Origin: Yuukianura sp. NJ FZ-2021
Lineage: Eukaryota
Length of the DNA stretch: 64,000 nt
Direction: 5' to 3'
Assembly: GCA_046563655.1 (NCBI GenBank)
Contig: CM102290.1
Span: 7,936,001 to 8,000,000 of the forward strand
Shown: positions 1 through 64,000 of the stretch, one piece after another
Layout: each line of letters begins with the position of its first letter
How positions within the stretch are numbered: the first letter of the stretch is position 1
Program-made: the position numbers and the translations under genes
The notes under the pieces: generated by a model
What the model was told of the DNA's origin: nothing
Databases searched by the model: none
The model's input: only the letters and a program-made list of their open reading frames with translations

Positions 1-540
1 ACTGGACGTAACAAGAGCCGACTCAGCGTCAATTTATATTCAAGTTACTTTGTTAGTGTAAAAATCCGCCATTAAAATTTGCTAATGGTGTTGATTTGTG
101 TTGAAAATAGGAAAGTCAATGTGCTAAATTGACACTCTATACCTTGTAATTTGTGAGGGTAGTCGGTGTCAGCGTCCTGTAATGAAATAAGCGACACCCG
201 TCTTAGAGTTCTTATTTGACCTCAGCTGGTGTTGACATGGCAGCTTTTCGATCACTGACCTCACAAATCTTTGTAGTGTCACAAACCTTTCCTATCTCAA
301 ATTGTAGACATATTTCGATAAAACTAATTGTTGTACTTAAGTCATCTATTGAACTGGAGAAGTTGAAACTTGTCATTCCGATTAGGTTTGGTTACCGCAG
401 GTTCAAAAACCAACACCGTTGATTTCTTTCTTCATTTTTTTAACATTAGCATTTCAAAAATGCATTTTCTTTATACCGTAACCGTTACTTTCACAACTTA
501 TTCAAAGTTGGCCTTCAAGTTGAAGTAAGCATTATTAGCA

Positions 541-1140
541 TACACCAGATATGCATGTTCTAAAAAATGCCGTTTTAGTCGCCTAAAAAGCTAGTAAAAA
601 TAGCCGAAAAATTCCCTAAAACCTAAAAAAAACATTTGAAATTCCGGTGGGAGACTCTGAATTTTTATATGTTCCTCTGTCTATTCAAAATCCAGCTCAA
701 AAAAGTTCAAGGCACAAGTTCAAAACGGGAAAGCCTACACATTTAGTTCAGCAGTAAAGTAACTGTTCAACGGATGAATGTCACGTGCTTAACTAAGATT
801 TACAATCTTAGTTGTACACCATCACAACTCAATACACTTCCAATCAATTTTGACCAATTTTTTTTTCACACTTTAACACTAAAAAAACGGCGCGCGGGTA
901 CGACGCTTAAGTCCCGCTCAACATATTTGCTCAAAGAATCGAACGCGATTACATTATTTTCAATTTTTCGCCAATTTTGGCAGATATGTCGAAAAAATTT
1001 CTCAAAAACAGGGTATTCCGCCAGTATTTTACGAAAAAGGTCCTGGCCGAAGCTTTTGTTTTTAAGTCCGAAAAGGCGTTTCTCGGCTTTTAAGGTTTTT
1101 AAAGTCCTAAACTGGTTATAACATGCTTTTCCGGAGTGTG
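541..1140. mobile_element. 600-bp non-autonomous TIR element (MITE) with a 10-bp TSD, possibly Mutator-type
   Basis: ATTATTAGCA lies directly on both sides (531-540 and 1141-1150). Termini are degenerate inverted repeats: tacaccagatatgcatgttctaa versus ttataacatgcttttccggagtgtg. No transposase ORF. Confidence 0.65.
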
Positions 1141-2912
1141 ATTATTAGCATAGGGCTATAGCGAACCACTTAAGAAAAGAGGAATGATAAGATTAACGAG
1201 GAAACGTTTCGCAATTTTTTGATCAGTTAATATAGTTGACTAATTGAAGGGGGTCTAATTTTTAATAAGTTCAAGGGAAAGTAAGGGAACTTGAAAAATT
1301 TTGAACTTCAATTCCGTGGCGTATACTTGAATAAAATTCAATTCAGACATCTAGAGTCAGAGAATTAAACAAGTCACAATAGATAGAATATTTTATTGCT
1401 CAACGCAAATGGCAAACAAAAATGACGTCATTTGTACTTCGGAAAAACATTTTTAAAGAGCGTTTGAAGTGTTTTTTTAAACTAATTTTGAGCAATAGAT
1501 TGACTTAAAAGACTTCAACTGATTTTCAATTACGTTAGTCCTAATTCCTCACCTGTGTTAATGGTTGCAATGCTCTTGAATAAAACTAGGCTATTATATA
1601 GAAAACGAAAGTAAAAGTCGTTCGTTTTTACGCCGCAAGTACTATTTCCGTTTTGTTGCAGATTTTTTTTTGCAGAATTGGACCAACACTGTCCGCATTG
1701 AATTTTATTTTGTTTTGTATTGGATTCGTTTTTTGCCTTGATACTGTGCCCTTTACCCTGGACCACATTTTGTTTTTGTACACAAGTTTAGATGATGAGT
1801 TGAATAGAAAATTCAATTTTTGTTCCTGCTGTCATGCCATGTCATATTTCAGAGGCATGAGTCAATTCAATGGGAAATGGTTATGGCAGTCGTGGTACTA
1901 GTGATGATGAGTAAATATAAAGAGGGCGGATAATAAGATACTGAAGAAGCTTCCTTTCGTTAATGTCAGTTTAAAGTCCACAATTAGTGAACTGACCTTA
2001 GTTCATCTTCTTACAGATTAGTTTTAGCTGTGTAGCTGATTGTTCGGTTTACTCTTGTATAAACCACTTCTTGGCTACAAGGATAGTTTTTACATGTTAA
2101 TTGAAGCTTCTCCTTATGCCTTGCATAAAACATAGCCTACCCTCCTTACTTCAAGTAGTTTCTGCTTCAACTATTGGCACTATTCCCAATAGGAAAAAAA
2201 TTTCAATGTTTACAACTTAAACCTGCCAGGCACTCGCCCTTGAAATCTACCGCTCCAGCTTGTATTTTTGCTACGAATGCCCTTCAAGTTTTACCACAAT
2301 CATTTATTTGTGCAGCTTTTTTTCTTGATTGGAAAGTACTAAACTAAAATTCCCACGGAGTCTGTGCATGCTCCTCGTAGAGCTTGAGGTCTAGTGAGGC
2401 CTAAGCATCACTATACATTCGTCTTTTTCTAATTTTTTTAGTTTGACATGACTGATTTTTACGCGCAGATTTTGATAAATTGGGATCCAGGGGAATAATG
2501 TCATGCATCCATTGGTTTTTGGAAGAATTGCACAATTTCCTATATGATCCGAAAGGGGTTCACCGTAATATGATAACACAAAAGAGGCATTGTCCCTTTA
2601 TAAGGGAAAGACAAGTGCCGGGTAGGTGAGTTTCTGTTATGTAATGGTGATGAAGTAGTCGGCGTTCAGACGTTATGTAGAATTTGCGCAATATTTTCAT
2701 GTCCGAAAAAATGATTTTGGTTCCGTATAGGTCATATTGCACTTTTGTTCTTGTTTTGTTTCGTAACTGACGGGAGTGTGCAAATCCATCTATTTGCACT
2801 TTTTTTAAAACAATTTTACTTCGTAATTTCAAGTGTAAAAATACTTTGCTCTTTTTCATTTATATTAAAGTAGATGTTTAGCTTTCGATATTCATGCATA
2901 TCTGAAAACGAA

Positions 2913-3040
2913 GAAATATATGACACATATTATATGCTACAATTTGAACAATATGAAATATATGTTACACATTATATATTACAATATGAGTTATACGAAA
3001 TATGTGATCCACATTACATACAGTATGAATTATATGGAAT
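2913..3040. repeat. Degenerate 42-bp tandem minisatellite, about 3 copies
   Basis: Units: gaaatatatgacacatattatatgctacaatttgaacaatat / gaaatatatgttacacattatatattacaatatgagttatac / gaaatatgtgatccacattacatacagtatgaattatat. Confidence 0.7.
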
Positions 3041-4715
3041 GTGTTGTCTTTTTATGCATTATGTAATTTTTATGTAATATGTACTTAATATTTTAAGCGT
3101 TGTTAATATTTTCACGTCGTAGATAAAATGTTACTGAGAAACTGCTACGTTGAATCTGACCTCTCGTGTCAAATATTTTATATCAACGGTGGTATGTGTA
3201 GGAATTGAGACGACAATTGGGTTATCAGTATTTTTGAAAATTGTAACAACATTTGGTTAGGTTAGGTTGTACCTGCGTTTTAAGTCGTTACATGTTCACG
3301 ACTATAAAGCTTTTGTGGATGAAGAAGTGTAGTGATGGTGACATATTTTTCAAGCTTCACCCTCAACTTGACAGAGAAGTTGATTGAATATAGAAGGCCT
3401 TTAAAGAGAAGGTCGATCGATCTTTTGGAAACAACTCGGCGTTTTCGCAAATGTCAACCGTATGACATTGAATTTTGAGTTTTTCAACGTTTAGTTTGTT
3501 TTAAACTAATAGCATTACGACTTGACTCTGTTGGTACAATTCAGGTCGCCAAAATTTCAAGATTATGTTGAAAAAAATTTAAGTCAATTCAATCGCGTTG
3601 TAAAAACAACAAACATATTATTGTAAAATTCGTTGGAATTTTGACGCCAATATCAGTTGCTGACAGGCATTAATTTTTGTGACGCAGAGAATACGACGAA
3701 TGAAAGACGATAGAATGAAAAACGACGTCTCCCGAACTTTTCTACCTTATCGTCAAAGTACAGCAGTTCTCAAATTGTTTGCAATGTTTAACCAAATAGA
3801 TCGGTACTGATTCATTTAAACTCAAAGTATATTTAGTAAAAACAACTTTTAATTAATTGATTAGCTGAATCATAAACGTACTTAGAAGTGGCTGATTTGA
3901 GCTTTGCACGTTAGCACACATGAAATCACATGACAGAGAATCAAGATGGTTTACCTGTTTTCCACTCTTTGACAACCCTAGTTGCCTCGTGTCTTTTTTT
4001 TTCAAAATTATGGATCTAAGGCTACGACTTAGAAAAATAAGTACCGTTATTAGGAAGAAGTAACCGCGGTATTTGAACATGTTTTTCTGGATGTTCCGAA
4101 AACTTTTGAAAATTAGGTACGTGTAGTTTAGCAGCAAGAGACTATGTGTGTCTCATACTTCAAAAACTCGGTTCTCAGCGGTGCTTTCTTCTTTTGAATT
4201 CACTTTCTCTTTTTGTATTGTATAGAATTTCTTTTTGTAGGGGTTCATCTGCTGCTGTAAGGTTTAACTTTCTTAGAAAAATTAAAGAAGTGTGTTCATT
4301 CCCATGATTTACTTGGAATTAAAAAAGAACTACCTTTTGAAACATTTTGTTTTTCTAAAACGTGAATAGAAACGCTAATGCTAACTACCCGAAATCTTTT
4401 CTCTTCTTTTTGACTCCGTTGCTCTCGAAAACGTCATAATTTTCCTTGGCGTTGTTGCTTTCTGCTCTGCCATTACGCCACCAGGGGAACAGCTATTTTT
4501 GGCAAATTAGGTAAAATTGAGTTCACGTGGACTCTGGAATAGAAGATGGTTAAATTTAAGTTAATTGACATTAACTTGCTTATTGTATTTGAGACTTTAT
4601 GTTATGGACAAGGGTGAATAACAAAGTAATCTATTTTGTTAGTGTAACGTTTCTTTTGAGCAGGTGAAAGGCGTATACTACTGTATACTAGACCATTTGA
4701 TACTACACTTACAGA

Positions 4716-5072
4716 CGGTTCCAGGCCATTTCGTCGAATAAATTTTTCCTAAGCGCATTACTTCTCATGAATTCCTGCGAAACGGTTTACTCCGAAAGTC
4801 GGGATTACTCCGAAAACTCAAAGAAGTAGTTGCTACACAAACGAAAGCTAACCTCAATGATTTCGAATCCAATCACTCCGTTGGATTCAAACCTAACCTC
4901 ATAATATTTTACCACATTAACTTAACTTTATTATTTCCGAAACTACCTAACCTAATTTTACTGTAAAATAACCTTTTGGAGTAATTTAAGTTTCGGAGTA
5001 AATCGTTTGACAGTAATTCATTGGGAGTAATGCGCTTCGGAAAAATTCGTTCGGCGAAATGGCGCGACACTC
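4716..5072. mobile_element. MITE-like element with ~90-bp imperfect inverted arms and internal AACCTAACC motifs
   Basis: The left arm gccatttcgtcgaataaatttttcctaagcgcattac...tttactccgaaa (from 4725) matches the reverse complement of ~4975-5063. No clear TSD. Confidence 0.75.
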
Positions 5073-8000
5073 TCACAAACAGCATGTTTTTGTTGCTTTT
5101 TAACCGGTGGTGTTCTTTTGATTTTTTTTGCTTCTCTTTTAGTGCTGTAGAATGTGTGGGCAGATTCTTGTGAGCTTTCTCTGCCGGTTGAAGTTCGGCG
5201 GAGAAAGTTCTAGTCAGGGAACCTTGGTAACTTTCCCAGCCCCTTCCAAACCTGCCCTGCTTTTCTGTAGGTTTACATTATGTATAGGTAGTGGGTGTTC
5301 CGCCTGTTCTTTGAGTAATGCTGGCCCAGTGTACTCGTCTAACGTCGTCGTCGTTGTCGACGTACACCTCTACATAGAAGAAAGGCCTTGAAACAGTATC
5401 AAACCCAACCTTTTTCTTTGTATATATCCAATCACTTTCCCGTTGCTGCTTGAGTCTTTTTAACGTGAGCATTCAACAGGCATGAGTGGATTTGCTTAGG
5501 TATAGAGGCTACCATAGAACAGCATTTTTTTAGTTTTTGAGCAAATCTAAGGTTAGACATTGAATTGAACCAGCCAACGACAAGGTCATGGCCATCTCTT
5601 ACTTTTTTTTGTTCTTGTTTTTTTACGAAAAATGGATGAAACCATTCGTTGAGTGGACCGGTATGAGCAGGTCGCAATCAATTATGGCTCAAAATTAAAA
5701 CAAAAACTAAACTTTTGGGAAGCAGAGAAAAAAATTCCGTGGTTGGTCGATACATGGTTTCCTGTTTTTGCTGTAATTTTTTCTTACTTCGCAAAAAAAT
5801 ACCAAGTTTGAGGCAAGTTTTGGTTCAAAATAATTAGAAAAAAAATTTCCACCTACTCGAAGTGAGGAGGTAGAACTTTATTTGTTTTATGCTTTTAATT
5901 TAGAGCTCTGAATCCTGTCCAAAACGTTGAGAAAAACAAGGAGGCTGTGAACTTTATGTATGAAGTTGTTATTACAGAGCGAACTTAATTAATTTTCAAG
6001 ATAGGCTTATACATTATTGTTTGGAAAAACTATTTTTGTTTTTTTAGTTTTTTCTTTTCATGGCTAATGAAGGTTAATAAGGAACGTGTACGGCAGGTAG
6101 TAAAGTTTGTTAGTAATAAAGACATGGTGCTAAAATATAAAAGTTGGTAGAGTGCCAAGAGAAGTCAGTCAGGTTGCACTTGCACGACGCCGGCGTTTGG
6201 GTTAGTGTGTAAAGGTAAACGCACTTTTGTTTTGGTCATAAATGAAAACGAAGTGTTGTTTTGTGAGTAGTCACAAACACTTTAAGAAATGTGATTGTTT
6301 CTAAAATGTCTTTTCCCAGAACAGTTTTTGATCCGTTGTGTCATTTGAGATCCCTAACTTCGTATTTTGTCTGTAACTTTTATGACCTTTTGTAACGGTG
6401 CTAACTCTTTATTAGTCATAATTAAAATTTGTGTTTACAATGTAACTTGAATTGTAGAAAGAAACACCGGCGAAAACTGTCTGCCTCAAACAAATTTTTT
6501 TGGGATTGACTTGAATTTCCAGAATCAAAAAATCAAAATAAAGAGTAAAAGAAAATATTTATATGAATCATGATTGATGGAGTAATCAAAAAGCTGAATT
6601 TTTTAAGCAAGTAGGAAGCTAATCTTTGTAGGATTCTGTGGATACTAACATTCAGAAAGATTGATGACGATATTCACGGATCCATTGGATCAAAAATACT
6701 TAATAGTTGATTTAGTGCGACACAAAATTTCGAAAAAAAAAAAATTCAAAATTGTCATGTTGTGTTTTTTTGGTTCCTATTTACAATCTATCTGGAGTGT
6801 TCCTCACCCAAGTTAAAGTGGATTTTTGTTTAAATTGAACGGAGAATAGTAATTGGCAACAACGGTGGAATGACACTCCACTTTAGAAAGGCTGTTGTAC
6901 TATAGTTGGTCATAAATAATGAAACCCTATGCTACAACTCTTTTAGGCACATGACCTTGTCGTCTATCGAGCTTCTTTTGCGCAAATCACATTGCCAATA
7001 ATAAACATACAGACATATAGACAAGTTAGAAGAAAGATCTGGAAGGAACCTAAACTCAACGGGGAAGAATAACCTAAAGCCGCACATCATTCGACTGTCT
7101 ATGTAGATCATTTCCTTGTCTTACTTCGTTCAATTCCATATTTTCACAAGTTAAACATTGTAAAAGTAGCGTCTTTCCTAATCTAACTTTTGCTGATGAT
7201 TTTCACACCGGTAAGAATTCGAGTTTCTCGCTTGAAATCAACTCAAATTCGACGCTTTTTAAGTTTCAATAGGGTTGGAGGTTTTTTTTCGTTTGTTGGA
7301 GTTTGGCCTTGACGAAAAATTTGATTTTGTAGAAGTGTCTGACTCGGTTCAAGTTATTTTTCCAAAGAAAGAAAGATGGCCTCGATTGTGGTTTACGTTG
7401 GTAGATTTAATGATGATGATGATGACGCGGTTAAGGTTAAGTCCAACTTTCCAGTTATTAAGTTGCTTACTTTTTTGAAGTTGTCTTATTAAGATTTGAG
7501 AGATACCTGCACTTGGAATTAATTAATTTGAAGTTGAGGTTTCTCAGACGAAGTATTTATGTTCAGGCAATGATTCTTGTATATCCAGATTTAATTAAGG
7601 CCTACATTTTAGTAACTACGGTGAAAATTTGACCTTGGAAAGACCTTTTTGGGTAAAAAAAACAATATTTTTTCACAAAAAAAATTAAAACAAAGAACAA
7701 CCCTTTCCCTTGTTTTCTAGAACTTTTTTTGAAAAAAAAGGAGGGTAGTTTTGCAAAAGTTGTCCAAGTTCATGATTTTGAGGTGTATGTAAAAAACGGG
7801 TCGTGTCGGTGAACTAATTTTCAGGGATGGTTGGTTTTTAAATTGAGAGAAACAGGGCGTTGTTGAAACTATGTTTAAATAGGACTTATGCAAAATGGCG
7901 TACACGGGTCTAAAAGTACGAAGTACGTACTACGTTTAAAAAAAATATGCTCCTTGTCCCTTCAAAACTTTTGTTTAGAAGAAAATCGTTTTCGCGAGCA

Positions 8001-10195
8001 TGTAATTTGGAATTCAATTTTTTCAAAAATCGATTTTGCCCAGAAACATGAATTGGAAACGGCTTTTGAGCAGCTCTTATGGCTTTCAAAGCGAAGAACC
8101 GATCAAGGATTAAGGGCTCTCCCATCATTCGTATTTACGGAAACATGGCGACAACAAATGTTAAATGGCTCAAATACGATATATTTTCTTTTCCTATGTT
8201 GTCGCGATAAAACTACTGTTGTTTTGTCATAACTTTAAGACCACACTTTGAATATGTTTGTAAGTAACATTATTTCCTGGATTTCAACATTGTCCATCAT
8301 GGACACTTTTGGACATGGACATGCTAGAATGTACATAGTTATCGCAGTATTAAGAGAGAACCTACTTGGGAAAATAGGCCTTTCGAAAAAGTTTCAGTAA
8401 CGATTTATCAACAACTTTTGTGGGTTGTTTACTCGGAAGAAAAATGGCGGTTGTAGTAAGTGGTTTCGTGGTTAAGTTAGTATAGGGTGGGCCTATGCCA
8501 CTGAAAATCATTTTCTCTAAACCGCTGGCTTTAGTTTAGTGTCCAAAATGTAGTTAGTCATGAGGTGGAATATTAATGAAAAACAACGCTGGAGGGGGGA
8601 GGGGGGTTAACATGGTAGATAATTTAGATGTTGATGTTCGTGTAGACCGAACTTCAGCGTCCTCAATCAAACTACTATGTTTTTTGTTCTATTTTGAACA
8701 TAAGTATTTATCGTGGTATGTAATAAGCATGTTGAGCCAGAGTGGTGGTAAAAGTCCAATCTAGCCGGTTTTTATCAATATCGAGCTGTTGTTGTTGCGA
8801 AACGTCACCAAATGCGAATATTCCTGCCCTATATAACCTACAATTTTAAGAAGGCCGTTTTGAATACTAGGCAAGGAAGGCACTATCAACTCCAAGTAAC
8901 GACCAACTTTTAGCACTATATAGTAGTTGCAAACTTTTTTTTTTATATTTCAAGTCTTTTTGTTCAGCGCGTATAGTAATGTCTAGTATTAGTAAGTGAG
9001 CAGTTGGTTTAGTGAGTAGGAAGTTTTAGTATGCAACTAGGCTTAAAGGCCATGTCGTTGTGTCCTACTGCCTTGCTTCCAGAAAGTAGTCAATAAATGG
9101 TTCTATTTCCATGGTCAGTATTTTTGGCAACTCCAGGAGCTTAGCTTTTTAGTTCCAAAGCACGACTTTCCAACAACACATCGGGATAGGCAGTAGTAGT
9201 TCCAATGCCAAAGCATCGATTTTCTCAAAACTTACCGCCGCCGTCTCCGCACCGTCCATGGCTTTTCTATGTTTTTTGCTTTTAGGTTGCATGAAAATTT
9301 GGTCTCTCCCTCTCCTATATTTCCCAAGGTTAAAATTAATAATTACTGATCCAGATCCGACGGCAGTAGTCCAAAGTTAATTGAAAAATGGGTCGATTTT
9401 TGTACAAAACAAGACGAAAAAACACAAGGCATACTCGAATTGGTTTTAAAAATAAAAATATCATAGAAAACGGCTTTATAAAGTCTTAGAAATTGAAAGG
9501 CGGGAGACGACTTTTAGACAAAGTTAATGGATTCTGGACGGTTTAAAATACCGTAGGATAATACATATATGAACTGAACTGGGAGAGCGGAAAACCTTGA
9601 ATTTTGGATTTAGTCAAAATGGGCTTCCATTTTTTTTTGGCTTATATCTCACTTTTGAATGTCTGGAGCGAAGTAGGGTACTAGGAAGAAGTAATTTATT
9701 TAAGGTGCGTAGGAGAAAGCTTGCTTTCTCGTTGGAAACTTCCTTTTTCGCTCCTCCTTTTGCTCTTGCTCCAGAATAACCTAACCTTAGCCAAAAAAAA
9801 AAGTTGGATTTAGGTTGCTCCAAATCCCAACGCAATGACAATGACATTGGCATTTTTACATTTTACACAATTTACTTTTAGTTTTTCTTAAAAAAGCGGG
9901 AATGGAAAAAAAAAACTAAAAATTGAACCCAATGCGAAAGAAAAGCGGCTACGCGTTTCTGAATTACTGAAAATAATTTTCGTTTTTCAAATTTCAAGTC
10001 AAAAACTGAAAAATAGCGTTAGTGACAAGTTGACACAGTGGCAGAGTTCTTCAAGAAATTTTCTTGTCCTTATGGATTTTGATAAATGTTTGTTTTGGAT
10101 TATGATTATATAACTAGTTTTCATGGACGTGGAAGGCGAAGGGTGAACACTGAGAAATGATTTTGAAAAAATGTGTTCTATTTTTTTTTCTTTAG

Positions 10196-13100
10196 TTCAA
10201 GTCGACTGATGAGGAACTTGGCTGAGAAGATGAGGAGAGACAAGCTCAACATGTACATTTCAGAACTATCGTCTCTCGTACCCATTGTGGCAATGGCGAC
10301 CAAACGAATGGACAAAACGTCAGTCCTAAGACTCTCTGCCAATTTCCTACGCATACATTTGAGTAAGGCCAAAATTGAAACTTTTTCCTAGTTTAAAAAC
10401 AAACTCTGTTCAAACAACAAAGATGCTTATGTAATCTTGTCATGTTTTTGTCATTTAGGCTTGAAACAAGACAAGAAGAATTCCAAACCACCGAGACCTC
10501 CGGGTGGACTCGAATCCTCTTTGTCGTCAACACTTTTGGAAGCTTTGGAGGGATTCATGCTCATCGTCACGTCTTCTGGAAAAATCGTGTACGTGTCAGA
10601 AAGTGTCGAGAAACTGCTTGGTCACTCCCAGTTGGACTTGATGGGCCAGTCGCTGTACACAATTTGTCATAGCGGTGACACAGAGCTTCTTAGACATCAC
10701 CTACAACCGCACGCCGATTTCGATCCTACAGCAGGTACTGAAAAGACCAATACGGAAATCTTACAAGATTTCCGTATTTAGCTTAAAAAACTGTTTGTTC
10801 TATCAAAATATTTTGATTCTAGGTTAATTTTATTTTGATATTCCAATGATGAAATTTGTTATTTTTGTTTCCAGCACTAGATGAAGGATCAGATGCCGGA
10901 AGCTCATCAGCGGATTATGTTCCTCGTTCTCCGTCCTTCTTTGGTGGCAGACCTGAAGAAACATTTTCAGGTTTAGCGGCTGGAGAGCGGAGATCTTTCT
11001 ACGTCCGGCTTACGGAACGTTCTCTGGCTCGTGGAGATCCAGCTCGTCATGTCACCGTTCATTTGAACGGTCTCCTTCGACCACCGACAACTAAAAAAGA
11101 GGGACCTAAAACTACCAAAGGAAAGAAAGGTGACCTTGAGACACCTTCTAACATATTCTGGAAGGCAGAGTTTACATATTTTCGTTCGATATTGGTGAAA
11201 GTTTTGCGTGGGTTGTTCGTGGTGTACTTTCCAAAAAGAAAAGAGAAAATTGACAGAATTCCAATGACGAAAATATTCAAAGTCGAGCCTATCCAAAGCA
11301 AAATTTTGAATAAGTTTTAAATTTTGTTGTGAATCATTTCAGATTCAGCGGCAACCGGAAGTGGCGATGAGCATTTGTTGGTATGTGTGGCGAGACCGTT
11401 TCGGAACAAAGGCATAACAGAACTGTCTCTGATGGAAGCTGTACAGGATGAGTACGTGACACGACACTTGCCGGACGGAAGAATCATTTACTCAGATCAT
11501 CGGATCGCTTTCGTTGCGGGATATCTTACGGAGGAGGTCATGGGACAGCAAGCTTTCAATTTTATTCATCAGGAAGACGTCCCTTGGGCAACTGTTGCAA
11601 ATAGACAAAGTACGTTGGAGAGTTCCTAATTTCCAGTTTTGTTGCCTGAGTTCAAAATGGTTCTAGTTTTACTCGAGACTAAAACCTACGAGCAATTTAG
11701 ACTGTTGATTTTACGATTGCTTGACACGGGATGTCCTAATGTGTCTTTTTTGGTTCTAACAGTGTTTAGCAGCGTTGAAGGTCAAGGTTACAGCGTCTAC
11801 AGGCTTCGATCAAAAACTGGCTCACTGATTCATTTGAGAACGAGAGGATTTTTAGAATTCAATAAAACTACTCAAAAAGTTGAAACTTTTGTGTGTATCA
11901 ACACCCTTCTGACGTAAGTGCAACTTCAGTAATTTGTTTTTGTAATTTCCCATAAGTCTGCTGGTTTAGTTCAGGAATTACCATGAAATACATAACGGGT
12001 GAATAATTTTTACTGCAAGTTCAGACATTTTGAAATGTCAATCGTTGCTGTTTTTTACAACGCTTTGGAACTGGGCGGAACTAGTTTCTATCCAAACTAT
12101 ATTTGTCTTTAGAACTTCTATATGAATTGATTTTTAACTCATTTTAGGTATTTGGATTAAAAATATTAAAAACTACACTTGCTACTGTAGTTTGTTAGTT
12201 ACCGAACAATGAAAACTTACTAGTCACTGACAATGGCGTCAGTTATGAGTGAGACGTCACTGGCGTAGTACGTCAGAAAGTCAAGGTGGTTTCTTATGCA
12301 GAGGCCTCTTTAAATGAGGTTTATGACATGAGTTGCGCCAATACTTTCGTTTTTACATGATTGTTTTCGACGTACAAAGTACTTCACTCGTCCTTCACTC
12401 GAACTAAAAGTTATTTAATTCACTAATGACAATTAATTTTATTTTTGCAGAGATGAAGAAGGGGACAAGGAACTGGAAAAGGAACGAGAGCGGATAATGC
12501 CATTTATTACGTTTCAACAAGTTACAACAACAACTTCCGCAAGTTCAAATGTTGTCGCTGGAGTGAGCAGTATTGGTAGCAGTGAAGGAGAAAGTACAGT
12601 CAATTCTGTCACAACACCGTCTTCAGATGAAAGCTTAGTTCGATCACCTTCCACACCTCTTGAATCAAATTTGAGTAACAGCAGTACGAGAGGACTGCAG
12701 GAGCACACGAAGTCGCAACCCTCGTCACCCACAGTTTTGACGACAATGATCAATGCGTCGATTGACATTTCTCTCCTGTCCGACAAACTGCGTCGCGGGT
12801 CACCAAGTCGCACAAGTTCCATCGTAGAAGTGTCACCAGAAGAACCCGATGACTTTGGTCCAGCAGCCTCTCCAGGCGAAACAAAATATGTTCTAACGGA
12901 TCTGTCACCAACGGGTTCCGGTCTCAACGGAGACTTGGCTCAAAGTCCGACCAATCCGCATCATCCAGATTACAGCGAGTCATTGGTGGTGGATACGATC
13001 TCTTCTCCCAGTGCCATGATGGGCACTTCTATCATCTCACCGCAGCAGTCGACTCGGACAACCTCACCAAGAGACCAACCTGTCCCACTACTCCCGTCAC

Positions 13101-13441
13101 CGATGGACCAAATTCATCACACCCTAATTTATGTCACCCAACAGTCACCACCCTCTTCGTCTCTTTTGCGGGAAGTCCGAAGTCCGTCACCCGAAAACCA
13201 GCCGCCAGAGTCTCTTCTGAGAACAAGTAGGGGCACGATTGGTCAATCTCCACGACTCAAGCGCTCCCTCACGGAGGTAGAAGACTTAGTATCCTCCAGT
13301 GCCAAAAGGTCAATTCTCCCCAACACTTACCTCAACGCTTACAACCCTATTCATCATCACCAAGCGTCTCACCGCGGCGGAAAATGGAGAACCGAGACGA
13401 CAACTACAATTATCTATGACCAACATAACAACAACGGCTAA
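10196..13441 (+). CDS. Met: Methoprene-tolerant (juvenile hormone/methyl farnesoate receptor), bHLH-PAS. Exons 10196-10362, 10459-10734, 10875-11129, 11343-11609, 11763-11913, 12451-13441; start exon(s) lie upstream
   Basis: bHLH RNLAEKMRRDKLN...KRMDKTSVLRLSANFLRIH; PAS-A EALEGFMLIVTSSGKIVYVSESVEKLLGHSQLDLMGQSLY; PAS-B EYVTRHLPDGRIIYSDHRIAFVAGY...YRLRSKTGSLIHLRTRGFLE...ETFVCINTL. All GT-AG introns are phase-compatible. S/P/T-rich tail. Confidence 0.9.
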
Positions 13442-15407
13442 ACAGAAGAGGAAAAGAAAACGAAAACTAGTTTCTGCAGAAATATCATAGTCTTTCTCTT
13501 ATTTTCTAAACAATTTATCTCCGTTGTTCTTTCGTCGACTTCGGTGTATTGCTCCTCCAGCAAAAGACTCAAGAAACCGGTACAAAACTACCCCCTTCCT
13601 TCACAAAGCAATCTATTTTCTAAAAACAAAAAGAAAAAAAAGTCATACTTTTTACCCGTCAAATTCTCAACGTTTCTTTTGAATTTTCAATTGTTCAAGT
13701 CAAAGCTATTACGTTGAGGAGCTAATTTTTCCAGAAGTCGTCGATCCCCCCTGCCCCTTCTCTTATTTGTCTTGAAACTCTTCCCTGTTCAACATTTTTC
13801 AATCTTTAGTTGATTGAGTAGATCGTCTTTGTAGTTGTTATTCGTGGTGGCCATTGACCTTCAGGGTCTTTAGAACACACTGTATAGATGACAATCATTT
13901 AGAAGAAGAAAAGATGTAAAATTCATTTTAATTCTTCCCAAAACATTTGAATTCCCTGAAGAGTTGAGGTAATATATCGAAAGAGCTTTGTTTTTAATCT
14001 TTTAATCTTCAATTGTAATTTTGACTGAGGAAGTGGTTTATGGGTAGATACGAGTGTGAGTGAGTCGTAAGATCATTTTGGCGTCGGCGCATGTGCAACT
14101 CAATGATCATATGGAGTCTGAGTAGAGGAAATTTGAAACTTGTGTCATTGTCTTACAATTGTTAGTTAAGAACAGTGGGCGTCTAAATACTAAGTGTTTA
14201 AGATACTTACATGGATTATTGCGATCTAAAACTAACTAAATGGCAAGTTAATGACAATTTAGCCCAGTGTTGTAAACCGTGGGAACGCCATTTTCCGAGT
14301 TAAAGAGTGTCAACAATTTGAAAGCTTGAGATGTGTGAAGAGGATAAGCGCGCAAAGATGAGCGAGGCACGGCGTGATGATGCTTTACTAAAATTGACTT
14401 TAAAAAAAATTTATTAGGCAAAATTTAGAATATTTTGATTAAAACATGGTCGTCAAAATTTCCTTTTCTTTTCTGCTTGCTTTTCCTCTGTCAAAATATT
14501 TGTCTCCAAGGAATGTACTTGGAGCATCCATCATTTTAGTAATTTAAAATTTAGTTTATCATCCTGCTTGGTTCAACTTATTAATGTAATATAACTTTTG
14601 TTTAGCGTTTTAGAAGCCTTGGCCTCTACTAGGAAATTTATTGCAACCACTAATGTTTCTGTTTCTTTCATCTTTTTTTTTCTTTTCTGTTTTGGTCGCT
14701 AATTCCTAGGCATAGTTTACGCGTGTAAATTACGTTAAAAATTGAGGAAGTACCCAGAAGACTGAATTTCAATTAAGTTAAACTCATATATTATACAAAA
14801 AAAAACTGAATGATATAAGAATGGAAGGAACAAAGAAAAAAACAAAAAAAAATCGATAGTTTTTTTTCGTGGATTTAAGAAAAACACAAATTAACTAAAG
14901 TCTTAAAACCTATTTACACTACTACTAATTATAGTTATTCCTACAATTAATTATTTAACTTACTATGTACGTAAAATGCGAGGGTTTTAGATGACAAAAC
15001 AGCAACAACATGCGAAAAACAGAAGAAAAACTATTTAACTTTGAAAATGGTGTTTTAAATTATAAAAATTAACGCAAAAAGAAAACTTTTTTGCAAGACT
15101 GAGAAGAAATGAAGTTTAAAAAAAAGGTTGCTAAATGTTTTCGTAACTACTATAAAAAATCGCTACAAACAAAATCAAAATTTTATTTTTTAGCTCTCAC
15201 AAAAATTTCAAAGAGACACTTTTTTTTTGTTTTCGATCGTGAAATTTTGTAGTTGTGGAGGTAGGGCTTACTGAAAAATTTTTTTAACGTAAAACAGCCA
15301 GCCAGTAGCGGTTCAACCCCGCAAAAAAATGAGTTGCTGATTGACGCCATTTTTTCACACACACACAAAACTCACTCGGAATTTATCCTTTTCGGTTAAT
15401 CCGTAAC

Positions 15408-15482
15408 TAATTATTATTGTTATATCATTAATAGTAGTAATTTTATTATTACTATTATTAGTATCATTATTATTATTATAAT
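15408..15482. repeat. Degenerate (ATT/AGT)n microsatellite between the convergent Met and Ubc12 3' ends
   Basis: ttattattgttatatcattaatagtagtaattttattattactattattagtatcattattattattata. Confidence 0.6.
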
Positions 15483-16180
15483 TAAAAGTTTTACAAAGTA
15501 GAAAGTTAGAAATTACCGAAATCAATGTCAGCTTTACTAAAGAAGCTGTACTACCATTTTGTTTCAACATACAGATTTACAATCACAACTAACAAAATGT
15601 ATGTTTTAAGCTCCTACATATTAGAAGTAGTGCCGATATCCCAGTTGATTTAGGTTTTGACACGCTAACTAAATTAGATTGTGAAATTTAAAGAAGTATA
15701 AGAGGGACAGGAATTTACGAAAGTTTTGTAAAGAAAAACTCAAGTTCCTGTCACTTTTTGCATCTTGCCCAAGGCGTTCTAACAAGTTCATGCCATACGT
15801 TTACGTGTCAAAATTACTTTAAAATGATCATATTTATTACGAGTAAGTGTGTTAGTTACAATTGACGCCTTCGTTATATCATCTGTAGTCTTTAAAAACC
15901 ATTACGTTTAGATGTTGCAAGAAATGTAAATAAAATGGAACTGCAGAGACTTCCGAGTGCGGAACTTAAAAAAAGAGAATGTACGTTTACGTTTAATTTT
16001 TTTTCATTCTTAAATTTAGATTCGATTCGTTCGTTTAAAATTGGCAAAACAAATTAAGCATTAACTAAGAGTGGGGACATTGACATTAGTTTTTGTTTTG
16101 TTTTGCCGACTTGTGATCTCCCAGTTAGTAGTTTCGTTTCGCGTAAGGTAAATGAGTTAAACACAATAATGATCCCAAGT

Positions 16181-16982
16181 TTACTTTAAACATCGTTCAA
16201 AGTAAACGGAGCCTACGTAACCGCCTCGCATGGCCTTGTTTACATTGGACTCAAAGAGACGGCGATTCGATTGCAGAACGTCAGCAGCTTCTTTGTTGAG
16301 AGGGTCTTCAGGATTAGGCTCCTATAATTATTAAAACGAAATTAAGAAATGGCAACAAAAGAAAAAAAAAACAAGTTAGCAGTTAAAGTCAACTTAAAGT
16401 TGTGGATCTAATCGAATCAAGTTTATAGAAATGGTAAAGCTGCAGGACCAACGATGACTTACAAGAAAGAGAAACTGGAGTCCGTAAATGATAGAACTGA
16501 TTGTAAGGACTGGCTTCCAGTCTTCGCGGAGGATGTTGAGACAGACGTTCCCTTCAAGGTCGATGTTAGGATGATAGACTTGGGTTTCACATTTGACTTT
16601 TGGTGGTTCGTGTGGATAATTCCCGCCAACACGGAAATTAAAAGTAAATCGACCTCCTTTGTAGAATCCTTCGTCTGGAGTAATAGACAACTTGAAATTC
16701 AGAATATCATCTGGATCCGGAAAGTCAGTTGAACATGTCTTGGGCAAGTTCAGTTCATTTAGATCTATTGAACAGAAATGGGATCATTCTTTGCCTAAAC
16801 AACTAAAACTAACAATAATAGTTAAAAGCCGATGACGAATAATACTCTGAGTATTATTTGTTCTAACCCTTCATAACTCTGAGCTGAGCTGGAGATGATC
16901 TCTTTTGCGTCGATGTGGATGATGTCGGAGCCGAGGACTCCCCATCCTTCTTCTGCTGCTTCAAAGAAAATAGCTTCAGCAT
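16181..16982 (-). CDS. UBE2M: NEDD8-conjugating enzyme Ubc12/UBE2M. Exons 16982-16868, 16764-16463, 16321-16181
   Basis: N-terminal [12 protein letters not shown] docking peptide; [23 protein letters not shown] catalytic motif; C-terminus [13 protein letters not shown]...[16 protein letters not shown]. Confidence 0.96.
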
Positions 16983-18271
16983 TGTTTTGATTGACTTCTA
17001 CTGCGTTGCAAACGGACCCGAGATGTACAATACCACTCCGGTGCTCCCAGCAAGCCTGGAAAGCATAGGAAATAAACCCATGATTCGGGGCTATTTTAGT
17101 TACATATCTTTGTCACCATTCTTTTCAAAACTTACATGTGGCGTAAAAAACTGGAATTTACACTCCGCGACGGTCAACGAGGCGTATTGCAGTCACTGAA
17201 ACATTGAACTGGCAGTTCAGGAAAAGATAGACGCAGTGCTGCTACTCCTGTAAGAAACAAAATCAAAAGTCAGATTAGGTTGCAAGCACTACACCGACAT
17301 GACAGGATGTACATTATTTACAGGGGGCCAGTATGTCTAAAATCCTGACACCCAATGATTTAAAGTACATAAACTTAATACAGAATGCAAGTTGGAACTT
17401 GCAAGATGCAATTTGTAACGAAAATGACGCTATGCTATTGTCGCTATCTCCGCGGACTCTTAGCTTAATTAATATGTTCTATTTGCACTGAAACCTAGGC
17501 ATCTCAGCTGTTAAAATTGCTGTGACGACTTAAACGATATTTATGTGTACGAGTATGAATCATGTATGTATGTATGTAATCACCTTCCCTTCTTCGCTTA
17601 TTCCAAATTCAGGGATATCCCCTCAGTCAATTAAACTTGCAGAAGTAATTCGCAAACGAATCCTTCGTTTATTCTCAGGTGAAATCGATTACTATTTTGA
17701 TGTTGACGTTATTTTATGACTAAATTAAATTACTGCTGACTTTGTTTGTATGAATGAATTTTTTTTTTGAGAAACTGCTCACTAATGTCCTTCTCAGGTG
17801 CGCTACGTTGATGGTGCGCTATTTCGAATCATCCAAATTGCCATAACTGAATAATCAAGACAATTAGCAAGTAAAACTTCAATTAACAGAGTAAAAAGCA
17901 ATATACTACTTAATTCTTCAAGTTCATAACTAGGCACAAGTGGAGTGGTACTGTACCACTGGTAGACGTAAGGAATAAAAATTGTCTTGGAGCGGAGCAG
18001 CATTTTAGACATGAGTGTTTTCGGGGGAACGAACTCTTTACGTGTTATACTTCATACTTGTTCATGTTCTAAGATAACTACCACTAATGACGAATCATGA
18101 CGACTCTTAATCCTTTCTTTTCATTTGTTCATTCAAAAACAAATTGGACAAAAATACAAATTAAAAATTAACAGTAATTTACCAATGCAATGAAGGTTAC
18201 TACCTAGTGTACCTAGGTTTTTTTTATTCAAGTAGTAATTTTAATAAACTTCTTGCAAAGACGATATAAAT

Positions 18272-18827
18272 AAGTATCGTCAGATCAATTATAGAGAGTT
18301 GTATAGAGCAGGATATTGTCGACCTTGACCTCTGATATTGTTAGAGGTCACTTGAGGTCAAACAGCATTCGGAATCTTAGTCCTCGTGTCTTTTAACATC
18401 CATCCCCCGAAACCACTTCGAAGACGGTCCATCCGTTTCCGAATTTTAGAGAAAACGATGAACTTGAGCCATGACCCTGTTAGAGGTCACTCGAGGTCAT
18501 CAAAATCGGTTCCCCGCAAATCGCTTCCGAATCGGTCCATCCGTTTCCGAATTGTAAGGAAAACGATGACCTGCCTTGACCCTGCTAGGGGTCACTTGAG
18601 CTCATCAAAAGCACATCAACACAAACCACTTCCGAGTCTATCCGTTTCCGTATTGTAAATGGACCTTGACCTTTGGTGAATCTAAAAACTGATTTTTAGT
18701 CATATAGTCAGTAGTTACTAATTAAAGAAAACTGCTTAAAAATCAGTGTAGTGGTTATCAACTTATAAGCGTTACAGACGGACGGACGGACGGACAAGAC
18801 GATCCCTATAAGTATCTGACGCTACTT
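18272..18827. mobile_element. Non-autonomous Helentron/HINE (DINE-1-like) element
   Basis: Terminal inverted segments aagtatcgtcagatcaattatag / ctataagtatctgacgctactt. Internal ~110-bp tandem units (gaccttgacc...gaggtcacttgaggtca...cggtccatccgtttccga). A (GACG)n microsatellite at ~18777-18795, as in DINE-1-type elements. Family call is by architecture only. Confidence 0.6.
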
Positions 18828-18837
18828 AATAAATTTT

Positions 18838-18936
18838 AAACTGCACACAAACTGCGCATATGCGCACAAACTGCACATATGCAAACAAACTGCGCATAAT
18901 CTGCGCACAAACTGCACATATAGCGCAGTTTGTGCG
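18838..18936. repeat. Short tandem array of aaactgc(a/g)ca(c/t)a units ending in an inverted copy (gcgcagtttgtgcg)
   Basis: Directly visible in the sequence. Confidence 0.7.
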
Positions 18937-19727
18937 TAACTAAACTAAACTAAATGCATAACTAAACTACTGTCTTGTGCCGTAAAGCGACAGTTGAGAG
19001 GCGACGTCGAAGAACGAGAAAAAACGGGGTTTTTGTTAGGGCACAAGATCGTACTATAAAATTTATAGTAATGAATAAAATTTTACAAATTTGATTAAAA
19101 ATATAATCAAAATATCATTTTTCAGAACTATTTTGCTAAATATTAGAGCTCCTTAATCAAAAAGCGTTTAATTTGGTATGTACATATACATCAAAGGTAT
19201 AAGTTTAAGTTTCTTACTACGTTTCACCGAGGAATGTTTCGTTTGAATTTCAAATACACTGGCGGCGAAATCCCTGTTTTAAACTGCAACACTGTCGAAC
19301 TCGAAATAAATAAATTCTGCAGTAATGTGCCCAACTGTGGTGACAATGAGTTCCAATTATAAAAGGCCATGTGATATGCGTAGCTTTTTGTGATACCTTT
19401 CGGCAAAAACATTGTTGAAGATTTGAATTCAATTAAACTATATAAATCAAACGTTATTATTACGTAAGGAGTTACTATTCTGAGAATACAAATAACGTGA
19501 TTTTAAGGTTATTTTATTTTCTAAAGCGACGGGTATAATTCGCTCGCTGAGAAGGGGACTTAAATTGCAGATCGATGGGTAGCACCTCTATTTCCCTGTG
19601 ACGAAGTTACGAAGTCAGTACAGGTACCTTCTGGTACATATTACATTTAAAAATTCAGTTTTTAGATTAGTCGCATCTTTTGTTGTTACAGGTTACATAC
19701 ATATAAGCTTACGCAAGTGCAACCGGA

Positions 19728-20571
19728 ATGTTTCGGGGAATCGCTACAGGAACTGGACTCATACGCTCTGTATGTCAACGGCACGAAGCGTTGTCACTAG
19801 ACACAGTGCGTCGAATTACCACAACTGGTGCACCGCAGAAAAGACTGGACATTAAAGAGCCAGAGGGATGGCCGATTTACAACGAGCAAGTGCATCTTCC
19901 TACCGCACCGGGTGAAACTCCGCGTCCTGCGGTATGTTAGATACTCTAAACAAATCAACTTACTCTAACTTAGAGTCTGTTGATTTGTTTTCAATCGCTA
20001 CAATGCTGGTTGTTTGTGATATCAAAGCTGAATTTACTTTCTTCTTTTCAGTATATTTGTCATATGAAAACGAATTTAAAGTACAGTCCATTGAAGCTGT
20101 GGTACATCGCTTGCCTAGTGAGAGGAATGCAAATTGATGATGCTATTCGGCAACTTGACTACATCAAGAAGAAGGGAGCCAAATTCGTAAAGGAGACGCT
20201 AATTGAAGCTCAAGAACTAGCTGTTCAAAAGCACAATGTAGAATTCCGTACAAATCTGTGGGTTGGTAAGGCTGTGTACTCGAAAATTATTAGTTTTAAT
20301 AGCAAGGCAGTCTTCATTCAGTTCTTGCCGATTTACTATTTTGTTTCTAGCTGAGTCGTTTACTGGGAAAGGATTAACAATCAAAGGGATTCGGCGACAT
20401 GCTCGTGCCAGAGTTGGGTTGATTTCTTACCGTTACTCTCACTACTTTGTTAGACTCGAAGAAGGAACTCCGCCTGAACATTACTACCAGCAGAAAATTC
20501 CTGACGGACCGACATTACTCCAAGAATGGATAAAGGAGAGGCGAGACATGAGAATTGACGCAACTTTGTAA
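19728..20571 (+). CDS. mRpL22: Mitochondrial ribosomal protein L22. Exons 19728-19931, 20052-20265, 20351-20571
   Basis: RPAYICHMKTNLKYSPLKLWYIACLVRGMQIDDAIRQL...HNVEFRTNLWVAESF...GIRRHARAR...YSHYFVRLEEG; Arg-rich presequence-like N-terminus; phases compatible. Confidence 0.93.
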
Positions 20572-22045
20572 ATATACCATGATTGTTTTTTATTTAACAT
20601 GTTCAATAATATAGCTCAAAAGTAATTTGCAATATTTCTTAGACATCTAAAATGCTTTTCTTTACAGATAATTCACAGATCGCCCAATCACAGCGGCATT
20701 TAGCATTTACTCCCACTCACCCTGCAAACACAACATCTCACACTAACAAACCGCATTATATTTTTCATCCATTACATAATAATCCTTAAATTAATCGGCA
20801 GGCTAGGTATTTTTTGTACTTAAATTGTAAGTGACGTTTTGAAGCTGGTCGTCAAAATAATTAACTAATTCTTGGGAACCCTTAGGAAAGGGGATTAGAG
20901 TAGGTTATACATTTAGTGTTTGTTCACCATTGTCTTCCTACTTTAATCTTTTGAGGGACTTACATTGCGGAATTGCCGTCAGGGTCACCACTTTTGACTT
21001 TTGTAAACTTTAGTTCACTTTAGTGGGCTTTACTTAGGACCGATGAGTCAGGCCGTCAGAGTCACAATAGTGTTGCAGCCAGTTAAACAATAACAAGATT
21101 AACTTGCTTTCATCATTTCTGTGTCTGTTGTTGATGGAAGGCCATGCGAGGCTTTTTCCTTTGAATTAGAGCTTTACTACGAAGAAAAGTAACGGTTTTG
21201 TCTCATCATAATCCATATTTGCTGGTTCCGTTCAGATAAATTGGATTTGCCTTGGACACTACTCTCAAAAAGCTATCATCCAAAAAAATTAAAGGCAAAA
21301 TAATGTTGAGAGATGACGGAAAAGCCAAAGTCAAGTGCTGTGATCCGGTTCAGCTAAACAGCCCTAACTTTGGCTTTTCATCTTCAAATGGACATGACGC
21401 CTTTGCCTTATTTTTGACTTTCATTTACGTTTTTACAAATTCCATTAACACTTCTTGGTAAAATCTACGTCCAAATTCTAACATGGAAAAGAGAAATCAT
21501 TTTTTGCTTTGGAAAATATTATACTGCAAATTCAGATTTTAAACTTTGGAAAATTTCGACGTAGCTGTTCGACTTTGGATTTTTGAAAATATGGTAAGCC
21601 TTTTCGCTCGTTCAAATCAATTTTGTTTAAATAGAAAGGAAGCGTCTTCTGGAAGGATTCTTTACTATACCCATGTTATAATAGTTACTCCCTCCAAAAG
21701 TGTAGATGAAAACGCTTTCTTTCCGTTGTTGTCCAAAATCCCTTTAAGTCTCCCAAATCTTAAAGATAGTGAAAACGCTTAAAAAGTTTTCAATTAAAAT
21801 TTTTAAATTGGGAGTATGTTTACCGATAGCATGCAAACATTGCTTCTTTTCAAAAGATGTGATTTAAAAGGAGTTTACGCGCGCAAATTCAATATCATTT
21901 CGATTCCTTAAATTAACAACAAGAGTAATAAGAAAAGTGCTGGATGGAAAGCGTTTTGAACGATATTTTAACTTGATTTGAACAACTTTTGTTATGAAAG
22001 CTTTCTTTCTTCGGCTGCAAGGTAGTATTTTGCAAGAAAAATTGT

Positions 22046-22984
22046 TCAACTTGTTGAAAATTTAAATGTTTGGACCGCTAGAAGTGTAACGACGAAAGAG
22101 TTTAAGATGGAAGTCAGTTTGGACTTGGTGTCAAAGGTCATGGGTGACGAAGATCCGTTGCAGAGATTAGAGAGACATTCACAACGATGTTCAAATCCAT
22201 AAACAGTTTCCACTTGGTAGCATTTGTCTCCGGAAATTTCCTTCCCCTCTTCTTTTTTCAAACAATTTCGAAAAAAATATCGAACTTCTGAAATAACAAA
22301 GAAAAGACAGAAAACGTGAATGACGTCAGTAGAAAGTGACATTTTATCTTAAGGAGTTGCGGCCAAAAATTTTTTTTTCAATAAAAACGATAAGTAGATT
22401 TTTATCGTTTGAAAATTCTTGATTTTGAAAAGTTTTACGTCAATTCTGAAGGATTAAAAAAGTCTAACCGCTTTGCCTACCGATTTAAGCTTTGCAATTT
22501 GCACGTAACCGTTTGTGTATAACTTTCACTTTTGATAATGTCGATCAAAATAGCAATTGCCTAACCTAAAATTCTCTAAAATTTTGAACGAGTTTTTCGA
22601 TTGACTTTCCTTACCATCTTTTTTAGAAACTCGAAAAGACACAGTTTGACACCCATGTTCACAGGGAACAACAGGAACTTCGTCCCGTTCAAAGTTTCCG
22701 GTTGAGCAAATGTCAAACTCCGAAGCATTTCCAGGACCCATGACACTCCAGGAACAGAGATAGCACTGGAGTCGCTCTTGACGCTCAACAACAGTCGTAT
22801 CTTGCAGACGAATGGACTTTCCTTGCTGGTCAGTTGCCACTTGACGTCGAAATCTTCCAAAGTTGACCTCCTTGACCTCAGTTCCCACGGAGTCTTGGGG
22901 GTCAAAAGGAGTCAATCCAAGAACAATCCAGGAGCAGTTGAGAAGTAGGAGTAAATTGGGACAGAACAAGTGCTTGAGCAGCAT
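22046..22984 (-). CDS. GPI-anchored Ly6/uPAR three-finger protein (quiver/sleepless-like family). Exons 22984-22615, 22287-22046
   Basis: Signal peptide; 10-Cys domain LQCYLC...C...CEHGC...RNC...KC...CECLSNLCN; hydrophobic GPI-type tail; phase-1 GT-AG intron. Confidence 0.8.
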
Positions 22985-25900
22985 TTTTCTGGTTTTGATC
23001 AACAAGTATTTTGAAAGAAACAGTGTGATAATACAGTGTGAAACAGGGAAATGGAAGCTGTTTAAGTTAAGAGGGAAATTAGGTTAACGGGTTCTTAGGA
23101 ATGAGGATGGACACACCGAATAGGGAGCCTATTCCTTGCCAACTAAACTCCGAGTCACTAGGGCTAGTGCAAAAGTGTTCTATCGATCCACCGCCAACAT
23201 GTCGTGGACTTGCAAAATTCTTGCAGAAGAACTTTGCAGATCTTCTTGATGTTTGGTTGTAGGAAGCCAGAGATGGTTACTCACAAAAATACAATAGTAG
23301 TGGAAGAGCGTCGTCTATAACCCCACTACAAACTTTTGGCATTCCCTGTTGTGCTGCATATAACTAACTAGTATTCCTTCAGTGTATAGTTTTCCATCTT
23401 AATGGAACTTAATCTGTCATGCACCATAACGCTTCAACGTTAGTCGTTACAATTAATTCCAGTCTTCTTAAGTGCAAAAAAAAAATCCAATTGCGCAAAA
23501 ATGAGTTAGTTATTGGCAAGGCCAAAAATTCTTGCAATGTCAAAAAAATTTCTTCAACAAAAGTTTAGGTTGTGTTAAATTCCGACAGTTGATTTTTTTC
23601 CCAAACTTTCTCCAAAAACCCCCTCCAGTTTGAAACCTCTAAAAAAGTTACACAAAAGTACAACTGCAGTTTTTCGTTTTTGAAAAAAACTAGGTGTTAA
23701 ATGGAGGTCGTCAAAATTTGCAATGTCACTTATTCGCACCTTCTTGACTTTATTGGTGCTTTAGCACTTGTTCAATTGAATTTCATTTATCGTAAAAGAA
23801 CTTGACTATGACCATCTTCCTTAGCCGTCGTGACTTCTCTGCACTAAAAATCATGACCTCATTAATGGTCAATGGCGCAAGCGTCTGAAAGTTCATATTT
23901 AGAAAAGAGAAGTTACTTCTGGCGCTTGGAATTTTAATATGGCAATAGCTTCCATTTAAAGCATTGTGTAAAACCAAATACGAAATATGCATAGTCAGAG
24001 TCAGGATTTGTTTGGAAATAACAATATCATATCACATCAGGAACTTTTGCCAAATGAATGACTGAAGTCATGTCCAAAAGGAACGATTAACTGTAAACAT
24101 TGCCAATTTTATAACTTTCGTTTTGTAATATGTTTATATTGTATCTTTAATTTTATAATTTTATATTTTTTATACATTAAGTCTATGACTTTTTTTCAGA
24201 ATTAGTTTTGTAATGAAAATGACTCAACAATGGTAAAAGGATGAGACAGATGGAAAAATAGATTTGAACTTGTGTTTACTAAAACTTGAAAGTCAAAGGT
24301 TGCACAAATCCAAAAAGTAAAAAAAAAATTGCCGTTTGTCGCTTCCTGGAAGACACAAAGAGAAAAAGGCTTTCTCGTTTGTTGAAATAGACTTTAAAAA
24401 TAATTCCAAAATTCAATTAAGGGAAACTCGGCACAATGCGAAACAAAAATCCGCTTCACTTATCTAACCGTATGGTGTATTGTAAAAAAAAGTTATAATA
24501 TTGATTCGGTTAGTCTTGCTTGCGTTCATGCCATGCATATTTTGATGTAACTTTTTGTCATGTTCTGACAAATAGTGTGACAGGAAGAAAATCATTCTTT
24601 TTTTTTAGAAGAAAAAAAGAGAATGCTTTCTCCTGAAAAGTAAATTTTCAATCATGAAAGAGGATCAAACAATAATTAACAATTTGAACCCCTTCATTTT
24701 TTTTGAAGTTTTACTTGAAACAACTTTTCAAACAGCGAGAAAACATGATAGATGATTTCAGAGTTCAAAGGATGTCAGCTTTCTAGCTGCGTCCCTTTGG
24801 GGTTTAGGTGCATTCAAAAAACAAACTTTAAAAAAAAAACTTTCTCCTAAATTTGAGAATGTAAATATTTGAGTAATTCGACTGAAACTGAAACAACTTT
24901 TCAATATTTGCTGTATTTACCTTGTGTATAAGCTTGTTTACCAGAAAAATTTTCTTGGTTTTTTCTGCTAGACATAAAATTAAAATTAACTTTAAAACTA
25001 TATACTAAGACATGGAGGATGCAATGTTTTTCCTTGATAGTGCCAAACGGGGTTTAAAATTTGGCATAAATTTTTTTTATTCTTTTTGTCGGTTCTTGAT
25101 AAAAAGAAAGTTTGCACAAAAAATTGTTTTCCGAATTTGTTTTTCCAGGTTTATGTTCAGGTGTTTACCGATTGCGGTTTGCTATTCGTAAAATTGAATT
25201 CTTTTTTGTTTCGTTTAAACATCAAAAGTCGTAAGTAATGTTTGCGTCAATCTGAGAAATGAATTGCGGCAGATTGAAACCCATTAAGCCATGCTCATTG
25301 TCCGTTGTCTGTCACCATTAAATCGGATCGTCTTCAACAATCGGTTTGTGTACACATCTTTTCCCTTTGTCCTAAATAAATTCCGCAGGGAAATCAGACA
25401 GCAGCAGAAAGATTTTCAACGACACCGAACGTGTGTACTTTAGAACAAAGTTTGTTTACAACAAGCCCATGCTGGCGGTGGTGGGTGGGCGACAATGTTA
25501 GTGTCTGGCTTTCTATTACCTTAAGTAAAGTAGGTGAAAACTTACCTTCATCCATATTGCCGTGATCTTCCAGGAGATCCTGTTGCTTCTGATGAAACTC
25601 AAATCCATTCCGGATCCATTACCCTCCTCATCCCATTGTCAATTACAACATACGGAATTGTCTTACCACCAGCCTTAAAAATTACTTTGCTCAGGAACTC
25701 AAACAAGGCGTCAGAGGCGATAGCACGAGGAAAGTCCCGTAACGATTTCCGCCGAGTCGCTACTGTGACCCTGGGCACGGTTTATGACCGCTGACTTCAG
25801 AAATGGCACACCAAGATCTTCAAAGTACACTTAAAAAAATTTCAGAGCAACCATAACCTTACCCTCTAATATTTTGGTCTCATTGTCGCTAAGGCGTCTC

Positions 25901-26584
25901 CAGGTTTTACTTCCATTTCGGATTTTTTTTTGCATTTGAGTACAATTTTTAAATAAATCAGAATTTATTTAATCATGGAGTTTTTGTGAATATAACATTT
26001 ATTTGTAATTGTAATGATTTGCTGCAATGAGTAATAGCTAACTACGCTAAAAGGAAATGCTGTCTATAAATTTTGGTCTACGAGTGGTATGGAAGGGGAA
26101 GGGGGTTGAAATGACTCAATTTGTGATTCATTGGAATCGAAAATCAGAAACTTTGATTCCATTATGCAGACTATGTTTGGTTCTTCGAGTCGGCTAAAGC
26201 CATTAAAGTTGCAAATTTTCTAGTTTTAGACTATGCCGCGGTCAATGTTAAAAGATTACGATGAAGTTCCAGAAAGAAGGTAACAGCAACGCATAGTTAG
26301 TGTTAATGAATTTAAAATTTTCTAACATTTCATGGTACTATATTTAATACTCTACGTTTAGAACTAAGTATATACTCTATGGTAAATTTTTTTTCTTTTA
26401 TGAAATCTAACAAGTTTAGTAATTTAGGTTTATTTTGGTAATGTTTAATCCAGCTGAATTTTGGTTTTTTAGTTTCGGGTCATTTCAATTTCTTTGGTTG
26501 TTAGATTTTCTTACCACAATTGTTTTTTGAAGGGGGTGAAAGTGTTTGCGTGTTTGGGGGTGAAATGTTGAAATGTTGGAGTTT

Positions 26585-29500
26585 TCACTTTCTGCCGGGT
26601 GATTGATCCGACGTGAAGAATCGTCCTTCGTCAACGGCTGCCAATGCATTTTTGTAGTCACACGAGTGGGACAGTCCCGCATTTACAAAACATGTCCGCT
26701 TTGCCCTATAAATAATTTTCAAAAATATTGTTTGAGTAACAAAATTTCTTATGAAAAGAATATACTAGTTTTCTTTCAAGAATTTAGACCAAGCTGCGAT
26801 TTCAAAAACACGAAATTTGTATTGAAACTAGACTTGCGCGTGAAATATTTCTACTAACTAAGATTATGCGGATGATTAAAATTGTATTAAAACTTTCAGA
26901 GATTGCTGCCAATTTATGAAGCATAGACAATGGGAGAGAGTGCATGTATCAAAAATTTGGACAACGTTAAACTAAACGGACCGTTTCTCAATGTCGGTCA
27001 TTAGAGGTTCTCAATGTTAAGAGCATCCTAGAGTGCTTGTGTATCAAAATTAATGAATTGGACGCTTTTAGACGTCTACCTACGCTCTTGATGGGTTTTT
27101 ACAGACGTCCATCAATTTCCAAAATGACTCTATATCCTCCTACGTTTAGTCCAAAAACCATCAATAATTTTCTGTGAAAGTATGAAAATCTAAACCACAA
27201 TCTTAAAAAAACTTTGCATTATAATCGTTTACTTTGCAAAACCTACGTCATGCCTATTCTTACATGAGTGTCATTCATTGAATAATGGTGAAAGCTGTCC
27301 CTTCGTCCTACGGTGTCAAATCCTCCACTCCATTGTTCCTTTTATTGACAATTGTCGCTTTGAACAACCAGAAACCAATTTGTTCCAGTACACTTCATGT
27401 GGTGAATAGATTGTTTCCAGGATAAACAAATCCAGACACACTTACAGTCTGCATTTAACAACATTTGCAAAAGAAAGTTGACAATGGAAGTGTCCACTTC
27501 AAATGTTTCTTTGGAGTGAATGTATTTCTTCTTTCAACATTCCTAGTCAAATTCATTCTGATTTTAGTAAGGTTTTCCTTCTGTCCAAACTCAATCACAA
27601 GTTAGGCAAAGCATTTAAAAGTTCAATTTGTTGATGAAATTCATTCAGAATATTTTAGATGAATTTTCAATAAGTAGTTTTTTTTATTGGAATCATAGTA
27701 AGTCTTCTTCAAATTTCGTACTTTGAACTTTTTTGCTTGTTAGGCTAATATTTGAACGAGGAAATAAGGTTGAGGTTAATAGAGCGAAGTAACTTTCATA
27801 TCCTTTTCCAACTAACGCCCATCATCATCAATCCCTTATGCAAAACCAAAATCGTAAAGTTTTCTTAGATTTTGAAAATATGGATTTCAAAATTGGCGGG
27901 TTTCGGGTTCTGCTAATAATGTGCCGTTTTTATACAAAAATACTGATAATTTTTTTTATTTTTAAGCAGATTTTCTTTCAAGTAATAAAGCTACCTACGC
28001 TACGCTGTCAGAACATTAAAATACTTGATATTTTTGAAAATTTTTGAAGCCTTCAAAAATTCACCAGTAATTGCAAAAGACATTCCCGACTTTCTAAATT
28101 TAAAATTCATGGATGGCTTAAAATTTGAAATCTCAGGACATTTGGAGTAGTGTTGGTTTTGACACTTCTAATTACTACGAGTCCATATCGTGTCATGTTA
28201 TGTCACAAAAGTCACATTTTTCCCAAGGATTTTATGACAAATGTAACAATTTGAAATGAAGAGTACAACATCAATGCAACTTTAGGAAAAGGTGTGACCT
28301 TTGAATAGAAAAAAAAACAATAAGGCTGTATGGCGTCACCAGAAAATCAATTGGATTAAAATTTTAAGAGAAAAACTAAAAACTTCCAAGTTTTTTTTGT
28401 ATGTCACACAAAACTTAGTGAGTTAAGTTGGCAAGGCTTAAGAAGTTTTCACACTAACTTTTAATTAAATTAATGTAATTACGACTTAAATTTCTCTCAA
28501 CCTTACCTTTGTGAGGCCTTAACTTTTCTTCAAATGTTGAACTGAGTAAGCAGTTTTTGAAGCTCTCAAACATGATCTCAAGCGTATATTGTCAAAGAGT
28601 TAGGTGATTTGGGTCTGAATCAGTGTAATCTTAAGATTCTTTGATCTTCTCGTAAGTATGTTCGTAACTAAAACTTGGGAATTAGTTTGTTCTGAAGTGG
28701 ATCTTAAGGAAAGGCGCTTAGGCTATAGTACTTACACGCAGAAAACAACAGGTAGAGTGAAAGAGAAAGAGAAAGCATTAATAATCCTAATGTATCCTAA
28801 TAACTGGGAATTAGACTTACTTTATCCTTTCGTTGAGATTTGGATCCTGGGATAAGTTCTGGAGCCATGACAGGAGGTAGAGACGCATTCTGAAACCAAG
28901 TCAATGTCACATCATCCATGTTCAAATTGGACTCATTAAGGGCCCTGACTAATCTTTAGGTCAGGTCCCTTGGGGAAATAGAGCCCTTGGAATTTGAACC
29001 ACGATACTCCTCTTTCTCATTACACAAATTGAGATTACGCGCAACTTTCACGTCATCTATACGATGTCGTACATGGTTTATAAAATTTATGAAATATTTT
29101 TTATTAAAAAAAGTTTTGAATTTTGTGCTATCCGACCTAAAAGTTAATTTGTCAGGCTAGAATTTTAAGGCCAAAAAGTTTTTCAACTAAAACGTAACTT
29201 ACGTTAACCGCGGCTTAACCTAGATCATGTTTTGATTTGCTCGAACCTTTGCAGTCCACAGATAATTTCTTAAGTTTGACCTAAAGCGTTGTGTTTCTGG
29301 ACATCGGTATCAGCGTATTGACATCTTTTTAGTAAGTAGGTCAGGATTCGAAGCTTTTTGACTATTAAAACATAATGTTTTGGTTTAACTTCGTTTTAAT
29401 TTTTTTCATGAAAACTGGATTTGGAGATACATTAAGCTTGGATGCAGCTGCTGCTACTATGTAGTGGCCCATAATCCAAATATTTGAAACCTAAATGGCC

Positions 29501-30085
29501 TCAGCATCGCCGTAGTCCAGACACTACAACTGAACATGGATTGGCCTAAAACTATCTGGCAGGGTGAAAGTATTTTCTCCGAACTAATACTAAACTTTAT
29601 AGAGTTTTTTTTTGTGCAAAACATACAAATTTTATGGAGAAGATTATTTTAGGAAATAGAAAGTTGGAAGTAGTAGTGTGGAGATCTTGGATTAGTTTTT
29701 TATAAAAATGCTTATAACAATATACTAACTAGGTCTAATACTGTCCAAATCCTGGGTTAGAGTGGGAGTGACATTTTTTATTCCAAATGTTGTTTTGTAT
29801 GAAACAGATCTCGGATTTTCCTTAGGGTTGAGATATTTTTTAACAAGAACAACTCCGGTTATTTTTTGTGTACAAAGTATCGTCTGACCTGAGTTCCTCA
29901 AGGGTAGGCTGATGGGGCTGGTCAAGCTCCTTGGCTTGCATCTCCTGTGGACGCTGAAATTGGATTTCGTTGGTTCCATCGGACTGCATGGGGTATGCGA
30001 AGATGCCGGGAGACATGGAAGCAATTAGGAAGTAGCCCGAGATGACAACGACCAGACCCAGCGTAGTACTTGAGCTCCCTTTCAT
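26585..30085 (-). CDS. Calcitonin-type neuropeptide precursor, 128 aa. Exons 30085-29889, 28889-28821, 26705-26585
   Basis: Signal peptide MKGSSSTTLGLVVVISGYFLIASMSPGIFA; two phase-2 GT-AG introns join in frame (387 nt total); the last exon encodes KR-TCFVNAGLSHSCDYKNALAAVDEGRFFTSDQSP-GRK*, i.e. an N-terminal disulfide ring and a C-terminal Pro-amide. Confidence 0.85.
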
Positions 30086-30263
30086 TTTTTCCACGTTTTC
30101 TTCGAGGATGGACTACTTGAAGCACGTTGACAATTAAATACCTTGTTTGACTTCTGAAAAAAAGATGCTAGTTTGGAACCTAATCTGTCGCTGGAACGTG
30201 GAAGGAGTGGAAGCGATCACCGTTGTGATGTAACTTAGACCTCCAGCCCCAACTACCCTCCGC

Positions 30264-30272
30264 TTTATATAA
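30264..30272 (-). promoter_or_regulatory. TATA box of the calcitonin-type gene
   Basis: TATATAAA on the minus strand in a GC-richer promoter-like context, ~180 bp upstream of the ATG. Confidence 0.55.
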
Positions 30273-32584
30273 GCCTGAGCCAGGCTTAGAGGCGGTGGGC
30301 CCGCTACTTTTTCAGCGTCGTTTTCTGCTTTGTATAACCCACCTCCAGAAGCCGGAACAGACTTAAGCTCCAGCGATCCATCCAGAATGGCCACCACCTG
30401 GACAAGCCCTGTATTAGCAAATCATCAACGCCACACACTCCTCTCCCCACTTTTTCCATTCACAATTAAATTGAGACCCACCGCCTACGTAGTTACTACC
30501 GACTCTTCAAAACTCGTGCCATATCAATCTCGCCCTAATGCTTTGTCGACGTTTTTCGGTTTTTTTTTTGCGTTTTCAAAAAATAGAGCGCAAATCCCTC
30601 ACATTCATTCAATTTTAGGGGGTGGGAAGATACTGTCATTGGCGGTGGGGCGCATTAGGTCACCCGAAATCGAATCTCATAGGATTGCAAGGTTCTTTGA
30701 CAACCGAATTGTATTTCCTACAACAGGTTGTCCAATAACTCTGGGTTTCCAAAAATAATCTTACTGCAAACAAATTTCTGCAAAAATTCTACATCAATTT
30801 TGTTAATGCTTCTTCCCCAAATTTTCTCCACACTTTGAACACTTAATAATCTTATAGGCATAAAAAAAAAGTTAAAAATTTGTACAGAAAGGAACCTGGT
30901 TCATTTTGAAAATTTTGGCAAAAAATTGAAAACTTATTGTAGAAAAAGTTTTTTCTGTACGAGCTTGGTTGGATTGGATCCAAAACTCCTTTCAAAAATT
31001 TCGTGCATCACGCGGTGGCAGGTATCCAGGCATGTCATGAAATTTGAAAAAAAAAAATAGAAAATGGACTACTGGGAAAGCGACAGTTGTTTTTTTTTCT
31101 GAACGTTGACGCCTTGTGATTAATATTTGAAATTATTTCCACTTTTCACAATGTCATAAACTAAACTCTATGTTATTTCAAATTCAAATCAGTAAATACT
31201 TAATTAGATTTGGAAAGAGCATGACTAACTGTGACCCGCAAAACCATGAAATTTGGAATGTTAAACAAATATTAGGATGAAAGCAGAATGTAATATGTTA
31301 CGGATTTGGAAGCGGAAAATTAATACGTGGCTTATGGAACCAAATAATAAAGCCATCCGGATTATTAATTTTGGACAAACTTCTTGCTAATGAAACGGCA
31401 TACGGACTGCTTACTTTTGGCTTACGTTCTTGTTAACTGTAAAACTGGTCTACAATGTTTGTTTGTTCAGTTGAACTTGAAAACTGGCGATATTAGTTAC
31501 AACTTTTGGGAGTATTTACTTCTACCTCCTGCTTTTACAACTTTCTCTGTGTTTGTTGTTTCCGGCACAGGACAAATCTTGACTTTCTGTGTTTAAATAT
31601 GTATGGTACTAAAAGTTTCCTAAAGTGGAAACTGCTAAAAAGACTTAACACACCAGTGATAACGTCAAAAACAACAACGATGCAGCAAAACAAGACCAGC
31701 AGTCAACTGTCAAGTCATAACTTTAGTGTTATTCAACGACGTCAACTTTCACTGTCCAAATTTTCCTGGAGTCGGACTTTGCCCTGAACAAAATCTTTCG
31801 CTTAATCATTGTTGAAGGTCGTATTACGTAGAAAATGGAAAAGACGAATGACATAACTCCATAGAGACTATGCTAATTTTCAACTTCACTTTCGCAAATT
31901 CCTCACTTTCTCTTTACTTTCTAGCATTCTAAGGATACTATAAAGCTCTCTAGAAGTAGAAAGCGTCTAGAACCTCCACAAATTCGGGATTTAGCCAAGT
32001 AAAATCAATTATTCAAATACGCTTCATCAGTTTTGTTAAAAAACGGAAGACAGGTAGAGAAAGTCCTATTCTTCCAAATACACTTTCTCCCTTCTGTCAG
32101 CATTCTTTCAATAATAACTATAACCAAACTAGAAGGATTTCAAGTTTTCAAGCAGGTTAATCAAAATGTATTATATGGAAACTCCGGCAGGATTAAAAAC
32201 AACTTGGATTGTTCCTCATACTTTTACTTTGCACAGTTTTCACAAGTATTATTTCCAAAAGTGAAAGCTTTCACTTAGACCATGGAAAAGTAGCTGGATT
32301 TGAAGGGGATGTGACACGAGAAGAATGGGCTTTTCAAAGGGATTTCCAAAAGTTGATGAAGTTTTGTCTCTGGTGTTACAACTGCTGGTGCTCCGTGGAT
32401 ATGAAATCAATCTGGCTTGACTTTCTCAGGAAATTTATTTTAAAAAGACATTAGGCTTTTTTAAATTGACTTTTTGGAACTGAAGCTTATATTAGATGCT
32501 TAAGGTAAACAACAACATATCCAAGTTCACTTTCTTTTCTTTTCTTTTGGATTAGTTTTTTTCTGAGAAAAGCAATATGAAATT

Positions 32585-32827
32585 CTGGAGGATTCGGGAT
32601 GCTGCGCACTCGCACTCGGTTCCATACTATTGTGTCAATTGAATTGCATCAACTGACATTCAATCAACACAATTGTGTCTACTAGAATTTTATAAACGCT
32701 CAATTGTGTCAACGAACATACACAATCCTAACCTAACATTAATTCAGCATTTTATACGTTGACACAATTAGCCGTTTACACAATTGAGTAGTTGGAATTT
32801 GGAATTTCGCCTGCGAAAATCCTCCAG
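32585..32827. mobile_element. Small MITE-like element
   Basis: Outer inverted repeat ctggaggatt / aatcctccag; internal (aattgtgtcaa)/(ttgacacaatt) inverted repeats around a cctaacctaac core. Confidence 0.5.
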
Positions 32828-33958
32828 TGAGTTATCGGAATTACGCCTTCAGAAAAATTTAGTTTCAATTTCGAATATAATTACTTTTGTTTTAACAACC
32901 GAAACACATCGTGCTTTGGAATTTCACGAAAATACGTAATTTCAAACAGCATCCGAACAAAGTCTCGTCCAGAAAGTTTTGCATTGTCTACACTAGGCAC
33001 AAAGCCTGATTTCAAGAACATTAAAGTTTGCTGTTTTTTTTTGGAATTTGTGTTACTAAATAAATGGAAATATAAGAGACGAAAAATATGGATGACCTTG
33101 TAAAAGATTGCATTGCCTGAGAATCACAGTGTGAAGAATCCAATCAGGAGTAAATTTTTACACGTAAATTCACTTTAGGAAATGAGAAATGTTCACGATT
33201 CTGCTTTCTCTACTTTACCTGAAACGAGGGTTTACCTCAACTTCGTTCAAAGGAGGTGAAGCAAGGATAATTTCTGGAAAATTCGATCATAGAAAGGAAG
33301 ATTTTGACTCGCATTATGTTTAGAATATTTTCAGAAGCGGCAGCAATATCATTGTGTACTTTGCAAAATTTTGAAAAGAAGCTGAAAACTTAAAATTGAG
33401 AAAGTTTCAGTCCTTTATACAGTACAACTAAACATGGGTTGCATTGTTCCTTTCAAACCATTTTAGCCCGTAAACTCTCTCCAGCAGATGCTTGAGGCCT
33501 TCCAAGGCCCAGTGTATTTCTTAGGATGACGATAATTCTTATTAATTAATTAATTAATTAATAATTATTATTAATTAACTTATTTAGCCAACTGCTGAAT
33601 GTTATCAACGTTTTGTTTCAAACGTTCCAAAATTTTGCCAATAAACGCCCAGCTCTGATGAATCGGGTGACTCATGCTGACGTAAAATGAACGAACTTGT
33701 TTCATCACTTTTTCACCGGCCACGAGGAATTGACAGGGGATCATCTGTTTTCTACTTTAAATTTAAAGTTTAATTAAGGTTAACTTTAAATTTAGCATCG
33801 GGCGGAGATACAGGAAATCTACTTGATTAATCACCAGTTAAAAGAATCGAGAAATAAGGTACACTGAGTACTGATTTACTTGTACACGGATAGAACGGAG
33901 AACGGACTGAGAAAGTTAAATTTTTTGTTTGCCATTGTTCTTCAGGTCGAAAACAACA

Positions 33959-36900
33959 ATGGATCTGGAGCGTAAAAGTAATCAGAAGTTGGACTATATA
34001 AAATCAATTGAAGATGGAATTGGGAAGCTTTGGGAAGTTGAAAAGATGGGAGAGGCCAACGCAGTATCCAATGAAAATGGAGAAGTCAAAAAATTCTTCA
34101 CTTGCTTCCCATATCCATACATGAATGGAAAACTGCATCTTGGACATACATTTTCTCTGTCCAAATGCGAATTTATGATCCGGTACAAGAAAATGCAAGG
34201 ATATGAGGCGATATTTCCTTTTGGATTTCATTGTACCGGTATGCCAATCAAGGCATGCGCTGACAAGTTGGCAAGAGAAATGGAGCTGTACGGAAATCCA
34301 CCAAACTTTCCCAGCGAAGGGGCGAGTGCTGCCGACGCGTCGAATGAACAAGACGATGAGGTTGTAATCATGGATAAGTCTAAGGGGAAGAAGAGCAAGG
34401 CTGTCGCTAAATCTGGAGGAGCCTTGTACCAATGGGAAATTATGCGCAGTCTCGGTATTCAGGATGAGAAGATTCCTGCGTTCGCGAATACAGAAACATG
34501 GCTGGAGTACTTTCCGCCGCTGGCTGTCAATGATCTCAAAAGAATGGGAATTTATGTAAGTACGGCTTTTTATAAATGTGGAAAAGACACTAATTAAGCT
34601 TTTTTAAAAACTTCCATTGACAATTTTGTTTATAGGTTGACTGGCGAAGATCCTTTATTACAACAGATGTAAATCCGTACTACAACAGCTTTGTTCAGTG
34701 GCAGTTCAAGACGTTGAAAAAGCGAGGGAAAATTGAATTCGGCAAACGCTACACAATTTTCAGTATTGTGGACAAGCAACCGTGCATGGACCATGATCGA
34801 TCAACTGGTGAGGGCGTGGGCCCGCAGGAGTACACTTTGGTGAAACTGCAACTCGTGGAGCCTTATCCAGAGCCTTTGAAAGACAAAGTTAACAAGGACG
34901 ACAAAATTTTCCTGGTTTGCGCCACGCTACGTCCAGAAACCATGTAAGACGAAAAATTCTGGAGTTTCAACGAAATCGAAGTGAAAGTCATTCATGGAAA
35001 CTTTTTTCTAGGTACGGACAAACCAATTGCTGGGTACATCCAGACATTGTTTACCAAGCTGTACGGAATTTGAAAGGAGAGATATTCATTGGGACCAAAC
35101 GCTGCTTCCGGAACATGGGTTGTCAAGATATCGTCGACAGTAACATTCCCCCAGTTGCATTACTGAAAGGAAGTGAATTAATTGGAGCACCACTTTCAGC
35201 TCCATTGACTTCCTATAAAGTCATTTACGCATTACCAATGCTAACCATCAAGGAAACCAAAGGTACAGGCGTTGTTACTTCTGTCCCATCAGACTCTCCT
35301 GATGACTACGCTGCCCTCACCGACTTGAAGAACAAGAAGGCATTTCGAGAGAAATATGGAATTCTGGATAACATGGTTCTTGACTATGAGCCAGTAAGTT
35401 GCCACTTTATGATTAGCTGTTTACAACACTTTCCATTTTCTGAGCATCACGTGAATTTTTGCAGATTAGTGTCCTCAGTATTCCTGGACTCGGAGACATG
35501 GCAGCAGTTGAGGTGTGCAAAGACATGAAGATTCAGAGCCAAAATGACACCGAGAAACTGCGTGAAGCCAAAGAGAAAGTATATCTTCGTGGATTTTATG
35601 AGGGGGTCATGACCATCGGGCCTCATATGGGCAAAAAAGTTCAAGAAGTCAAGAAACTCGTACAGGAAGAGTTGATTAGTTCAAATCAGGCAATTTTATA
35701 CTACGAACCAGAGAAATCCGTCATGTCCAGGTATTTTATTTTGATGCTATCCAGTAAGAATTTCTGCTTATGTTAAGTATTATTTGGACTTTAACTTCTA
35801 CTTGTGTTTATAGGAGTGGCGATGAATGTGTTGTTGCTCTCTGCGACCAATGGTACTTGGACTATGGAAATAAGGAATGGAAGAGTCAGGCAAGGGCTTC
35901 CCTGGATAACATGAACCTGTATCATGAAGAAGTAAAAAAGAACTTCAACGCAACATTAGACTGGTTACACGAGCATGCGTGTTCAAGACTGTATGGGCTC
36001 GGCACTCGTCTCCCTTGGGATGAACAATGGCTAATTGAGTCTCTATCAGATTCAACAATTTACATGGCTTACTACACGATCAAGCACATTCTCCAAGGCG
36101 AGGGACTTTTACAACACTCTGGTCCTGTCCCGTAAGTTTTTGGACGCATACAAGCTACTAATAAGTTCGATTGGAATGTTGATGCTTGTAAAACGTCGTT
36201 CGATTTCATTGTTTGATTAGAGTTGAAGCACTAACGGACGAAGTTTGGGATTACATCTTCTTTACCGGAGCAAAATATCCAACTAATTCAACAATTGACA
36301 AGGAAATACTAGAGAGGGCTCGGAAGGAGTTTCAGTTTTGGTATCCAGTGGATCTGAGGACCTCTGGAAAAGATTTAATTCAAAATCACTTGACTTACTT
36401 CATTTATAATCACATTGCCATTTGGGAAAATGAACCAAAAATGTGGCCTCAAGGAATTCGGGCTAATGGTCACCTTTTGCTCAATTCGGAGAAGGTAACT
36501 GTAACATACGAACAACTTGCAAGGTCAAACATTCAAACTCTTTATGTTTTTCATTTTCTACAGATGTCTAAGTCAACTGGAAACTTCATGACGCTGACGG
36601 AAGCATTGGACACATTCGGAGCTGATGCCATGCGTGTATCTCTGGCGGATTCTGGAGATGCAATTGAAGACGCGAATTTTGTCCTCTCTGCTGCTGATAA
36701 TGCTATTCTTCGGCTGTACAATGTGATTGAATGGACAAAAGAAATTATGGGTGATGTGAAATCCCTGCGCCAGCAACGATCTACCGAATTTGATTTCCAA
36801 GATAGTTACTTTGAAAAGTAATTAGTCAAATTCATTTGATTTTAGTTTGGATATTCTCCTAATCCTTGGTTATTTTTATTCAGTTTGATGCATTCTCTGG

Positions 36901-37847
36901 TCGAGCAGGCTACAACATACTACGAGAATATGGAATTCAAAGAAGCACTAAGAACTTCATTCTTTGAAATGCAAAGTGCCCGCGATACTTATCGTGAGTT
37001 GGTTGGACACGAGAATATGCTAGCCGAACTCGTATTGGAATTCATTGAACTACAAACCCGAATTTTGGCTCCAATTTGTCCTCACATCTCCGAATACATT
37101 TGGAGGGATGTCATGGCTCGCGTACATTGTTACAAATTCTGCTGCAACTCTACTTGCAAGCACTCGGTTTTTAATTGAACTTTCTATTTGGTTTAGGAAG
37201 GCTCAGTGTTTGCAGCAGGTTGGCCTGCTGTGAAGAAAGTTGACACCGTGGCACTACATTCTGGAAACTATTTTCTTCAAGCTGTTCATGGCTTCCGTGT
37301 CCGCCTCACTACGTTTGGGAAAGGAAAGAAGAAAAGTGCAAAGGCTGTTGCCATCGAGAAGCCCACAGCAGGCACTATTTGGATAGCAAAAGACTATCCA
37401 CCATGGCAGCGTATCGTTATTGATCACCTAGTTGAAGAATTGAAAGCATCGTCAACGATTGACAACAAGAAAGTTGCTGCTGCTCTTGCTCGAGTCGAAG
37501 GTCTGAAGAAGCATCAGAAAAAGTTATGCCATTTGTACAGAGAATCAAAGAGAGAATCGACCAGGACGGGAATGCAAACGGACTCAAAGGCGTTCTGGAG
37601 TTTGATGAAGCGGAAGTTCTTACACGGAACTTATCATACCTAACGTCTACTTTGGACGTAAGAGTAAAACTTTTAGAAGTGCACTTTTAGAAGCCATTGT
37701 AACTGACTCCTAACGGTAATTTTCTATTTCCAGTTGAAAACACTTGTAATTCGACCTGTGGATGAAGCGGAAGAGAATATCCGGGAAGAATGCTGTCCTG
37801 GAAAGCCGTTGATTATGTACACATCCGATGAACCCGTCTTAGCATAA
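33959..37847 (+). CDS. LARS1: Cytoplasmic leucyl-tRNA synthetase. Exons 33959-34555, 34636-34943, 35012-35393, 35465-35730, 35814-36131, 36221-36494, 36564-36817, 36884-37121, 37197-37657, 37734-37847. Apparent 1-nt deletion in the A-run at 37518-37522
   Basis: [13 protein letters not shown] (HIGH motif); CP1 editing [20 protein letters not shown] split across an intron; C-terminal ECCPGKP. Confidence 0.95.
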
Positions 37848-38003
37848 ACAATTGTGAAGAACAAGCTGAGAAGTACTCTCAGTTGAAACTTTCTAAAGAA
37901 ATACATACGAATTAAATCAATACATGCATATTACAACACTTACAAATGCTACAGTATTTATTACACTACACCATTCTCATAAAACTATTCGTCTTCCTTG
38001 TAG

Positions 38004-38560
38004 GAGGCCCAGTTAGTTCAATTTTAGTGGACATCCTAAACGAAATCCAAGGAAAGAGTTTTACAATTCAGGATTTCAAAGACACTTCTTTCTTCGTCTC
38101 AGCCATGGAAATTTGTCGTTACCACTTACAAGATTTAGACTTGGCTAACCGATTGAACCAACTCCTTCATATCGGCGATAACTACGATCTAATCGGAGAT
38201 TCCTATAAGGAATCTGTGTACTAGTGAGTTTGAGTTACATGATAACTGTTTTTCATACAGAATAGCTTGTTTTTAAAACTTTGCTTATTTTTCAGTCGAC
38301 ACTTTATGGGGCTGAAATGCATTTCCGAACCGCTGGACACCTTTATGGAATTTTATGATACGTTTGTTCCGAATATCTACACTCCAGAGCCGCAGATCAT
38401 TGAGGTAAGAGGCTACTTTTCCGACGTTGAGTAACTGAATGCTAACAAACTCGTACATTTCTAGGAAATTTTAAAATCTGTTCAAATCAATGAGGGATTT
38501 GAGCACATTCCTCGTATTTGGTCTGACATGATCATCTTTGAGCAAACACATCGAGATTCG
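38004..38560 (+). pseudogene. PTCD3: PTCD3 (mS39) internal/3' exons, copy 1 (38004-38223, 38296-38404, 38465-~38560); no upstream PTCD3 exons and C-terminally truncated
   Basis: GPVSSILVDILNEIQGK...DTSFFVSAMEIC...LIGDSYKESVYYRHF...VPNIYTPEP...IPRIWSDMIIF; recognisable homology fades after about 38560-38650. Confidence 0.8.
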
Positions 38561-38981
38561 AGAAGCTCTCGTTACACTTCTTGTTGCCATTATTATTCAC
38601 AAAAAAACCAACAACTCAAAAAGTGCCACTGCGGCCTAACTTCTAGTTAATTTAAGGTACACTTTTCAACATTTAGTAAAAAAAAACGTATATTGAAATG
38701 GACTACGTTAATGTTAATATTATCAACACAGCACGGTGAAGTCATTATGGTACTTACAAAATTTTTTTAACAATTAATCAGTCAAGTACAAGATTATGAA
38801 ATTTTTTCTTTTTTTATATAAATTCAGTAATCAATCAAATATTATTGATTACAATACGTTTTTTGACAATCGAGAAATTATAGCTAGCATTTTAGCTCAT
38901 GATTAGCATTGGATTGCATAAATTATTTCAGTTGAGATTTGTGTGTTTTGTTTAGACGTGCTTGTTGCGTAGTATTGACTG

Positions 38982-40528
38982 TTAGAATTCACCAGAATCA
39001 GCATCACTCGGAGTCTCGTAGGTAACATCTCCGCATGGAATCGATTCTTCTTTGATTGTTGGTAGTACTTGGACAGTCTTCCCAACAAACCGATTTGCCA
39101 TACAAAGTCGATTACCAAATGCTCCAACTACACCGGCATCATCTTCCTCGCTCTCAGAATCCGTGACTTCGATGTCTTCCGGTAGAATCGGACGCGGTGT
39201 TAGCTGCAGTTCCGGGTACGGAACAACTTCTTCGATCGGAGTTGTGCCAGTTGCTGCGTGTTTCAAACCGGGACCGAAGAAAGGTACTTGGTGATCCTAC
39301 AATATAATTTGATGATTAAATATGGTATAATTCTATAATTTGATTGATAGTTCGTATTATTTTACTTACACGTTTAATGACTCGAAAGATGCGATGGAGC
39401 AGTGAAGCCATCTCTGGAGCCTGATCAGGCTTGCTGTCTTCCTCAACGCACATCGAAAGGATTTGATCCAGCTTCTTTTCAAGCGCCGTTCGTTCGATTA
39501 CAACTTGACTCAGTACGTCCCCAACGAGCTTGACCTAATTCAACAAGCAATCAATTAATTGAACCGCACTGATCACTTCTAAATTTTCCTATTAATTGTG
39601 TTGTCTTTGTTACCTGACAGTTTAGCTCGTTCAGTTTTTCATGGACACCAACCATTTGCGGCACCACATGCTTCGGAGCTGAGGTAAACCCTGGGAGCAA
39701 ACCTTTGTTTGAAATGTCACCGATCAATGCTCCAGCAGTTTCCGGCCGGCGTGTCACAAGTTGAGTTGGAAGAGTAGACAATTTCTTGGCTTGCTCGTTG
39801 TGGCTTCGGTCGCCTGAGGAAGCTCTCGGAATTTGTGATCGGCCACGCCCAGCACTTGAGAGAGTCGATCTGTCAGGCGGTGGTGGTGGTGGAGCCACTG
39901 GTTCTGGACGACGATACACGTAGTTGGCGTCGTAGAACATCTTAAACCATTGAGCAAAGTCGTAATTGTCATTGTATCGACCCTTGACCAGCTTCTCGAT
40001 CGGGATAGCCTGTTCACCAAATCAAAATAAATTAGCATTGCCATTTTGGGAGCTAAATACGAGCGATGTACTCACACGATCGACACCACAGCTGTTGAAC
40101 GCCATTTGCAAGATTTTGAAGTTCATGATGTACTCGTTCTCCAATTTCGCGTCGTACTTAACCCGTTTCAGCTGAACAGTCCCACCTCACAACGAAAATC
40201 AGAAAGTCAGTTAAGTGCTTACTTAACATTAATCATGAATGTAACTGAATATTAATGTCATCGCTGTCTTACTTCCGAAGAGATGATCCATCAGTCGACA
40301 ATAGGCTGCTCCGCTGCAGAGTTCTTCTACTTTTCGGATATCGGTTGTCAGCGTATTGTTAATCCAGCTCAAAATCTCGTGGCGACTCACAGGGTCAGCG
40401 GTGATGTTGGTGTGTACAATGTTAATGGCCTTCTTCCCGGCAGTCTAGAACAAGAGCAACGATTAATGACAAAAGTAATAGTAAATAATCGCAGGATTTG
40501 CAACGACGTAGAATAGTCTTACCTCCAT
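38982..40528 (-). CDS. Divergent EB1/MAPRE-family microtubule plus-end protein, copy 1, 387 aa. Exons 40528-40523, 40444-40273, 40185-40076, 40009-39614, 39534-39370, 39296-38982
   Basis: CH domain [13 protein letters not shown]...[19 protein letters not shown]...[17 protein letters not shown]...[29 protein letters not shown]; coiled-coil/EBH-like segment; acidic tail ending GEF*. The frame is open throughout. Confidence 0.85.
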
Positions 40529-40805
40529 GATTCACTGTTCTGTTACGCTAGTTCCAAAGATGGACCAATTGACTTGATCGACGAACGCAAGTTTCAAATT
40601 AGTTGAAGAAAAGTTCAGGATTTGTAGCAGCACTTTTACAGACGTCCGCTCGCCTCGGAGGTCGAAGAGTGAATTACCGAAAAACCGCGTTTTTTTTTCT
40701 CTTCCGTTGCAGGTCAATGACCTCTTGTGGGTGTTTGTTATTCCGCGCCCCTCCTCCCCTCCACTATTTCATTACCAGAGTAACGTGGAAGACAAAGAAA
40801 GAATC

Positions 40806-41382
40806 ACATAGATGGGCATAAATTAAATAAACTAATTTCATAATTACTTTTAAAATTAGGTTATACTGGGAATAAAAACAATACTGGGAACGTTGCCTCC
40901 CGGGAAAGAACTCTACGAAATCTATTTACTTTGAATACATACAATACCTTATGAATTTTTAAACCTGCTGCGGCAGGTGAAAGTGAAAAATATGAAAGTA
41001 TGAATAAAGTCTTACATTAGGATAAAAAAAAAAACTTTTAAAATTACTTAAAAATCTCCAAATTACTTTTAAAATTATTTAGTAAATTTAAATAAAAATT
41101 TTATTAATATGAAATAATTTTTTTAATGTTTTTAGTGATGGTTAGTAAAGGCGTTTTGATTTTCCAAAAAAAAAAAAACTAAAAAACTACACCTGCCATT
41201 GGCAGGTGCATGTTTAAATTTGTCAAAGTTTTAATAAAATCTTTAGACTAAAAAACATTAAAAAAATATTTCATATTAATAAAATTTAATTTATTAAATA
41301 ATTTTGAAAGTAATTTGGAGATTTTTAAGTAATTTTAAAAATAATTATGAAATTAGTTTATTTAATTTATGCCCATCTATGT
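40806..41382. mobile_element. Foldback/MITE with ~140-bp inverted arms, copy 1; left arm interrupted by a poly(A)-tailed insert
   Basis: acatagatgggcataaattaaataaactaatttcataatta... versus ...taattatgaaattagtttatttaatttatgcccatctatgt; central hairpin cacctgcca-t-tggcaggtg. Confidence 0.85.
40859..41033 (+). mobile_element. 175-bp retroposed fragment (3' end of a LINE or mRNA) with a 13-bp TSD
   Basis: ACTTTTAAAATTA at 40846-40858 and 41034-41046; AATAAA at 41003-41008; A-run at 41024-41034; absent from copy 2 and from the opposite arm of the same element. Confidence 0.8.
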
Positions 41383-41586
41383 ATGGATGCACTGGGTGAC
41401 AGGTGAGCACTAGTCTGGAATCCCACTCTTAGGTTCGGCAACAAGAAAAATCCAATTATTAAGTTTAGGAGTAAGTTAATTTGTTAGTAGTTTGTTAGTT
41501 AATTGATTAAGCAACTTTAACTACTGATATTATCTATTGATTTTAGAGAATTCAAGCTACTGAGGAACCAGTTCACCAGCGTCAAA

Positions 41587-43176
41587 ATGCGGTTTAAATG
41601 GAATCGATTCAAGTCACTGTTAAATACAACAACTCCAGGCAGGAAGCTGCATTCCTCGTTTATACTCTTGAGCAAATCTCCGCCATCATCTATGCAAAGC
41701 CAGAGCAAAAAGGAAATCGTTATTCCTCCGAAGATTGACCGTGGACCTACTGATATATTAAAGGTAATTTTTAATTTAATAGTATTGGTTCAGTTTTGCT
41801 TGATTCCGAGGAATGAATCCAAGCAAAAGGTGTCTACTAGAAATATGTTTGACTTTTATAGGCTTTAGCAAGTACGATTGGGCGTACTATACTGCCACGC
41901 ATTACAGATATCACGATGACCCATACCTTATTCCTATTTCAAATTTGTCGAAACGAAGTTATGCACTTTCGAAGGAGTCGGGAAGGAAAGCAGCGAGATG
42001 GATTCGGTAACAACATGCGGATTTATTTCAGCATCGTGTAGCTGAACCACCAGTCGAGGTCATAACAAATTCGACTCATTTTTGTAGTGTTTTTAGGTTA
42101 GTCTACTTATGTCTATCTAATTTTTAAAAATTGATTTACAGGCGTACTATCCAACACCAGTATTTTCTGAAGATTCGGTTGTTGACGAAAAAATTTTGAA
42201 ATCTCTTATCACGGATTCTCATGTCACGGATGCAATAAACGTTTACGATAAGCTTCAACTCAAAGGGACAGGTGAACCTAGCGAATTGTTCATTACTAAA
42301 AAATCGAAGTGTAAATGCCTTTATCTTACTTCCTCTACATTTTATAGAAATAAGTCGAGAGACAAAACAAAACCTGCTTGAACTCCTAGCTTACTACAAT
42401 GAGACTGAACCGCTTGACGAAGAGTGGATAGAGGAGCGCTGGTACAAAGCTGGAATGACTGGAAAGGAACGAGTTAGAAATACATGGAAGTAAGAAGGCC
42501 AATTTCCCTGAGGTGTTAGAATCCTAGTTATTAGTTTGAATTGTATTTTGTAGAGAAAATGGTCTTGCGGAGAAAATTTTTAAGGAGCTGGATCCTGCTG
42601 ATGCTGCTGCATATTGTGCATTGATTAGAGGCAGAGCAAAATATTACCAGGTAAAGACAGAAATTGTAATCGACTTAGTCATTTACATAGTACCGTGCAG
42701 GGATTTGTTGATTAACTTATGTATTTGTCCTTGTGTAGGTTTAGGTTGACAAAGCATGGCATCTTCTAAGAGAAGCGCAGGCGAAATCGTTTACACCAGA
42801 TATTGAAACGTACAACTCGCTGATTAGGATTGTTAACATGAGTCGGGACAATGGTGACCTTAGATGGCAGTTACTGCAAGTAAATTGAAATCATTTAATT
42901 TACGTTCATTTGAACTTAAACTTGATTATTTTGTCAATGTAATATGTGTTGAAGTCTACCATCTTCTTTTCTTATAGGAGTTGCTCGAAGAAATAAATGC
43001 TTGTGGGCTAACACCGAACTTGGGTACGCTGAATTCGATTTTGGAAACTTTAAGTACGATGGGATCTCGACAAGCAAAAACCTTGAGCTTGGCATTTCTG
43101 TCGGAGTTCAAAGAACTTGGAATTCAACCTTGTCTTGCATCGTACTATTACGTCCTGATTGCTCATTGCAAAGAAC
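41587..43176 (+). pseudogene. PTCD3: PTCD3 (mS39) 5' exons, copy 1; frameshift at ~41886 and premature TAA at 42008-42010
   Basis: IVIPPKIDRGPTDILKALASTIGR-[1-nt deletion]-YTATHYRYHDDPYLIP...ESGRKAARWIR*QHADLFQHRVAEP...PPR-like repeats...CLASYYYVLIAHCKE. Confidence 0.88.
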
Positions 43177-43196
43177 GTACGTTAAATCAATACATG

Positions 43197-43758
43197 CATG
43201 TCTTCCGTGTCCGCCTCACTACGTTTGGGAAAGGAAAGAAGAAAAGTGCAAAGGCTGTTGCCATCGAGAAGCCCACAGCAGGCACTATTTGGATAGCAAA
43301 AGACTATCCACCATGGCAGCGTATCGTTATTGATCACCTAGTTGAAGAATTGAAAGCATCGTCAACGATTGACAACAAGAAAGTTGCTGCTGCTCTTGCT
43401 CGAGTCGAAGGTCTGAAGAAGCATCAGAAAAAAGTTATGCCATTTGTACAGAGAATCAAAGAGAGAATCGACCAGGACGGGAATGCAAACGGACTCAAAG
43501 GCGTTCTGGAGTTTGATGAAGCGGAAGTTCTTACACGGAACTTGTCATACCTAACGTCTACTTTGGACGTAAGAGTAAAACTTTTAGAAGTGCACTTTTA
43601 GAAGCCATTGTAACTGACTCCTAACGGTAATTTTCTATTTCCAGTTGAAAACACTTGTAATTCGACCTGTGGATGAAGCGGAAGAGAATATCCGGGAAGA
43701 ATGCTGTCCTGGAAAGCCGTTGATTATGTACACATCCGATGAACCCGTCTTAGCATAA
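43197..43758 (+). pseudogene. LARS1: Duplicated 3' fragment of LARS (most of exon 9 plus exon 10), lying inside the reconstituted PTCD3 intron
   Basis: Near-identical to 37287-37847; lacks the exon 9 acceptor; has 6 A's (open frame) where the full-length gene has 5. Confidence 0.9.
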
Positions 43759-43914
43759 ACAATTGTGAAGAACAAGCTGAGAAGTACTCTCAGTTGAAAC
43801 TTTCTAAAGAAATACATACGAATTAAATCAATACATGCATATTACAACACTTACAAATGCTACAGTATTTATTACACTACACCATTCTCATAAAACTATT
43901 CGTCTTCCTTGTAG

Positions 43915-44470
43915 GAGGCCCAGTTAGTTCAATTTTAGTGGACATCCTAAACGAAATCCAAGGAAAGAGTTTTACAATTCAGGATTTCAAAGACACTTCT
44001 TTCTTCGTCTCAGCCATGGAAATTTGTCGTTACCACTTACAAGATTTAGACTTGGCTAACCGATTGAACCAACTCCTTCATATCGGCGATAACTACGATC
44101 TAATCGGAGATTCCTATAAGGAATCTGTGTACTAGTGAGTTTGAGTTACATGATAACTGTTTTTCATACAGAATAGCTTGTTTTTAAAACTTTGCTTATT
44201 TTTCAGTCGACACTTTATGGGGCTGAAATGCATTTCCGAACCGCTGGACACCTTTATGGAATTTTATGATAAGTTTGTTCCGAATATCTACACTCCAGAG
44301 CCGCAGATCATTGAGGTAAGAGGCTACTTTTCCGACGTTGAGTAACTGAATGCTAACAAACTCGTACATTTCTAGGAAATTTTAAAATCTGTTCAAATCA
44401 ATGAGGGATTTGAGCACATTCCTCGTATTTGGTCTGACATGATCATCTTTGAGCAAACACATCGAGATTC
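43915..44470 (+). pseudogene. PTCD3: PTCD3 internal/3' exons, copy 2 (truncated)
   Basis: Duplicate of 38004-38560. Confidence 0.8.
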
Positions 44471-44890
44471 GAGAAGCTCTCGTTACACTTCTTGTTGCCA
44501 TTATTATTCACAAAAAACCAACAACTCAAAAAGTGCCACTGCGGCCTAACTTCTAGTTAATTTAAGGTACACTTTTCAACATTTAGTAAAAAAAACGTAT
44601 ATTGAAATGGACTACGTTAATGTTAATATTATCAAAACAGCACGGTGAAGTCATTATGGTACTTACAAAATTTTTTTAACAATTAATCAGTCAAGTACAA
44701 GATTATGAAATTTTTTCTTTTTTTATATAAATTCAGTAATCAATCAAATATTATTGATTACAATACGTTTTTTGACAATCGAGAAATTATAGCTAGCATT
44801 TTAGCTCATGATTAGCATTGGATTGCATAAATTATTTCAGTTGAGATTTGTGTGTTTTGTTTAGACGTGCTTGTTGCGTAGTATTGACTG

Positions 44891-46437
44891 TTAGAATTCA
44901 CCAGAATCAGCATCACTCGGAGTCTCGTAGGTAACATCTCCGCATGGAATCGATTCTTCTTTGATTGTTGGTAGTACTTGGACAGTCTTCCCAACAAACC
45001 GATTTGCCATACAAAGTCGATTACCAAATGCTCCAACTACACCGGCATCATCTTCCTCGCTCTCAGAATCCGTGACTTCGATGTCTTCCGGTAGAATCGG
45101 ACGCGGTGTTAGCTGCAGTTCCGGGTACGGAACAACTTCTTCGATCGGAGTTGTGCCAGTTGCTGCGTGTTTCAAACCGGGACCGAAGAAAGGTACTTGG
45201 TGATCCTACAATATAATTTGATGATTAAATATGGTATAATTCTATAATTTGATTGATAGTTCGTATTATTTTACTTACACGTTTAATGACTCGAAAGATG
45301 CGATGGAGCAGTGAAGCCATCTCTGGAGCCTGATCAGGCTTGCTGTCTTCCTCAACGCACATCGAAAGGATTTGATCCAGCTTCTTTTCAAGCGCCGTTC
45401 GTTCGATTACAACTTGACTCAGTACGTCCCCAACGAGCTTGACCTAATTCAACAAGCAATCAATTAATTGAACCGCACTGATCACTTCTAAATTTTTCTA
45501 TTAATTGTGTTGTCTTTGTTACCTGACAGTTTAGCTCGTTCAGTTTTTCATGGACACCAACCATTTGCGGCACCACATGCTTCGGAGCTGAGGTAAACCC
45601 TGGGAGCAAACCTTTGTTTGAAATGTCACCGATCAATGCTCCAGCAGTTTCCGGCCGGCGTGTCACAAGTTGAGTTGGAAGAGTAGACAATTTCTTGGCT
45701 TGCTCGTTGTGGCTTCGGTCGCCTGAGGAAGCTCTCGGAATTTGTGATCGGCCACGCCCAGCACTTGAGAGAGTCGATCTGTCAGGCGGTGGTGGTGGTG
45801 GAGCCACTGGTTCTGGACGACGATACACGTAGTTGGCGTCGTAGAACATCTTAAACCATTGAGCAAAGTCGTAATTGTCATTGTATCGACCCTTGACCAG
45901 CTTCTCGATCGGGATAGCCTGTTCACCAAATCAAAATAAATTAGCATTGCCATTTTGGGAGCTAAATACGAGCGATGTACTCACACGATCGACACCACAG
46001 CTGTTGAACGCCATTTGCAAGATTTTGAAGTTCATGATGTACTCGTTCTCCAATTTCGCGTCGTACTTAACCCGTTTCAGCTGAACAGTCCCACCTCACA
46101 ACGAAAATCAGAAAGTCAGTTAAGTGCTTACTTAACATTAATCATGAATGTAACTGAATATTAATGTCATCGCTGTCTTACTTCCGAAGAGATGATCCAT
46201 CAGTCGACAATAGGCTGCTCCGCTGCAGAGTTCTTCTACTTTTCGGATATCGGTTGTCAGCGTATTGTTAATCCAGCTCAAAATCTCGTGGCGACTCACA
46301 GGGTCAGCGGTGATGTTGGTGTGTACAATGTTAATGGCCTTCTTCCCGGCAGTCTAGAACAAGAGCAACGATTAATGACAAAAGTAATAGTAAATAATCG
46401 CAGGATTTGCAACGACGTAGAATAGTCTTACCTCCAT
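44891..46437 (-). CDS. Divergent EB1/MAPRE-family protein, copy 2
   Basis: Same exon structure as copy 1 at offset 5909. Confidence 0.85.
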
Positions 46438-46716
46438 GATTCACTGTTCTGTTACGCTAGTTCCAAAGATGGACCAATTGACTTGATCGACGAACGCAAG
46501 TTTCAAATTAGTTGAAGAAAAGTTCAGGATTTGTAGCAGCACTTTTACAGACGTCCGCTCGCCTCGGAGGTCGAAGAGTGAATTACCGAAAAACCGCGGC
46601 TTTTTTTTGCTCTTCCGTTGCAGGTCAATGACCTCTTGTGGGTGTTTGTTATTCCGCGCCCCTCCTCCCCTCCACTATTTCATTACCAGAGTAACGTGGA
46701 AGACAAAGAAAGAATC

Positions 46717-47105
46717 ACATAGATGGGCATAAATTAAATAAACTAATTTCATAATTACTTTTAAAATTACTTAAAAATCTCCAAATTACTTTTAAAATTA
46801 TTTAGTAAATTTAAATAAAAATTTTATTAATATGAAATAATTTTTTTAATGTTTTTAGTGATGGTTAGTAAAGGCGTTTTGATTTTCCAAAAAAAAAAAA
46901 ACTAAAAAACTACACCTGCCATTGGCAGGTGCATGTTTAAATTTGTCAAAGTTTTAATAAAATCTTTAGACTAAAAAACATTAAAAAAATATTTCATATT
47001 AATAAAATTTAATTTATTAAATAATTTTGAAAGTAATTTGGAGATTTTTAAGTAATTTTAAAAATAATTATGAAATTAGTTTATTTAATTTATGCCCATC
47101 TATGT
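46717..47105. mobile_element. Foldback/MITE, copy 2 (uninterrupted)
   Basis: Same termini and central hairpin as 40806-41382, without the insertion. Confidence 0.85.
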
Positions 47106-47309
47106 ATGGATGCACTGGGTGACAGGTGAGCACTAGTCTGGAATCCCACTCTTAGGTTCGGCAACAAGAAAAATCCAATTATTAAGTTTAGGAGTAAGTT
47201 AATTTGTTAGTAGTTTGTTAGTTAATTGATTAAGCAACTTTAACTACTGATATTATCTATTGATTTTAGAGAATTCAAGCTACTGAGGAACCAGTTCACC
47301 AGCGTCAAA

Positions 47310-48886
47310 ATGCGGTTTAAATGGAATCGATTCAAGTCACTGTTAAATACAACAACTCCAGGCAGGAAGCTGCATTCCTCGTTTATACTCTTGAGCAAAT
47401 CTCCGCCATCATCTATGCAAAGCCAGAGCAAAAAGGAAATCGTTATTCCTCCGAAGATTGACCGTGGACCTACTGATATATTAAAGGTAATTTTTAATTT
47501 AATAGTATTGGTTCAGTTTTGCTTGATTCCGAGGAATGAATCCAAGCAAAAGGTGTCTACTAGAAATATGTTTGACTTTTATAGGCTTTAGCAAGTACGA
47601 TTGGGCGTACTATACTGCCACGCATTACAGATATCACGATGACCCATACCTTATTCCTATTTCAAATTTGTCGAAACGAAGTTATGCACTTTCGAAGGAG
47701 TCGGGAAGGAAAGCAGCGAGATGGATTCGGTAACAACATGCGGATTTATTTCAGCATCGTGTAGCTGAACCACCAGTCGAGGTCATAACAAATTCGACTC
47801 ATTTTTGTAGTGTTTTTAGGTTAGTCTACTTATGTCTATCTAATTTTTAAAAATTGATTTACAGGCGTACTATCCAACACCAGTATTTTCTGAAGATTCG
47901 GTTGTTGACGAAAAAATTTTGAAATCTCTTATCACGGATTCTCATGTCACGGATGCAATAAACGTTTACGATAAGCTTCAACTCAAAGGGACAGGTGAAC
48001 CTAGCGAATTGTTCATTACTAAAAAATCGAAGTGTAAATGCCTTTATCTTACTTCCTCTACATTTTATAGAAATAAGTCGAGAGACAAAACAAAACCTGC
48101 TTGAACTCCTAGCTTACTACAATGAGACTGAACCGCTTGACGAAGAGTGGATAGAGGAGCGCTGGTACAAAGCTGGAATGACTGGAAAGGAACGAGTTAG
48201 AAATACATGGAAGTAAGAAGGCCACTTTCCCTGAGGTGTTAGAATCCTAGTTATTAGTTTGAATTGTATTTTGTAGAGAAAATGGTCTTGCGGAGAAAAT
48301 TTTTAAGGAGCTGGATCCTGCTGATGCTGCTGCATATTGTGCATTGATTAGAGGCAGAGCAAAATATTACCAGGTAAAGACAGAAATTGTAATCGACTTA
48401 GTCATTTACATAGTACCGTGCAGGGATTTGTTGATTAACTTATGTATTTGTCCTTGTGTAGGTTGACAAAGCATGGCATCTTCTAAGAGAAGCGCAGGCG
48501 AAATCGTTTACACCAGATATTGAAACGTACAACGCGCTGATTAGGATTGTTAACATGAGTCGAGACAATGGTGACCTTAGATGGCAGTTACTGCAAGTAA
48601 ATTGAAATCATACGTTCATTTGAACTTAAACCTGATTGTTTTGTCAATGTAATATGTGTTGAAGTCTGCCATCTTACTTTTCTATAGGAGTTGCTCGAAG
48701 AAATAAATGCTTGTGGGCTAACACCGAACTTGGGTACGCTGAATTCGATTTTGGAAACTTTAAGTACGATGGGATCTCGACAAGCAAAAACCTTGAGTTT
48801 GGCATTTCTGTCGGAGTTCAAAGAACTTGGAATTCAACCTTGTCTTGCATCGTACTATTACGTCCTGATTGCTCATTGCAAGGGAC
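47310..48886 (+). pseudogene. PTCD3: PTCD3 5' exons, copy 2; same frameshift (~47609) and stop (47731-47733); breaks off 10 nt into the following intron
   Basis: Duplicate of 41587-43176; after GTACGTTAAA the sequence switches to unique DNA near the DDX49 3' end. Confidence 0.88.
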
Positions 48887-49108
48887 GTACGTTAAACTTG
48901 GTTTTTCAACATTGTACTTTGTTGTACAAACAAGGCATTTCCATTCTAAATTTAGAATGTTTATTTCAAACTGTTAGTGAAACTTTTGATAGAGTTTGTT
49001 CTAGAAAACATTTCGTACCTTATGCTATTCGAGTCGACCGGTTATTTAAAATAAAATTGTAACCAAACAAGTTTTCCTTAAACAGTTCAATAGAACTTGG
49101 TATTACTA

Positions 49109-51051
49109 TTACGATCTGATGTGCTTCCGTTTTGAATTAACAGTTTTTGGCTTTATAGCAAGATCTGCAACTTCTTCTTCCTCGCAGTCGCCCTCATCTT
49201 CATCGTCATCGGTCAAGTTCTCTAAAATTTCGCGTTTGCGTTTATAGATTGCTAATCTCTCCTCGATCGGGTCATCTGTCATCCTCAAAATAACGCTTCT
49301 TTTGGCAGCATTCACTTCATTTAGGATTTGAAGAACTTTTTTCTCTGATGGAAAAAAACAGCGTTGAAGATGGATTATTTTGGAATAGAATTGATTTACA
49401 GTCGTACCACTAATTTTGAGTTCAGTTAGTTTTTCCTTGACACGTTCCTCGACAGCATGGAGAAGTACGATATCACGAGCGGAAATAAATGTAACTGCTA
49501 TTCCAGTTTGTCCAGCCCTACCTGCTCGACCAAGTCGATGAATGTAGTCGGTGGCGAAGGGAACATGATAGTTTACTATAAGGTCAACCGTTTGAATATC
49601 CAATCCTAAAAACAACAAGAGACAATTAGTAAATCATTAAACAAAGTTAATTTATGAATTCTTACCTCTGCTGGCAACGTCAGTCGCAATCAGTGTTGTC
49701 ACTTGTCTAGATTTGAAGATCGATAAAGCCTCGTTTCTCTCTTTCTGTTTCATGCGGGAATGCAGTTGAATGTTTGGAAACTCTAGGTCTTTCATCATTC
49801 CTCCAAGAATACTACAGTCTCTGCCCAGAATAAAAACGAATTTTTGAAACTTATCAATCACCTGCTATAAGAAATGTTTTTTTAAAAGAATGAAGCAAGT
49901 TTACTTGCAAGTTGGTGCGAAGATCATCATTGAACGGACCGGGACGTCAAGTTCGTTGTCCCGGATCATGCGAAGGAGCTCCATAAAGTAACCATCCTTG
50001 AAATCAGGAGCAGAAAATATATAATACTGTTTAATAGTTCGATCGATCGGTAAGTCCCCAGGATTGTCAGCATTATAGTCATACACGTGGAGCTGGAATA
50101 CGAGAAAAGTTTTAATGTTAACGGTCTAACGGTCAGCGTGCAGCATTGACAAAATTATCCAGGATAATAGTAGTGGATCTAAGTGATAACTTTTCTGGGC
50201 TTACTTCCATAGAATTTGACTTTGATATCATTTTAGATACCAAACGTAGCTCATCCGTCACAGTCGCAGAAAAGAATAAATTCTGCCTTCCTAACGATGG
50301 GATGTTGTCCATGATCTGCTTCAATTGTTCGTCAAAGTCGCCCCCAAAAACACGATCAGCCTCATCGATGACTAGGAACTTCAAATTTCGGAATAAGGTT
50401 TTCGTTTCTTCTTTGTTATTTTCGAAGTGATCAGTTAATCTAAACTTGCAGAGTAAACATAATGTTTTAAGGTTGGGCATAAAAAGTCTTAGAGGTACAT
50501 TTAGTACCTTCCAGGCGTCGCGATGATGTGGACAGGTAAAGTTCCAAGTTCCTGAGACTGGTCCTGGAAGTCGATGCCGCCAATAACACAACTGACGCTC
50601 AAATGATTTCCGACGATGGACCGAAACTGGTCAGCGATTTGTGACGCAAGTTCCCGAGTGGGTGTCAAAACTAAGGAGAAACCAGGGTGTGGATCAACGT
50701 TCGAAAGTTGTACTATGGGAATTGCAAAAGCCAGTGTTTTGCCGGTTCCTGTCGGCGAATTCGCAATTACATTACTTTTAGATAGAATTGCTGGGATGCA
50801 GTCAGCTTGAACCTCTGACGGTTTTGAAAGCCCTGCGTAAATACACATAAGTCATTAAAACGTGATAGACAATTCTTTAAAAAAAACGAATGTTGTCCAT
50901 TAACTAACTAACCAAGGTCCTTGCATCGGGAAAGCATATCGGGAGTAAGTCCAAGGGCGTTGAATCCATTGTGCTTCTTGAGCACTGCAGGTACTGAACT
51001 CTTGTGTGGTAGAGCAGTTCTTGATTTTATCGGCGGCTCTTGGGTTGACAT
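49109..51051 (-). CDS. DDX49: DEAD-box RNA helicase, DDX49/DBP8-like, multi-exon and divergent
   Basis: Q motif FNALGL...KPSEVQADCIPAIL; SPTGTGKTLAFAIPI; LTPTRELASQIADQF; ATPGR; DEADR; FSAT; ATDVASRGLDI; YIHRLGRAGRAG. Subfamily assignment is from recalled motifs. Confidence 0.75.
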
Positions 51052-51445
51052 GTTTCTTCAGCGTCACTCTCGGACCTATGAAAACAACATAAAAATTACG
51101 TAAGTAAGTCATATTTCAATCTCAATGTAACCATCATGCAAATTTTAAATCCGTGATCGTCGCTCATTGACAGTCGTGTCGAAAACTTACAAAACGAAGG
51201 ACGATGACAATGGCAACTTCAAATACCTTTCTTGTAAGTTGACCCAAATGGGATAACGGGTTGCACAATTAAAGTTAATTTTTAATTAATTTGTAGAAAT
51301 CTAGTGAAAAACGCCTAACTATTTTGACATTTAATTTGTGAGATTGATTTAAGTACACAGAAACAGGTGATCAACCAACCACGTGCTGACGTACACTCGA
51401 ATTTGAGGAGGTAAGCATTAACAATAGTAATTGTATCCACGCACT

Positions 51446-51602
51446 GTTCCGCATTTTAGTGACTCCAATATTAGTGTGCCATTTTAGGTTAGGTTAGGCC
51501 GGAGTGCCAACTCAAGTAGCCACTTTTACCTTACCTAACCTAAAATGGCAACGTTGCCGCGAATTGTAACCATCCATTGTAGCCACTAAAAATGGCTACA
51601 CT
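51446..51602. mobile_element. Small palindromic AACCTAACCT-type element between the divergent DDX49 and RpS16 genes
   Basis: Inner inverted repeat tgccattttaggttaggttagg / ccttacctaacctaaaatggca; outer inverted repeat cattttagtgactccaat / attgtagccactaaaaatg. Confidence 0.65.
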
Positions 51603-51971
51603 GGGTGGAATCATACGGTCGTTAAACCTTACGTCAACTTTAACTGCTGTGTAGATTTGTATTTCGCGGGTTCCAAATTTAGTAAATTTTCAGCGGGGAA
51701 AAGCGAATAAAGTTATCATATTTTTTGCACAGAAAAGCTATGCTTACATATGTCGAAAAATGTGTTAAGTTGCCTGTTGCTCCCTCTCTTTGACTATTGT
51801 AGAATTCCTATTCCACTTGCCGTGCCTTTGCCTTTATTTCGGCCTCTGTATTTCCTTTCGTTGGCAGAAATTCGGTGCGGTTTCTCGTTCACTAACATCA
51901 ATTTATTCAATTTATTGTATGTGTAGAATATTGTTCAAGTTCATCTTAATTACTAATTGAACAAGTTCATC

Positions 51972-52883
51972 ATGAACAGAGAAGCAACAAACATCCAGTC
52001 GGTCCAAGTATTTGGTCGTAAGGTGAGTCAAATTAATTGTTAGATTGGAATGAGTGAACCGGGTATTTGACCTAAAATCAATGTGAGGGAAGGGCTGCTA
52101 AACGAACAGCGTTGGAAGGTGGTGACCGGAGAAATATGGGTGATTTGATATTGAAGTTTACGGACAGGGCTGACTTTTGTGACTAACAGGTTACTATGCC
52201 TTTTAGTAGAAATCAAAAGTTCCATTAGTGTCCATAAGGATTACATTCCGCTAAACATCCGCACTAGGCACTACCCAGGTTTTCTAGACTAATTGAACTA
52301 ATACTGTGGATGGTTTTTTTTTTTCTAGAAAACAGCCACCGCAGTCGCCTACTGCAGGAATGGACGCGGACTTATTCGAGTAAACGGCCGACCACTCGAG
52401 ATCGTAGAGCCCAAAATCCTCCAATTCAAATTGTTGGAACCCATTCTCTTGCTCGGAAAGGTGAGTTCGTAAATGTGTACTACAACTTGGGATTTGAGTA
52501 GATTGTTAATTTCCATGTCACATTGTAGGACCGTTTTCAAGATGTTGATATCCGGGTACGTGTCAAGGGTGGTGGTCATGTTGCACAAGTCTACGCAATT
52601 CGACAGGCTATCTCAAAGTCCATCGTAGCCTACTACCAGAAATGTAAGCGATGATTGTGATTTTGCCTCCGTAACAAGTTCTTCAAATGGGCATCATTAG
52701 TATTTCTCTAAACTAATCACTGTATATTCCTTTCCAGATGTTGACGAGACTTCGAAAAAGGAAATCAAAGACATTTTGACCCAGTATGACAGAAGTTTGT
52801 TGGTAGCCGATCCCCGACGCTGCGAACCTAAGAAGTTCGGTGGTCCAGGAGCCCGCGCACGATACCAGAAGTCTTACCGTTAA
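51972..52883 (+). CDS. RpS16: 40S ribosomal protein S16 (uS9). Exons 51972-52022, 52329-52460, 52529-52643, 52738-52883
   Basis: [18 protein letters not shown]...VNGRPL...[24 protein letters not shown]...[24 protein letters not shown]. Confidence 0.97.
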
Positions 52884-55800
52884 CTTCGACATTTTATGGG
52901 TTATGTAATTCGTCGTTTTTAAGGTGGCTTTCTGTTTTAATAAATAGCCGAGTCCCTGTTCCAACTTTTTCCACTTAAATTTTGTTTGTTCTGTTTTCAT
53001 AGATTTTGATTTCTATTGCCCAAATTCTATTGTCAATTTCAAACAACCAGGAATTTGAGTTCAGGTGAAAGGTTATGATTAACAGCAGTTTTCATCGGCG
53101 CATTTACTCCTTTGTTAGTGAACGTATGCCGATTAGCTGTATTAACCTATAGATTTGTACAGTTTAGCATTGAAGGGCAGGTCAGAATGACCTAGTCTTG
53201 ATTGCGCACAAAAATAGGCTGACAGTGCTAATGTCATTCGAAAGTTCCGTTTCCCACGCTTCATTCATGTCAGATTTCCGGATAACATTTTCTATTTCTG
53301 AACTGCCAATACTAAACACCCGTGTTGGTCATTGTTTTTGTCTGTGTGGGTGGGTTATAGTCAAATTGTAAAATCGGAGTTTACCTTGGCATTGCTCTGC
53401 TACTGTTAAAATTCGCATCAGTTGAAACAGTGAACAGTCGACACAAATAGATCTCCCATGCATCTGTATTGCAAAGAAAGTCCTGACACACTTGAACCTT
53501 CCTGACTAGAACTTACCTCCTCTGCAGGGTCGCTAACCTCCAAAGATCAAAGGTGCCAAAAAGTGCCGAATCAGGATTTACTGTTTGACAATAATACGTT
53601 GAGTAAGTGTTTTTGTTCCACACGGTGGCATTTGGTCTTCCGGAATTTTTGTGACAGCGGTTCATCCCAAGGTTTGTTGACTTGGGTTGTCTTTAACAAG
53701 TTGAGTAATACCTCATGTTTTTTCGATTTTGGAAAAAAAAGAGTATTCATTTCATGGTATCGTATTCGTAATAGTACACACGAATTTTTTAAATTTTACA
53801 TACGAATTGGTACCAATTTTTTGGATTAGTACCGAAATTGGACCAATTTTGGTTTTTTTTCCTTTTTTTTTTTGTCAATAACCGAGGTAAGTACTCAACC
53901 TGTGAAAGAAAATTCATTTTTCCTTCTCAAGGAACCTTGGGCTCGTCCTTATTAATTGTTTGTTGTTACTCTAGGTTTCATGTTGAGCCAAAACGTGACT
54001 TTTCGTTCCTTCGGATTCATGAACTTTGGACTGAAGAATTCCCAGTTGGCTTCGCAGCTTGTGCTGAAGTTGTCCATCCTTTCTCGATTTGCGTTTCCTT
54101 AAGTTCAAATCTTCTGACTTGGAAAAAGACGCCAAAGGCACCAGCAGCAGCTTTTTGATCTGTCATTTCCAAGTGGGAATTTTCGTCAGGGCGTAGAAAG
54201 ATGGGAGTGGAAGTTTTAATGCGAATGATGTTGAGCCGTCTTGGTAATTTGGCACGCTTCTTTGCCGATTCCTGAACAATCTCAATGGATTCTTTATTGT
54301 GGTGGAAGCGCCAGAGGATGGAGTGCCCGTATATTTATGGAAATGAAGCTTAGCACAGAACATACCGTGCGAAATTTTCAAAAGAAGCGCAGAGCTCGAA
54401 GAATGTCGAAATTTAAAAAAAAATTGCGTCTTTTACTTTACCGTTCTTCACGAATCGGTAAGTTGATTTTAAAAAAATAGAATTTTTTTAAAATAAAAAC
54501 TATGTTAAAAATTCTTTTATCAAAGCATCAATAACAAGCCCAATTTAGAAATTAGCCATAACAAAAAATAGACAAAACATTTTTTTTGGTTTAATTTTTT
54601 GATATCGAAGCAAAATTTTATTAACAGTCAGCGTATCTTTTATGAATTTTGACATGGGTCAAGTAATGCTCAAGGAAAAAAATGGAGTTAGTGACCTCAA
54701 CAAGCCAATGAGCGATCAGAACCGCCACCCAGACGGATACATATTGCGAAGACTTTAAAAAAATTGTTTAGAAACACTTCCTTTGGCATATCCGATTTCT
54801 CAATCCAAGTATTACCAGCAGAATGTTGCCAGTAGCATCGTTGTTTTTTGAAATCGCAGACATACAACTTAATAAAAGTCACACAGCGGGTAAGAAAACC
54901 AGTTGAAACCGTAACATTTTTCATCCACCAAGTCAAAACAGTAGTTAAACCAAAAGTAGTGACAGGAAAATGTGAATGGAAATTTTAACAATTTGAACTT
55001 TTTGAGCCAAAAATGTTTTCACAACTCCTGGACTTGATCCCAAAAAATAAAAATTTCAATCCATGGAGATCAAAATCGTTTATATTGAGATTTAGTGAGG
55101 CGCCAGAGGAAGATCGTGCCATATTCTATTTTTAGCAGATTTTGCATCTTGTTTTTTTTTTCGGTGAGGTGTACTCTTTTGGACATTTGGAGGAATGGAA
55201 AAACATAACGTAGTGGAGGAGGATGATGGGCGGGAACGCGGTAAGATTTGAATTGAGCATTTTTTTGACTCCGCTGGTTTAGAATTCAGTTGTAGGGTGG
55301 AAGACCTTAGGTGCAGAAGCAAAACTTAGCTTTACGGACTGACCGACCACTTTAAGTTTTGTTCTTTTGGAAGTAGTGAAGTGTGATTTGTCTTTAATTA
55401 GATTCAAAGACATGCTTCAGCCTTTTTACAAGTGAGTAGTACAGTGTCAAGAGCTCCCTACGTTGATTTTGATTCAACGCAACAAAGTTTTAGTATTTAG
55501 ATACTTTCCGTGTTTCTGGACACAAGGTTCCAGCAGTGTCTTTCTCCAGTGAAGTAAAAGCAGGAACTCGTAATTATTATTTCGTGACATCAGTTTCATC
55601 AAACACGCCTTCAATTTCTACCAAATTACCAATTTCTGAGTATTGTTTTAAACAGCTTATAATTACACTTTTACATCACTTTTTCCTTCAAACAATTACT
55701 TTGTAGTGTTGTAACGTAAAAGCGTCTTGCAGAATACCAAGTCAAACAGTTTGGGGATTCTGAAGCAACTTAACAATAAGGTGAGATTTTTAAAGTTCCT

Positions 55801-58800
55801 TGTTCCATTTTCTTTTAAATATTATTTTTTGAACCGTTAAAGTGACATTTCCAAAAGCAAATAACAGTTATTTGACTTTTAATTTACTCAAATGGTTCCA
55901 CAAACATGTAAAATAGGAAACACTTAAAGGAAAAGTGGAGTAATAGTTTACAAGTTAAGTGGGATGATGATTCCATATTCAACGCGTTGCTTTCTCTTCT
56001 GAAGCTTTTCCTTTTGACAAAAAGTAACACTTCTCAAGTCAATAAATTAAACGTTAACTTACTTTTTAACTTGTTAAAAGTTGCAACAAGAGGAGAAGAA
56101 AAAAAAAGTAAATTAAAAAAGGAAGTACGACATGTTTGTTATCAAAATCCCCCATCTGAACATTAGTAGTTATACTTTCCATGTAATGATTTCAACGATT
56201 AACGAACTTTTTTGTGCTTCTAAAGCGTTTATGAGAGTTACACTCAAAGTGGCAGCAGGAAATGTCCTTCCGGAATTTCTAATTTTAAAACTGACGCTTA
56301 CTAAAGTAACTAACTAAGCAAGAGTAGCGTCAATTACTCCTTTGACGCTTCGTGACAAGAAATAATAATTGATAATTGGTTAAGAGTGAAAACAAAAGTA
56401 GCTTTATGCGTACAAACAGGACGCATGTGCAGGAGCAGGGTACTTGAGGGCTCCTGAAGCAATTGTAAAGCTCACTGGTTACTAACTAACTAATATTTTG
56501 TATTCAATTTCCTTACTACAAAGTGCTCATGCGTCGTTGTTTTTATAAATTTTGTTCTTAATTAACAGTGACATTTATTAGTAAGGTACAAGTAGTTGGG
56601 AGGCGTGACTGCTGTTCCTTCTTCTTCTTCTTTTGTTAATTGTTGTGTCAATGAGATTTGATTTACGTTCGTTTCGTTTCAAAAGCGTGTAACACGCTTT
56701 GAAATAAAAAAAGAGAATCTTTATGTTTAGGAAATTGTGCTATTACGGCCAAGACCAAAACAATTACAATTAAAACAGACAAGTACGAGTACTGTGTGAT
56801 GCTGAATCGCTCTCTACGGGAAAACTTTTTTTGACAAGGTTAATTGTTTCTAATTTAACGTTAGGAGCAAGGTACAACCTACAACGTATATGTTCAACAC
56901 CGTGTCTTTAAACAATAATTGTAAGTTGTACTTCAGGTGACATTCAAAATTAACAATCTTTTTTTGGATTGGAGGTGGTTATTGCATAACTTGTGTTGTT
57001 GAGATGCATTTTTACTAAAGGTAAGGTGCTTGAAAAATTATTAAAGATGCGCAGAATGAAACAAAATGTTTGATTTCAATCGGTAAATTTGAATTTCAAC
57101 AATGCTAAAATGGATTGTATTTTTTTTCCATATAACATTTCAATTTAGCGTGAACCCTTTGGCGGAAAGTTTTTGATGTAAAAGTTTGATTGTGTGATTG
57201 ACGAAGCCGAATCGAATCAATTTCCTGAATGGAAACTTCGTTCAACATGTTGTAAGACTTTAATTTTTTCAAAATCACGTCCAGAATACTTTGTTTTCTC
57301 CGTAATTCCGATTGTTCATAATTTCTTGTAAGGTGTTATGCCAGGAATGTTGGAGGATGATGTGATATGTTTCAATTTATGTTTCTGAACGCATCAAACC
57401 ATTCTCTTATGTTTGTAAGTTTGTGACTCAGGAACAAGCCTTTTGAATTTTTCATAAGGTGGTACACTAAAAGCACACATCCTGCTGAAAAAATGACAAA
57501 ATTTTGAAAAGTTCCGGGTTTACTGATATAACAACTTTGAAGGCATCAATTTGCTGCTGCTTTTTCTTCGTTTCAGGAGAAAAAAAATTCTGAAGGAACA
57601 TTGTCTGTGTAAACTTGTGTTTTTCAATGGCGAGCGTGCAACACTGAATTGTTTAAATAAATATTTTGACCGTGTATTGGGCTTTGAGTTTGAGTGAAAA
57701 GAGGAAAATCTTTGGAATATTTTAGTGATGCTGTTGGCATTTGAACAGTACTTTTTTTTTCTAAAAAGAACAAGAGAGCGGATTGAGATGATGGGTGAAA
57801 TGGTTCATATGTTGGTTTAGTGCGCTGCTGCGTCCTGCCCGTCTCCTTGAAGCCTTGAAATGATTTCCTTTTGGGTGATCTTGAATTTCTATTCTTAGCC
57901 TATTTGAGAAAGGCGTCTTTCCTTCCGGAAGAAAGTCCTTCCCAAATAGTTAGCATCTGAGTATTAAAATTCCTGGCTTCTGAAGCGTAAGTGCCAATTG
58001 TATGAGCTTCTGCCGTAGTACAAGGAGTCCCGATGTCTATTCGTACTTGTTGGAATTCCAATGATGGAGGAGGAAGCGGCGTTGTTGTCCTTAAGGAGGA
58101 AGTTCTTTGAGTGGTTCTGCTTCAAGTACTTGGGATAAGACATGGCTCCGCTAGACCAGAAACAACCAATGATGACTCCCACTGGTTCCTATGGTTAGCC
58201 TAGGTTTGCTTTATTTTGTTAAGCCTAGCGTTGCTTTGTTTTTTGAGACATGTTTGAACAGACTTCGTTTCAAATAGTCATGGTCCCTTGAAAATGTGCG
58301 TTGCATTACTGCAATTCGTTCATCACTTGCACTTCCTAAATGGCGCTGGACGGAAAGTAACTAATTTTGACTGGAACTGTTTGAAACAGCAAAGATTTTA
58401 TCCTAACTAATGTTAGACTAGCCTAACCTTCCGGAAGCAAAGCACTGTCATTGACCTTTGACATAAGATATTTTATCGCTTTTGCACTATCGTATTTCGA
58501 AATATTGAAATGGGATTTTGAAATAACAAACTTAGAATTCAAATTTCGAACGGTGCTAATAGTGCTAATAGACCAACAGACGCCACTGGTTTAGTTAACT
58601 TAACAAAAATGTTGGTCTAGGGTTACGATTTTATTAATCGACGCGTTTCCGTTCCTTTTGAGGGAACTTAAAACCCCTTGGCAAATTAGTTGCGAGACGC
58701 TGAAACGCCTCAACCATTTCAAAAAAAAATGAATAGGCTTTGAAGCACATGAGTTCACAAAAATCTTGAATTTCTGAAAGGTCAATGTCTACGGATGCTG

Positions 58801-61318
58801 GAGTAAGATAAGCATTTTACACAATCAAACATTACTGTAGTACTTTAAAAAATCTTGTTGAAATCTTGCTGAAAATCTCTTTACCAGAAAGATTTACATT
58901 ATTGTTTCTTTGTCTCTCTGTAATCTGTAAGCGTCATCAAACTTTTACACAAAATTAACATTCTGTACAATTGTTTTTATTTTTCAAGATTTCAACTCTT
59001 CGCGTCATGGCTCAACAGGATTAAATAGTTACAGTTCTAATAACTAGCACCGTTCCACTTGAGCTAAGAAAAGATTTATGTTCACGACCACTTTTGACCA
59101 TCAAATAACGTTGAATGCTACAGCGCATCACCGCGGCGGCGGCAAACTTTTTCTTTTGAAGTTATGGACTTTGGAAACCTTGTTTGAAGATGGTTGAATG
59201 TCATTGTACTCGTCATGCCCTTGTGGTTCTCAAAATTATTATAGGTGTATTTACTCTTAAATTAATTCCATTTCCAATTAAAATGTCTCAGGAGGTCTAT
59301 AACGGAGTTTTGTTTCACCAACCACGCCCTCGCCTCAGCTCGTCTTCTGCCATATTTTAATGGTAAATGCTACATGTTCAAAGACATAAAAAAAAGTTCT
59401 CAAGAAAGTTTTTCAGTCGGCGGCTTTAATTTTAAATGTCATTTTTTACTAGGTTGCTGAATGATAATTTGTCAGCTTGAAGCAGGTCATTTGGGGTCAA
59501 TATTATGCACTTGTTCCCCTACTCAAAACAAAAGGAACAAAAGCAAAAATGGAAATGATAAATATGGGTGTGGTTGTTCTGAAATGTTGAGTTAACTGTA
59601 CCTAAAATCATCTGCATTTGGAACATCAAATGATGCTTTATAGGGATGTCAAGCTCCACTTAAGCAGAGTGGACCAAAGCATCTCCTACCGGAATCTGAT
59701 ATGTATCGGCTCCCGTTTCGCTACCGAAACCAAAACGAGTTAGCAACAAAAATTTAAAAAAAAATGTTTCCAAAAATGGCTACAGAGATGATTTCGGGAT
59801 CAAAAATTTAAAGACGTCAAACGAAAATTTGAAACTGTATCATGACCTGTTTTTTTTTTCAATTTCAATTTTGAACTTTCCATCATCGAAGATTTGAATT
59901 GAGAGGTTGTTGATGGGCTCCACAATGTTTGAATGAGACTTAAATTCAGAAGCTATTTGATTCATACTCGAACTTAATTTTGTGCTCAACTTATTCTGCT
60001 CACGGTTTTTCTTTTTTCACCTCGCCCTGACATCCACATCACGATGCGTTTGAACTCACTTTAATCGTAGAAGTTGAACCGTCATAGTCTAGGCGTCTGT
60101 GTGAGCCCTTCATCAGTTAGCGTTTGGCCAAAGTTTTGATTTTCCGAAAGTTTAAAGTCTTGGATTAGTCAAAAGGTCAAGGCAGACAAGATTTAAGAAG
60201 TTGGAACACTTCGTGACCAGAATCCCAACTTCCGAATTGAAGTCTCTCTCATAGGCATTTAGAGCCGAAGAAGAAGAAGAAGCAAATTGCCGTGTGTAGA
60301 CATCACATCCCTTCCCCCTTGTTTCCTAATTTATTGGTAAACTTTCTCAAAAGATGATCATCATGACTTCATCACTTAAAGTCCTCCTTAAGTGTGTGGT
60401 TCAGTTTAGGAAGTAAGTTGAGAAGCAAGGTGGGTTCAACTACAAATCTTCAGTGCAGTTCAATTAAACTTTTCCTTTTTTGATTCTAATCTTTAGTTCT
60501 AATGTAATTTAGAACAAAAGGAGTCAGACAACTAGTTTTTACCAATTGCTAGCTTTTAGATGACGAAAGAAAAGTGGTGTCGACATTTTAGCAACATTTT
60601 GGATCGTGACAGACTCGCCAGTGACAAAAGCTAACAAGACTTATTACTGTGACGTTTGGAGATGCCAAATGCCAACAAAACAAATGGTTTTGTGAGCATG
60701 TCGCTGGGATACATTCCTAGGGTTTCCTAAAGGTTTGTCGAATAAGAAGATTTGCGTGGACTTGGTTTTTGTTATAGAATGTCCTACTGGTGTCAGTGTC
60801 ATGTAACATTTTAATGCTATCAATTTCAGGGTCTCACCTTGACATAAGAATTAAGTTTAGGAATAAGGAAAATTTTACAGTAGGAATCTGGAACATCATC
60901 TTGAGCCAACAAGATCAAGTTTCTTCTCGCGAAAAAGTAAAGTTTTACAATTTTTAGTTTTTATTGGAATTTCTGGCAGTAGCTAGGAAAGTCAATTAGG
61001 AAAATAGTGCAGAACATTTTTGGAATTTGAAAACTTAGAAAATACAAAGACGTTTTTTAAAATACTGTTCAAATAACAAAACTTATAAAGTGTGAAAAGT
61101 TAAAAAGTGTTTTCAGTGTTGAACGTAAATGCCAAAAAAATTCTTATTGTCCCTGTTAATTTGAACGTTAAACGTGGCGTTAGTTTCGGAAATCATTCAG
61201 GTTTTGAAACTTTATAGGGTATAAATGATATTTTTAAAAGACACTTAACACTAAATTCTTTAATGTGTTTTTTGTTCCAGATAACGAAAGAGCTTTGAAT
61301 TTGGAATCCGTGAAGACA

Positions 61319-63633
<2,315 letters not shown>

Positions 63634-64000
63634 TAAGGCCCTTATGTCTCAACTGTTAATATTCAACTTATTTTTATTTTCAAATCTACTTTAAGTTTAT
63701 TTGTCAAGTGGAATGGGGCAAAGATCCAAAATGAAAAATACATAAAAAGTAATAGGGGACATTGAAAAACACAAGTGACATTGAATTAGACGCGGAGTTT
63801 TGTAAGTCTCTCATTCTTGCCAAAAATTCGTTTGGGTCACAGCTCAAGGTCACATTTTAGTGCTCACAATTTTTGAAAAGTGCCACTTGGCAGGTATATG
63901 CTAAAAAAAAAGTTTTTTCTTTAAAACTCCGCACTGCATGTGGCATGACCTGACATCCAAGACACAAGACATTGATCAATGGCATCACTTTCTATGTCAA

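Follow-up and report, generated by a model that had tools for sequence, protein, structure and literature searches.

The cattle colour-sided alleles Cs29 and Cs6, reportedly described by Durkin et al. in 2012, are said to have arisen when a KIT segment moved by circular intermediates. Complex duplications of the MMBIR/FoSTeS type carry microhomologies of 2-5 nt, short templated insertions and point changes beside the junction. Segmental duplications with circular intermediates, in which the block order changes from A-B/C-D to B-A/D-C, are treated in the sections of Chicote et al. 2020 (PMC7450558) used here, and eccDNA-mediated germline insertions in mouse and human are the subject of a preprint by Zhang et al. 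2026 (10.64898/2026.09.03.749254), likewise drawn on in part. A limited literature search found no insect case of circular-DNA germline insertion, which does not show absence from print. The event type is already known from the cattle and human precedents; the value of a further case is therefore that of a clean example, with no new principle. Most described cases are mammalian, and the one presented here, apparently in an insect, is gene-sized and readable at base level.

The window (the whole 64-kb stretch of DNA analysed) contains a 5.3-kb cassette between LARS1 on the plus strand and a DEAD-box helicase gene on the minus strand. With some corrections to the initial annotation, the sequence supports reading this cassette as a circularly permuted copy of PTCD3 and EB1, inserted at the TTAAA within the poly(A) signal of LARS and present twice (Table 1).

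Genes and layout of the locus

Each cassette leads from part of a PTCD3/mS39 intron through the later PTCD3 exons, an EB1-like gene on the minus strand and a 0.46-kb repeat block to the PTCD3 start and earlier exons, and stops within the initial 15 nt of that intron. PTCD3/mS39 was identified by Rib_mS39_PPR (Pfam), PDB mS39 chains and insect orthologues, and LARS1 by the Pfam domains tRNA-synt_1 and RBD_LARS1, the latter seen in the unit-2 copy. The LARS stop is at 37847, followed by an ATTAAA poly(A) signal at 37911. The EB1-like gene has a CH domain (PDB EB1 match, E 1.6e-16; Pfam CH also found); its C-terminal EB1 domain was not recognised by Pfam. The initial annotation placed LARS beside DDX49; LARS1 and a DEAD-box protein are indeed neighbours by Pfam, but for the gene labelled DDX49 the support extends to DEAD-box proteins in general, the best PDB matches being HAS1, DDX18 and DDX47. 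The poly(A) motif position of the helicase gene is marked by TTTATT at 48960-48965 (AATAAA on the minus strand).

Table 1. Features of the locus, with window positions, strand and supporting observations
Feature	Positions	Strand	Remarks
LARS1 gene body (A), unique, upstream of the repeat	33950-37286	+	Pfam tRNA-synt_1 and tRNA-synt_1g on ORFs 33920-34597 and 36192-36821
LARS 3' end, first copy (B): part of penultimate exon, last exon (37734-37847), 3' UTR	37287-37911	+	Repeat start 37287
J1: LARS ATTAAA poly(A) signal fused to second part of PTCD3 intron (TTAAATCAATACATGCAT)	37911-37929	+	Unit-2 twin 43822-43840
Permuted cassette, unit 1 (C)	37912-43186	.	
PTCD3/mS39 later exons, unit 1 (orthologue residues 354 to ~517)	38004-38625	+	tblastn, profile match, frameshift read-through
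7-bp tandem duplication (TCGAGAT, TCGAGAA) shifting PTCD3 frame	38551-38564	+	Twin at 44462-44475
EB1-like gene, apparently complete, unit 1	38982-40528	-	ATG 40528-40526, intron after Met-Glu, stop 38982-38984
Repeat block, unit 1: MITE-like foldback, terminal inverted repeats ACATAGATGGGCAT..., and ~75 bp further repeat	40806-41456	.	Inverted-repeat search, sequence
PTCD3 start codon and earlier exons, unit 1 (residues 1-353)	41587-43176	+	
J2: first intron part gtacg, TTAAA, 13 further intron bases (TCAATACATGCAT), CAT common to B' start	43177-43199	+	
Second LARS 3' end copy (B'), inside PTCD3 intron spanning both units	43197-43822	+	
Permuted cassette, unit 2 (C')	43823-48896	.	Covered by X1, X2 and X4 contigs
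PTCD3 later exons, unit 2	43915 to ~44535		
EB1-like gene, unit 2	44891-46437	-	
Repeat block, unit 2 (0.46 kb)	46717-47179		
PTCD3 earlier exons, unit 2	47310-48886		
J4: gtacg-TTAAA / cttgg, right end of insert	48887-48901	+	
DEAD-box helicase gene (DDX49 in the initial annotation)	48960-50851	-	Pfam DEAD and Helicase_C; stop near 49109

The PTCD3 exons stand in permuted order, as had been proposed: tblastn places orthologue residues ~33-353 at 41707-43178 and residues 354-494 at 38006-38560, and the arrangement is repeated in unit 2. Across the joined cassette ends, exon continuity between residues 353 and 354 is exact. The two units (37287-43186 and 43197-48896; identities 99.7% and 98.9%) lie head to tail as a tandem segmental duplication. 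They had been taken to start at 37912; the real start is 37287, so each unit also includes 625 bp from the 3' end of LARS, duplicated along with the cassette. The unit-1 repeat block contains an extra insertion of 188 bp (40846-41033), an indel between units. Over their right-hand 451 bp the units are separated by 12 substitutions and 2 indels, and they are therefore distinct sequences.

Insert ends and the divided intron

The ends of the block are as first reported, TTAAATCAATACATGCAT on the left (37912) and GTACG-TTAAA on the right (48887-48896). TTAAA is common to both, and its left copy completes the LARS ATTAAA. When the ends are joined, a GT..AG intron results whose splice is in phase 1 (AAAGAAC/gtacg ... 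cttgtag/GAGGC, read C/GA), and GTACG-TTAAA-TCAATAC is rebuilt exactly, so that both ends map to one source point, the same one of the 22 TTAAA sites in the cassette. Removing the block restores an empty site, cgaATTAAActtgg, which is the LARS poly(A) signal: ATTAAA and a GU-rich stretch, with the AATAAA of the helicase gene 49 bp away. The earlier description of a 5-bp TTAAA microhomology at the insertion, next to the helicase gene, holds too.

Four sets of contigs bear on these ends. X1, X2 and X3 come from sample S1, which is probably the sample behind the window assembly and so is not independent support; X4 is a run from a second organism. In an X4 contig the uninterrupted PTCD3 intron is seen directly (joint 48891->43823, 5 shared bases, depth 15.9). 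In X1, X2 and X3 alike, contigs break at position 43823, where TTAAA has its first T, though the window copies are identical there.

The flanking TTAA(A) on both sides, the start of the insert with TC after an A, the multi-copy foldback inside and a 10-bp palindrome at the right end (AACGTACGTT) could all be taken as traces of transposon-mediated capture, whether by a piggyBac-type TTAA insertion, a Helitron or a composite of two MITE copies. Such capture is barely credible, however: the block ends are halves of an ordinary intron that is uninterrupted in X4, the foldback is internal and not terminal, and the block ORFs include no transposase. As had been noted at the outset, no transposon ends bound the block: none of the 10 inverted-repeat pairs found lies there. 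A piggyBac-type insertion is contradicted by the missing terminal inverted repeats and transposase ORF despite the TTAA(A) flanks, and a Helitron by the 3' end ...GTACG, which is not CTRR, and by ends that are host intron halves. Both PTCD3 and EB1 retain introns, which rules out a retrocopy.

Contig support, closure and donor

The S1 contigs span two of the three junction types, B to C (J1/J3) and C' to the flank D (J4). J1/J3 is crossed by X1 rec1, X2 rec9 and X3 rec17, and J4 by X1 rec7 (48852-48971, depth 231 against 210 for D) and X2 rec16 (48852-50000). A further junction in the initial annotation, at ~38600, is instead a frameshift. Depth in X1 is 210 for D, 461 for B' and 530-570 for C', and in X2 it is 24.6, 56.5 and 53-86; all runs being contigs, from which variants are dropped, these values are a weak proxy for copy number, with the units at ~2.2-2.7 times the flank and B' at 2.2-2.3 times D. 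X1 and X4 contigs run from A into B, where the loose ends before 43197 correspond to window 37257-37286. No contig crosses J2 among the matches listed, so that support for the tandem duplication comes from the assembly and from the doubled depth of B'.

Homopolymer length differences are typical long-read consensus errors. The units differ at such runs (37517, A5 vs A6; 38601; 38678), and contigs show the unit-1 length at 44511 and 44587. Together with the absence of J2 from the matches listed, this would fit an assembly or haplotype artefact, in which alleles, or collapsed or expanded copies, were misjoined as two units, or the insert has its true place elsewhere. We consider this very unlikely, given that contigs carry J1/J3 at a depth of 461 and J4 at 231, with 210 in the flank, the raised depth of B' and C' in X1 and X2, and the substitutions and indels in the right 451 bp.

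The initial annotation had EB1 and PTCD3 head to head in the donor, with the foldback native between them and a circle sealed at 38560-38650, truncating PTCD3. PTCD3 homology is in fact lost at 38560 because the 7-bp tandem duplication shifts the frame; with the duplication skipped, the match extends to profile position 516-517, at ~38625. X2 contains a variant contig without the 7 nt (depth 34.5 of 97.8), which aligns to 44552 and then merges with a contig running on through EB1. A profile of 9 full-length insect PTCD3 proteins gave no match above position ~517 anywhere in the window, and PTCD3 is therefore incomplete here. This absence, and an EB1 stop only ~350 bp beyond the end of the extended match, speak for the head-to-head arrangement, which we nevertheless regard as improbable: X1 and X2 contigs have no break in 44553-46717, nor X4 contigs in 44456-45395, the paths diverge at the repeat-block borders (46717 and 47180), and inspection of the sequence revealed no target-site duplication around the foldback. 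A point against a collinear donor is that collinearity across 38625-38982 would require the conserved C-terminal third of PTCD3 (~145 profile positions, 517-660) to lie beyond EB1.

Several signals in S1, among them the X2 variant without the 7 nt, point to an additional copy. X2 rec11 leaves the window sequence at 46717 for 1423 nt; a SNP at 46680 makes up 22-29% of the depth in both X1 and X3, while 3 neighbouring SNPs (46667-46671) reach 29% in X3 only; and X2 has two versions of 47191-47331. The flanking 30-mers are absent from the 64-kb window. These observations suggest a third, collinear PTCD3-> <-EB1 copy in S1, and with it a convergent donor is more likely than a head-to-head one. The repeat block has a depth ~10 times that of a single copy, and contig paths diverge at the borders of its unit-2 twin; the third copy departs from the window at exactly these borders. 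Since there is no break in 44553-46717, closure of the permuted copy is likelier in the repeat/foldback block than at 38560-38650, and the block, in one or other unit, is its likely position. One break in an X1 contig (48942-48971) lacks a structural explanation, so breaks alone are imperfect evidence.

In X4 the depth is 12-16 over 48324-48891 and 43823-44455 and 5-6 elsewhere, a pattern that a simple count of donor plus cassette does not give. Within 12 kb the X4 assembly graph forms three closed loops: around the whole cassette via the intact intron, around 609 bp of PTCD3, and around 1.1 kb of the LARS 3' end at ~46 times the neighbouring depth. It is conceivable, though quite improbable, that the PTCD3/EB1 unit and fragments of the locus are still self-propagating or recurrently forming circular DNA in the insect lineage, and that the array is one reintegration of an active gene-carrying germline eccDNA.

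Order of events and comparison with known systems

The insertion and duplication are best read, with about even confidence, as the work of a circular or head-to-tail template joined by microhomology. We infer the circle, the position of its closure and the order of steps; the anatomy, the junction sequences, J1/J3 and J4 with about doubled depth in S1, and the intact intron in X4 are observed. LARS1 and the helicase gene would originally have stood tail to tail, ~50 bp apart. A segment of ~4.8 kb, comprising the PTCD3/mS39 promoter and first three quarters and then a convergent, possibly intron-nested EB1-like gene, may have been copied from another locus, its outer ends joined via 0.46 kb of repeat-family DNA into a circular or, equivalently, head-to-tail template. 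This template would have opened at the TTAAA inside the PTCD3 intron and joined the TTAAA of the LARS ATTAAA through the 5-nt microhomology, without a transposase, giving the order intron part 2, late exons, EB1, repeat, early exons, intron part 1.

The single integration first proposed covers the insertion but misses a second event, in which the insert and the preceding 625 bp of LARS were duplicated in tandem with a compound junction. J2 has 13 more intron bases than the right end, and its 18-mer occurs at 37912, 43182 and 43823. The nascent strand may thus have read 13 nt past TTAAA on an intact-intron template before switching to the LARS exon by the 3-nt CAT microhomology. A single-base change lies at the junction (37291 G vs 43201 T).

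The permutation fits the circular intermediate of the initial annotation, but a free circle is not the sole fitting template, because head-to-tail donor duplication or serial template switching gives the same order; circle and head-to-tail template are indistinguishable from sequence alone. Without a free circle, a single replication-based event of the MMBIR/FoSTeS type could have passed from a linear donor by way of the LARS TTAAA, the donor intron, the EB1 upstream end, a repeat copy and PTCD3 upstream, back via the intron to the LARS exon, and ended at the TTAAA before the helicase gene. Every readable junction has a microhomology of 3-5 nt (TTAAA, CAT, TTAAA), J2 contains the 13-nt templated stretch, and the base change lies right at the junction; a replicative interaction for permuted duplications is also discussed in the portion of Chicote et al. 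2020 (PMC7450558) consulted. At least 4-5 switches would be needed, though, and the donor segment would have to be left and entered again at one and the same of its 22 TTAAA sites, for which one crossover with a circular or tandem template accounts at once. We hold such switching to be a real but unlikely possibility.

On the preferred reading of a circular or head-to-tail template, gene copies would have moved without a transposon and landed on the poly(A) signal of the essential gene LARS1. The insertion adds two extra EB1-like genes and leaves frameshifted, C-terminally incomplete PTCD3 copies, and it creates an open frame, ORF 42978-43601, that passes from a PTCD3 exon to the LARS frame and so into the RagD-binding end of LARS.

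Like the cattle Cs29 and Cs6 segments, the cassette is circularly permuted relative to its source, and in both systems DNA flanking the first target (here B') travels with part of the insert in a second step. The cattle rearrangements involve hundreds of kilobases, different chromosomes and a visible phenotype; the present case involves 5.3 kb, a local tandem second step and a putative donor. Junction features are shared with MMBIR/FoSTeS duplications, but exit and re-entry at an identical donor site are unexpected from independent switches. Compared with the eccDNA-mediated human duplication of Takahashi and Innan 2020 (PMC7188851), as far as the parts of that paper used here go, this locus has a 0.46-kb repeat block at the probable closure and a second duplication on top. 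In Zhang et al. 2026 (10.64898/2026.09.03.749254), which, in the portion drawn on, is an experimental and population survey in mammals, structural variants arise when circular DNA integrates in the germline, as a circular template would have done at this locus. With Chicote et al. 2020 (PMC7450558), again in the sections used, it shares the reversed block order and breakpoints with only microhomologies and short indels; their duplications are large human ones, whereas this one is of gene scale and lands on a poly(A) signal.

Architecture and gene content of the insert

Self-comparison finds a single large feature in the window: a two-copy head-to-tail repeat at 37287-43186 (unit 1) and 43197-48896 (unit 2), the units being 99.7% identical across 3575 nt and 98.9% identical across 2154 nt. 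Tandem Repeats Finder returns 0 rows, the repeat period lying above its limit. Each unit consists of the 3' end of LARS1 (B, or B' in unit 2) followed by a PTCD3/EB1 cassette (C, or C' in unit 2); the right flank, D, carries a helicase gene on the minus strand. The initial annotation described a block from 37912. Its observation is confirmed and the cassette does start there, but the boundaries are corrected: the repeat itself begins at 37287, 625 bp further left.

Features of the insert and other genes in the window
Feature	Position	Strand	Description
B	37287-37911		LARS1 3' end: part of penultimate exon, last exon, 3' UTR of ~65 nt
LARS1 last exon	37734-37847		includes stop
LARS ATTAAA	37911-37916		closes 3' UTR
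C	37912-43186		PTCD3/EB1 cassette described initially
7-bp tandem duplication	38551-38564 and 44462-44475		TCGAGAT/TCGAGAA, both units
Repeat block, unit 2	46717-47179		MITE-like foldback (46717-47105) and ~75 bp of further multi-copy sequence
PAS-domain exon	10392-10778		other gene
Ubiquitin-conjugating enzyme	16397-16783	-	other gene
Ribosomal_L22 family exon	19974-20351		other gene
Protein kinase exon	62863-63252		other gene

LARS1 is identified by tRNA-synt_1 and RBD_LARS1, and PTCD3 (mS39) by Rib_mS39_PPR, the mS39 chains in the PDB and 18 homologues with E<=1e-5; those named to species are all insect (12 of the 18 have no species name). The EB1-like gene, in which a short intron comes after the gene's own ATG, matches EB1 CH-domain structures (E 1.6e-16), and neither Pfam nor the PDB recognizes its C-terminal half or an EB1 C-terminal domain. 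The gene to the right, initially called DDX49, is a DEAD-box helicase, but the search does not confirm that subfamily label. For PTCD3 beyond about position 517, neither tblastn with four orthologues (E<=1) nor a C-terminal profile from nine orthologues (best E 0.78) finds anything in the window. A search of the protein collection for exon-sized PTCD3 ORFs of the same species gives no candidate; a 'longer' search retrieves other insects only, at 76% identity or less.

In a global alignment of the units, 12 substitutions and 2 indels separate the rightmost 451 bp (42736-43186 versus 48458-48896), whereas the remaining 4.8 kb of C contain 5 substitutions, a divergence about 25 times lower. The contrast points either to a conversion tract or to one of the ends having come from a different source. 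A collinear contig from run X4 (organism B) matches unit 1 at 7 of the 14 differing sites; recopying of the unit 1 right end from a collinear copy during unit duplication would fit. Elsewhere, unit 1, which is joined to the LARS gene body, has five A residues at 37517, compared with six at 43428 in unit 2. The shorter run shifts the LARS frame and would deprive an essential enzyme of the last ~55 penultimate-exon residues and the whole last exon. The contig differences listed include no loss of one nt at 43428, so the shorter run is likely a homopolymer miscall.

Junctions, interrupted intron and empty site

Five runs cover the stretch, all used as contigs: four derive from a single sample, S1 (organism A), from which the assembly was probably made, and the fifth, X4, belongs to a different organism and a different study. 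The contigs were aligned to 43100-50000. The LARS-intron joint of unit 2 (J3) is crossed in X1 (rec1), X2 (rec9) and X3 (rec17), spanning 43202/43332-43852 and reaching 12 nt past the 18-mer TTAAATCAATACATGCAT, which has three occurrences (37912, 43182 and 43823). The right end of the insert (J4) is crossed by X1 rec7 (48852-48971) and X2 rec16 (48852-50000). In X1, mean word depth rises from 210 in D and 231 in the J4 contig to 461 in B' and 530-570 in C'; in X2, it rises from 24.6 in D to 56.5 in B' and 53-86 in C'. Thus, the insertion was not invented by the assembler, and the copy number of B and C is about two or slightly higher. Among the rows listed, no contig crosses the unit-unit joint (J2).

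The cassette is circularly permuted, as proposed initially: alignment with four insect orthologues places PTCD3 residues ~33-353 at 41707-43178 and residues 354-494 at 38006-38560, an order repeated in unit 2. The claimed in-frame splice also holds, with AAAGAAC/gtacgttaaa at the exon before the right end and cttgtag/GAGGC at the exon after the left end (phase 1, C/GA). In X4, a 617-nt contig (depth 15.9) follows 48324-48891 and then 43823-43864, with five shared bases; this is the collinear intron. The S1 contigs of X1, X2 and X3 all stop exactly where TTAAA begins (T at 43823), a point at which the unit 1 and unit 2 sequences agree, and these breaks fit a second predecessor path, G+TTAAA... 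in S1. Since another X1 break (48942-48971) has no second-path explanation, they are an indirect sign of the collinear intron.

X4 also contains cyclic paths. A joint from 43863 to 48324 (depth 8.6, its shorter side having 29 nt) closes a 609-bp cycle within PTCD3, and depth is 12-16 for 48324-48891 with 43823-43863 and for 43835-44455, versus 5-6 elsewhere in the cassette. The LARS 3' region 36599-37731 (seen through 43197-43642) is covered by a contig of 1151 nt whose depth is 234.7, versus ~5 in its neighbours; the last 29 nt of this contig repeat its start region (36599-36627), which makes a head-to-tail cycle of ~1.1 kb. When twelve loose-end consensus strings were sought in the window, one matched in full (X4, 43642 to 36599).

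J3 and its unit 1 counterpart, J1, read cgaa/TTAAATCAATACATGCATattac, and J4 reads gtacgTTAAA/cttgg. J2 reads gtacgTTAAA, TCAATACATG and CAT/GTCTTCC, where B, too, begins with CAT; it thus has 13 intron bases more than J4, and enters the LARS exon via three shared bases, a single base differing two positions later (37291 G versus 43201 T). Insertion followed by plain tandem duplication does not yield such a joint; J2 needs an uninterrupted-intron template, or a slip back to J1, which points to template switching during replication or to templated end joining.

Two further features lie at these joints. An open frame of 207 codons (42978-43601) runs from a PTCD3 exon (residues ~295-353) across J2 and on into the RagD-binding domain at the C terminus of LARS and, if the intron donor site were skipped, could yield a predicted PTCD3::LARS chimeric product. 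A perfect 10-bp palindrome, AACGTACGTT (43174-43183), extends across exon end and intron start, overlapping the TTAAA breakpoint, and may be a fragile site; the unit 2 version, GACGTACGTT at 48884, is imperfect.

Excising all sequence between the two TTAAA motifs gives the reconstructed empty site, ...CATACGAATTAAACTTGGTTTTTCAACATTGTACTTTGTTG... (also given as ...CATACGAATTAAACTTGG...). As the initial annotation held, this is the LARS poly(A) signal, after which comes a GU-rich stretch. The helicase AATAAA (TTTATT on the plus strand, 48960) lies 49 bp beyond, and a compact tail-to-tail LARS1/helicase pair is a plausible ancestral state. An empty-site allele, which would link 43827 to 48897, is not among the eight joints listed for four runs; X4 has no cover over 43643-43822.

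Closure of the cassette and its source

The closure, the putative join of the outer ends of the source segment, had been placed at 38560-38650, where PTCD3 homology appeared to end. That position probably does not stand: the apparent end coincides with a 7-bp tandem duplication, and homology extends past the duplication. With one repeat left out, the match to a PTCD3 profile of nine full-length insect proteins scores 48 bits instead of 34, and its end moves from ~500 to 516-517. A variant contig in X2 lacks exactly these 7 nt (depth 34.5/97.8) and aligns up to 44552, there merging with the contig that continues through EB1. Because the duplication is in both units and in the X4 contig across that region (which omits no 7 nt), the frameshifted PTCD3 copy is older than the unit duplication and common to organism B.

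Within 44553-46717, no contig breaks occur in X1 or X2. X2 rec11 departs from the window sequence at 46717 for 1423 nt, with the same 24 bases in X3, and X3 rec21 and X4 rec30 depart left of 47180; the flank strings are absent from the 64-kb window. Nearby, a SNP at 46680 accounts for 22-29% of depth in both X1 and X3, X3 alone has three more SNPs close by (46667-46671), at 29%, and 47191-47331 exists in two versions in X2 (7 differences, depths 33.5 and 41.4). These borders are those of the repeat block. Its foldback has terminal inverted repeats ACATAGATGGGCAT... and 98-nt arms of 96% identity, and no target-site duplication is present in the sequence. Block depth is ~10 times single copy, and the unit 1 block (40806-41456) has an extra 188 bp (40846-41033) within the left arm.

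The simplest reading of the divergent paths, and one we consider somewhat more likely than not, is a third copy, U1-PTCD3-> <-EB1-U2 (U1 and U2 being flanks from outside the window), which would be collinear all the way from the promoter of PTCD3 to sequence upstream of EB1, the closure being the 0.46-kb repeat block. With paths diverging at the block borders and none breaking within 44553-46717 in X1 or X2, the donor was probably not the head-to-head EB1/PTCD3 pair suggested initially. If a third copy of this form exists, the conserved C-terminal third of PTCD3 would lie beyond EB1 in the donor, and EB1 would therefore be nested in a PTCD3 intron.

Mechanism and relation to known duplications

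Both insert ends use the same one of the 22 TTAAA sites in the cassette. Because they share it, a single join is favoured, in which a circular (or head-to-tail) template would have been joined to the LARS TTAAA in one microhomology-mediated step; independent template switches would have had to hit the same site twice. In a second step, B and C would have been duplicated through J2, best explained by template switching. The initial interpretation of a permuted insertion at TTAAA is thus kept, although its seal position and its head-to-head donor probably do not hold, and it had missed the second duplication step. Transposon capture (piggyBac, Helitron or a MITE pair) is rejected: as already noted initially, no transposon termini bound the block, and it contains no transposase ORF. 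A retrocopy is rejected on the retained introns.

Permuted KIT duplications in cattle reportedly arose via circular intermediates (attributed to Durkin and colleagues, 2012). For human duplications, two articles describe permuted copies formed via circular intermediates (PMC7188851, PMC7450558), and a 2026 preprint describes the same for eccDNA insertions in the mammalian germline (10.64898/2026.09.03.749254). Order reversal, a single shared source point and microhomology junctions, as in such duplications, are all present in the PTCD3/EB1 cassette. The insertion is a further example of the already known circular-intermediate duplications, with a putative circle and a putative donor locus.
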